From Callorhinchus milii (Eukaryota): a DNA stretch of 64,000 nt. Location: contig NW_024704742.1 in assembly GCF_018977255.1 (NCBI RefSeq), positions 99,078,001 through 99,142,000 on the forward strand. The letters run 5' to 3'. This document shows positions 1 through 64,000 of the stretch, one piece after another (positions within the stretch are counted from its first letter, which is position 1; each line of letters starts with the position of its first letter). The notes under the pieces were generated by a model. That model saw only the letters and a list, made by a program, of their open reading frames with translations, ran no database searches and was not told the DNA's origin. The position numbers and the translations under genes are program-made.

Positions 1-1557
1 CATTCGGCCCATGGTCTATGACTCATCTATCTTTATACTATTAAAACAACAATGTTTGTCTGTCTGTGCATGCTTCCAAGAAGGATCTCAATAACCGATT
101 GACGTAGAGACATGATTTATCAGAAATCGGAAAGGTCTTGCAACTGGGAGTGACATGGGCATATTTGTTTTTGGATATCTCCTATCGTTCAGGAATTATG
201 ACCTAAAATGTGTTTCAGTTTTGCATTTTACACTGCAGTTACACCTAATGGCCGCGTCTCTGCCCGAGGCATCCTGTGTCACAGAATATGCATGTAGCCA
301 AGCGACGGGAGCAAAATATAGAACACAGATGAGGCTGAGCCACAGCAACAACAAAATTACATTTTTGAAGTGTCTTTCACATCGGGAGGACATCCCAGTG
401 ATTATAAATTTTACATTTATATTTATCATTATAAAGATGCCTAAGCAAAAATCAAACCTTTCAAGGATAAAGAAAATTCCTAGCCAAAAGAGAGAAAGCC
501 CATTAAATTAAACTGAAGAACAAAGAACAGCGCAGCTACACTTCAATGCTGAAAGGACTGCAACAAGTTGCCAAAATGAGTTGCCCACTCAAAGAACAGC
601 ATGGTCAAAACAAGTCCTGCCACAGGAGTCCTCCCAGATGAGACTAGAGAGAAATGAAATGTCTGTCTGTGTGTCTGTCTGTGCATCAATCTACATTCCA
701 TATTGGATCCTTTGGTTGCAAGAACAAGCACGGCCTGTAATAAAATCCAGTCTCCAAAGTCAAATTACAGATCTCCTAGTATTTTTCCTACCAGATTAAA
801 ATACCATTTTCATGCTAAAATGGTTTACATATCCTTCCTTTAAGCTTGTATTTCCAGCTTTCAGTGAGTCCTCTATACAGACTGTCATGGGAAAATGTGG
901 ATGGAAAAGGTTATTCCAAGATTCGCTGCTTTGTTTGTAAGCATGATCTCAAAATCTCCAACCCACTCATTACGACCTTTTCCATCCTTACCTTCCTACG
1001 GCTATTCCACATCTGCCAGTTGAGATAATGACCAAAATCCTAAAGGGCTTCTGAAACGTGAAATCCATGATAATGAGCTCAAGGGTTGGGAGGAAAGACT
1101 CCCAGCAACCCACTAAGGAGTCAAAATTGAGGCATGGGGGGGGGTGGAAACAAACTGGTCTTAGGCCAGCAATGAGAACTCCATTTGGATGCTGACCTCA
1201 GCTTTGACTAGCTTGAAGCCAGACATGGCCAATGAAAATTCCAGAGCGGAGGTCTCCAGAGCGGAGAAATTAGTTGCAGCCCAACCCAAAGACATCCTAA
1301 CCATATGGCACTGCAGAAACTCCCAACTAGAAAAGTCAGCTTTGTGTTACAGGTTGAGAATTCCATTTTCCCCAATCTACAGAGTTCTCCAATCACTGAG
1401 CTCAATACATTATAGTGGAACTTATGACCTTAGTAAATTCAAACATGGTATTCTCATCGATTCCCAAGCACTGGATCTTCAGGTGTATTTCAAATCCAGT
1501 ACTTCTGACACAGAGGCACAAGTTTGTGGAATTAAACCCTATATACAGTCTACCTAC

Positions 1558-1662
1558 CGTAGTGGCCTGTCCTGCCTTCAAAACATACTTTGCAGTAAAC
1601 TTGTAAGTAGCAGTCACATCCCCTATTTTTCTGGTCATTTCCCAGTTGCCCATAGGTTGATC
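1558..1662 (-). CDS. LMNB1: Lamin B1 exon 8 (lamin tail Ig-fold)
   Basis: 105-nt AG/GT exon: [35 protein letters not shown]; later exons not found in the window. Confidence 0.95.
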
Positions 1663-1749
1663 CTAAATTCAAAACAAAAGGTCAAAGTGAGGCAAACACC
1701 AACATTTCACCATTGGGGCAAACCTCTGGTCCATTTTATCCATAGAACA

Positions 1750-2100
1750 ATAACTTGCACTTATATAGTGCCCTCCACCCAGAGTAACGTCTCAGAGTGC
1801 TTAAGAGTGGCGGAGCCTGACTAAGCTGGGAGGAAGGGGCCGTAAGCACAGTCGAAGAGGAAGGTTTTCAGGTGGGACTTGAAAAAGGGGAGAGAGGGGG
1901 CAAGGCAGAGGGATTGAGGGAAAGTGTTCCAGAGTTTCGAGGCATAGTGGCTGAAAGCACGACTTCCAATGGTGGGGCAGAGGGTGCAAGGGATGAGCAG
2001 GAGGCCAGTGCCAGTCGAGCGGCGGCACCGGATGGTGGATTGGGGAGTGAGGAGGAAGAGAGGTGCCAGAGAGTGACGGGATTTGAACACAAATGTGAGG
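1750..2100 (-). mobile_element. L2 LINE 3' fragment in LMNB1 intron 7
   Basis: IGSRAFSHYASKLWN...FKSHLKTFLF, plus L2 tail. Confidence 0.85.
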
Positions 2101-2113
2101 ATTCTATCTATAC

Positions 2114-2339
2114 CTGATCAGAATTGTTTTTCAGACGGATGAATTTTCCATCCACATCAACTTCATCGAGGACAATATTGCCTGTGGCAGAAGCATGGTG
2201 AGCGATGCTGACACTACTGCTAGCCTCAGATTCCTCGACATCGACCCGCTTTCTCTTTCCGCGGGTTGTACGCACACTGCGGCTTGATGTGGCACGAGAA
2301 ACCGTCACACGTGATGATGGACTTGGAGAGAGTTTCAAT
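2114..2339 (-). CDS. LMNB1: Lamin B1 exon 7 (tail, NLS, start of Ig fold)
   Basis: 226-nt exon: [75 protein letters not shown], with NLS KRKR. Confidence 0.96.
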
Positions 2340-2940
2340 CTGAAATGCACAAATTCAAGAACAAATTAAAATAATAATCCTTACATCCGATATAGTGCTT
2401 TAATCAAATATGAATGTTAACCCTGTGCATAAAATTGGGGGGGAGGAAGAGAAGTGATTGACAATGATGAACAGGTTACCTAGAAGTTGTTAAAATAGTT
2501 TTGATTCAAACCCAATTTCCTCTCTCTACCTACTAAGCAAACTAACTTCCATACATTTTGAACAAATATTTCCTACCACTAAAATCCAGTACATAAAACT
2601 TCCAGGGCAATTGAGAATTACTTCTTGCTGCTTTCAGTAGCTGTACTGATCCCATCTTTTACATCAATTATCAGGACTATATTGTAACCTGATTGTGCTA
2701 CAAAACCAATTCTTAGGACTATTGGTCTGCAATGGTCCTTAGGCTAAAGCAGACACAAAGTTGAATTGGAAGGGTCAACAATAACTTGCAAATTCTTACT
2801 TGCCACATGTCCCGTAAAAAGCAATGAAGTGAATGACGATTATTCTAATTAAGAAACTTCATTCCTGGTCTTATTGCCCCATTGGTGAGCCGAAAAATAT
2901 TTGGTTGTTTATACAAGTATATTAGAACCTGAAGAAATTA

Positions 2941-3161
<221 letters not shown>

Positions 3162-3248
3162 CTGCGGGGCAAAAAAAGCTATGAAATTAATTGAAATTCA
3201 ATAGAAATTTGTTGTTAAACTCTTTATTCGGTTATCTTGCATACTTAC

Positions 3249-3374
3249 ATCCTTCTGCATGCTGGATAACTGAGTGCTAAGACTTTCTATTCTCATGCGA
3301 TTTTCCCGCAGTTCTTCTTCAGTTGCCTTGGATGATCGGGTGGTCATCGCAGAAGCCAGTCTCGCATTTTCAAG
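3249..3374 (-). CDS. LMNB1: Lamin B1 exon 5
   Basis: 126-nt AG/GT exon: [42 protein letters not shown]. Confidence 0.94.
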
Positions 3375-4369
3375 CTGAAAATATAACCCAAGTGTTAAGC
3401 CACAGGAAGTTCCTAGACCTGCTTTGCCGGAAAAGGAGATGGCAATTTTGAGTCAATTATTTCATCAACTTATGGGTGGGATTCAAAATTGCCAAAGTAA
3501 TTTTCCAGTGAACTCAGCCTGGTTGGATGTTACTGTTCAGTGTATATACCACAATTCTGTCAATCATTTAAATGAAAGCAGCATTCTGCTCTGAGACGCC
3601 GTCCGGCGTGGAGGGCACTATATAAATTAAAGTTGTTGTTGTAGCATACCACAACTGTAAAAGTGATGAGGTTACTGAATTCTGAAGTGGTTTTGCAACA
3701 GAGCCCTGTTATGTGACATTGCCAGCAAATGTGTATATCACCCATCTCAAAAGTAATTCTATTACAAAATGAGGAAGTGTTCGCTGTGACTACAGATGTT
3801 TAGATCAGAACTTCACTAGTTATGAAGCAATATCCTAAGTAATTTACACTGCTGCCCAGCTATACCTGTTTCCTAATGTAAAACTACTCTATAATGCTCA
3901 GTCTGATATTCACTACTCAATCACGTTCTCTAACCATGGGACTCGACAAAATCCAAAACTGCTCGGTCATTCACTTCACTGTGTGCTACATCCTTGACTC
4001 ATATGCAATTTTGAAGCAGGAATGAAGTAAACAGTGGCTGGCGACTCTACACAAAGAAAAAAAGCAATCTATTTGAACCACAATTTAAGTAGATTTGAGA
4101 CACGTCTTCCCAACATTGATCCATCTGCAATTAATTTTAAAAAGTTTTGAGGTACAGACCATAAGAAGTCTAGACTAAGACGACTAGACTTCTAAACCAA
4201 GAAGTCTAAATAACCACTGAAATCTGTTTCGTCATATATACCTTCGTTAAAAGTAAATGAACTATTTCGTAATAGAAATAAAGCTTTTGAGGAGCTGGTC
4301 GCCTTTATCAAACTTTTCCAGCTTTGGGTCCGCAACTCACAGGTCTGACAACATTTCTGCACTTCCAAA

Positions 4370-4700
4370 TGTCATTCATGTGCCAACAATTTTAAATAAC
4401 GCCTTGGGTTACAGTCCCACAAATAGCCATGAAATGAACGATCAATTTTGTTTGTGGGATTGTTGGCCAGGACACCTGGAGAAACTCTTTTCTTTTCAAA
4501 TAGTGCCATGACATCTTTAATATCCATCTGAATAGGCAGACAGGACCTCAGTTTTAACATTTCCTCTGAAGAATAGCACCTTCGACATGCTGCACTGGAG
4601 CGTCATCTTAAGACTATGTGAGTTAAAGTCCCAAAGTGGGGCTTAAACCCACAATCTTCTGACTCGGAGGCCAGAATGGTACTCCTGAGCCAGTCTGACA
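4370..4700 (-). mobile_element. Older Deu-domain SINE (SacSINE1/AmnSINE1-like)
   Basis: CTATTCAGATGGATATTAAAGATGTCATGGCACTATTTGAA...GGTGTCCTGGCCAA motif; related decayed copies at ~10060-10430(+), ~13040-13275(+), ~19440-19650(-), ~32280-32600(+). Confidence 0.65.
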
Positions 4701-5018
4701 CAATTGGAAGAGGAGTGGAATTCAAAAGCAACTCCAAGAAGTGAAATTGTTTTAGAAAACAGTAAGTAAGTGGCTGTGACCATAGAACTTACAATTTATC
4801 TTAATGGCAACAGCCAAGTGGTGAGGAATCAAAAGGGAAGTTTCCAGTCATTGCCAGAACACTTGCATTATGTATTTTGTATACACACATATAATCCTTT
4901 CACTATACTTATGTTCATCTTACCCTCCTCGCTCCATTCGGGTGTGCTAAGCCAGCAGTGCTAAGCCCTAAAGGACGATAATAAAGGTAACTTCTACATT
5001 GAAAAAGAAAATCCCCAC

Positions 5019-5189
5019 CTTATTCTGGTAGTTCTGTTCTAGTTCTTCTTTGTAGATCTTCACTTGCTGATCATGTTGTTGCCTCAGCTCCTGAAGGGCC
5101 TGGGACAGTTTGTGCTCGTATTCTATAAACCGACCCGTATCCACTTCAACCAGACGAGTCTCGTGCTTTTTCCTGGTTTCCTTGATTTC
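5019..5189 (-). CDS. LMNB1: Lamin B1 exon 4
   Basis: 171-nt AG/GT exon: [57 protein letters not shown]. Confidence 0.95.
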
Positions 5190-6200
5190 CTTCACAGAAA
5201 AAAAAAAATTGTGTGAACAGTGGTTCTAACAATAAAGAAAATGATCAAAATCTAGAATTTACCTCTTTGAAAAAGACGTTCAATTCTGGGTGATAACCTA
5301 CACTGGGTGATACTTTATAATTAGGAGAAAATTGAAACATCAAGCTGGAATGTACTATGACATACAAGGGAAGCCTATTACAATATCCTTCAATATAGCA
5401 TCATAGAAGATGAATGCCATTCTCAATATAGCGCTACTCATTTACAAAGCAAGTAGGTAATGGACTCTGATATTCTGTTACTAAGCGTAAAACTCCATTT
5501 AGAACAAAAAGAGAGGAAGGAATTTAGGTTGCACATTGCAATAACATTCAACCTAACTTACAAACACGAGTGGGCTGGTTTCACACCTGAGAATAAAACA
5601 ATGAATTTTCTTTCTTGTCAGCCAAGTGTCCAACGCGTGCAGAAACCCATCACCGTGCTGAACAGTATCCAAAACAGACTGAGTTCCATTCATGTCACCT
5701 ACTCGTGGACGTTTCTATGCCTGAAATTAAACATGTATTTCCTGGAGCGCACTACTAATTAACCAGGCTGGTCAGTTTATCATCAAAAGTACCCTGGAAA
5801 ACCGTGGATTAGCTCAGGAACCGGACTGCTAAAAAGAATCAACTCCATCCCAATATTCCATTGCCAAGTAAGTCACCTTGAAGCCAGTTCAGCTCCAAGG
5901 AGACTTGCTTACCTTGTCTCCTCCCCACCCCCCCAAGGAGAATAGTTAATGCATCACAGAGTTTGCAGCCAGCTTTCCTTCATAAAAGTACACCCCAGTG
6001 ATGTCGTTAGGGATGCCATCAAACCAGAAGCAATGATCGGCAGTGGCTGTTTAACACCCTTGCTGGTAATGTGGATTGCAATTTCCTGGATACTATCAAC
6101 CCCATCAGAGTGGAGTTCATCTGTATTTGTGCCAGGCAGACACTGGAGAAAGAGAGAAAAAAAAGTGCAAAGGAATCTCACCTACAGTCTCTCGATTACG

Positions 6201-6520
6201 TGGAGTCCTGTAGCTCAGTGGTTAGAGCACTCGCTTTGCAAGTGAGAGAGACCCGAGTTCAATTCCAGGCAGGGAGAAACCTTGGGCAAGTTTCCTTACT
6301 CCACACTCCTGATAATAATCCCTCCAAAGCCCAAAACAATAATAAATTGGTCATTTTCAATCTACGACTGTTTGTGGGACATTGCTGTGCGCAATTAGCT
6401 GCCGCGTTCGCCCACAAATATACAGTCAATTCACTTTATAGTGTGTTCTGTGAAGCGCTTTGGGACGTCCTCCCGACGTGAAAAGCGCTATATCAAATGC
6501 AAGGATTATTATTATTATTA
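6201..6520 (+). mobile_element. Full-length tRNA-derived Deu-type SINE (young, short variant)
   Basis: A box TAGCTCAGTGG, B box GAGTTCAATTC, core GCTGTGCGCAATTxGCTGCCGCGTT, L2-like 3' stem-loop and (ATT)n tail; many near-identical copies in the window. Confidence 0.9.
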
Positions 6521-7792
6521 CTAGAAGCCGGAGGAGACCATAGATCACAATTATAAATTATAAGGTTAAACCTGGCTTCCCTTTAATTTGGTTAGACTAC
6601 CATTCAACAGTTCACAAGTATGCATAAAATTCAGAATTAGCTATGTGGTAAGTTTAAGAGCAATTCAACAAGTTAATAAGTCTTTCTTTGTGGTATAGTC
6701 TGGACAGCTCATTTCTTCTAGTTTTAGGAAGTGGCTCTTTCCCTGCTCTGAAAATAATGCATCTAAAACCAATTGTCTGCCCACACTTCACTTGTTAAAA
6801 TAAACAGAATATCTTTTGTGAGACACGAATGCTTTGCCTTCTGAAGAAGAGGGTGGAAAACATTTCTAAAAGCACATGAACGCTGTGTTCAAGAAGAGTG
6901 CAGGGTGAGGATCAAAAGGTGATTATTGAAAAGGGGACAGTCAAAGAAATTGGATAAGTGCAGCAACTTCCTGCTAAGGTTTTAACAGTACAAACAGACA
7001 ATTTCTGTTTTATTGGCACACCAACACAAAACGTGAGACTAAACATGAATACACTTCAAAAACAGTATTTTCTACAATGGAGGTTCTAGATTTACACTCA
7101 GTGACATTATACAAAGTTAAATATATGTTACAACATGGTAGGTGAATCAATAAAATACCAACTCATGCTATAGCAAAGCATGATACTGGTTTTCATTGTG
7201 CACTTGCACAACCGGTCAGGCTGGGTCTCGCATTAAAAGAATAGTCAGCTTCCAAGTCACAAGTCACTATCGATATCACCATTTGTTGTGCAAAGAAGGA
7301 AATGCCATCTTCAGCAATCTGATAACCTGGAAGATGGCCAAGACAGACAGGAAGGGAGCATACTGGCTGCAGGCATGCACCATGAACTTCATTCACTGCA
7401 CAACAGTGGTATATCCACCATACTCTACGTACAGGGCAGCTCTGTTGTAATGCTTTAAAGCAGTGGGTTATGACAAGGCTGTACATGGAGCACAAAATTA
7501 GCTCTCCTCACTGTATATCCAAGAATTGAATTACAAACTGAAAGTTGCAGAATTAGCGCTGTGATCTTGTATTTTTGTCAGGACAACAGCAATATTGTCA
7601 GTGCAGATCTGTATTTCTAGCAAAGCACACAAAGAGCAGTGAGAACTTGCAGGTTTGTACATATCACTTATTGTGGTGGCTTTTGATGAGTCAATTCTGG
7701 TTTACTACCATTGCAAACTATTCAATGAAAGTAAACCATGCCCAGCAGTCAGGAAAAGGAATAGCAATTGTAACAAATGATTAAGGCCATAC

Positions 7793-7918
7793 CTCTTCAT
7801 AGATGTTCTTTCTGAATTCCAATTCCTCTGACAGACTTTGACATCGATTCTCAAGGTCTACTCTCAAGAGAGTTTCTTCTTCCAGCTGTTTCTTCACACC
7901 ATCTAAGGAACCTTCCAA
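7793..7918 (-). CDS. LMNB1: Lamin B1 exon 3
   Basis: 126-nt AG/GT exon: [42 protein letters not shown]. Confidence 0.95.
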
Positions 7919-8484
7919 CTGAACCCAAGAAATGTTACAGTTAGCAAGAACACAAGCTACATTGAACAAAACTACTAGTCAAAGACATTAAAAGGGCCAA
8001 GATTACTAATACATTTCAATGCTTATCTAGTCAGGTCTGTTCTTTATAGGGACAACTAACTTCACAACATGTACTAGAAATTGAGGAGAACAATTCTGAG
8101 TTGCTTAAGATCAACATTTCAAAAGAATAGTTCACTTCAGAATTCAGCAGCTTAACAATAATAATAACCGTCGCATTTGATACAGCACTTAATCACATCT
8201 GCAACACATCTCAAAACACTTCACAAGATTTACTGTTGAGTGTACTGACTGTTTTGTGACACACACATTTAGGACAAAGAAAGATCTTACATATTTTGCA
8301 AACAATATCCACTGAATACTAAAGCACATCTTGAACACATTAGAGAAAGAGAAAATATTGCAGTGTTGGAGGAAAGATTATACTGAACCTACTCAAACAA
8401 ATAAAGTGTTTGAATGCAGTTCACATCTGTGTTTACAACCCCAGTGACCAGCTCGCTTGTCATTTCTCTGAAGGAGAATTTTAC

Positions 8485-8641
8485 CTTTGAAACCCGAGCA
8501 CTGAGAATCTCAACATCTCCTTCAAGGGTTTGCTTTTCCCCCAGTGCAGTGGCAAGGACAGCCTCTTTGGAATGCAGCGCCGCTTCAAGGTCTTTAACTC
8601 GAGCCTGGGCACCATTTAAATCCGATTCTTTCTTAGTAAAA
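8485..8641 (-). CDS. LMNB1: Lamin B1 exon 2
   Basis: AG/GT-bounded 157-nt exon: FTKKESDLNGAQARVKDLEAALHSKEAVLATALGEKQTLEGDVEILSARVSK; KKESDLNGAQ matches lamin B1. Confidence 0.95.
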
Positions 8642-11600
8642 CTGTTGGAAGAGCAGGAAAGAAAAGAAATTCAGACAACAAGTTTTCCTCAGTCAAAATA
8701 CAAAAATCTACAATGGGTGTTTTGCCATAGGCCTGGATTTAAGGAAAGCAGTACACATTGATAACAACGACAACATTGATAAAGGTTTAGTAATTGGTTT
8801 ATTACAAGTATTACATCACCAAATCCTACAAGACGTTCTTGGCATTTAACGTCCAAGAAAATGGAGAGTTTTCAAACGTACTGCTGCATTCTTGGTACTG
8901 GTCTCACACTTCAGTAAAGCTCCTGCATATATAAATAAGAACTCTCAACCACAGTATCGTTTAAGGAAGTGTGAATGCAGAAACTATAAAAACAAAGAAG
9001 CTCATTTGTTAACACAGGAAATATACGTCCAAAGCTATAATGCAACTTGAATGCAAGTCTCTATTCTTAATGGTCTTAATGAATAAACCTAATTGGACGC
9101 AGGCAGTCGATACAAATTCTTAGTGAAACCAGTCACAAATAATCCACTGTTAAAGAGTGGTCACATTATCTATATCTCCGAAGTCATACAGAACATCAAA
9201 AAACATAGTACTTGAGATTTCTTCAAGTTCAATTTCAGAGAAACGGATGCAAGCCTTTTCAATACTTCTAGGGATCTTCAAAGCTAGCTTCAATCAAATT
9301 CCATTGGAAAGAATTTTTATGTGAAATTTGATTGGTAAAATGCTTTTGCCAAACAAAAATTCTTTTTTGGCTTCCAGTCCCATGGAGCAACACAAATTGC
9401 ATGCTCGAACTCCTACTGAACCTTAAGATACTGGGCGAGAACTTCAGCATAGCACTGTGTATACAAAGTGTTTCAGGATGGTTTTTTTGGCACCCAAGTT
9501 TGCACATGTTAATAATAATCATGTAGTGGAGGAGCTGTTTGTAAGTTGCTCTCTGAAAAATGGTGTACTGACTGTACAGCTAATGTAGATATAATTGCAT
9601 ATTTAAAACATAAAAAGGCTATAATGCTTCTATCAATGGCCGTTGCTCCTGCTTCAAGGTCATTGTGTCGCCTCAAGTCAATTGAGGACTGACCAGTCTC
9701 CTGTGGATTCTAAAAATGTACCACATTTCCAATAACCATATGGTCTGTAGGATACCTCATCCAAAGCTCCAATGACCTGCATCCTCACTAACACCAAACT
9801 CCACACGCATCGTTCCAGTCCAGCCAGGATCCACATCTCCCTATGGGTAACTTCAAGGTGCATCATAAATTCCTTCACATACTAGAAATGCTCTCTCTGT
9901 GATCTCCCACCCCACTCAGCTGTTCACCCCCTCTGTTTGACTTGGGCCTGCTGCACGTCTGCAGCCTTCTCTGCTGCACTGTCAGAGGCTGAGCCTTCAC
10001 CTACTACACCCCGACCAGTATTCACCCTAGTATTCACCTAAACATGTTAGGACTTAGAATCACATAGTCTAAGCTGACACTCCAATGTAGGGCTTGGAAA
10101 GTGCTGTTATGTTGGGAGATGTCATCCTTCGGATGATACATTAATCTGAGGTCCCACCTACCTGTTCAGATGGATGTTCAAGGTCCCTTGGCACTATTCG
10201 TAAAAAGGAGGGAGTTTCTCCCAGTATCCTGACTACCCAGTATCAGTACCCCAGATAAAATTCGTCACTCAGCCCATTGGTTGTAGGACATTGATGTGCG
10301 CAATTGGCTGCTGGGTTTTGCACACAAAATACACAATCAAACCACTTTACAGTATATCCTATGAAGTGCTTTGAGATGTCTCAACAACATGATATGGTAC
10401 TATTTCAAATGTAAGGATTATCATCATTATTGATTTCAAGGACAAGATGGAAGAAAACAGAGGGAGAAGGAATTGAGTGCAGTAGCTGAGAAATCCTTGC
10501 TTTGCTACTCATCAAGATTAGTTCCATTAACTCCAGCAGATGGCAGTAATAATTAAACTTGTGTGATACTTCACAAGTAGGATGGGTTAACAGTTTTAAA
10601 CAGCGACAACACATGCTATTGGTTACAGCAGCATTTCAGAATTAGACATCATCAAGATATTAATCTTGTCAGTGGATAAAGATTGTCAGTGGACAAGTCT
10701 GAAAGTTACTTTTTCCCTCCCTAGTGTGTTTGGAAACATTATAAAACACATTTCAGAGCCATGCTTAAAAGCACCTCAGAACCCATTCATCTAAAAATAG
10801 GTCTATGTGCTCCTCTTCAGAATCCAGCATAGCCCATCATAGTCACCAATGTTTTCCTTAACTACTTCAGGATGAGGTAGACTGTCAGTGATTCACAACA
10901 TGATTTTACATATCTTGCTGATCACCTCAAGTGCACCATGCAACTCCAGTGTACTTTGTTGCCAGAGTTCGTACAGGATGGTATGACAAATTTCTGGTTA
11001 GTCAAGCTTCATAAAAAGCAGCACCAAACAACTGGTTGCTGGAGCCTGAAATGTACAAACCAACAACAACAAAATTACATTTATAGAGCGCCTTTCACGT
11101 CGGGAGGACGTCCCAAAGCGCTGAAGTTTCCAAAGTTCCAGGTATTGGATTAGATTGACATCAGTTTGCATTAATGTAACCTTTCACTACTCAATATCAT
11201 ACGAGTTGGAGGCACGCAGTAACTCAGAGCTTATAAACAAATGCCATTCGAAAAAAACACAAGGCCACTGTTGAGTGAGCAGCTCACAAATGGGAATATG
11301 ATCACTTGGTACTAACAGGCGGGCAGGCAGGCAGCACTGTGGGAACAGCTGCTTTTGCAAGCACACCTCAGACAGAATGGCCATTTATTCCAACAGCTGT
11401 TGAGTAAGTCAGTTGCGGCTTAAATTTTGACTCACTTCATCTATCAAAATTTGAGGAATTTCAGCTATTTTCTTGAATGGCAAGTAAGGGGGTGGGGAGA
11501 AGAAAGAAGAGTATCGCATTAACCCTCAAAGCTACTGGAATCAAAACCTAGCCACGCCCAATTTTTAACTGATTCATGGACTTGAAAGTATCATTACCCA

Positions 11601-11710
11601 AATGAAATTTTGTATTTAGCCCAACCTTTAAAGATTTAAATATTTCAGAAAAATGGTTAGAAGCCCATCAGCACTTAAACATTTCAGAAAGTCCTGTGGA
11701 GTGGAGTCAG

Positions 11711-12030
11711 TGGAGTCCTGTAGCTCAGTGGTTAGAGCACTTGCCTTGCAAGCAAGAGACCCGAGTTCAATTCCAGGCAGGGCGAAACCTTGGACAAGTT
11801 TCCTTACTCCACACGCCTGATAATAATCCCTCCAAAACAAAAACAATAATAAAAATTGGTCATTTTCAATCCATGACTGTTTGTGGGACACTGCTGTGCG
11901 CAATTGGCTGCCACGTTTCGCCCAGAAATATACAGTCAATTCACTTTACAGTCTATTCTGTGAAGCGCTTTGAGATGTCGAGAAGACGTGAAAAGCGCTA
12001 TATCAAATGTAAGGATCATTTATTATTATT
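11711..12030 (+). mobile_element. Same SINE family, full length
   Basis: Colinear with the 6201-6520 copy. Confidence 0.9.
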
Positions 12031-15000
12031 AAAAGCATTAGAAGGTTATCTGAATGAAACTGTACACACCACCGTAGGCTAGGGCATAGGTGGCTAGGGC
12101 GAGAGAGAGAGAGCTCAGCCCCACAAATCCATTTACAGCTCACCTATTTAAGGCCTTGGGCCATCCTCCTGACATGAAAGGCTCTATACAAATGTAACTT
12201 TGTGGTTATTGAATGCCACCCTGAATGCCATGCATCTCTTTGAACAGTGCATGCTTTTTTTGGACTGAAAAGGTAGTTACAAAGGAATCACCGTGGAATG
12301 TTGCTAATCTAAAAAGGCATTTCTCAACTGCCTTAAAACAGCAACAAAGTCTATACTTTTACAGCAGAGATTTCCTTAACATGTAGCGTACCTTTCTAAC
12401 AAAACCTTGGACAAGTTTCCTTACTCTACTCGCCTTGCAAGTGAAAGACCTCAGTTCGATTCCTAGAAGGGCAAAATGTTTGGCAAATTTTCTTATTGCA
12501 CACACTTCCGTTTACTTAGCAGTAAATAGGAACCCAGTTGTTAGTCGATTAGCGGATTGCTTTTCTGGTGGTAATAATCCCTTTAACACAAATTGGCCAC
12601 TCAATCCATGACTGTGGGACACTGCTGTGTGCAATTGGCTTCCGTGTTTCAATTTACAGTATATTCTGTGAAGCGCTTTGAGACATCTCAAAGACGTGAT
12701 AAGGCACTATATCAAATGCAAGGATTATTATTATTATTATTGCTGCTCTGTTTATTTGACACACTTCTCACACAACAAATTAAGTAAACAAAATACATCT
12801 AGGTTAAGATTTTAAGATTCATGCTCTGTGGCCCCACTGTTTTTAACCTGAAAACTTACATTTGCACTAAGATTGAGAAAAATGGAATTCGTTCTTCAAC
12901 TAGCTGTCAAATTAAAGCAATTTCTGTGAAGTCACAATTTTAATATGGTTTAACAAGACTAGGTGCTATGTTTTTCAATGGCTTGGGAGGTTCTCCCGAC
13001 GTGAAAGCGCTTTACAAATGTAATTTTGTTGTTGTCGTCGGTTCAGATGGACATTAAAGATCTCATGACTTTAGTCAAAAATTAAGAGGAGTTTCTCCCA
13101 GTATTCTGGTCGCAGATAAAATTGGTTACTTACTTCACTTTTGTATGCAAATTTACTGCCGTGTTCACCTACAAACAGTCACTACACTTTACAATATAAC
13201 CTGTAATATCATGAAATGCTTTGAGACATCCTCCAGATGTAAAAGGTGCTATATCAAATGCAAGGATTATTAATAATAGATTAAATTAATAAGTCAGACC
13301 ACCTCTTCAAAGCCAACAGCAGTGTCATTGGCTGGAGACCCGGTGTACATTCAACTACATTCACAGGAATCTAAAAACACTCTAGGAATCAGGCAACTCT
13401 GGCTTAACTACCAGACTTTTCCAAAGCTTCTGACCTCACATCATCAGAGGAGCCAAATATCCAGAGAGGTTTTGTGCTGTAAACTCCAAGATACCTCTCT
13501 CAGGAAATCCCCTCATTTACATATTTATAAAGTAGTACTTTGAACAAAGCTCTCTCTCAAGTGTTTGTTTCCCCTTTTCAAATGGGATACTGCTGGAGCA
13601 GATGAGGTTTCTCTGCAGTTGCTTTATTTTATCTGGGAGAATTTGATGCCCTGCGAGCACTAAGTGCCAAAATCCCATCAAGAATACTCCATTCCCCAGC
13701 AGTATTATTAGAAAACAATTCCTAGACATCAGAATTTTGTTTGATAAATTCTTTATATGGCAGAACAAGTCTGTATTTTGAAATCTGGTACAGTTTGGAT
13801 CATAAATGATTAAATAGCCATTATCCAAAGAGATAATGCAGACAATTGCATAATCTCAAATAAAAGTAGCCCGAAGCACATTGATGACGTACCAAACTTT
13901 TTGGATTTTCAGGATTTAAGATCTAATTTTGACTAGATCAATGCCTACTGCTTGGGGCACGAGGATAGGCAAACAGTACTGAACACCTCATCCAAACAAG
14001 CACACTATTGCTGGCTGCTCATATTTTAGCATGCAACAATTGAAAAGACTTCTAAGCCATTGTAAAAACTACTGCTTCAGCAAAGTATTCAGAACTCATC
14101 TGTATTGACATTGCAGGACTCATTTTTAGAAAACCAAATGACCATAGGCTTCTCCTCAGCCCTTTTAGTTTCCAACATTCCTCACTGAAATACAGAGTTG
14201 GACCTTGGTTATTGTGCCCTTTCCTATAGGGCTCTCTGTTCGACAATTTGCCTATTTTCTGAATATCAGTAAGGCCCAACGTTCACGGCGCCTCTGGTAG
14301 CGCAGAGTCCCATTCTTTTCCGCGGAAAGATTATTTATGTTCCTGGTTCCAAGTACACTTTTTTCAGTTTGCTTGTCCACTTCTCCAGCCACCTGTGAAA
14401 CTCTGGTGGGCAGAAACATGAACTCATTGATTTGCAACTTCTGCAACATCAAAACCATAACAAAGTTGTTGTTGCCATCAGAATAGGATAGCCATGTATT
14501 ATAAACAGAGCTATACACATGGGCAGGGGGTGGCTCAGGCTAGAGAAGGCTCATCCCCCTCCCCCAACCCAATCCACGACTGTTTGTGGGACACTGCTGA
14601 ATGGAATTGGCTGCAGCGTATTGCCCATAAAATATACAGTCAATCCACTTTACAGTATATTTTGTGAAGCACTTAGAGACATCTCAACAACATGATAAAA
14701 TGCTGTATCCAATGTAAGGGTTATCATTATCCAACTTTTCTCCACATTTGGCTAATGGGAGGTTGTGGCCAGAGAGGGGTGCTGCTCTCAGCGGTGCGTA
14801 ACGGGATGTAAAATAAAGTAAAGCAAGTGTAGCAGTCAATAAATTGAGTGAGCAGAAAGTAGATCAGCCTCCCTCAAGAATATTTTCAGCCACTATCTAC
14901 GATGATACCTGTGGAACTGACATCAAAGTACTGTTCTAATTGAAGCCTCACTGCAACATAAACTCTGGACACCCAAGAGGTGAAGATGCAGGCCAAGTAT

Positions 15001-16159
15001 ATTCCTTAAGGACAAGCACACACCATGTTGCCAAAATAAACCATATGATGAGCTCAATTGCAGCACAAATCATTACATTTGGCCACAACCAATATCTTGA
15101 CTCACCAATGGAAGACAAGATTGTTCTACATTGATTTCACAAATCACCAGAAACAACAATTTTCATTTTTATAGGGATCTTCACACAGGCAGGATCTTGG
15201 AGCATGAAATATGGATCAACCAGTGAAAGACCTCACCACCAAACAGTGCAGTGATGCATTATATCCTGACAAATGCAGTTCATCTCCTGACAGCAGTGAG
15301 GAAGGAGGAGAAATACCACATAATAAAACATTTTTCCAATGGGAAACAGAGATTGCAACAAGACATGTCAGAGAGATTTCAAGCAGACTCCCCAGTTACT
15401 CAACCCCAATTACGTGTTAAGATAGCAATCAGATAACAATCATGTCTTCAAGCTACAAGATTGAACGAACAAAGCAATATGCAATCACTTGCTTTTAGTA
15501 CAACTCTGTGTTCAAGGGCATACCAGAAACAGATCACATTTCAAACTGGACTAACAAGCCCACTAATCTTCGTTGGGCTTGTAGTTCATGGAATGTAAAC
15601 TATTTTTACAGTACAGTATAGCTGATTTGAAATAAAAGCTCTACAAACTGATTTTTTATTTCATTTTGGTAAATGTAACTATCTGGTGATGTCACTAAAA
15701 TAACTATGAACCCATAGGATCAGCTATCCTTTCACAGTACGAGTGAGCATGTAAATTTGATTATTAAACTGTTAAAAAAAATAGAAACTGGATGTATACC
15801 AGTCAATGTCCCATGTAATCTTGATAAAATAAATGACACTTTGTTTGTGCATACCAGCACACCTACTAAACTTGCTGAAGAAAAAAGCTGTAGATTAGTT
15901 TAAAAAAATCAGAAACATTTTAGCTGAACCCATTGGATACCAATAACACCTCTCCTCAGGACTTGGGATTGATTTCCTTGAGCACTATATAAATGCAAAC
16001 AAGTTGTTTACGGTTACAGACAGAGGACAAAATGAAACACGTCAGCAACGGTGAAAATTTTCTATGTTTTTTTGGGAGGGGTTAAAATTTAGTAGAGTAA
16101 AATTTAAAAGCTATGGATCTTTAATGTACAGCTTGAATAGGTGCAAATTGTATATATTC

Positions 16160-18240
16160 AACAACAACAACAAGATTACATTTGTATAGCGCCTTTCACG
16201 TCAGGAGGACGTCCCAAGGCGCTGGACAGAGTACAGCATTTCAAGTCCGAGCTAAGGGAGGGGAAGGGAAGGTGGGTGGCCAATGGCAAGGTCGAAGAGG
16301 AGAGTCTTGAGTCACGACCTGACGGAGGTTAAGGAGGGGGTGAGGCGGAGTGACTGGGGGAACGTAGAGCAGACCGGAGCCGGCTGAGCGGAGGGAACTG
16401 GTGGGTTGGTAGGGGGTTAGGAGGTCGCAGAGGTAGGGTGGGGTGAGGCCATGGAGGGCTTTGTAGGTAAGGATCAGGATCTTGAACTGGATCCTCTGAA
16501 GGATAGGGAGCCAATGGAGTTGGGTGAGAATGGGGGAGATGGGGGTCACGGAGTTTGGTGCGGGAGAGGACACGGGCTGCAGAGTTCTGGATTATCTACA
16601 GTCTGTGGAGGGAGGAGTTGTGAAGGCTGACAAGCAGGACGTTTGCATAGTCGAGCCTGGAGGTGATGAAGACATGAACAAGAGTTTCAGTGGCCTGAGG
16701 GGTGAGGTAGTGGCGGAGTCAGGTGATGTTATGGAGGTGAGGGAAGGCAGAGCAGGTCATGGCTTGAAAGTGGAAGAGAAAAGACAGTTGAAGGTCGAAC
16801 AAGACACCGAGGTTCCTGACTGGCTTGGTGAGTTGTAGTGTGCAGCCATGGAGGTTGATGCTGCCAGAGCCTGAGGTGCTGAGGCGCTGGCGCGAGCCAA
16901 TCAGGAGGGCCTCAGTCTTGTTCACATTCAACTGTAGGAAATTTGCCCTCATCCAGGACTTGATGTCCGACCGGCAGTCTGTCAGGACAGCAGTGGTCCT
17001 GGAGTTAAGGGTGGAGGCAGAAATAATAATAATAATAATCCGTGCATTTGATATAGCGCTTTTCACGTCGGGAGGACGTCCCAAAGCGCTTCACAGAACA
17101 CACTGTAAAGTGAATTGACTGTATATTTGTGGGCGAATGCGGCAGCCAATTGCACACAGCAATGTCCCACAAATAGTCGTAGATTGAAAATGACAAATTT
17201 ATTATTGTTTTTGGTTTTGGAGGGTTTATTATTAGGCGTGTGGAGTAAGGAAACTTGCCCAAGGTTTCGCCCTCTGCCTGGAATTGAACTCAGGTCTCTC
17301 GCTTGCAAAGCGAGTGCTCTTACCACTGAGCTACAGGACTCCACAGAAAGATAGTATTGGGTGTCATCCCCATACATGTGGAAGTTGACCCCATATCTGT
17401 GGATGATGTCACCAAGGGGGAGCATGTAGATATTAAAGAGGAGAGGGCCAAGGACAGAGCCCTGGGGGACGCCAGACGTGACAGTGCGGGGCCTGGAGGA
17501 GAAACCGTTAGAGGCAACGAAGTGGAGACGGTGAGAGAGATAGGAATCGAACAGACAAGGGCAGGTTCGTGAAGACTGAGTAAAGTGGATAGGCGGTGTA
17601 TGAGGATGGAGTGGTTGACAGTGTCGAAGGTGGCAGAGAGGTCGAGGAGGACACGGAGGCAGAGGGAGCCCTGATCACAGATGTTCAGAATGTCATCAGT
17701 GACTTTGACCAGGGCTGTTTCCAGGCTGTGGGCAGTGTGGAAGCCGGATCGGAGGGGTTCAAAGAGGGAATGGCGAGAGAGAAAGCAGCGGAGCTGGGAC
17801 CCAACGACTCGTTCCAGGACCTTGGAGAGGAATGGGAGGTTAGAGGTTAGAGATGGGGCGGTAGCCGGAGAGGAGGGATGGATCCAGGGAAGGTTTTTTC
17901 AGGATGGGGCTGATGACGGCTGTTTTTAGGGGGTTGGGAACTGAACCGGTGGATAGGGAGAGATGGATGACATCGGACAGGAGTAGGGCCAGAAGGTGGA
18001 GCTGGGAGACGAGGAGAGGGGTGGGGATGGGATCGAGGGAGCAGGTGGTGGGTTTGAGTTTGCGGGGAGTCGTGGTGAGGGAGGAGGGAGAGATAGGGTT
18101 GAAGGAGTTTAGGGGGAATGGGTGGGGGGGTGGGTCATGAGGGAGAGGTGGGAGTGGCTGTAGACGGGGCTGAGATGGCTGAACGTATCTCCTCGATTTT
18201 TGATTTGAGGAAGTCCAGCATCTCCTCACAGTTTGCCGTA
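16160..18240 (-). mobile_element. L2-clade LINE, 5'-truncated (RT to 3' end)
   Basis: Fragments [67 protein letters not shown]; (TTG)n tail; frameshifted. Confidence 0.9.
17022..17345 (-). mobile_element. Same SINE family, nested in an L2 LINE
   Basis: Reverse-complement copy interrupting L2 RT sequence; AGAAA on both sides. Confidence 0.9.
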
Positions 18241-18729
18241 TACTTACAAAATACAATACAAAATGACATTTGTACAGCACCTTTTACATCGGGAGTACTC
18301 GAGCGGGGTGGAGGGGGGTGGGGGAGGGGGGGGGGGAGTTAGAATCAGGAAGGGTGGCCAAAGGCACAGTCGAAGAGATGGTTCCATTTTACAGTATATT
18401 GACACCTTGAAGGAGGCAAGGAAGGCAACTTTGAAACATTAACATAATAAGACACTATATCAAATGCAAGTATTATTCATGATAATGCTTGCATTTGATA
18501 TAGTATTTTTCACAACAGGAATGCGTCTCAAAACTCTTCACAAGTGTAGGACTATTTGTATGCAAAAGGTCCTACATTCCATTTTGTTACTGCTGCTCTG
18601 GATGTGATCAGCAAACTCAGCACAGTGAAGATTGAATATGTGATTTAGTACAGGACCTTGATTGATTTCGAGAAAACAGTACACAACAACAACAGTTGCC
18701 AAATGTATTTTTAAACGGTTTTTGGGGGT

Positions 18730-19020
18730 CAGTCGGTCTGACACATGTGGAAATCCATTGCCATGCTTAAGCGTATCCAAACCAAACTGAGAATTCAATG
18801 CATCCACCTACACATGGAAATTCCAGAGATAGGCAATTGTTGGGAGTGGAATGCACACTCTCTGTCTGGCAAGCTTTCCCGCTGCTTGTCCAGCAAGGAT
18901 CATCCCACACTTTAGAGATTTGCCTTGCAGGGTTAACAGGAGCTGAGTGGGATCATTCTCTCCCCCCGCCCCCATGACTGATCTGCCCTTCCAAGTCCTT
19001 CCGATGAGCTGTGCCGTCAT
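18730..19020 (-). repeat. Unclassified interspersed repeat (copy 1)
   Basis: Colinear similarity to 62295-62720, and in part, on the opposite strand, to 45500-45640. Confidence 0.65.
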
Positions 19021-19869
19021 AATTTTCTTCCACTACAACTTTCCGACGAAGTCCATTCAAACTTCACTACTGTCTTCTGTCTGTTGTATATCAAGTGTCT
19101 TAATCCAGTGCTTTAAGCAGCATATTTTAACAATTTATACATTTTAAAATCAGTGTGTTTTCATGTGAATTGTCTCAGAATGTAAAAACACAATATTGTA
19201 AGCAAAAATATTTTCACCGGCTGAGATAGCAAAACACCTCACTGCCCTGTCCCTCCAGGCACCATAAGAGTCTTAATAATATAAAATATTGAATACTTCC
19301 ATTTTGTATAGTACCTTTCATATCAAGATTATGTCCCAGTGACTGTATTCTGTGTAGGCAAATGTGGTAGCCAAGTGGCACACAGCAATGTCCCATAAAG
19401 TGAACAACAATTTTTTTCAATGGGGGGAGAAAGGCCGAATACCAGGAGAAACTCCCTTCTGTTTGAATAGTGCAATGGGATCTTTGTAATACTTGGCTGA
19501 ACAGACAAGGGAACTTCAGTTTAACATCTCATCTAAAGGACGGCACCTCCAAAAATACCACACATCCCCAACACTGCTTTAGACTGAGTTCCAAATCCCG
19601 ATGTGGGGCTTGAACCCACAACCTTTGGGCAAAGGGTGCTGCCAACTGAGACTGACACACCAGATCTTCTATCCCTTGATCACAACATAAACCCTGTGTA
19701 AGACATTTAAATGACAAGGTATTCTTCCAACTTTTGAGGGAATGATTCAGTTCACATTTCTCCCCACAGCCAATTCCTCCCAAGGCACATGTGAACTGCA
19801 AATATAAGCCCTACATAGCTCTGATATTACTACTGTAGTAGGTTGGAAGCATGAAGCTGGGAGGTGGAT

Positions 19870-20665
19870 TTAAATGCTCCCCTGGGCGACGTCATCCACA
19901 GACACGGATCTAAACTCCTCAACCTCCCTAAGCTCTCCCTCAGACTCACCGAACCAGTGTGCAATCTAAGCATCCTGTTCGACCCCCAGCTGTCCTTCCT
20001 CCCCCACATACAATTCCTGATCAGGACCACTTTCTTCCACCTCCGCCACATTGCCTGCCTCCGACCGTACCTTACCCAAATGCAGGCGAAATTCTTGTGC
20101 ATGCATTTGTCACCTCTCACTTGGATTACTCCCAATGCACTCCTCGCCAGTCTCCCCAGCTCCACTATTCAAAAAATTCAGCTCATCCAGAACTCTGCCG
20201 CTCGCATACTTACCCGGACCAAATTTCGTCCCCACATCTTACCAGTTCTGGCCAGGCTCCACATCACTGATCGGATCGACTTCAAGATCCTCACACTTGT
20301 GTTCAAATGCCTTCGCTCCCTGGCACCTCCCTACCTCCCTTACCTCCTCACTCCCCAATCCACTACCCAGCGCCTCCGCACAACTGGCACTGACGTCTTG
20401 CTCGTCACTCACCCCTTGCATCCTCCTCTCCACCATTGGAGGTTGCGCTTTCAGCCACTACATCCCGAAACTCTGAAACACGCTCCCTCAATCTCCCCGC
20501 TTTGCTCCCTCTCTCCCCTTTATCAAGTCCCACCTGAACATCTTCCTCATCGAATGTACACCACCCCCACCCCAACCTCGGCTCGGAGTCAGTCTTCGCC
20601 ACTGTTAAGCGCTCTGAGACTCTACCCTGCATGGAGGGTGCTACACAAGTGCAAGTTGGTGTTGT
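19870..20665 (+). mobile_element. L2 LINE 3' fragment (second family)
   Basis: IQLIQNSAARILTRT, RIDFKILTLVFK; tail ACCCTGCATGGAGGGTGCTA...GTTG. Confidence 0.88.
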
Positions 20666-21444
20666 GGACGTGAATTTCTTCTAGGCAATATTTAGTTTAT
20701 AGTTAACCATTTATTTTCCAGGATTCTGCACCATTCAGGGGTAACAAAACAGAATAAAATTGTCTGGGACAGTTTGGAATTCAGAAAGTTACAACCTTAT
20801 TTTATGTGTTGTCAGAACAGTACAAAAAGGCATCAAAAGTTGCAACACAACTTCGTAAAACTGCTTGGCACCAGAATAACACTTACATAGTGATACCATA
20901 TGAATTTAACTGTGTTTTACATACAATAGTACTGAATAAACAAGCAATTATAATGATGCACTAATAACCAAATAAATGCATCCTTAAACTTCAGTTCCCT
21001 GCAGAGCAACATCATATTTCTTACAGCTAAACAATTCATTGGCAGCAATTAACCAACTAGAAATAAGTAATGAGTATTTCAATCATATAGTGACTTAAAT
21101 TTCAGTTCAAAAAGGTTACATAACCTAAACGTCAATGATCTCAGCACAAATGGTCTGCAGCTTCTATTTGTCAAATAGCAGCAAAGGGAATAAAGCACCT
21201 CAGCAGCCCACCATTTTGTCAAGACCACCAGATTCACTGCTCAAACATCACACGTATATTATTTTTTTTTAAATGTAGCAATCACATTCTTGTCTCTCTC
21301 CAATACAGAGCATTGTATTTCAAGAGGATAAAACATTGCTTTCAAAAAAGAGCAACATGCTAATTGAGATTTTCTCTTTTAAAAAAATGCTTGAACTTCC
21401 ATCAAACTATGTTTCGGACAAAATTAAAATGAATATACAATAAA

Positions 21445-21803
21445 ATAATAATCCTTGCATTTGATATAGCGCCTTATTGTGTTTTCGAGACATCTCCCAA
21501 GTGCTTCACAGAATATACTGCAGTGAATTGACTATAATGTGTGGGCAAAATGCAGCAGCCAATTGTACAGTTCCCACAAACAGTCGTGGATTGAGTGACC
21601 AAATTATTATTTTATTTATTCTTTGAAGGGATTATTACCCCCGGAAAAGTGATCCACCAACTACTGGGTTCCTACTTACTGCTGGGTGAACAGAGGCGCG
21701 TGGAGTAAGGAAACTTGACCAACATTTCGCCCTGCCCGGGAATTGAAACCAGGAACTCTCACTTGCGAGGCGACTGCTCTAACCACTAAGCTACAGGATT
21801 CTA
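21445..21803 (-). mobile_element. Same SINE family, long variant
   Basis: tRNA head and tail plus an extra internal ~60-bp segment (CAGCAGTAAGTAGGAACCCAG...). Confidence 0.85.
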
Positions 21804-22941
21804 CAACATAAAGATAGAGCAACATGCTATCATTATCCTACAAAAACCTCAAGTAGTGGTTATACTTGGATAGAGCTGCACACACGCACACCCATGTTAA
21901 AATTTAAGGCTTTTTACCAAAAGGCAAATGGTAAAGCACATTGCTCATCATGCAGGAGTCACCTTTAAGCTTACAATTTAAAATACCTGGAACTACTACA
22001 CAACATTTTTAAATGTTTAAACAAAAGCTTGAAAAGTAAGGAGTGAGTGACTTGGATGTGGGTCAATTGCACAAAAACTTGCTCATCAAATGTGCAAACA
22101 CGACATAGGCAGAAACTTTTCTTAAATGTGGAGCTAAGGAAAAACGCGACTGCTTAAGGAGCACAGAATAAAAGATCGGACATTTTACAAATTAAGAGAT
22201 TTTTTTTAAAAAAAAACAGAATAAAAACCTTGTGCCATTTCATCCGAAATGTTTGTTTTTTTCAGGAAAAAAAAGGATTGAAAAAAAAACGCTCAAACTG
22301 CGATTGGAAAACGAAAAATCTAGTAACGTCGACGGTACAATTTTTTTGTACCCCCCACCCCCCCCCCCACAAAAAAAATCCCAAGAATAAAAGCATTCAA
22401 GCAGCAGCACCAGGGGAATAAAGCAGCTGCTTTGTTAGTGTAGGAATTGCTGGTGTGTTGATTTTCCAATGCGGTGTTCCTGTCACACACTGAACTGGAG
22501 AGACAAAAAAAAATGGGGGGTTGGGGGTGGGGGGGAAAAAAAGGTTGGAGGTTTATAACGTCGACCTGGTAATTGGTCGGGAAAGTTTTGGAAAGTTACA
22601 TTCCCTTTGCTCGCAGTTCACGGGAGTGCAAACGGATGGGACGGGGACTCCATCCCCCACTGAGAGCAGCACAGGAGGAGCCTCTGCCATTGAGTGGGGA
22701 TCGCGCCTTTGTCTGCACAGCCCGTGTTACTGAGCACAGGGCGGGTGGGTGTGAGGCCACAGGGATAGGGAGGAGGGGGCTTGGGGGGGGGGGTGGGCGA
22801 AAAAGGCTCCTGTACATCTCCTAATTCTCTTATTTTTATACATATATATTGTTAACGCAAATAGACGGGGTGGTGGACTGCATATTGATTTCCATGTGCG
22901 ATAGCTGGAGTAAGGTTTACAGGCGCTGCCCCCCACCCCAC

Positions 22942-22972
<31 letters not shown>

Positions 22973-23377
22973 CACAGGGACGAACCTGAACCCTCCAGTC
23001 AGGCACAGCGACACCGCCTTCTTCCTATATATGGTCAGACAGTGGAGCGGCCTCTCCCCATTCAATGGTCGCCAACTCACACACTGCAGCACCAAACTGC
23101 ACCACACACACACACCACACAGAGAGACCGCTCGCTATCTAACACACCGCGACCGGGGTTAATGGGACTAAGACCAGGTCCGGCTTCGGTGCTGACCCAG
23201 TGACGGACTGGTCCCGTCACTTACACACTGCAGCACCTTCTTTTCCTTAAAAGGTACAACGGGAAATTCCGTAATCGCTAATGAAACGCGAGACTTTTAC
23301 TACCACCGCACCATCTCTTGAGCCATTCGGGGGCTTTCCAGTGGTTTATAATACACAAAGGTCCAGTGGCTATACCC

Positions 23378-24035
23378 CTGAGTGAGTGAGTGAGTGGGTG
23401 GGGGAGTGAGTGAGAGGGGTGGGGGGGTGAGTGAGGGGGGGGGGTGAGTGAGGGGTGGGGGGTGAGTGAGAGGGGGTGGGGGGGGTGAGTGAGGGGGGGG
23501 GGGGTGAGTGAGAGGGGGTGGGGGGGGTGAGTGAGGGGGGGGGGGTGAGTGAGGGGTTGGGGGGGTGAGTGAGTGAGGGGGGGTGGGTGAGGGAGTGAGT
23601 GAGGGGGGTGAGTGAGGGAGTGGGGGGTGAGTGGGGGGGGGTGAGTGGGGGGGGGGGTGAGTGAGGGGGGGGTGAGTGAGTGAGTGAGGGGGGTGAGTGA
23701 GGGGGGGGTGAGTGGGGGGGGGGGGGTGAGGGGGGGGGGGTGAGTGAGTGAGGGGGGGTGAGTGAGTGAGGGGGGGTGGGTGAGGGAGTGAGTGAGGGGG
23801 GTGAGTGAGGGAGTGGGGGGGTGAGTGGGGGGAGGGGGTGAGTGAGTGGGGGGAGAGTGTGAGTGGGGGGAGGGGGTGAGTGAGTGAGTGGGGGGTGTGA
23901 GTGAGTGGGGGGGTGGGTGAGTGAGGGGTGAGTGGGGGGTGGGTGAGTGAGGGGGGGGTGAGTGAGTGGGGGGGTGAGTGAGTGAGTGGGGGGGTGGGTG
24001 AGTGAGTGAGTGAGGGGGGGGGTGAGTGAGGGGGG
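23378..24035 (+). repeat. G-rich degenerate tandem repeat (GTGA/GAGT units + G-runs)
   Basis: ~660 bp essentially without C on the + strand. Confidence 0.95.
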
Positions 24036-24728
24036 GATCACAAGGCAGAGCAAATGCAATAGTTAAAGCTGGGGGGAGGGGGGTTCACAATTCGCCTATG
24101 TAACTCACACTCAGACGCGCATGAGGTCCCACTGCCCTCCTGGTGTCACGGGCATCGCTATCATGAGAGCTTTCTCCACAAATGGTAGAGGACAAACCAC
24201 ACTCTCAACCCCCTGTGCAATTGATTTGAATATGTAGAGCGCCCAAGACTTTTTTTTCGAAACAAAAAAAAACTCAAGTTTATAAGGGGAACTCTCTACA
24301 CAAATAGAGAGAGAGAGAGGGAAGGTGGGGAGGGGGGGGGGGCAGATTTAATACAGGACGCGACATTTTCACTGATAACTCGGCGATGAGTTTGCAATCG
24401 GTTGATCGCTTGCGGCAGTTTTTTTTGTTCGGTGCATTTTATATTAAAAAATAATGCAAAAAATGACCTCAAGATGCCATCGGAATACCTTGTCCATTTA
24501 AAGTCATTGCCAATGGGTGCACACGTTTCCGAATAAATCCAGTGCACTCAAACATCCCCCCCACACACACACACCCTCCCCCCCTCGTGTACCACAAACA
24601 CAGAGAGAGAGAGAGAGGAGGAGGGGAGGGGGGGTGGGGGGGGGGGGTAGAGGATGAACCCAGATTTAACACAGAGCAAAAAAAAACCAGAGACACGAAA
24701 TAAAAAAAAATCTGCTGAAATGATGATC

Positions 24729-24799
24729 ACAACAATAACAATAAATAATAATAAACAAGAATAATAAATAATAACAAATAATAATAATAAATAATAATA

Positions 24800-24835
<36 letters not shown>

Positions 24836-24976
24836 TAATAATAAATAATAAATAATAATAAATAATAATAATAATTAATAAAAAATAATAATAACAAATA
24901 ATAATAATAAATAATAATAACAAATAATAATAACAAATAATAATAACAAATAATAATAATAAATAATAATAATAAT
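24729..24976. repeat. (TAA)n-type microsatellite
   Basis: ~250 bp of imperfect AAT/AAAT repeats ~40 bp into LMNB1 intron 1. Confidence 0.95.
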
Positions 24977-25020
24977 TGAGCCATGACTTTGCAGTGGGCT
25001 GAGCCGGGAGCCGGACTCAC

Positions 25021-25388
25021 CTCTGCAGGAGGCCGTCGTGGTCGCAGCGGCTGGTGCTGAGCTCGATCTGGAGCCGAGCCCTCTCCTTGGCCGTCTCGTC
25101 CAGGGACTGGCGGGCGTCGGCCAACTCGGTCTCGTACAGACTCCTGATGCCGCTGAGCTCCCGGGTGCTGACCTCCTCCCTCTCGGAGATCTGGAGCTGC
25201 AGGAGGCTGTTCTGGGACTCCAGTGAGCGCACCGCGTCGATGTAGACGGCCAGACGGTCATTCAGGTTCCTCAGCTCGTCCTTCTCCTGCAGGCGGCTGA
25301 TGCGGGTGGGGCTGAGCGGAGTGCCCCCCCCCGAGCTCCGGCTGCTCGCCCGGGGGTGGGGGTGGCTCTTTGGAGTCACCGTTGCCAT
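25021..25388 (-). CDS. LMNB1: Lamin B1, coding exon 1 (head + coil 1A/1B start)
   Basis: ATG at 25388; [51 protein letters not shown]... has the lamin CDK1 site (SPTR) and the coil-1A signature [16 protein letters not shown] donor at 25020-25015; 368 nt, phase 2. Confidence 0.96.
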
Positions 25389-25979
25389 TTGCACCCAAGA
25401 AATTATCGAGGCGGCGGGTGCGGGGTGGGTGGGTGGGTGGGTGGGGGGGGGGGGGGAGTTATTATTTTTTTGTGTGCGGGGGGTGGGGAAGAAGGAGGGA
25501 GGGAGGGGGTTAATTTTTTTTTGTTAGTTGATATTTATGGGGGTGGTGGTGGGGGGGGTTTTCTTTAGAAAAATAGATTTTTTTTAAAAAAGAGAGGAAA
25601 GGAAAAATAACTTTTTTTGTGTGGGGGGGGAGGGTGAGGGGGGAGGCTGTTTTTTTTAAAAAAGGGATTTTTTTAAAAAAAATCGAAGGGGAGGAAAGGG
25701 GGGGTAAAAGTGGGAAGGTGGTGGTGGTGGTGTGAGGGGAGGGTGGGGTGGTGGTGGGGAGGGAGGGGGGGGGTTACATGCAACACCCAGAAAAGAGTAA
25801 AAATAAGGTTAATAATACAAAAAAGAAAGCACTAAACGAATGCAAAGAGAGAGGGAAGCAGTTGGTTACTCAGTGCAGTGCAATGCAGTCTCTCTCTCTC
25901 TCTCTCTCTCGCTCTCTCTCTGCTGCTCCTCACTATAATCCACAACCTTTTCCCTTCTCCACAAAACTGCTGACTGACT

Positions 25980-26110
25980 CCCACCCTCAGAAAAATGGCT
26001 CCTCGGCTCAGCACTTGATCCGCACACAACGTGACCGGTCGGGGACCAATTGTACCGCGATCCCGAACCGCTCTTTCAAAAGCAGCTGCGAGGTTTGAAA
26101 AAAAAATCTG
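25980..26110 (-). promoter_or_regulatory. Probable LMNB1 core promoter / 5' region
   Basis: Local CpG enrichment ~0.65 kb upstream of the ATG, CCAAT (26046-26050), two oppositely oriented TTTGAA CHR-like motifs (~26074-26099), YY1-like AAAATGGC (~25993-26000). Confidence 0.45.
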
Positions 26111-28794
26111 TGGTTTTTTTTTCGTATTCCTCCCTTTTTTTGGGGGGGGAGGAGGGGGGAGTGGGGGTCGTCGTTATTGTTGTTGGGAATCTCAAACGTT
26201 GTGAGTTTTATTCTTATTCTTATTCTTCCCTCCTTTCTCCCTCTCTTTCTTTCTCTCTCTCTCACATTGAGGGAAATCGGTCAGGTTTCATTCACACGAA
26301 CACGTTCAAGGCGTCTGGGTCTGTGTCTGGGGGTAGGATTTTTTTTTGGGGGGGAAAAAGGGAAGAAAGGGTAAAGGGAAGAAAGGGTAACAGTTGGGAG
26401 ATCTTTGTTTGGTTTGAAGGATCCCCTCACTCACCCCCCACCCCACCTCCCTCCCTCCCTCCCACCCTCACCGGATCAGCTTAATTTTCGTTCACAATGC
26501 TCTGGTTTTATTGAGTATTTCATCCCAGTATTTTCTGGGAGTGTCGCAGGAGAATCACCAGACCAGAACGAAGTAAAGCGAGAGGTTCAGTACAGTGCAA
26601 ACATTTTGCTCAGTGGGATCTCATTGTGCAGTTGCTGCTGTCGTGTGAGGGGGCAATAAAGTGTCCTCTTGGCAAATTGGACTGAACGCTCCTGATTTTA
26701 AATCGATGTCAACAAAATGTACTCCTGAGCTTCAAGGACCAAATGACACAGAGTTGCACTCTGTTATACCCAGAGGCTAACGGCGAAATAACACGTTTTT
26801 TCACACGTTTTGTTGTTAATATCAATAATAATCCTTGCATTTGATATAGCGCCTTATCGCGTCCTCGAGACGTCTCAAAACGCTTCACAGAATTTACTGT
26901 AAAGTGAATTGACTATATTTTGTGGTCGAAACGCCCACAAAACACCTATTGTAATAAAATTGAAAAATAATACCATACTCACTAAATATTGGTTTCCTTC
27001 GTATAACAATTTCTGAGCTGGGATTCACAAAGCTACTGAAACTATTGTACTGCAAATATTTGCTTTTAAAGTAATAAGGTAATAATCGACATGTATTTGG
27101 TAATGGAAGATTATTAGCCCATAACCAGTTACTTGTAAACAAATCTTTTTTTCCATTTTATTTTATCAAACTGGTTGGGAAGAGGCATGTAACCATCCTG
27201 TAAACTTGCAATATCTTTTTGTGGAAAGGATCATATGGAAAAAAGTTTTGTAGAGATTCGTTTTTTGTTTACGAAAAAGGTGTTTATTATTTTTGCATCA
27301 CAGGATTTGCATATGGTTTGTGTGATTCTGTACTTAAAGGTTTCTATTGCTGTACTAGATTTATTTAGGATGCAATAATGTAACTGTGATTAAAACGGTG
27401 GGTTTAACAAAGAAGTTACAACATTTCAGATGTAATGTTTGCGCACAGTGCAAAGATGCAATATTTAAGAAACAATTTCGGTCAGAAACAAGCTGAGGTT
27501 TTATTGTTCTGAAATTTTAGTGGGGGCAATAATTGATATCAGCCCATTGTTGTTACTGTATATTATTGTCATTATACAAAATATAATGTACCTTACTAAT
27601 GTACATCAATATTTTATTAAATATTGTACTAATTTCATAATTTAAGTGCATCAGTTCCTATCTTTCATTTTTTGGTTCTCTATTTTGATTTTCCTGTTTC
27701 ACATTTAGTTGATTTTTGTACATTGATTGTTTTCACAAGTAATAAAAGGTCTATGAAAATATCTCAAGTTATATCATGCCAAGGAAAAATACATACAGTA
27801 CTTATAAATAATAATCTTTGCTTTTGATACAGTACCTCTCACATCGGAAGGATATCTTAAAGACCTTCACAATATTCACTCTTAAAGTGTAGTGACAGTG
27901 TATTTTGCAAGTGGTAGATAACTTGATTCCTAATTTCAAAGATAGTGTACCAGATTACTCTTATAGAAAGCACAACACTTATACAGTCTCCAAATCCAAA
28001 CTTAAAATAACGCACAGCACGATAATTTACTTAAAGCACAGTTCTGGACTCTAACCTTTAATAATACATTTTTATGAAACTTCTTTTAGTGTTTAAACAA
28101 CTGCCTAGAAGCTGCAACACTGTTACACTCTGGAATATTTGTTCACTGAATTCAGTTGACCATAGCGAGTTTATTAGCAGAAAAAAAACTGCTTCCAGTG
28201 GAATGTAGTCAGTTAGACATATCACACTAGGATTATTTGGTATTCTATTTAAGCTATGATAAATATGTTTTTTTAACACAAATTATAAGTAATTTTAGGA
28301 TAAAATAGAGACGTTATAGTTACAAGAGGATTGAAGACAATCATAGCACCCTACTGTTGCCCACCTAAAAGCAACTAACTAACACTAAACAGAATTGAAA
28401 CCTGGGCTTTCCCAGTCTCTTTGGCTCGGTTTCTGACTTTGCCAAACATTGACCCTTCAGCAAGTTTTAACAATCTGTTTTTAGAGTGATAAAAGAGGAG
28501 AAAAGCTCAGCTACGTGATGCAGCTAGTAAATTTATTAACCTGGTATCTAGCTATTCTGGAGCTCACATGAATTGATTGTCTTGCTATTTGGCAATTAAC
28601 CTTTTATCTGCATTGCATATCAATTGTGATCCAAGCATAATTAAAGTGTGGTATTTCTTATCAGACTTTTACCAAGGCTTAACTATTATCAGAGATAATA
28701 GTGGCATATAATAGTCTATAATTAAATCATAAATGATAACAAATATACAGGATTGAAAATGTTAGCACAAATATTGAGGTCACAGAAGAGAAAA

Positions 28795-29466
28795 AGGGGA
28801 GAGGTGAGCCCCATTTTCGCCACTTCAACTCTCCCTCCCACTCGCACCTCTCCATCCACGGTCTCCTATACTGTTCCAATGAGCCACAGTACAAGCTCGA
28901 GGAACAGCGCCTCATTTATCTGCCGGGAACCTTACAGCCCTCTGGCCTCGATATTGATATCAACAATGTCGGACCATAACAGCTCACCTTCCCCCTCCCC
29001 CTCTTCTGTGACCATTACCACATCATCTGGGTCCCAGACACACCTTTTCTCTCAGTTCTGACGAAGGGTCGTGGACCCAAAACGTTGACTCACTTTCCTT
29101 TCTCCATAGATGCTGCCTGACCTGCTGAGTTTTCCCAGCTCTCTCTGTTTTTGTTTCAGATTCCAGCATCTGTAGTAATTTATGTTTTGTACACCTTTTC
29201 TCTCTCTGGTCTGTCTATTTTGTTGCAACCCCCGTCCTTTTTTACATCATTAACACTTCTTTAACCCATCATCCCCTGTCCTCTACCCCATTTTCTCCTT
29301 TGTCTTCCTTGCCTTGCCTCCCCCCTCTCTGTTAGCCCTTAAAAGCCTCTCCCTCCCAACATGCCCCAGTTCTGACAAAGGGTGGACCCAAAATGTTGAC
29401 TCGCTTTCCTTTCTCCATAGATGCTGCCTAACCTGCTGAGCATTCCCAGTGACTTCTGTTTTTGTT
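28795..29466 (+). mobile_element. Penelope-like element 3' remnant with duplicated terminal repeat
   Basis: GIY-YIG-endonuclease C-terminus-like translation HFNSPSHS...KLEEQRLIYLPGTLQPSGLDID; direct repeats ~29053-29155 and ~29367-29466. Confidence 0.75.
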
Positions 29467-30226
29467 GAAGAGATATGGTATCCAGTTACTGACTACAGAA
29501 TCCATCTTATATAATCACAGCTGATGAGTGCCAAAGACCCTCCCCAATTTAATATATTATAATAATCCTTGCATTTCATTTAGCACCTTATCATTTTGTT
29601 GTAATGTCTCAAAGTGCTTCACATGATTTACTGTTGAGTCTGATGATCATGTATTTTGTAGGGTGTTGCATTCAGTTGCTAGACATTAAGCTCTTCGTTC
29701 TAGACATTTTTATTTAATTATTAAACCATAATTTTCTGTCACGATAGTAGCAGAAACCAGAACTAGAACTGATTTTGTACTGAAATCTCATAGATGATGC
29801 ATTGTCTAGTAGTGTATGCTATTTTAGGAAAATAATAATTGTTACAATAGAGAACTGCTCCATGCTCCCATAAAACATAAACCACATGAAACATTTGCTT
29901 GAGTTTCACTAAAATACTTCATTGTTAACTGAACCCTTTGATCTTCAAATGCAATGATTATTATTGTTACATCTTGGGTAACAGTAAGGTGCAGCTTACT
30001 GCAAGACAGGAAGATGTTGAGGAATTCAGCTGATGCCAAATCATGAGTGAATCATGTGTAGTTGATTAATATAATCCAAACCTAGAGATGAGCTACTGGA
30101 TTGAAACACATTCTGTTAACAGCAGGAGGCTGCTGGTGATAGATGGTAAGAGTCTGAATCACAGAATTTGAATTGCAATGATATGAGACTTGATACGACT
30201 ATAAGCTACAAGGAAATAGTACAGGT

Positions 30227-30540
30227 GGAATCCTGTAGCTCAGTGGTTAGAGCACTCGCCTCGCAAGCGAGAGACCTGGGTTCGATTCTCGGCAGAGCGA
30301 AACTTTGGGCAAGTTTCCTTACTCCAGACGCCTGATAATAATTCCTCAAGAAAAAAACCAATAATAAATTGGTAACGTCAATCCACGACTGTTTGTGGGA
30401 CACTGCTGTGTGCAATTGGCTAACGTATTTCACCCACAAATGTATGCAGTCAATTCACTTTATAGTATATTCTGTGAAGTGCTTTGAGACGTCTAGAAGA
30501 TGTGAAAAGCGCTATATCGAATGCAAGAATTATTATTATT
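30227..30540 (+). mobile_element. Same SINE family, full length
   Basis: A box TAGCTCAGTGG, B box GGTTCGATTC, core and (ATT)n tail. Confidence 0.9.
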
Positions 30541-33500
30541 CATTATTATGGTATATCCTGTAAATCCTAGTCATGGAACACTATCCATACATGCTGAAAC
30601 TCCCATTATTACTCACAGTAGACTACGTGTAACTTTCTGTTGATAGATTTTAGCTCTCATAACCTCATCAGTAGGATTACTGATCTATCCACTTAAACTT
30701 TAACCTGCTGCGTTATACCAGCTTTAGGTTAGGTAAACTATTTACTTTTCAAAATGCTTGTAAACACACATTTTATCAAGCTTTGAAATACACCATAATA
30801 GCATTCTTTTCCCATCTCTCCAAGTTTAAATATAAATCAGTCATATCAATTTAATTCTGCCTTGCGTATCTTTCCTGTGCTTTCAAACACGTGGACGATG
30901 CTCTTCAAATTGTTCAAACAATTGTCAAACTGCATGATGTTATCACTCAAAGGTACTCTGGGCCTGGACAAAGATTCAGAGAATGTTATATAATTTACAG
31001 TGATAAAATGCTGTTTTTCTTCTCTCTCAATACTTTTGTCCTGAAGGTGTGCATATTGCCAGATTTTTACTAGGGTGACTATCCTTGTTGAGGATTATAG
31101 TAGGAAATGAAATATCCTACTATAATCCTCAACTTTATCTCAATGAATTAATAATTATACTAATCACTGCATTAGATATAGTCATATTGTCACCAAGTCT
31201 CAATTCGCTTTCCAGTATTTTTAATGTAGAATATGCTGATTGTGTATTTGTAGGCAAATGTGGCAGTCAATTTGCGCACAGCAATATCCCACAAGCAGCC
31301 ATGAAGTGAATGACCAATTCTGTCTGGAGCATGGCTGACCAGGACGCAGGGAGAAACCTTCTCTTTACAATGAGTATCTTAATGTTGATCCTCTGGGGGA
31401 ATAGGGAGCCAGTGGTGCTGAGCAAGAAATAATTTATTTTCAGAACCCTAATCTCCATCTGGTCTTCATAAATGGACTATTTAAATTGAAATTGTCACGG
31501 CTTTAATAGATGATAGCCTGTCCTGTGAGTTGCTCAGTAGCATGCTATACTTTTGCTTTGAAAGATCTGATACATTTGATGCATTTTTTTGTGATTTGCT
31601 TTATTCTTGGCTATTGCACATATGTAGAATAGACCTACTAATATTTGACTTATTGGTGCAAAGTTCCAGAATCAATAGAATTAATTCCTTCGACTACTCT
31701 GGTAATGGCAATGATACAGTAGTTATACTTTGCAATGTCTAATACAATTAATTCAGGAATTGTTTTTGAGCACATAACCTTTCACTGGTAATATATGTGG
31801 AGCTTGTAAATTGGTGCTTACACATCCTGGGTCAATCATCCTTTTACGAGTCTACAGCTCCTGCTGCATGATCTGAATGAAAAATGCTTCAATGAGTATC
31901 TTTATCTGTTTATTATAATAGGATCTGCGTACCACATTGATCCTGCTACAGTTGCCAATACAAAGACAAAAGCATAATTACTGCCAAATGAAAATCAGTG
32001 TTGAGGTGTTCAGCAGGCCAGAAGGTAGAGAGCAATTGCATTGATATTGTGAGCCAACAGTATTCTTTGATATGTATCATGACATCAGAACATAATAACT
32101 TGCTATATCAGTGCTTTGGTGTCTACCTTTGGGCACAATCAACTTGAATTGATTCGCTGTATGCCAGTAAGAATAAATATTTATTATATGTTGTCAAATT
32201 GTTGGGAGCCATGCATGCAATCACGAATGCACATATACCTAGGCATGTTTCATACTTCCCTGAGTCTCTTTTTTTAAAAAATGACCAGCCGTGCTCAATT
32301 TGTTGCACTCTCAGCTCTGATTCAGAAGGTTGTGTGTTCACGCTCCATGGAGTTCACATGGTCTATGCTGACACTCCAATGCGTTGCTGGGGGCACGCTC
32401 ATTGCCTGCCTGTTCAAGTGGACGTTAAAGATTCCATGGCACTATTTGAAAACATAGTTTCTTCCAGTGTTCTGTCCAACAATCCCCAAATAAAAACCTA
32501 TGACACGCAGTCACTACATTTTATAGTATATCCTGTGAAGCGCTTTGAGATGATCTCCCAACATGAAAGGAGCTATATCAATGAAAGGATTATCAATATG
32601 AATTTGTTTGATTTCATTTCAAAACAAACTTGAAAACGAGTGGAGCATCGCGTGCCCCACCCTTCACTACTCGCGTTCAGTGGTGTCTGCTCTAACCTCC
32701 TTCATTGCCTGTGGGCTGACAATGCGTTGATGAGCGCTTTGCTTCCAGTCTCGGCGTTCGTGTTGTGGCTGCCATCCCTGACCTGAGCCGCCCGCTCCCA
32801 AGATTCCCCATCTTTGAAAGTGCGTACAGTCACCTTCTCCCTCCCTCTGGTTCGGCGTCAGTCTTCTCGGCTGGATCTACTTGGAGCTGTACCAGATGAC
32901 ATGTTTAGCAATGGAATGTCAGAATTGAGTCTCTTTGGCTATCTCTAGTCTGCTCGATTATGGAAACTCCCTCCTCATCGGCCTTCCCAACTCTTCCCTT
33001 CACAAGCTGCAGATCATCCAAAACTCTGCAGCTCGTGTACACTCACGCACCAGGCTCTGTGACCCCATCGCTCCCACCCTCGCCTGACTCCAATGGCTCC
33101 CCATCCCTCAGAGGAAGGGCAGATGCCTTGGCTCTGAGGTCCCCAAGCCTTGACTCTTGCCAACTTGTAGCAAATACTTTCCAGAATGAGGTAAGCAGAA
33201 TAAGTTCCTCCAAGGAGAGTCTCCCGGGGTGGGTGGAGAAAGTGATCCTGGGAGTGGAAATGTGGTCAGAAAGGTAAGCAGGTTTTGAAGGTGGGGAGGG
33301 TTGGGGTAGTACTATTGTATTCATACCCACAAGAGGTTTTAAAGGAACCAACAGCTGCCAGTATATTTAATGTGATACACTTAAGGGAACACATTTGTAT
33401 CAAGAGGGAGGTAAAATGTGATATGCTGACTTTAGTAGTGTCTAGATTGCCAATAATTACTATTGTTAGCAACACGGCAGTTTTTTTTGTATGTGTGGCT

Positions 33501-35112
33501 CTGTCCACCAATTATGAGGTCAATTAGTTTCTGATCGTGCTGGCATTCATCATTGGCTGTTGTTCATTAATTGCATAAAATTACTAGACCGTACAGCATG
33601 GAAACAAGCCATTCGTCCAACTAGTCCGTGCCGGTGTTTATACTCTACATGAACCTTCACCCCTCCTAATCCCCTCTCCCATACCGTTCTATTCCCTTCT
33701 CCACATGGATCACAAAATGGATGTTTGTAGGACATCACTATTTTCAAATTGACTATTGGGTTTGCCTGCAAATGTAGAGTGACTACACTTTCAGTAAATC
33801 CTGGGAAGCTTTTGAGATAGTATCAAAAAGATCATCAGATAGCACTGATTTGAGGTTTCTGTTACTTGATTGGGCGCTCTATCAAATTCAAGGATTATTA
33901 TTGTGTATGTGTTGCCTTCTCCCACATGTTTGAAGAGTGGAAACTTTAAATTGATGATAGAAATGTCACATGCAGATTTGTAGCAAAAAACAACCATGTT
34001 ACTGCAGGTACTAAAGCGCTTCACAGGATTCATTGTAAAGTGTAGTGTCTATTTAAGTAGGTGAGTCAAGTGAGGCACTGCCTCACCTAGAATTTCAAGA
34101 GCAAGGCAAGACAGTACTGGCGCAGAAGCAAAACGATGCTGACACAGGAGCCGCTGGAACAATGTAGTACCAATTCAGAAGCCATGAGAACATGGCATTA
34201 CCGGTATTGGAGCAAGGCTAGCAGGAGAGAGACTAAGACATTACGCATGTGTCAAAGGCCAATTGCCATGGTAACAAGATAACTTGGTTAGGCAATCTCA
34301 GATTATAATAATAATAACCCTTGTATTTGATATAGCGCTTTTCATGTCTTCTAGACGTCTCAAAGCTCTTCACAGAATATGCTGTAAAGTGAATTGACCA
34401 CATATTTGTGGGCGAAACGCGGCAGCCAATTGCGCACAACAGTGTCCCACAAACAGTCGTGGATTGAAAATGACCAATTTATTATTGTTTTAATAATTGC
34501 TTCCCGTATCAAAAAGGTCATCAGATAGCACTGTTTCAATTCTATAATTCGGCTCTCTATCAAATGCAAGGATTATTATTGTGTATGCGTTGCCTTCTTC
34601 CACGTTTGAAGAGTAGAAACTTTAAATTGACAATAGAAATGTCACATGCAGATTTGCAGGCAAAAACAGCCATGTTACTGCAGGTACTAAAGCACTTCGC
34701 AGGATTCATTGTAAAGTATAGTAACTATTTAAGAAGATCTTAATATTTTAATCCCAATTCCCTGTCTATTCTTCATATCTCTTTAAGTACCCTTGATTTT
34801 AAAGTACTGTGCCTCCGTATCTATCTACCTTTAAGCAACTCAATCGAATCAGATTTTCCCACCTTCCAAGGCAGCATGTTCCAGATTTTTACATAAAGAA
34901 AAAAATTCAGATTTCACTTTTAACCAGTTTAGTTCTACGTTGTGGCTTTTCTTATGCCTGTAAAGTTTATGTGCTTGTTAAAATCATTAGCCGGTGCCGA
35001 AGCTCAGTAGAACTGGCCCATGTTGTGTTATAAATATAATGAGTAGCCCTTTCAATACATGTATGAAGCATTTAAAATTGTTTTTGATCCTTATGGTGCC
35101 ATCAAGTCTGAC

Positions 35113-38045
35113 TACAACAACAAAATTACATTTGTATAGTGCCTTTCAGGTCGGGAGGACATCCCAAGATAGACAAAAGTTTCGGACCCAAGCTGGGGGT
35201 CGGGGAGGGTGGAGGGTAGGGCGGGGAAGCAGGCAGATCGAAAGCACGGTCGAAGAGGAGGATCTTAAGATGGGTCTTCAAGGTGGCAAGGAAGGGGGCG
35301 AGGTGGAGGGACTGCAGGATGGAGTTCCAGATGGTGGGGGCAGAGTGGCAGAAGGTCTGCCCGCCAATAGTGGGCCGAGCAAGGCGGGGGACGTGAAGCA
35401 GGCCGGAGCCCTCTGAGCAGAGGGTGCAAGCAGGATGGTATGGGTTAGGAGGTTGCAGAGGTAGGGGGGAGCAAGACCATCGAGGGCTTTGAACTGTATC
35501 CTCTGTATGATGGGAGGCCAGTGGAGTTGGGCATGGATGGGGGTGATAGGGTCGCGGAGCCTAGTGTGGGAGAGGACATGGGCTGCAGAGTTCTGGATGA
35601 TTTGCAGCCTATGGAGGGAGGAGTTGGGGAGGCCGGCAAGCAATGAGTTTGCATAGCCGAGCCTCGATGTAATGAAAGTGTGTATGAGGATTTCAGCGGC
35701 CTGCCTTGTGAGTCAGTGTGGGAGCCGGGCGATGTTGCGGAGGTGGGAAAGGTAGGGCGGTTCATGGCGCAGATGTGGGATAGAAAGGATAGTTAAGGGT
35801 CAAACAAGATGCCAAGGTTCCGGACTGGCTTAGCAAGGTGGAATGTGCAACCATAGATGGTGGTGCTATCAGCGCCTGAGATAAGGAGGCGCTGACATTC
35901 TGTCAGGACAGCAGTGGTCCTGGAGTCAAGGGTGGAGGCAGAGAGGTAGAGTTGGGTGTCCAATTACATGTGGAAGTTGATCCCATGTCTGTGGATGATG
36001 TCACCAAGAGGAGCATATAGATATTGAAGAGGAGGGAACCAAGGACAGAGCTCTGAGGAATGCTGCACGAGATGGTGCGGGGGCTAGAGAAGAAGCCGTT
36101 TGTGGAGATGAAGTTGAGGAGGTGTGAGAGGTACGATCTGAACCAGTCAAGGACAGAGCCATGAAGTTTGAGGTGAGAGGAGAGGCGGTGGGTGGATGAG
36201 GATAGAGTGGTCGACGGTGTCAAAGGCAGCAGAGAGGTCAAGGAGGACGAGGAGGCAGACGGAGCCCTGTTCGCAGATGGACAGAATGTCATTCGTCACT
36301 TTGAACAGGGCTGTTTCTGTGCTGTGGGCGGCACGGAAACACGATTGGAGGGGTTCAAGAAGGGAGTGGCAGGAGAGGAAGGAGCGAGGCTGAGAAGCAA
36401 CAACTTGTTCCAGTACCTTGGAAAGGGAAGTTGGAGATGGGGCAGTAGTTTGGAAGTAGAGATGGGTCCAGGGAGGGTTTTTTAAGAATAGAAGTGATGA
36501 CAACAACAAGATTACATTTGTATAGCGCCTTTCACATCCCAAGGCGCTGGACATTGTACAGCATTTCAGACACGAGCTGGGGTCAGGGGGGGAGAAGGGA
36601 AGGGAGGGGAAGGGGGCTGGACAATGGCATGGTCGAAGAGGAGGGTCTTGAGGCGGGACTTGAAGGAGGCTAAGGAGGGGGTGAGGCGGAGTGATTGGGG
36701 GATGGAATTCCAGAAGTTGGGGGCAGAGTGGCTGAAGGCTCTCCCGTCAATGGTGGAGCGGGGGACGTGGAGCAGGCCGGAGCTGGGTGAGCGGAGGGAG
36801 CGGGTGGGTTGGTAGGGGGTTAGGAGGTAACAGAAGTAGGGTGGGGTGAGGCCATGGAGGGCTTTGTAGGAGAGGACCAGGATCTTGAGCTGGATCCTCT
36901 GAAGGATGGAGAACCAATGGAGTCGGGCGAGAACGGGGGAGATGGGGTCATGGAGCTTGGTGCGAGAGAGGACACAGGTAAGTTTTTAATGGGTTTTTTA
37001 ACAGAACCAGAGGACAGGGAGAAGTTTATGATGTCAGTGAGTAGAGGGGCAAGGAGGTGGAGCTGGGAGGTAAGGAGAGGGGTAGGGATAGGGTCGAGGG
37101 AGCATTTGGTCGGTTTCATGCAGGTTATGGTGGTGATGAGAGAGGAGTGGGATACAGATTCAAAGCTGTGGAGGGAGTGATGGGTAGATGCCGGGGTAGG
37201 AGGGGAAGATGGGGAGGGGTAGCAGATGCAGCGGCAGCTGAGCAGATTCCCTCGACTTTGGATTCAAGGAAGTCCAGCATTGCCTCGCAGTTGGCATTTG
37301 AGGTGAGGATGGTTGAGGCGTGAGAGGGTGGGCGGAGGAGCCAGTTTGTGATGAAGAAGAGGAGCCTGGGGTTGTCCTTAGCCTCCAAGATTGTCTTGGA
37401 GTAGAACGACAATTTAGTGGGGGCGATGGCGGAGGAGTATGATTTGATCTGCCGGTGGACTGTTGTTTGATTTAAGCCAGGTGCGCTCAACAACAACAAT
37501 TTGGATTTATATGGCACCCTCCACACCGGACAGCATCTCAGAGCGCTTCACACACCTATGCTTTAAGGGAGCGGAGGTGGTTGGTGTACCATGGTGACTT
37601 AGGTGAATAGGAGACAGTTTGGGAAGAGAGGGGAGCAAGGGAATTGAGAGTGGATGAGAGGGAGCTGTGGAGAAGAGTGACTGAGGAGGATAGCTCATTG
37701 CAGGAGGAAGCCCAGAGGGGAAGGAGTTCAGATGACTCCAAGGCAGCTGAGAGGGAAGGTGGGGGGGGAAGGGAAGATTTTTTTCCAGGGGTGGTAGGAG
37801 ATGGAGGTGGGTTGGCTGACAGTGCAGAGAGGGTTTGAGGAGTTAAGAGAGGTGAATTGATGGACTGAGATCGCTCTGTCAATGATGGTGAGGTCCGAGA
37901 CGTTGAGGCCCCGAGTGATCACCGGGTCGAGGGGGTGACCGCGGACGTGGGTGGCAGAGTGGATGTGGAGGGAGAGATTGAGGGAGGAGATAAGGGAGGA
38001 AAAGTCAGCAGAGGTAGAGCAGGAGGGGGTGAAGTGAAGGTTGAA
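35113..38045 (-). mobile_element. Cluster of nested/tandem decayed L2 LINEs
   Basis: HSTETALFKVTNDIL...LLDLSAAFDTVDH, KCSLDPIPT, endonuclease-region fragments; separate 3' tails at ~35113, ~36500 and ~37490. Confidence 0.88.
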
Positions 38046-40108
38046 GGTCTAGCGTCGATTGTAACAATTTGGTGGGGTAACTGACTATCTATAATAAGGT
38101 TCACCGTTTCCCTATTGGGTTACTTTAAGGATGATTTTGATTGGACTATAAAAAAGGCACCAATTACATCAAGTAACTGGTGCAATACAATTACCTAATT
38201 CGGGGAGGGCCTCAATGCCCATAAAAGAACGAGTGCCATGTTCTCAGGGTCGTTATTTTTACTTGATGACATCAAAAGGTGACTGTTGATGAGGAATAGT
38301 CCTTTAGGTCAGGGATTGGGTTTTTGTGCACTTTACATTAACTTCATTACAAGTGGCTGTTTGTGTGTTCAGTTTAAGTGTGATTAGTGTTTTTATTTCA
38401 TAGTTGCATTTGTTGATATTTATCTTATCGTTTAAGATTTAATAGCGAGGGCTGTAGATTTCATCGTAACTACAATAAAATTCCGTTGAGTTTTCTTGAC
38501 TGTGCTTTCTCAAGCTTTCTGTATAAATCAAAGAGGGTTGAGCCTACGTCACAGTCTATTTAGAATAAAATAATTCATTAATCGAGTTTCACCTAAATAT
38601 AGGGATTTGCATTAATTTAGTGAGGATTCAACAGAGGCTACCCAGTACAATCTGCGAGGGGGAGCGAGCCATATCGTGGGTGTACCTATAGAGGTATAGA
38701 ACTGTTTCAAGTTGGCGGCAATACCAATACGGTAGAGGACTATGTCCCAGGACTCGTTTTGTTATTCATGTCATATAATTCTTAAAAACAATCAACTTAG
38801 CTTCAATCACCACTACGGCAACACATCGCACATCCCAATAAGGTGTGTCAAAATAATTAAAAATTATAGATTTCACCCCTTCCCTCAGGCTGAATATGCT
38901 GTCAGTCAAAAATGGTGACTGGGGTGAGATACTGGAGGGGAAATCAATACCTCTCCAACTGCACCCCAGCACAACTCAAGTAGTCAAAGAAACTCCACCT
39001 GTATAACAGTACAATAAAAATTAAACGATTCAACTCTTGAACTAATCAACTATGAAGGATTTGTTTTGTCCTTCACAGGGTGAATGTAGCCAAATGAACA
39101 GATTGGAAGAGGGCAATTGCCTGTTACACTGTTAGATCTAAATTCCATGCTTTTTTCCAGTAACAAAATTGCTGTTTTGCTACTCTATTATCTAATATTG
39201 TATATTTGTCATTCACTTCACTGTGCGCATATTAACTGTTGCTTTTGCTTACAGATATCACTACAAATTACAGTATATCCTTTGAAGCGCTTTGAAACAT
39301 TTTTACGACATGAAAGGCACTTTTTCAAATGCAAGGAATTTTAATATTTCTACATAATTGTAACCTGCAGGTAGATTGTACCTAACCCATCAGATCAATG
39401 TTTCAGTAGAGATACAACAAGACACATCTGGTTACCTGCAGAATGAGCAACTTACAAATCCTTCTGCAAATCTCACAGACTCCAATCTTACCCTTTACAG
39501 GCTTTAGTACAAAAAACTAGCAGACACACCATTTTAAATGCACTCAAATTTGGATTTTAATACAATATTTATACCTTTTTGTAATGAAAATAGAAATGGC
39601 AAATTCAGTGCCAAATATGTTGTTTGCAAAGTGTAAAAAGTGTACATTCAAATCTATGTAGCAGACCCAGTGTAAGAATTATTACAATTCATAGAAGTGG
39701 AAAATACAGCAATAAAATGTCATAAAAAGGTACATTGCTTCAAATATAATCTTTTAGGAACAGGACGATTTCCCTCCATTTAATTCATCTTCAACATATA
39801 TACAAGTTTGAGTGTATAGTGTAAACTACCCAGTACTTCTCTGTATAAATATTATGCACAGTGAAAATATATCCTTCACAACACTCGGAATATTCTATCT
39901 GCATCTCAACATTGCCTCAGTCATCTTGAAATCTATTTTAACTTCAGGTATCAAAGGTGCATACTATATTTCATTCCCTGCAATGTGCTGGGTGAAATGG
40001 AAAATGTTAATATTCATCAATACTGACTGCCATTTGAAAACAATTCAGTATGTAACCTGGAGTCTCTCTTCTAAAACCCACTGCTGTCCAGGAAATCTAG
40101 TTGTAAAA

Positions 40109-40265
40109 TTAAATCACCCCAAGCTGCTGGAGAACCTTTTTTTCTGCTCGCCTGTCTAGGATTCTCTGTCGGAACACAACAATGATACTAAACACTATCC
40201 CCACTAAAAACATAACTCCTTCGAACTTCCAAAACTTCAGTTCCTCCATTTCAACTGAATGACAG
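40109..40265 (-). CDS. JTB-like gene last exon (transmembrane helix + basic tail)
   Basis: 157 nt to TAA: CHSVEMEELKFWKFEGVMFLVGIVFSIIVVFRQRILDRRAEKKVLQQLGVI*, with the JTB hallmarks FWKFEG...RQR.LDR. Confidence 0.9.
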
Positions 40266-41433
40266 CTGGTAAGAGAAAAAAAACAAGAGTTATCTATCGT
40301 CAAAAAAAATCAACATTAAAAATGCTTCTCTGGGAAAAAGGTAATTTCCTACTACATTCAACCACATAAGGTGAAACAAAAATCAAAAAGCTGGGTTAGT
40401 TTGACGATTCATGTAATGGCAGGCCGTGATGCAAGGTTTCAAAGATGCATTCAATATTTTAGAAGAACACAGAAGATAAACAATACAGTTGAGTGAAACA
40501 CATTTTTGTACTTCAGTGATGAAAGTGATCATAGAAGGAAGTCTATTTGAGGGATCCTCAAGAGTGAAATTTAGAATTAGCATTTGTCGGTTTAGCACCT
40601 TATGTAGGCTATTTATATCAGATGCTTTTATGAATGACGAAGATAGTCATATAAAGCAAAAATGCACCTTAGGCAAAGACCCAAATATTTGCGTTATTAT
40701 TAATAATTATTTTATTACATGACTGTAACAAAGCTAGATAACCTAATTTCTATTTACTGTACTTGCATTGCTGATATCAGCAATCATTGGATTTATACAA
40801 ATTCCTTTCATGATTCTAACAAACAGAATTTTAAGAATGAAGTTTACAACTAGTATAAGCAAACATACTAAAGTCACATATATTGACAGAAACCTGAAAT
40901 TCCAGCAATACCAATAAAATTGTATATTTCAGTATGTTAGAATGAGATTCTGGCTCTAGCTTTATGTTTGGAGCACTCTGCAATTCTTGACATAAATACA
41001 AGGATGAGGATGATGGGTTGTTCATCTGAGCTGTAGGATGACAGGGACATATTTGAACACTCTGAACTCTCCATAGCTAGCAAGATCAAATCTATAGCCA
41101 GCAAGATCAAAAGCATAGCCCCAGGGTTAAATTATACCAAATCTTCCAAGTTGACACCACTATATTGGAAGCAAGACAGACAGGATAGGAATTGGAAAAT
41201 TTGCATTTAGGTCTAATTATTAGCCAACAAGTTAACATACTGACATTTTCTTCTTCTTTATCTCTCTCCCATGAAACAAATTCATATCCACAAATATGTC
41301 CACTTAGGTTGTTAGCAATAAACTCAAACAGCTAAACAATTTGCAATTTTAAAAAAAAGTGCCAGTAAATGCAAAGAATACATTCCAAGCAGAAAATACA
41401 AACTGAACTGAAAGAACCAGGATGGTGCCTCAC

Positions 41434-41507
41434 CTCCTGTATCTTTGGTCAGATACACACTTTATTTCTTCCACAAATCCAGTTAAAGTACATTCAATAT
41501 GCATTGT
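41434..41507 (-). CDS. JTB-like gene exon 5
   Basis: 74-nt AG/GT exon: TMHIECTLTGFVEEIKCVSDQRYRS, matching JTB KTTPECGPTGYVEKITCSSSKRNEFKS. Confidence 0.87.
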
Positions 41508-42924
41508 CTGCAGAAAGATAAAACACAAATTAAGGATTAATATGTCAACTTTCACTGTCTAAACTTGCACATGATAATATAATAGGCTTGGAATTCAAGG
41601 AACTATACCCCAGCATAAATTATAAATCAGGAGAGAAGTAGGAGAAAAAAAAGAGAATCATCTTATGTGAAAAAAATGCTCATCTTCCACTGGTGGCCTT
41701 TTTCTTGGTACAGTGTCAGTTTGGCTCAGGAAATATAACCTTGCCTCTTCTACTGAAGATAATGATTAATGCAATAATTTGCAATAATCCTTGCATTTGA
41801 TAATAACATGCTGGGGTACAATTCCAAAGTGCAAATAGTTATTTTGTTACCATGTCCAAATGGTTATTCTTTACTAATTAGAATTTCCTAACTAATTAAC
41901 AGTTGGAAAGCGCAAACTTCAAATTCACTCAAATATGTTTTATTGGGAATTGTGGTACAAAATCTATTTTTTCAGCAGTGGCCAGCTGTCAAAAATAACT
42001 GCAAACTCAAACCTATTCCTCCAGGTCTGGTCATTATACTGAAATTGTTTTACTGCCAATAAATTTACATTATCTGTGTTACTAATGTCACCCTCTGGCC
42101 AGTAAATGAATTGCAATGATAACATATTAATTCTGTGATGCGCTGTTAAGTATTGGAAATGTTGCAATATTATAGAACTTACCACAGCAAACAGCAGGTA
42201 ACATGTCCATTAGATAATATTAGTTCACTGAATTAATTATAAATATCTTCTTTATAGAATATATTGTGGGTGTTGTGAAGCTGGGTTTAAAGAACAACAA
42301 CAAATTGCATTCATAGAATGCCTTTCATGTCCCAAGGCACTGACATTTAAAGCAATTCAATATATATTTCTATTTTTATTCTTTTATTAATTTATTATAC
42401 ATTAAATTTCTAATGGTGCAATTAGTCATGAAAACATGCCTACTTCCATTTTATTTATAAGCCCAAATATTATCGATGGCCACAACTATCATACAAAGTG
42501 CCAATCAATACAACAAAATTGAGGATACATTAAGAATCAGCTTGGCTCATTAGACATTCCCTTAACACCGGGTCAGAATCCAACCAATAGCATCCCAACC
42601 AAGGACCAATTTGGAAATGCTCAACAATAACTCTCCACTGAGATCTTCAGATTGTAAGGCATAGGTTAAGAAGTACACAATAAATATGAAACTTCATGTG
42701 AAGAAAGCTGGCGAGACTTGCATTGTGCTGCTTGTCTGCACCTCTTAACAAGTTGTTATAAAGCAGTAGCTTCTACCCATCAGTGTTAAAACTCACAAAT
42801 ACCAAATACAGGACCAAAGAAAATAACATTATTGTGAACATGCTTTCACAACTTAACGGCTAATTTAGTCCTAAAATAAATTCTGCAATAATACACTGTA
42901 GAAATGTTGTTATTCGTACAGTAC

Positions 42925-43008
42925 CTTCTCATGATCAGAGCATTCAGTGCACTCTCTTATGATGCTATACTCATCTGTTTCCCAGCAAGGTCTTGGGCAA
43001 AGAACTTG
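42925..43008 (-). CDS. JTB-like gene exon 4 (Cys-rich ectodomain); apparent +1 frameshift or alternative acceptor
   Basis: RPCWETDEYSIIRECTECSDHEK matches JTB LPCWLVEEFVVAEECSPCSNFRA; 84 nt from the CAG acceptor, 83 needed for phase. Confidence 0.82.
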
Positions 43009-43231
43009 CTGTTTAGTTAAGAAAAACAAAAACAAAACTGTAACATTTTTTTCCATGAACTAAAATGTGTCAAATGTTATTTGCAGCAGTATTTTGTAAC
43101 CATGACATGCTAATGTTGAAAATAAAAAAAATTCAACAACAACTATGATTCTGCATTTCAACATCCTCTGTTTCTACGCATTTTCTGGTTTGAAAAGCAT
43201 GGTTTTATATCTGACCATTCAGAGTACTTAC

Positions 43232-43272
43232 AAGTGTTTATTTGTGATTGCGGTGGTGCTGCTTCACATAAC
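43232..43272 (-). CDS. JTB-like gene exon 3
   Basis: 41-nt exon, TTTTAG acceptor and GTAAGT donor: LCEAAPPQSQINT, resembling human JTB LCQAEAPVQEEKLS. Confidence 0.78.
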
Positions 43273-43479
43273 CTAAAATGATACATACAGAAAGTTCAAC
43301 TAAATATAAACACTTAGGCAAGCCGACCATTTATTTGTTTTTCTTAAGTTTTATGGAACTTGTTTTTAACTTATAAAATTGCATAACTATTATAAATTCC
43401 CGGGTGGGCAAAACCGTAGGCAAATTTCCTTATTCCACACACCTGTTTTATCTATCAAAAATTGCCTCAAAATTTGAAA

Positions 43480-45148
43480 ACATTCACTTGGCTGCATTGT
43501 CGGCCCCCACGATGTCCCCTTCCACCCTACCCAGACTATCCACACTGCCTTCTCTCTCCGCCACTGCTCCAGCTATTCCCCCCTCCTTACATTTTTTTGC
43601 CCCCATTTCTCTCTCCTTCCTCTCAACCACAATCACCCGGATGAAGTTCACCACTGCCACCTGACCCCCTCCCCATCCAGCTGCAGGTCACTGAACTTCC
43701 CCATCTCTCCCCACTGCTGGCCAACACGGTCAACCAGTCTCTCTCCTCAGGCTGTGTTCTACAGCCCCTGAAAACCACTGTTATCACACCCCTTCTCAAA
43801 AAAACCACCCTCAATCCCTCTAATCTCTCACACTACTGTCCCATTTCCAGCCTACCCTTCCTTGCCAAAGTCCAGGAAGGCATTGTTGCAGGTCAACTTC
43901 GATCAAACCTCTCCCTCCTCGAGCTCCTGCAGTCTGGTTTTTACCCACATCATAGAGACAGCGCTTGTCAAAGTCACAAACGAAGTCCTCTCTATCTGTG
44001 ACCAGGGCTCCCTCTGCCTCCTCGTCCTCCTGGATCTCTCTGCCACGTTTGACACAGTCGACCACGGCAGACCACGGAGGACCATAGGCTCTCCTCCCTC
44101 ATCTACCTTAGTGGGAACGCACTTGCATGGTTCGAGTCCTACTTAACCAACCGCCCCTTCTTCTACTAATCTATATGCTCCTTCTGGGTGATGTCATCCG
44201 CAGACATGAGGTAAACATGTAGACGGATGACACACAATTCTACTTTGCCTCTTCCAGATCAACTCCAGGTCCGCCGATGTTCTATCAGCTTGTCTGGTAG
44301 ACATCATGGCCTGGATGAGTGTAAACTTCCTGCAGCTGAATATGGACAAGACGGAAGCCATACTCCTTGGCTCCCGTCAATGTCTTCACTTCTGTGGATC
44401 TAAACTCCTCAACCTCCCTGGGCTCTCCCTCAGAATCATCGAACCAGTACGCAACCTAGGCATTCGGTTCCACCCCCAACTGTCCTTCGTCCTCCACATC
44501 TGGTCCCTGACTAGGACCGCTATCTTCCACCTCCGTCACATTGCCCAACTCCGACCATACCTTACCCCAAATACAGCCAAAACCCTCGGCAATGCATTTG
44601 TCACCTCCCGCCTGGATTACTCAAATGTACTCCTCGCCGGTCTCCCCAGCTCCACCAATCACAAGATCCAGCTCATTCAAAACTCTGCTGCCCGCATACT
44701 ACCCGGACCAAACTCCGTACCCACATCTCACCAGTTCTGGCCAGGCTCCACTGGCTCCCCATCCCCGAACGGATTGACTTCAAGATTCTCACGCTCGTGT
44801 TCAAATCCATTCACTCACTGGCACCTCCCTACCTTTCCGACCTTCTCACTCCCCAATCCACCTCCCAGCACCTCCGCTCGACTTGCACCGGCCTCCTGCG
44901 CGTCCTTTGCACTCTCCGCCCCACCATTAGAGGTCGTGCTTTCAGTCGCTAATCCCCCAACCTCTGGAACACTCTCCCTCAATCCCTCCACCTTGCCCCC
45001 CCCCCTCTCCCCATCTGAAAACTTTCCTGTTCGACCATGCTTATAGCCTCCTCCCCTCTCCCCAGAGTTAGGCTCCGCCACTTTTAAGCACTCTGTGTGA
45101 CGCTACCCTGCATGGAGGGTGCTATATAAGTGCAAGTTGTTGTTGTTT
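43480..45148 (+). mobile_element. L2 LINE remnant in a JTB-like intron
   Basis: ETALVKVTNEVL...[36 protein letters not shown]; (TTG)n tail. Confidence 0.9.
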
Positions 45149-45727
45149 TATCAGTAAGTAGGAACCCAGTTGTTAGTCGATTGCTTTCCAGGGGGATTAA
45201 TAATTTATTCCAACAAATAAATAAATAATTTGAATACTCAGTCAACATCTGTTTGTGCGACACTGCTGTGCGCAACTGGCTTCAGCATTTCGCCCAGAAA
45301 ATATACAGTCAATTCACTTTACAGTATATTCTGTGAAGCACTTTGAGAATTCTCAATAATGTGATACAGCGTTACATCAAATGGAAAGATAATTATTATT
45401 ATTAAATGCTTTTTTAAAAAAAATTGGGAGTACCCAGAATGGTGCATTGTATTAAACGATTTAATATGCTACCTATATTAGCTGTAGATAGGAGGAAGGT
45501 GGCACAGACCAGCTCGCCTGGCTCATCAGCAGAATTTGCAAGAGCACACAATTCTTCCCATTTGGCTTATGTTAACCCTGCAAGTCAACAGGTAGCGTGG
45601 TCCTAGTTGGACAAGCAGCAGAAAGCTTGCCAAACAATGCAATAATAATAATCCTTGCATTTGATATAGCACTTTATCATGTGCTATATCAAATGTTGTC
45701 GAGACATCTCAATAATGCTTATTTTAC

Positions 45728-45842
45728 CTGAGTAATGTGAACATGCTCCAAAAAGTGGATAGATATGCCAATACGGACACAAACTCCAACTTCTGCCACA
45801 TTTTCTCTTTTTTTGCTTCCCCAACGTGGCCTCTCAGAGATA
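45728..45842 (-). CDS. JTB-like gene exon 2 (signal peptide)
   Basis: Polypyrimidine-CAG acceptor and GT donor; VSLRGHVGEAKKEK then MWQKLEFVSVLAYLSTFWSMFTLLR; internal ATG at 45801 begins a hydrophobic signal-like segment; phase 2 end fits the next exon. Confidence 0.75.
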
Positions 45843-46619
45843 CTGCAATAAAAAGATGAATTTTTAGCAACCTCATTGGTTGAAAAAGTCAAATGTTTTT
45901 GATGTATTTGGTTAATAAAATCATCAAAAACGTTAGAAAGCTTCTTCTAGCGATACCTAGGAGTGAACTATAAAGCCGAAGCCTAAATCAGATGTTTCAT
46001 ATTGTCAAAGGAGCGATATCGAATGTAAGTATTATAATATTTTATCATATGGCCTTATTGTGCCATTGAGACGTTCAAAGCACTTCACAGAATATATTAC
46101 CTCACGCAAGTCCTTACTCCACACACAAGCCTCTGTTTACCGAGCAGTAAGTAGGATCCCGGTTGTTTGTTGATTAGTGGATCAGTTTTCCGAGGGTAAT
46201 AATCCCTTCGAAAAAATAATTTGGTCGCTCAATCCACGACTATTTATGGGCCACTGCTGTGTGCAATTGGTTGCCACGTTTTTCCCACAAAATACGATCA
46301 CTCCACTTTACGGTACAGTCTATGAAGGCGGTTTGAGATGTTTCAAAGACGTGATAAGACCCTATATCAAATGCAAGAATTATTATAAACCAGAAGTAAA
46401 TTACCGAAACCTTAAACTTAGATTGCATTAACCCTACATCTGACACCAATTACGGATTGTCTACCTCGTTCATTGCATCCTACGCTGTCATATGTGTCTC
46501 TCTGACTCTGACTTGGCCAGGCTCTGTGTCTCTGTCTGTCTCTCTAAGTCTCCTGTTGTCCTAGGCTGTGTCTGACTGAATCATGCTCTGTCCTAGGCTC
46601 TGTGTCTATGTCGCTCCGT

Positions 46620-46910
46620 CCGTCTGTCTGTCTGTTTCTCTCTCTGTCTCTCTGTTTCTCTCTCTGTGTCTGTCTGTTTCTCTCTCTGTCTGTCTCTCTC
46701 TCTCTCTGTTTCTCTCTCTCTCTGTCTCTCTCTCTCTCTCTGTCCTAGGCCCTGTGTCAGAGTCACTGTGTGTGTGTGTCTATCTATACAAGGGGACATG
46801 TACCTGTGACTGTGTGTCTCTATTGTCTGGTGTGTGTATGTGGGTATCTTTGTGTGTGTTATTGTCTGTGTATTATGTCTCTCTGATCTCTTTCCTGTCT
46901 GTGTCTCTCT
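46620..46910. repeat. (CT)n/(GT)n compound microsatellite
   Basis: Direct reading; immediately inside the first JTB-like intron. Confidence 0.9.
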
Positions 46911-47200
46911 CAGGTTCGAATCACCCCGGACAACGCGACCGGATCTCTGACGTCACTCACCGGAAGCGCTCCGAGGGCGGGGCGGATGCCGGCTGATGGA
47001 CATCCCGCCGGACCAACCGCGTGGCTCTGAACGCCCCCCCCCCCCCCGTGAGCCAGTGACGTGGAGGCGAGCCCGGCGTGGCCAGGGGCGTGGCTAAGAT
47101 GCTGAGTTGCGCGGCAGACAATGGAGCGGGTGTGGCCCCGCCCCCCCACAGGGGCTGTCAGTCACTCAGCGCTGGCTGGGCACGCGCTGCTCACGTGGGA
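46910..47200. promoter_or_regulatory. CpG island / promoter of the JTB-like gene
   Basis: Dense CpG in an otherwise CpG-depleted region; GC boxes (GGGCGG), palindromic CRE TGACGTCA 46948-46955, ETS-like CCGGAAG 46960-46966, E-box CACGTG ~47192. Confidence 0.75.
46961..47003 (-). CDS. JTB-like gene, putative coding exon 1 (in CpG island)
   Basis: gcgggATG at 47003, MSISRHPPRPRSAS, strong GTGAGT donor; 43 nt phase 1, in frame with the next exon; could instead be 5' UTR. Confidence 0.6.
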
Positions 47201-47254
47201 GCTGCAATGCTCTCTACAGGGCAATGCTGGGCTTTGAGCTGCTTATTAATAATA

Positions 47255-47635
47255 GTGATAATTATCCTTGCATTTGATATAGAGCTTTATCACGACTTGG
47301 GGACGTCTCAAATCGCTTCACAGATTATAATAATAATCCTTGCATTTGATATAGCGCTTTTCACGTCGGGAGGACGTCCCAAAGCGCTTCACAGAATACT
47401 GTAAAGTGAATTGACTGTATATTTGTGGGCGAACGCGGCAGCCAATTGTGCACAGCAATGTCTCACAAGCAGTCGTGGATTGAAAATGACCAATTTATTA
47501 TTGTTTTGTTTTTTTGGAGGGATTATTATTAGGTGTGTGGAGTAAGGAAATTTGCCCAAGGTTTCGCCCTGCCTGGAATTGAACTCAGGTCTCTCGCTTC
47601 CAAAGCGAGTGCTCTAACCACTGAGCTACAGGACT
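47255..47635 (-). mobile_element. Same SINE family, full copy plus a second 3' tail fragment, abutting the CpG island
   Basis: Full reverse copy 47326-47635; extra tail 47255-47321. Confidence 0.88.
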
Positions 47636-49063
47636 GCAACGCAGAGCGCTTGACAGTGGCGGAGCAAGACAGGACCTCCAACAATGCAGCACACTCCCAC
47701 CACCTCATTGGAGTGTCAGTTTAACGATATAGACAATAGAGTCGACATGGACCCAGTGGGAATTTTTACCCACATCGGTTTACTTTCAGTACTGGCATTT
47801 TTGGGAAGAACTCAATCTTTGAACTTTGGACTGAAGAAAAAATGTTTGTTTGTGGTAGAGGTTCTAGAGATGGACAAAAAAATAGTTCTTGTGATCTTTC
47901 AGTAAAATCAATAAACGCTTACATCACGTACAAAACATGAGATAAATAGAATGATCGGGAGCAGCAGCACTGAATAAAATGACAACTCGGTTTATCACAC
48001 TGTGGAGGTAAGAGCTTTGCTGCCACCGATCGTAAGGATCAAACAAGCAGCAAGTGGCACTGCAAATATGTAAACAATATTGATATCTAAATGTTTTACA
48101 TTTATTATTCATAAAATATCAATAATATCAATAATTTTGCCCACAAATATACAGTCAATTCACATTACAGTCTATTCTGTGAAGGGCTCTGAGACTAGAA
48201 GACGTGAAAAGTGCTAAATCAAATGCAAGGATTATTATTATTAATGTAAATAATAACTTACGTTTTGCTTTATACTGTGATTGCTTTCTCTTTTACCATG
48301 TTCTGATTTTTTATTTTTGGGTGTTCCTATAAACATTCACAAGCAGGACAATAATAATCCTTGCGTCTTATCACAATACAATACAAATTACATTTTCATG
48401 TTGTTGAGACGTCTCAAAGCGCTTCATGCAAAATGGATTGATTGTATATTTTGTGGCCAATTTGTGTCTGCGAGTGTAAACATAGCCCCAAAACATCACC
48501 AGGATTTCTTTCATTAGCTGATCCAGAAAAATATCAGACCAGATTACATTAATTATGATTGCAGAAAATTTGGTCTTGATCATGTGGATTTTTGTACGTG
48601 AATCCGCAAACCACTGATTTCTTTAGCGAAAAATATAGATTTCTTTAGGATAAGGTTTATATCTCTTGTGCTTTGATTTTTTTTTAGTCTGTCTATGATT
48701 AGTGATAGCCTACAAACAAGCTAAATGGCAACTATAAATGCCATCATTTATATACTTCAAAACAGTGAATGAATTTGCACGACAAGAAGAATTGACTGTA
48801 TGTTTTGTGAGCGAAACATAGTAGCCAATTGTGCACAGCACACAGTCGTGAATTGAGTGACCAAATTATTATTATTATGGAGGGATTATTAGCTCGGAAA
48901 TGTGATCTGCCAATTGACTAACTACCTGGTCCTACTTACTGCTAGATAAACAGAGGCTTGTGAAATAAGGAAACTTGCCCAACGTTTTGCCCTGCTGGGA
49001 ATTGAACCCATGTCCTCTCGCTTGCAAGGCGAGTTCTCTAACCACTAAGGTAATGGACTCCAC

Positions 49064-49580
49064 AGAAATTTATGACACAGAAGAAGGGCATTCGGCCCAT
49101 CTTGTCCATGTCGGTGCCCTCAAAGACAACCCTTTCAGATCCATTTACCTGGCCTTTCCCCATACCCCTGGAGCTGACTCTTCTTAAAGTAACTGTCTAG
49201 TTCCTTCTTGAAAGCCAATATAGATATGACACATCTCAAAACGTTTCACAGAATATACTGTAAAGTGAATTGATTATATATTTTGTGGGTGAAAGTACTA
49301 ACTCACTGGTCAGTGCAAATCATTTCTCCATATTGACTCTATCAACACCCCTCATAATTTTAAAGGCCTCTATGATGTCACCCCTTAAACTTCTTCATGC
49401 CATCGAAAAAGTCCCATTTCCACCAGTCTCCACTCATCGGGCCAATCACATCATCCTAATAAATCTCCTCTGCCCCCCCTCTAACGCCTTGACGTCTTTC
49501 CTAAACTGTGGTGACCAATACTGGACACAATATTCTAACTGAGGTCCAACTAATGATTTATGTAAGTTTAGCATTACCTC
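49064..49580 (-). mobile_element. Decayed CR1 3' fragment interrupted by a SINE piece
   Basis: CATTCGGCCCATC 3'-end motif; CCAATACTGGACACAATATTCTAACTGAGG corresponds to the reverse of PQLEYCVQYW. Confidence 0.7.
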
Positions 49581-49829
49581 AGTAACGTGAAAGCATTATC
49601 TCCAAAACAAAATGACCTCGCTGAGATAACACCAGAATTGCACTTTTGCATTTTATACATGCTGCCCTGTGATGTGTCCATTTGAAAGGATACTATTCAA
49701 ACACCCTTTGTCAGAATTGACAAAACATAACACGCCACCCTTATTTCACCAACAAGAAATACCCCCATTATTCTGAATTTTTTTTTCATATGTAGAACTC
49801 ACACTGTGTTCACTGGGATATCGTCGAAC

Positions 49830-50958
49830 CTCTATGTGAATCCTATCTCACAAACCGCAAGCAGTACATCTGCATAAACGGCTTCTCCTTCCGCTCTCAC
49901 CAGGTCACCTGTGGGGTACCCCAAGGATCCATCCTTGGCCCCCTTCTCTTTCTGATCTACATGCTCCCTCTTGGGATGTCATCCGCAGACATGGCATATA
50001 TTTCCACATGTATGTAGATGACACCCAGCTTTACTTTTCCACCTCTCTTTGCGACCCCCAGTCCCCTGATGTTCTGTCAGGCTGCCTGTCAGACCTCAGG
50101 AGCTGGATGGGCGCAAACTTCCTTCAGCTGAACGTTGACAAGATGTAAGCCATACTCTTTGGCTTTCGTCAACGTCTGAAATCTCACGGTTCTCACGGCC
50201 TCCACCTACCCGACCTCCCCCTAAAACTCTCCCCCGAACCTGTACGCAACCTAGGTGTCAGGTTCGACCCTCAATTATCCTTCCTCCCCCAAATCCAGTC
50301 CCTCACCAGCACCGCTTTCTTCCACCTCCGACGCATCGCCCGTCTCCACCAATACCTCTCTCCGAAAGCCGCTGAAACCCGGGTCCATGCCTTTGTCATC
50401 TCTTGGCTGGACTACTCTAACGGCCTCCTCGCCGGTCTCCCATCCATTACCATCCATAAAATCCAACTCATTCGGAACTCTGCCGCCCGCATTCCCACCC
50501 GCATGAGACTCCGCTCCCCGATCACCCCAGTCCTTGCCAGACTGCACTGGCTGCCTGTCCCAGAGAGGATCAATTTCAAGATCCTCACCTCGTATTCAAG
50601 TTCCTGCACTCCTCTGCACCCCCTACCTCTCTGATATCCTCTATCCTCAGCACAGTACCCGTTGCCTTCGTTCCTCCGGGTCTGGCCTCCTCCTTGTCCC
50701 CCGAGTCCTCCGCTCCACCCTCAGCGGCCATGACTTCAGCCACTATGCCCCGAGGCTCTGGAATTCCCTTCCTCACTCCCTTCACCTCGTCCCCTCTCTT
50801 CCTATTTTCAGGTCTCTGCTGAAGACCTTTCTTTTCGACCGCGCCTTTGGTCACCTTCCTCCCCCTCCCCCTGGCTTGGTCCCAGGATCCTAAACTGTAA
50901 AGCGCTCTGAGATGGCGTCTGGCGTGGAGGGCGCTATATAAATCCAAGTTGTTGTTAT
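49830..50958 (+). mobile_element. L2 LINE 3' fragment
   Basis: [36 protein letters not shown], (TTG)n tail. Confidence 0.9.
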
Positions 50959-51137
50959 GTAAAAATATATAACCTCTTCCTATTTAAATGTTTTTATTCT
51001 GGTTGCGTTCAGGTTTTATTCACTAACAGAAAAGGAACAAAGAGAATACTTCAATTAGGCGTTATTACATGTAAGATACCTAAAACTGGCAATGAAATAC
51101 AGAAATTACTTAATTGCAGTTATTGTTAACTTAGTAT

Positions 51138-51350
51138 CTATGAACGAGCTCTGGCCCAACGGGTTAGCACTAAGCTCCGGTGTTTGGACATGTGGGAGCT
51201 TAGAGGTAGTTGCAGAATTGTTCCCGGGGTCAAATGGTTCATTTGATCTTCGAGGCATTTCCTGTCCTGTCCATGGCAAAGCCGTTCACGCTTCGACCAG
51301 AACAAGCTCTCCTCGGTAAAGTCATGAGGTATCTTAGCAAGTGCTTGATG
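51138..51350 (-). CDS. TEX43: TEX43 / SPMIP10 (sperm microtubule inner protein) last exon
   Basis: CAG acceptor; HQALAKIPHDFTEESLFWSKRERLCHGQDRKCLEDQ...LPLSSHMSKHRSLVLTRWARARS*, resembling human EDSLFLNHSERLCHGEDRK...PLHSPLSRYQSTVI; AATAAA downstream at 51020-51015; syntenic position. Confidence 0.85.
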   Translation of the reverse strand, partial: HQALAKIPHDFTEESLFWSKRERLCHGQDRKCLEDQMNHLTPGTILQLPLSSHMSKHRSLVLTRWARARS

Positions 51351-51635
51351 CTGAGAAAAGAGTTCCGGCAAATCAGACAAAATTAATTTAGATTTCTGTA
51401 CTAGTTTCTGTACAATAAAACCTGCATAAGTCTGATCTGTATAATCATGTAAGCGCCTAAATTGTACATCTGCCCAAGTCCTGTTCAAGAGTTTATATTC
51501 CATACAAGTTTGACATAATCTGGGCCAATAGAAAAGTGTGGAAATATTTGCCAAAAATTGCGATGAGATTTGAAAATTGTGGGGATGTTTTGACAGATTT
51601 TGCAGAAAATGGTGGGGAGTTGTTTGGTGCTATTC

Positions 51636-52812
51636 ATAGATGCATAGAATGTTATGGCACAGAAAGAGGCCATTCGGCCCATCGAGTCTGTGCCGGCTCT
51701 TTGACAGAGCAAGTCACTTTCACTAACCCCAATCACCAGCTTTCTCCCCATAACCCTGCAAACCCGTCTTCCCCAGATACCTATCCAGTTCTCTCTTAAA
51801 AGCTGTTATCGAATTGGACTTCACTACCCTTTCAGGCAGATCATTCCAAATTCGAACAACTCGCTGAGTGAAAAATTTCTTTTGACCACGGGTCACAGAC
51901 ACACCTACCAGCGGAAACAGCTTTTCCCTATCTAGCCTGTCGAAACCTTTCATGATCTTGAAGACCTCTATCAAGTCCCCGCGTAACCTTCTCTGCTCTA
52001 ATGGGAAAAGTCCTAACTTCTCCAGCCTGTCCTCATAGCTAAGGTTCCCCATTCCTGGTATCATTCTCGTGAATCTCCTCTGCACCCTTTCCAGTGCCTT
52101 AATGTCCTTCCTGAAGTAAGGTGCCCAGAACTGGACGCTGTTCTCCAGCTGAGGCCTAACCAGTGTTTTGTATAGATTAACCATAACTTCCCTACTCTTA
52201 TACTCTATGCCCCTACTAATAAAGCTCAGTACACCAAATGCCTTTTTTACTGCCTTATCTACCTGCCCCGCTACCTTTAATGATTCACTTACTTGAACAC
52301 CCAGATCTCTCTGTACCTTCACCCCCCTTAAGATTGAGATACCAAGTCTATATTGCCTCCTATCATTTTTCCTACAAGAGTATCACCTCATATTTATCCA
52401 CATTGAAATCCATCTGCCACATGTCAGCCCATTCCACCATTCTGTGTATGTCTGCTTGCAGTTGGTTACAGTCCTCCTCACTATTTACTACCCTACCTAA
52501 CTTTGTTTCATCTGCAAACTTGGAAATAGTGCTCTCTATGTCCAAGTCCAGATCATTAATATATATTAGAAAGAGCAGTAGTCCCAATACCGATCCCTGG
52601 GGGACACCGCTGCACATCTCCTTCCATTTCGAGAAACACCCATTAACCACCACCCTCTGCTTTCTGTCACTCAGCCAGTTCTTAATCCAAACTGCCACTG
52701 TCCCCTTAATACCGTGGGCCTCTATTTTTTTTTATTAATCTCTTATGCGGTACTGTGTCAAATGCCTTTTTTAAAATCCATGTAAATAACGTCCACCGTA
52801 TTTCCCTCATCA
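51636..52812 (-). mobile_element. CR1-clade LINE 3' fragment
   Basis: [21 protein letters not shown]...SKFADETKLG; YKTLVRPQLE..VQFWAP; LEQRRLRGDLIEVFKI; CR1 3' end GGCCGAATGGCCTC. Confidence 0.92.
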
Positions 52813-52992
52813 TTGAGGTACATTTTACAGCCAACCTACATTTTTTTGCCATTAAAAACTAAACATGAAGAGATAACACATATTCGATTGTTGCAAAAAA
52901 ATTAATTGCTTCTTTAACAAAAACTGGGTGGCCTTTTTTGTGGGGTAGGGGGACACCAGCAAGGCTACAGCCGCTCTCAAGGCCCAAAAAGG

Positions 52993-53176
52993 GAGACACA
53001 GAGAGAGAGACACACACTCACAGACATAGAGAGAGACACACACACTCACAGACACAGAGAGAGAGACACACACACACACAGACAGAGAGAGGGAGATACA
53101 GACATACACACAAACACTCACAAACATAGAGAGAGACACACAGACTCACAAACAAACACACACAAAGACACACAGA
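52993..53176. repeat. (GA)n/(CA)n compound microsatellite
   Basis: Direct reading; lies between the two CR1 fragments. Confidence 0.9.
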
Positions 53177-53203
53177 TAATCACAACACCGGGCCCCCGAG
53201 TGA

Positions 53204-54190
53204 AGACAAAAAGCAGAGAGCAAATGGTTGTTTTTCTGACTGGAGGGAAGTGTCAGATGTGCCCCCAGCGGTCAGTATTGGGACCACTGCTGTTTTTTGA
53301 TCTATTTAAATGACCCGGACTTGGGTATAGTGAGTACAATTTCCAAGTTTGCAGATGATACTAAGCTAGGAAAAGTAGTTAGCAGTGAGGAGGACAGTAA
53401 CAGACTGCAAAGAGATATAGACAGACTGGTAAAATGGGCAGACACGTGGCAGATGAAGTTTAATGTGGAGAAATGCAAAGTGGTGCATTTTAGGAGGAAG
53501 GATGAGGAGAGGCAATATAAGCTGATGGTACAATCTTAAAGGAGGTGAAGGAACAGAGAGACCGGGGGGTTCATATAAGTAAATCTTTGAAGGGGAGAGG
53601 TAGATAAAGCTGTTAAAAAGCATATGGAATACTAGGCTTTATAAATAGGGGCATAGAATACAAAAGTCAGGAAGTTATGATGAACTCTTTATAAAACACT
53701 GGTTAGGCCTCAGCTAGAACTGTGTTCAGTTCTGGGCACCACACTTTAGGAAAGATGTCAAGGCATTGGGGAGGATGCAAAGGAGATTTACCAGGATGGT
53801 ACCAGGAATGAGGGACTTCAGTTATCAGGAGAGACTAGAGAAGCTAGGATTAATCTCCTTGGAGCAGAGAAGGTTAAGAGGAGACTTAACAGAAGTTTTC
53901 AAAATTATGAGGGGATTCAATAGGGTGAACAAGGAGAAACTATTTCTACTGGCGGGTGTGTTGGTGACCCGAGGGCACCAATTTAAAATAGTTGTTAAAA
54001 GAACCAGACGGGAGGTGAGGAGAACTTTTTTCACATAGAGAGTTGTTCAGATCTGGAATGCATTGCCTGAAAGGGTGATGGAAGCCAATTTGATAACAAC
54101 TTTCAAGAGAGAAGTAGATAATTATTTGGGAGGACAAGTTTGCAGGGCTATGGGGAGAGAGCGGGGAAGTGGGATTGATTTGGATAGCGC
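53204..54190 (+). mobile_element. CR1-clade LINE 3' fragment
   Basis: SKFADDTKLG, WQMKFNVEKCKVVH, LEQRRLRGDLTEVFKI; frameshifted. Confidence 0.92.
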
Positions 54191-54800
54191 TTTTCAAATA
54201 ACTCATACTTTGCATAAGTCATATTAAATGGATGGTCCCAATTAATATGATTTATGTGAGGTTTACTGTATTACTTTCATAATTTTATTAAAGAGTTTTT
54301 TGTCAATTAAAATTACCCCTAAACCCATTTTGTTTGTTGCTCATACATTACCACAAGGCCTGAAATTCCAACTAGTCAGCCTGAAAGACTATCATTTTGT
54401 CTTAAAATTTAAGATCACACAGAATTATGGAACATTCTTAAATTTAATCGAAATTTGAAAGCTGATTGTATTTCAAGGGACTGCAGAAAACTAGCTTCCA
54501 AATTAAGACTCAATTTAAGAATTTTCCAAAATTTTGCACAGACTTAACTTTTAATATTTACAGGTTTAAGTTTAGGTGGAATTTGGAGATTCTGGAGTAC
54601 AAGCCCCTGTCTCTGGCTTAATGGTGCTAAGACCAATTTAAGTTACCTAAACTTCTGGCTGGCTGATAAAAGCTAACTCAGCATACAGAACTCAAAGCAA
54701 ATACAATGAGCGTTGTGTTTCCCTACTCAAGCCTCTTGGAGAACAAAGGTGCATTAATGATCTCTCAATCATCCAAAAAATTCACACTTTATAATAATAC

Positions 54801-54909
54801 CTTCAAAATTAATTTCCTATTTTTCATGTCATGTTTCCAAGGCATCACGTAAAGCCTTGGAATACATGGGTGCATGTCTGAGAAGATCGGCATGTGGCTG
54901 TAACTGCAG
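54801..54909 (-). CDS. TEX43: TEX43 / SPMIP10 middle exon
   Basis: 109-nt AG/GT exon: CSYSHMPIFSDMHPCIPRLYVMPWKHDMKNRKLILK, matching human [32 protein letters not shown]; phase 0 join to the last exon. Confidence 0.85.
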
Positions 54910-56507
54910 CTGGAAAAAGAAAACCAAGAAAAATCAGTTCAAGTTTTGCCTGAAAAGGCTGTATCTAAAAATTAACGTTTGGGAGGAGTGTGTGCGTGTG
55001 TTTGGTGGTGGGGGGTCGGTGGGGAGATGTGTGATTTGTGCTTTGATAATTCTCACATCACAGTGTATATTTCCCCTCAACTAATGCAATTCAGTAATGT
55101 GTGAATTGAATGTATGGAATGTACTTAGTCCACCCCAATAGCCCAGCGAGTTTATCTAGTGAGTAAACTCAGTCATATAGCCCCAGAATATTCCAGGTTT
55201 TGACTCTGGCATATCCGAAGTCAGCTGATCTGTTATTCTGGATGAGGCTCAGTGGCACTACGATTGTCCTCAGTGTTTGTAAAATCAATGAAGCCTCTTG
55301 CTCCTCATCACTATCCAGTGAACCATGCTGACACTTCTTTTTAGGTATTGATGTCAGGTGCAGACAGCATCAGGTTTAGCTGTGGATGATGCCCGTGGTC
55401 AAATAACCTCATATGATTTATTATCTTGGCCACTTGGACTTGGATAAGATGTTGCAGGCTGATTACATGCCCATGTGAAATCGTACCCTACTATAAGTGA
55501 ACAAGAAATAAAATATCTTCATGAGAATGGAGAAAAATCGTTGGGCAAAATCAGCAAATGGTAAAAAATATACAATGTATAATGGTCACTGACTCAATTA
55601 TCACCCGATAAACAACCACTGGTTACATCACAATTATTGATCAATCATGTCATCATGATTCAATGACATACACACTGACTGTCATCATCTCCATGATAAG
55701 GCACACAGAAAGGACTCAAAAATTAAATTGCAAAAAAATCGGAATTTGTTATGAAATGTAGGTTGTCTGGGGTATAGTTAGCGCTACAATCTCATTATGG
55801 GGATCCACATCAATGGATTCAAAATAAGGAGAAATAAACTTAAAGTTAGAGCTAAGCTTTCGTCACCTCCCAACTCAATTTTTCCAATGCGTTCCTTGCC
55901 AGTCTACCCAGCTCCACTATTGACAAAATCCAAATGATCCAAGATTCTGCTGCCCTATCCTTACCTCTACCTGGCTCTGCATCTCCATCAACCAGGGTCC
56001 ATTGGTACCCTGTTGCAGAATAATTCCATTCCAAGATCCTCACTCACTTTTAAACCTCCCTGCCTCTCCGATCGGCTCTAACCACTTTCCAGTACCTGCT
56101 ACCTTTGCTCAGCTAGTTTGGTGCTTCTCCACATCCCTTGTCCCCTCCGCTCCACAATTGACAGCAGAGCTTTCAGCCACTATGCCCTGTATTTTTGAAA
56201 CTCCTTGCCTCAATCCTTCCATCTTGCCCCGTCTTTGCCCATCGGCAAATCATAACTGAAGACTTTCCTCTTCAACCGTGCCTTCGGTCACCTTCTCTTC
56301 ATTTCCCTTACAAAGGGTTGTAAAATGTGGAATCATTGCCACAGAAAGCTGCAGATGCAAAATCAATTGCACATCAAAGGTAACAGAGGGAGAAGAAAAA
56401 TAAACTGTAGTTTGCCCATATTACTGAGGAGGGGGCCTTAACATGAATGTCCATCTTATTATGATAAACCAAATGCAAATCACAATACGGGCACCTTAAA
56501 TGATAGA

Positions 56508-56867
56508 TAAATAATTCTTGTATTTGATGTAACGCCTTATCATGTCTTTGAGACGTCTCGAAGCGCTTCACAGAATATATTGTAAAGTGAATTGACTGTA
56601 TATTTTGTGGGTGTAATGCGGCAGCCAATTGCGCACAGCAGTGTCCCACAAACAGTCGTGGATTGAGTGACCAATTTTTTATTATTATTGTTTTTTTTTA
56701 AAGTATTATTCCCCCCAGAAAAGTGATCAGCCAATCGACTAAAAATGGGGTTAAACAAAGGCGTGTGGAATAAGGAAACTTGCCCAACATTTCGCCCTGC
56801 CGGAAATAGAAGCCAGGACTTCTCGTTTGTGAGGTGAGTGCTCTAAACACTGAGCTACAGGACTCCA
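56508..56867 (-). mobile_element. Same SINE family, long variant
   Basis: Reverse copy with head, part of the internal segment, core and tail. Confidence 0.85.
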
Positions 56868-58809
56868 AATGACAGAGCTGCTCACATTTTGGGATCAGTG
56901 CTGGTTCCTACATTGTTTGTCATTGTCATTCACGGCTCGTCAAAGGTTGAGATTCTGTCTCACTGCTGCAAATAAATGCAGGGCTGTCCCAAGCGATGTA
57001 TGATATTCAAATACAGGAATTATACCCATGATTATGTTTGTTTTGTATTATGACTCAGTTATCAACAATTATGATATCACTCAATCAACTATTCCAAACT
57101 TCGCAGAGAGTTCATTGGTGACTCTTGTTGAGCAATAAGGCTTGCACATCTTGTAATCTCATTGGGCTAAAACCTATGACCAACAATTAGATATTATTTC
57201 TATGGCAATAATAACCTCGTACCTTACCAGTGTGAAATGCTGGTAAGTTTCATGATATTTGTCCATTAGGAAAGCCCTATCTGCTAGGGCAGCAATTGTT
57301 CAAATACCTCCAATTTTCATTCTCTTTTTCAAGCAAAAAAAACTTGTAAATTAACAGATTTATTACACAGCATACGTATTGAAGGCCTGACCACCAATGC
57401 TGGGACAGGCAAGGCAGGGTATGTGAAACAGGCCGGAGCCCACCGAGTGGAGAGAACAGACAGGTTGGTAGGGTGTTAGGAGGTCACAGAGGTAGGGAGA
57501 AGTGAGGCCATAGAGGGCTTTGAAGGTGAGGGCCAGCATCTTGAACTGTACCCTCTGTGTGATGGGAAGCCAGTAGATTTGGGCGAGGATGGGGCTATTA
57601 GAGTTGCGGAGCCTGGTGCGGGAGAGAACACGGGCTGCAGAGTTCTGGATGATCTGCAGCCTATTGAGGGAGGAGTTACTGTTGGGTTCAGGGTAATGAA
57701 CAGAATAAAACCCACTTATTCTATTCAGCCCACTTTTAATAAAGACCAGAGAACAGAGAAACCAAAGACACTCAGCAACTTATGTTTGAAAATTTCTATA
57801 CTTTATGAAATGTAAAGTTTGTTAAAATGTTCAAATATCACAATACAAAAGACAAGTCAATAGCATAAACAAATGTCTGTATCAAAGTAAATGAAACAAT
57901 AATTGCTTAGTCCATAAATCATACAAATCTTCTTTGATGGAGTCAGTTGATGAATGTCCCGAACAGCAGGCAACAGTCTTGCATCAATGGAAAGTCTCTT
58001 AATTCAGACCCAAAACATCTTGCTCGGGTATTTTTATCACAAAGTCAGAGTTGAATTTTAATGATGTACAGCTGAGCTGTGCACTTTAATCAACAGTTGT
58101 GATACATTGCTAATTCTTCTCGATAGTTGTTATATGTTGCTATTTCTGCTCGACAGTCGTTATACTTTGTTATTCTTCTCATCCCATTACCTGTCAATCG
58201 ATTTCGGATGTTCTGGAATTACCGTAGTTTCCTTCTGCCTGAAATTGCTGGAGTTAACGAAAGTTGATGAAATGATGGAATAGTCTAAGTCTGGCGGATT
58301 TTAACTCTGAAGACAACACATTGACTTCACCACTTAATATCATCACATGAAAGATGGCTTTTTGTGTGGACAGCACCTGATATGCTCTGTCCTCAGCTGA
58401 ACAAAGTATAGTTCAGTCATACATCTTTTATAATCGATTTTCCACAGGCAGGATAAGAATGAACAATCTTTCTTTCTCACATACATGAAGCAATTATCTC
58501 ATATATAAAAAATAGTCTGCAGAATTGTCATAGAACACTTTAACCCACTTTAATGATTAAAACATGAATTTGTTATAGGAAAACATCTTCAGCTACCTCA
58601 CCGTTAACACAACACTAATTAAAAGATGGACAAACATCTTTAACAATTGTAAACAAGTCATCTTGACATTTTTCTAGTCACATCATGATTTTTAACCATT
58701 AATGGTGGCTAATCATCATAAGCATCTCTTAACCATTGATTAAAATAATTCTTTAGACTACATGGGTTAACATATATTCACAATTTCAAATTATAAGCGG
58801 GATCACAAC

Positions 58810-59265
58810 ATTGGGGAGACCGATAAGCAGGGAGTTTGGTTGTCGAGCCTGGATGTTATAAATGCATGTATGAGGGTCTCAGCGGCCTGCGATGTGAAAC
58901 ATCTTCTTGACGTTCAACTGTAGAAAGTTAGCTCTCATCCAGGATTTGATATCTGACAAGACATTCTGTGAGGACAGCAGTGGTCCTGGAGTCAAGGGTA
59001 GAGGCAGAGAGGTAGAGTTGGGTGTCATCCGCATATATGCTGAAGTTGACCCCCATGTCTGTGGATGATGTCACCAAGAGGGAGCATATAGATATTGAAG
59101 AGGAGGGGACCAAGGACAGAGCCCTGAGGAACTCCGCACAAGATGGTGCGGAGGCTAGAGGAGAAGCCATTTGTGGAGATGGTGTGAGAGGTATGATCTG
59201 GACCATTCAAAGACAGAACCATGAAGGCTGAGGTGAGAGGAGAGGTGGTGGAGCAGGATAGAGTG
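58810..59265 (-). mobile_element. L2 LINE RT fragment
   Basis: [31 protein letters not shown]; further small L2 pieces at ~57380-57680(-), ~55850-56300(+), ~32950-33115(+). Confidence 0.85.
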
Positions 59266-61459
59266 ATAGGCTGATTTGTTCACCTACAAATATAGTATAC
59301 GACATAGAAATGTTATGAAGTGCTTAGAGATGTTTAATGTTATAGGCACCATATATTCTTCAGCCCATTTGATCTCATCCTTCCAGAATACCCACCTTAT
59401 TGTCATGCTATATTTAGAACAAAGTTCAGAAAAACAGTGCGCAATGAACCCAAACTGTATTTTAGCCATAATAGCAAAACATAATCTTGATAAACTATTG
59501 TAATAATTTAAAAACAATTAATGGTTAAACAAACAAATTATAAACTCATTAAACAGAACAGTCAAGAAACATTCAGATTTGGTGCGTGCAATTACAGCCA
59601 GCAGTTTATCTGAATAGTTCAAAGAACATTAAAGTTTTGGGAATAAATTGGATAAGAATGAGTTAATTCCAATGTTATACAGCATTATTTATTCATTCAA
59701 CACAAGCACTGTTAACAATAGTTACATAAACATAATCTGCTGAGATCTCCAGCCAGTTAACTCAGTGGTAGCCAAAATACATTTTGTTAATTGAATATTT
59801 GTCATTGAAAAGCGTTTCAAATAGGTGGAAAACCTATGACCAATGCCAACACCACAAATAGATGCAAGATATTAAATTATGCTAGCATTTGTGGATGGTA
59901 AGTGGTGTTGTTTCCAAATTTCTTTTTAGCATGATTGGGGGGAAAACAAAAATGGAGTTTGACATTAAATTGATTGCTTTGTTATGTGTTGGTCAGAAAC
60001 CTAGTTAGATGGGTTTAATGAATATTTTTAAAAACTTTTAAACTAGTTGCATTGTTGAATAACAATAAACTTGCAGATTGTTGCTGGGTACTTTTCCACA
60101 TACTCCCGATCCTTGACCAAGTGGCCTTTCTTAATGTTGGAAAAACGATCAGAGTGGATGACTGACAAACCTTATCCAGTTCTCATCTATTTATTTACAC
60201 TTTCCTACAAAGATCATTGGACAGTGGTCAGAAGCAGGAACCTGGACTATTTTTTTGTTTTTCCTTCCCCAACAAGGGCACCAAGACTAATTGTAACACT
60301 ACTCCCTACCCAGTTGAGATAAGCTAACAGCACAGAAAGGGGATCAAACTTCCCACCTTCTTGCTTTGCATTAGGACAATTTCACATTGGCTGTTGGCTT
60401 TACCATTTTAATTATTATTATTTTCATTATTTGTTTCTCAACAGAATACTTACCACTTCCTAGGTGCCTGAAACCCAGCAGTTTTGTACCAACTAATACA
60501 ATTCAAATTGTACTGAATTAAAACATTATGGGTTTCAAATGCACGTTAAAATGTTTTGCTAGGAGTGCAATTAATTTTCTTAAAAAAACACAAGTTTCCA
60601 GATTTAGGAGGAAATATACTAAACAAAACCACAACAAATTAAACACAGACATAGCTCCTTCTCATGCCTCCTAGCAGATATTTAATGCAAATATAGTCAC
60701 GGTAGCATATGATGAAATTTGCTGCAATGCTGAGCTTTATATCATACATCCTCTATGCAATGAAATGCTGCTGAGTGGCAAACAAAAAAAAACTTTACAT
60801 TCTTAGAAAGATCTCTCCTTTGAAATGAAGCATCCTGAAAATTGTGAAAATTAGAATTATGAAAATCTTGCTCTGGAACATATTCCTCCTAATCACCTGC
60901 AATGTTTTTCAAATATAAAAAGCGTCTGATACATTTGAGAGATCAAGGAGAAAAAGTAGGAAACAATTAAATGTACATCAACTATTAATGTCTGAACACA
61001 ATTTTGTCAATAAAAAATGCTTTCCCCTCATCTCACCAGCTCTTTCCATGGGTAGCTTCAACTGGCTCCTAACACTAGACTTCGAGATTGTGCTGTATTT
61101 GGTAAGAAACAACTTCAATATTTCTGAATACACATGACTGTTTGGTGAGAAGCTAATCTGCAGGATTGGTACATGATCCAGCTGCAATGGACTTGAGAAA
61201 TAATCCTTGCATTTGATATAGCGCTTCTAGACGTCTCAAAACGCTTCATCGAATATACCGTAAAGTGAATTGACTGTACATGATCCAGCTGCAGTGCATC
61301 TGAAAAGCTTCTTAAGCTGTGTAATATTACCTCCCTGGAAACATTAGGAGTAGGCCCTGGGTTTATCATTGTGTTGACAGACCCACTGGTAAAACCGGGA
61401 TCCAACAGGTGAAAGCTATATACTAAGGGTTGGAATGGGCTCATTCTCATACAATACTG

Positions 61460-61465
61460 TTTATT
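61460..61465 (-). terminator. Candidate PHAX polyadenylation signal
   Basis: AATAAA on the minus strand ~450 nt after the stop codon. Confidence 0.35.
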
Positions 61466-61916
61466 ACATCTGTACCAATTTATTTAATTTGTTGAGATTA
61501 GAATTGATAATGCGTGTAAATTTCAAAAGCTGTATGCTTAAGAGGATAAATAGCCCACAATAGATTGAAGAAAATTTACTTGGCCAAATGGTACAAATTT
61601 CAACATGGGTAAAGGATTCAACAAGTTATAAAATCAATGTTACATAACTAACTGTTCTAAACTTTCTTCTGCCATCTCTGTCAGGAATGCATTAGATTTT
61701 AGTACTAGTCCACGGAGTACAACAATGAAGTCTAGCAATCTACATAGTTGGATGGAAACGCTGTGCGTTGAATCAAAATCAACATTAATCCAACAAATTG
61801 ACATCACTTCACTAGCATGTTCATTCAAACTCCATGTAGCTTAAAATATTCAACTGTCATTTTCAGCCTGAAAGGAATATCCACATTTTTTTAGTTTTTC
61901 CAACTTCGCAAAATTT

Positions 61917-62186
61917 TTAAAAAATCTCAAGGTCATTACTATTATCAAGCTCAATTGCATCTTCAGGATCCTCTACAGGCTTCTCTGTGTGATGTTCTTC
62001 TGTATCCTCAACAGAAGCCAAAGCATCATTTGTGTCACTGGCAAAAGTCTCTCGAGAGGTGTCATCATCTACTTGTAGATTAAGGTCTTTAATGGCCTGT
62101 TTCACCTTCTTTCCAACAAGGTGTCGCCTTCGTTTCTTAGCTGCCTTTCTGTTATTGTACTTCTGATTTTCATCATAAAAAATTTC
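61917..62186 (-). CDS. PHAX: Phosphorylated adaptor for RNA export, last coding exon
   Basis: EIFYDENQKYNNRKAAKKRRRHLVGKKVKQAIKDLNLQVDDDTSRETFASDTNDALAS...NDLEIF*; DDDTSRETFASDTN is characteristic of the PHAX C-terminus. Confidence 0.95.
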   Translation of the reverse strand, partial: EIFYDENQKYNNRKAAKKRRRHLVGKKVKQAIKDLNLQVDDDTSRETFASDTNDALASVEDTEEHHTEKPVEDPEDAIELDNSNDLEIF

Positions 62187-62294
62187 CTGTTGAATAAAAA
62201 TAAATGTGTCTAAGATACTCAAACCAAACAGCACCTCTGGCAATGCAGAGATCCCCCAGCTGAGTGTCAGACTAGATTTTTTTTTGTCAGCTGG

Positions 62295-62720
62295 GTGTCT
62301 GACACATGCGGAAACCCATCATCATGCTTAAGAGTATCCAAACCAAGCTTCCATGCCTCCCACTTACACATAGAAATCCCAGAGATAAGATTGTTGGAAT
62401 TGTTTGTGCACTCTCTCCCTGGAGGGAAGCACCCTGCTTACCTAATTCCGGAAAGCATTTGGTGCAGGTTGGCAAGAGCCAAAGCTTAGGGACCCCAGTG
62501 TGTGTGCTGGGGTACTGCTGGAGTCTAACCAGCTAAAACCGCAGCTTGCCGTTGATATTGCTGTACGGCAATTTTTCCTGCTGCTTGTCCAGCCAGGACC
62601 ATCCTACCCGTTAAGGCTTTGGTTTGCAAGAATGACGAGGAGCTGAGTGGGATGACTCCCTGCGCCCAGTGACTGGTCAGCCCTTCCAGGTCCTGCCGAT
62701 GAGCCAGTTTGGATGTGCTA
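62295..62720 (-). repeat. Unclassified interspersed repeat (copy 2, in PHAX last intron)
   Basis: Shared blocks GTCTGACACATG.GGAAA, CATGCTTAAG.GTATCCAAACCAA, GCTGCTTGTCCAGC.AGGA.CATCC, GGAGCTGAGTGGGAT. Confidence 0.65.
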
Positions 62721-63409
62721 TCATCAGAAGTGCCCTGGAATACTGTGGATCCGCCTGGCTCAGGAACCAGTCTACCAAGACCACCACAGATGTTGGCTCG
62801 ATTCCAACATTCCATTGCCAGGCTTGTCATCTTGGAGCCTGTTCAGCTCCAAGGAGACCTGGCTTATATTGGACTAGACTTTGAGCTCGACATCCCGATA
62901 GTGGACTCAAATCCACAACCTTCTGATTCAGAGACCTGGCTCAAATATGCAAATAACATTGATTTATTGGGTACAATACGCCTGGGAAATTTAATGCCAA
63001 TTAAAATCCATTCTGTTCAAACACAAATTTTGTCGATAAAATATAGTCAATTCACTTTACAGTATATTCTGTGAGGCACTTTGAGATGACTCAAAGACGT
63101 GATAAGACACTATATCAAGGATGCAAGGATTATTATTATGGTGTTCATAAGTTTGAACGGAATGTAAATTTCAAAAGTACGGTCAAAGGGGTGCGTTTTG
63201 AAATGTACCTTGAAAGATGGGAGGGAAGGAGAGAGCAAGTTGGAGGGACTTGGGAATTGAGTTTCAGAAAGCAAGCGCCAACTGGCTGATAGCCTGCCTA
63301 CCGATAATGAGGTGGACAGTAACAGCCAGGTTAGTATAGTAAAAGAGATATAATGAATAAATTTACTTGATGCTGCTTAACAAAATACTGAAAAGATTGG
63401 CATGCTGAC

Positions 63410-63493
63410 CTTTATTTGATCATGGGTGATGCTTGGCATGTTCTTCAGTAAGTTCAGGTAGACCCCACCAGGTGTTCTTCGGCGACTGCCGTC
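63410..63493 (-). CDS. PHAX: PHAX penultimate coding exon (RNA-binding domain)
   Basis: 84-nt AG/GT exon: DGSRRRTPGGVYLNLLKNMPSITHDQIK (RRTPGGV motif of the PHAX RNA-binding domain). Confidence 0.95.
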
Positions 63494-64000
63494 CTGCAGG
63501 GAAGAAAATGTAATTATGTGACATAATAAGTGACATGCCTCGCCAAAGAAAATTCCAAACAGCATCCTAACGGCATGCAATTGCAACTTCACTGATCGCA
63601 CAACTGGTGACAGTACACAAACCCTGGATTATCAGCTCTGCCACATTCATTTCCTGTGCATTCGCACAGAAAGCCGCCAGCATTGGAATACGTAACCTAA
63701 CCTATCAGTGTGAGTAGGTTTGATTTGTGCATTATCACTTTCTGCAATACTCTCAGTGTGCAGAAATTGATGTTGGCAGCAATCTGATGATGTGGATATT
63801 GGATATGTGGTTAAAAAAAAACTTGGTAAAGTGTAGCTTTTCAATCCTTTGTTTCTCATTTTATGGACTTAATTAATGGTTCAAGAAACAGCTATCGCAC
63901 AACTTATTGTGGTTTTATAACTAGATTTCACACACTTCCTAGATGATTAAGTACTAGAACATTTTATTTTAAAAGTTCCTACTATCCAAGTACCCGACAA

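Follow-up and report, generated by a model that had tools for sequence, protein, structure and literature searches.

Human JTB is located at 1q21 and has been described as having a signal sequence (PMC12292960). The four lamin subtypes of vertebrates (A/C, LIII, B1, and B2) have been ascribed to two whole-genome duplications, with lineage-specific losses (PMC4448529). A gene of the JTB family is encoded next to a B-type lamin in a stretch of 64,000 nucleotides from the chimaera Callorhinchus milii (assembly GCF_018977255.1, contig NW_024704742.1, positions 99,078,001 to 99,142,000; hereafter, the window). It is highly probable that this gene is an intact-looking and transcribed JTB (142 amino acids in the transcripts) representing a second lineage that predates the split of the jawed vertebrates; whole-genome duplication is a plausible origin. 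The protein resembles human JTB in its hydrophobic N-terminus, six-cysteine ectodomain, FWKFEG motif, single transmembrane helix, and short basic tail. It differs in being about 38% identical to mouse-type JTB and in belonging to the other of two vertebrate clades, termed here clade A (including the window's protein) and clade B (including canonical, human-type JTB). Further differences are that clade A carries EELKFWKFE and RRAE motifs of its own, that its cartilaginous-fish members are without two residues between Cys5 and Cys6, and that the window's gene adjoins LMNB1 rather than lying in a 1q21-type region.

The window's gene belongs to the JTB family. When its exons were translated one by one and compared with the Pfam JTB model (PF05439; gathering cut-off 22.1 bits), exon 4 matched profile positions 10-31 (E 5.8e-5, 23.6 bits), exon 5 matched positions 39-56 (E 0.031), and exon 6 alone matched positions 62-110 (E 3.8e-14, 53.1 bits), the matches running consecutively along the profile. 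The full-length UniProt protein A0A4W3IRF7 (P0001, 'Protein JTB' of C. milii), to which the window's last exon is a 100% match, carries PF05439 in its precomputed annotation. Of the JTB architecture that a preliminary description of the locus had read from its letters, the six ectodomain cysteines, FWKFEG, one hydrophobic helix, and the RQRILDR tail were recovered; the Kyte-Doolittle peak (3.16) spans residues 107-121, after FWKFEG, and is followed by RQRILDRRAEKKVLQQLGVI. In an alignment of 53 sequences ranging from sponge to mammal, the cysteines (C46, C58, C61, C72, C83, and C92) are invariant, as are F102, W103, F105, R123, and L127. Additionally, P0001 aligns to the human JTB ectodomain (PDB 2kjx) at E 3.8e-9 with 6/6 cysteines aligned. 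An AlphaFold model (mean pLDDT 81.0) predicts helices at residues 2-28 and 95-141, with a low-confidence linker (residues 29-40) after the N-terminal helix. Among the 178 PDB matches to this model returned by Foldseek at E <= 10, 2kjx was the only one at E <= 0.001 (E 1.9e-4, probability 1.00, target TM-score 0.66, rmsd 3.1 over 62 columns); the next-best match had an E value of 1.4. The predicted model shows the ectodomain to share the fold of human JTB, and the hydrophobic N-terminus is probably a cleaved signal peptide.

Table 1. Positions of the JTB-like gene, its flanking features, and its neighbours, numbered from the first letter of the window.
Feature	Position	Strand	Remarks
CpG-rich patch, candidate promoter	47000..47199		GC 0.72, CpG observed/expected 0.72 in a 200-base bin
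Exon 1 of the preliminary description	46961..47003	minus	upstream ATG, in frame; not supported as coding
Non-coding 5' exon	46101..46244	minus	one RNA contig (X4 record 24); at least 144 nt, contig ends there
Exon 2	45842-45728	minus	AG/GT borders; 41 nt 5'UTR, start codon, hydrophobic N-terminus (MWQKLEF...)
Start codon in exon 2	45801-45799	minus	ATG checked in sequence
Exon 3	43272-43232 (41 nt)	minus	AG/GT borders; linker from N-terminus to ectodomain
Exon 4	43008 or 43004 to 42925	minus	AG/GT borders; PCW..EC..C
Exon 5	41507-41434	minus	AG/GT borders; EC...GFVE.IKC
Exon 6	39647..40265	minus	coding sequence 40265-40109 and 3'UTR of at least about 460 nt
Coding part of exon 6	40265-40109	minus	SC, FWKFEG, transmembrane helix, RQRILDR tail, TAA stop 40111-40109
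B-type lamin (LMNB1 by position), downstream neighbour	2111..25523	minus	runs off the window
Lamin exons	25020-25523 (exon 1), 4971-5225, 3201-3452, 2925-3197, 2111-2365 (lamin tail domain)	minus	
TEX43/SPMIP10 exon, upstream neighbour	51141..51629	minus	Pfam SPMIP10-like PF14983, E 8e-8, 32.8 bits (cut-off 27)
PHAX exon, further upstream	63380..63628	minus	Pfam PHAX_RNA-bd PF10258, E 8.8e-10, 38.9 bits (cut-off 25)

The gene is real and transcribed, and the junctions between its coding exons (Table 1) have RNA support from exon 6 to exon 2. Record 18 of X3 and record 24 of X4, both contigs, place the boundary of exon 6 exactly at 40265 and join this exon to exon 2; the 198 nt that separate the two exons there correspond to exons 3-5. 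Judged from depth, 59+15 = 74 nt of exon 5 and 39 nt of exon 3 are covered in X3 and in X4, with 2 nt more credited to exon 2. Exon 2 is covered by these two contigs and by X2 record 15, and at the 3' end X1 record 2 extends to 39647 and X2 record 10 to 39666. It should be noted that the RNA nature of the sequencing runs is a guess, for which the spliced contigs argue, and that introns are covered at low depth in X1 and X2, a sign that unspliced RNA or DNA is also present. The one contig shown that extends 5' of exon 2 is X4 record 24, whose positions 752-895 correspond to the non-coding 5' exon and are spliced straight onto exon 2 (at 45842). The 5' exon is followed at 46100 by a GTAATA donor, and the UniProt model P0002 also reads through it.

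The preliminary description had proposed six exons, the first of them coding and carrying the start codon, downstream of a CpG island belonging to the gene. The CpG-rich patch is present upstream, and the five coding exons are in place with AG/GT borders. The proposed first exon has a GT donor and a frame open into exon 2, but the transcribed 5' exon and the starts of most homologues lend it no support as a coding exon. The methionine of exon 2 is the first residue of the 142-aa UniProt model and of most homologues from sharks and rays, the exceptions being Heptranchias, which aligns three residues later, and Leucoraja, the model of which begins further upstream; the start codon of the window's gene is located in exon 2. 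Nor is the gene hidden, as it had been called, since UniProt already lists it under the JTB name and NCBI annotates its shark relatives as 'protein JTB-like'. Exon 4 is 83 nt long in the transcripts and 84 nt in the window, where the run at 42995-42997 contains one additional C. The transcripts use a CAG acceptor (43008), and P0001 reads SSSLPRPCW. Applied to the window sequence, this acceptor results in a frameshift that meets a stop 10 codons into exon 4, whereas an AAG acceptor 4 nt downstream (43004), the only frame-keeping acceptor in this assembly, yields a protein of 141 aa with all motifs.

A careful tree with invertebrate outgroups was calculated from 57 rows and a short alignment of 147 columns. 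The window's protein falls in clade A (14 rows, support 97/96), apart from human-type JTB on the other side of the tree. Within clade A, the cartilaginous fishes (100/98) and a group of the form (Latimeria,(Huso,(gar,bowfin))) (99/88) branch in an order that mirrors the species tree. All 34 clade B rows lie on one side of a branch, with support for their monophyly of only 66/90, and cyclostomes join clade A with only 88/77; tunicates, Limulus, Pycnogonum, and Oscarella are outside the vertebrate group (80/81). Among the nine clade A rows shown, EELKFWKFE precedes the membrane in eight (EEVKFWKFE in Leucoraja) and an RRAE-type tail is found in seven (RHAE in Leucoraja, QKAE in Latimeria); clade B rows differ at both sites. 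Clade A is represented in the chimaera and in sharks, rays, coelacanth, sturgeon, gar, and bowfin. Cartilaginous, lobe-finned, and ray-finned fishes thus occur in each of the two clades. This distribution and the position of the tunicates place the duplication after the tunicate split and before that of cartilaginous and bony fishes, with moderate support at the base. None of the 84 unnamed 50%-identity cluster representatives in a 126-row quick tree fell in clade A, and neither the searches nor this tree revealed a tetrapod or teleost member. The proposed loss in mammals agrees with these searches, and the proposed retention in cartilaginous fishes also stands; the lineage is not confined to them, given its presence in coelacanth, sturgeon, gar, and bowfin.

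A second, canonical JTB of C. milii is represented by UniProt V9LC25 (P0203), which is 44% identical to the window's protein over 97 aa and 52% identical in the region of the last exon; although of the same species and family, it belongs to clade B. Both JTB types were found in 10 species (Cetorhinus, Mustelus, Chiloscyllium, Heptranchias, Narcine, Latimeria, Atractosteus, Huso, Amia ocellicauda, and Callorhinchus), on contigs of different length in 9/9 species with lengths given for both copies. Records from sharks, rays, coelacanth, sturgeon, gar, and bowfin named 'JTB-like' or 'JTB' (P0003-P0011 and P0016-P0019) are orthologues of the window's gene; their names are automatic, and NCBI applies the two inconsistently across the clades. 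Among cartilaginous fishes, clade A proteins are 63-68% identical; the four bony-fish members are 40-48% identical to the window's protein in a full-length alignment and show BLAST local identities of 44-53%.

The preliminary description had named two observations that would speak for a translocated gene and against a paralogue, namely that this be the only JTB of the genome and that it be a 1:1 orthologue of human JTB. In the assembly, the locus does appear to be the only one: neither the Pfam JTB model nor either of two canonical JTB proteins matches anywhere else, no canonical JTB was found there, and UniProt names the gene's product 'Protein JTB'. This result misleads, since the assembly lacks the canonical gene, which nevertheless exists in C. 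milii as V9LC25, which is sister to the canonical JTBs of sharks and rays at the base of that group (100/97), while the closest grouping of the window's protein is with second copies from nine other species. A single JTB moved to the LMNB1 region is thus scarcely credible, and 1:1 orthology with human JTB is ruled out by the placement of the two C. milii proteins in different clades. A duplicate that arose within the cartilaginous fishes, which contribute 10 of the 14 clade A rows, is equally implausible: both clades include a protein from each of coelacanth, sturgeon, gar, and bowfin, the EELKFWKFE and RRAE-type motifs are shared with bony-fish clade A, and an AU test rejects a tree that unites all 22 cartilaginous-fish rows in a single clade (p-AU 0.00065; log-likelihood 45.0 lower). 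The group constrained in this test was named after the quick tree had been seen, and it restates the grounds on which the preliminary description would itself have been refuted. That description's reading of the gene as a paralogue was upheld. It is improbable, if less remotely so, that the gene is a fresh pseudogene of this individual or assembly, with a real extra C in exon 4 that breaks the frame of the normal transcript. The early stop reached from the acceptor in use would fit such a lesion, as would the absence of one base from the UniProt model P0001 and from two contigs, which derive from separate samples of a single study. A one-base difference in a short C run could be an assembly error, and the downstream acceptor restores the frame. 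Moreover, long-term constraint is indicated by the 63-68% protein identity between the chimaera and sharks and rays. Were the extra C a real allele and not an assembly error, the copy of this individual would be damaged or dependent on the AAG acceptor.

The gene order in the window is PHAX, TEX43/SPMIP10 (SPMIP10 being the newer name of TEX43), the JTB-like gene, and the B-type lamin, all on the minus strand, and Pfam and PDB matches of the neighbours bear out the position first described, between TEX43 and a B-type lamin. The lamin has matches to Pfam Filament (E 7.5e-24, exon 1) and to the lamin tail domain LTD (E 9.1e-4), and the best PDB match of its coil-2 exon is Lamin-B1 (3tyy, 1.6e-11) over lamin A/C (1.7e-8). 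In human, canonical JTB lies close to LMNA (1q22). Since the window's gene is directly upstream of LMNB1 and canonical JTB is near LMNA, a linkage seen for the canonical gene in human only, the early vertebrate whole-genome duplications are the most likely date of the split between the clades; a block duplication would predict that JTB and a lamin are linked in two paralogous places. A duplication of the same age but of small scale, or a transposition that landed beside LMNB1, is unlikely, if the strongest of the competing accounts. The tree dates the split and says nothing on mechanism, no paralogous block around both copies is in evidence, and three neighbours are identified in the window. 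Against a small-scale origin, the gene retains an intron-rich structure of five coding exons and is therefore no retrocopy, the subtypes of the neighbouring lamin are ascribed to whole-genome duplications as cited above, and the human genes for JTB and lamin A/C lie near one another. With whole-genome duplication as the preferred origin, the JTB pair would match the lamin pattern of duplicates kept or lost by lineage, with the difference that only two JTB lineages are seen and that their link to the duplications is drawn from position.

While the fold, topology, and descent of the clade A protein follow from the comparisons above, its biochemical role is suggested by analogy with JTB. The literature searches found no paper that treats these proteins as a distinct ancient paralogue and no functional tests of clade A. 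The window's protein, a member of a lineage that split from canonical JTB between the tunicate and the cartilaginous/bony fish divergences and was kept in the groups listed above, probably works as a type I membrane protein of small size that crosses the membrane once. Its layout consists of the hydrophobic N-terminus, the six-cysteine ectodomain, the juxtamembrane FWKFEG, a C-terminal transmembrane helix, and a basic tail of 20 residues. The disulfide-locked ectodomain and the short cytosolic tail would bind partners, as in the case of JTB in cell division and mitochondrial function, and the clade-specific motifs at the membrane and in the tail suggest a changed set of partners. A second JTB lineage that was already in the databases under JTB and JTB-like names is recognized here as an ancient paralogue.

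Five minus-strand exons with AG/GT borders between positions 45842 and 40109 make up the body of the JTB-like gene in the window. When translated singly, exons 4, 5, and 6 match the Pfam JTB profile (PF05439) in consecutive profile order, and the spliced product has the complete layout of a JTB protein, with a hydrophobic N-terminus, six ectodomain cysteines, the motif FWKFEG, a single strongly hydrophobic helix, and a basic tail. Among UniRef entries, the last exon has a 100% match in A0A4W3IRF7_CALMI ("Protein JTB", Callorhinchus milii; hereafter P0001). The window thus comes from the elephant shark, and the gene, which the preliminary description had presented as hidden, is already annotated in databases, where such proteins carry inconsistent names.

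Four sequencing runs (X1 to X4) were used as transcript evidence; no listed run is recorded as RNA and these four were guessed to be so, and only contigs that bridge introns were relied on. Two contigs, X3 record 18 (860 nt) and X4 record 24 (895 nt), start in the 3'UTR, follow the window to exactly 40265, and resume at 45842-45726, the two segments being separated by 196 letters of the record. Two letters (GT) fit both the start of the intron and the start of exon 3, which brings exons 3 to 5 to 198 nt. Covered exon lengths were derived by arithmetic from bin depths, each contig having one depth figure, and amount in both X3 and X4 to 39 (+2) nt for exon 3 and 59+15 = 74 nt for exon 5. In exon 4, coverage stops after 72 of the 83 nt, reaching 42996, whereas the window has 84 nt from a CAG acceptor at 43008. 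As the 72 covered bases end at 42996, the window's CCC at 42995-42997 is CC in the transcripts, and the UniProt model P0001 (142 aa, with SSSLPRPCW) agrees with the transcripts in having one C fewer at this place. In the window as assembled, use of the CAG acceptor leads to a frameshift and an early stop, and the frame is kept only by an AAG acceptor at 43004. The extra C is either an assembly error or an allele.

The 5' end also differs from what had been proposed. Upstream of exon 2, X4 record 24 runs onto 46101-46244, a segment followed by a GT donor at 46100, and not onto 47003-46961, where the preliminary description had placed a first exon with the start codon. The exon-2 Met (45801-45799) is the first residue of the 142-aa UniProt model and of most homologues from sharks and rays; in Heptranchias the alignment starts three residues further on, and the Leucoraja model has its start further upstream. 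Because of these homologue starts and of the 5' exon at 46101-46244, the upstream ATG is unsupported as a start codon. None of the 32 pieces and 15 joints listed, with a further 40,943 pieces and 238 joints outside the listing, connects 46961 to exon 2; the segment 47003-46961 may still serve as a 5'UTR exon.

The 5' exon lies within a repeat-rich stretch (45094-46478) of very high contig depth, up to ~315,000 in X1. A 22-nt repeat core has 25 occurrences in the window at ≤3 mismatches, compared to 0 expected. Within the first intron, 46540-46800 is a long AG/AC-rich simple repeat of GAGAGAGACA-like units, with reads cut at 46607-46752. Intron 2 contains, at 43377-45102 on the plus strand, a GC-rich block (GC 0.55) with strong negative GC skew and a 271-aa open frame (44231-45046) that has no Pfam match, the depth of RNA contigs there being in the thousands; this block looks like an interspersed repeat.

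Neighboring genes were scanned with the 150 longest of 328 entropy-filtered open frames, out of 349 frames of at least 60 aa in the window. A lamin coil-2 exon matched the PDB entry for Lamin-B1 (3tyy) at 1.6e-11, better than lamin A/C at 1.7e-8. SPMIP10 is an alias of TEX43, and the order in the window (PHAX, TEX43, the JTB-like gene, lamin B1) agrees with the human order, PHAX-TEX43-LMNB1, from which the preliminary description had also started; its placement of the gene between TEX43 and LMNB1 is borne out. Reverse-transcriptase (RVT_1) fragments in the first lamin intron and between the genes are retrotransposon remnants.

Features of the window, with the two further lamin-type loci of the assembly (G000).
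Feature	Position	Strand	Remarks
PHAX_RNA-bd exon	63380-63628	minus	Pfam
SPMIP10-like exon	51141-51629	minus	Pfam
JTB-like exon 2	45842-45728	minus	AG/GT borders
JTB-like exon 3	43272-43232	minus	AG/GT borders
JTB-like exon 4	43004 (or 43008)-42925	minus	AG/GT borders; Pfam JTB positions 10-31, E 5.8e-5
JTB-like exon 5	41507-41434	minus	AG/GT borders; Pfam JTB positions 39-56, E 0.031
JTB-like exon 6, coding part	40265-40109	minus	AG/GT borders; Pfam JTB positions 62-110, E 3.8e-14
Lamin exon 1	25020-25523	minus	Pfam Filament, E 7.5e-24; 100% identity
Lamin, start of tail domain	2111-2365	minus	further rod exons also found
Lamin-type exon 1 (L012)	G000:C21:937119-937373		68% identity
Lamin-type exon 1 (L011)	G000:C26:4603948-4604199		49% identity
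22-nt repeat core copies	45645-45666, 46365-46386, 47258-47279, 47330-47351
RVT_1 fragments	17066-17898, 36150-36746, 49840-50145, 52375-52731, 53240-53536, 59028-59279	both

Six cartilaginous-fish proteins, used as a profile, matched 49 of 4612 candidates, and a search with the canonical shark JTB (P0039) gave 260 among 266, of which 120 were listed. Two types of JTB are found among these proteins: clade A, a second vertebrate lineage that includes the window's gene, and clade B, the canonical lineage that includes human JTB. Among the matches listed, one protein of each type is present in at least 10 species (Cetorhinus, Mustelus, Chiloscyllium, Heptranchias, Narcine, Latimeria, Atractosteus, Huso, Amia ocellicauda, and Callorhinchus), and the two types are on contigs differing in size in all 9 species with figures for both copies. 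A quick tree of 126 rows (the window's product, 41 named proteins, and 84 unnamed representatives, these being the members of 110-250 aa among the 101 proteins P0050-P0150), from which the isoforms and fragments P0002, P0012-15, P0027, P0044, and P0049 were left out, divides the vertebrate group (support 96) in two: clade A, with 15 rows (SH-aLRT 93), and all its other rows; the 84 unnamed representatives all lie outside clade A. A more careful tree was built from 57 chosen rows and 147 columns, with the window's product, 13 further clade-A and 34 clade-B proteins (the latter picked mainly from the 120 listed P0039 matches to span groups), 3 cyclostome sequences, and 6 invertebrate outgroups. 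Clade A is recovered at 97/96, with its cartilaginous fishes at 100/98 and the grouping (Latimeria,(Huso,(gar,bowfin))) at 99/88. The clade-B cartilaginous fishes form one clade (100/97), in which the C. milii protein V9LC25 branches first, all 34 clade-B rows fall on one side of a branch (66/90), and the cyclostomes join clade A weakly (88/77). Forcing all 22 cartilaginous-fish rows together, a group named after the quick tree was seen, is 45.0 log-likelihood units worse (p-AU 0.00065).

The alignment separates the two types independently of any tree. Of nine clade-A rows shown, eight have EELKFWKFE before the membrane (Leucoraja has EEVKFWKFE) and seven have an RRAE-type tail (RHAE in Leucoraja, QKAE in Latimeria), and clade-B rows differ from clade A at both sites. 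In addition, the clade-A proteins of cartilaginous fishes have two residues fewer between Cys5 and Cys6. By the careful tree, the JTB split is vertebrate-specific and predates the divergence of cartilaginous and bony fishes. Current names do not follow this split: NCBI uses "JTB-like" for clade A in Cetorhinus, Chiloscyllium, Heptranchias, Mustelus, Narcine, and Huso and for clade B in Mustelus, Huso, and several teleosts, and it uses "JTB" for clade A in Leucoraja, Hemitrygon, S. canicula, Latimeria, and Amia. The names thus mix two genes in fishes, and orthology-based transfer of function or expression data can go wrong.

Whether C. milii itself has one JTB or two depends on where one looks. 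In the assembly (991.5 Mb; the window is C1:99078001-99142000), searches with the Pfam JTB model, the canonical shark JTB, and the canonical C. milii protein found only the window's locus above noise. Weak Pfam JTB matches at C1:64.27 Mb, C10, and C15 (E 0.5-6) are low-complexity or unrelated frames without JTB motifs and were taken as noise; protein queries gave further weak matches at four loci (L007-L010, E 0.98-9.3). A 104-aa open frame (L002) was weighed as a candidate retrocopy but discarded, as it has neither a cysteine pattern nor FWKFEG. UniRef holds a second C. milii protein, V9LC25 (P0203, 158 aa), which was found as a relative of Scyliorhinus torazame JTB and shares 44% identity with P0001 across 97 aa. 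Its gene was not found in the assembly, where only the window's locus matched, at 52% identity; since a match of 52% was detected, one of 100% would easily have been seen, so it is the assembly and not the species that lacks the canonical gene. The possibility raised in the preliminary description, that this is the only JTB in the genome, thus holds within the assembly alone but not for the species, and for genome scans in general such a test would mislead where the canonical gene is absent from the assembly. The canonical gene of other cartilaginous fishes is often on small contigs of 8-12 Mb.

The origin of the two genes may be read from their lamin neighbors. The four vertebrate lamin subtypes have been ascribed to two whole-genome duplications, and a loss of lamin A/C in Callorhinchus is stated in the same source (PMC4448529); human JTB is placed at 1q21 (PMC12292960). 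Only three lamin-type exon-1 loci were found in the assembly. Against human lamin A, those on C21 and C26 score 124.8 and 76.7 bits and the window's exon itself 120, so that these scores leave the subtypes unseparated. A Pfam LTD search of the assembly gave no match, although the window holds a lamin, the exon-split domain being too short per exon. Given that the clade-A gene adjoins a B1-type lamin, that the lamin subtypes stem from two duplications, and that human JTB is linked to LMNA, the simplest reading is that JTB and lamin were duplicated as a block. Given the same linkage, and with canonical JTB not found in the assembly and lamin A/C reported lost, the two may share one unassembled block in C. 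milii rather than having been lost. A fuller reading, which we advance tentatively and at somewhat below even probability, is that early whole-genome duplications gave two JTB genes, one in an LMNA block and one in an LMNB1 block; that the LMNB1-linked copy has been under constraint for >400 million years in the slowly evolving chimaeras, sharks, rays, coelacanth, sturgeon, gar, and bowfin and disappeared through at least two independent losses, in teleosts and on the tetrapod line; that the single JTB of lampreys and hagfishes may be an orthologue of this copy and not of human JTB; and that canonical JTB and lamin A/C, both of which seem to be absent from the elephant-shark assembly, would lie together in a single unassembled block and would not have been lost.

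It is well known that sharks, gar, and coelacanth retain duplicates which tetrapods and teleosts have lost, and the surprise to specialists should therefore be modest. The JTB family is known and the window's gene is in databases; what it adds is a second lineage that is equally old in vertebrates. PMC12292960 treats JTB as single-copy and conserved from nematodes to humans and uses "JTB2" for human isoform 2. A literature search for a JTB paralogue, in which most matches to "jtb" dealt with other matters, returned no paper recognising two ancient JTB lineages, though genome papers may list this gene among those that tetrapods lost, and a search on lamin synteny returned no paper matching all terms.

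With regard to function, the six cysteines of P0001 all line up with those of the human JTB ectodomain structure 2kjx (alignment E 3.8e-9). An AlphaFold model of P0001 from a 53-sequence alignment (mean pLDDT 81.0) shows, in order, an N-terminal helix at 2-28, a linker at 29-40 that is modelled with low confidence, a small domain rich in strands at 46-91, and a long helix at 95-141, and in a Foldseek search of the PDB with this model (178 matches at E ≤ 10), the only match at E ≤ 0.001 was again 2kjx (E 1.9e-4, target TM-score 0.66). The window's protein would thus be a type I single-pass membrane protein built like human JTB. Human JTB is reported to interact with Aurora kinases A and B, to be functionally associated with the chromosomal passenger complex, and to act in the cell cycle, in mitochondria, and in apoptosis (PMC12292960). 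The two clades have the fold in common and differ in the juxtamembrane and tail motifs, which in the window's protein possibly point to altered partners. Clade-A JTB adds a marker for the paralogous LMNA and LMNB1 regions, and the two JTB paralogues can naturally be compared to learn about a protein that is poorly understood.
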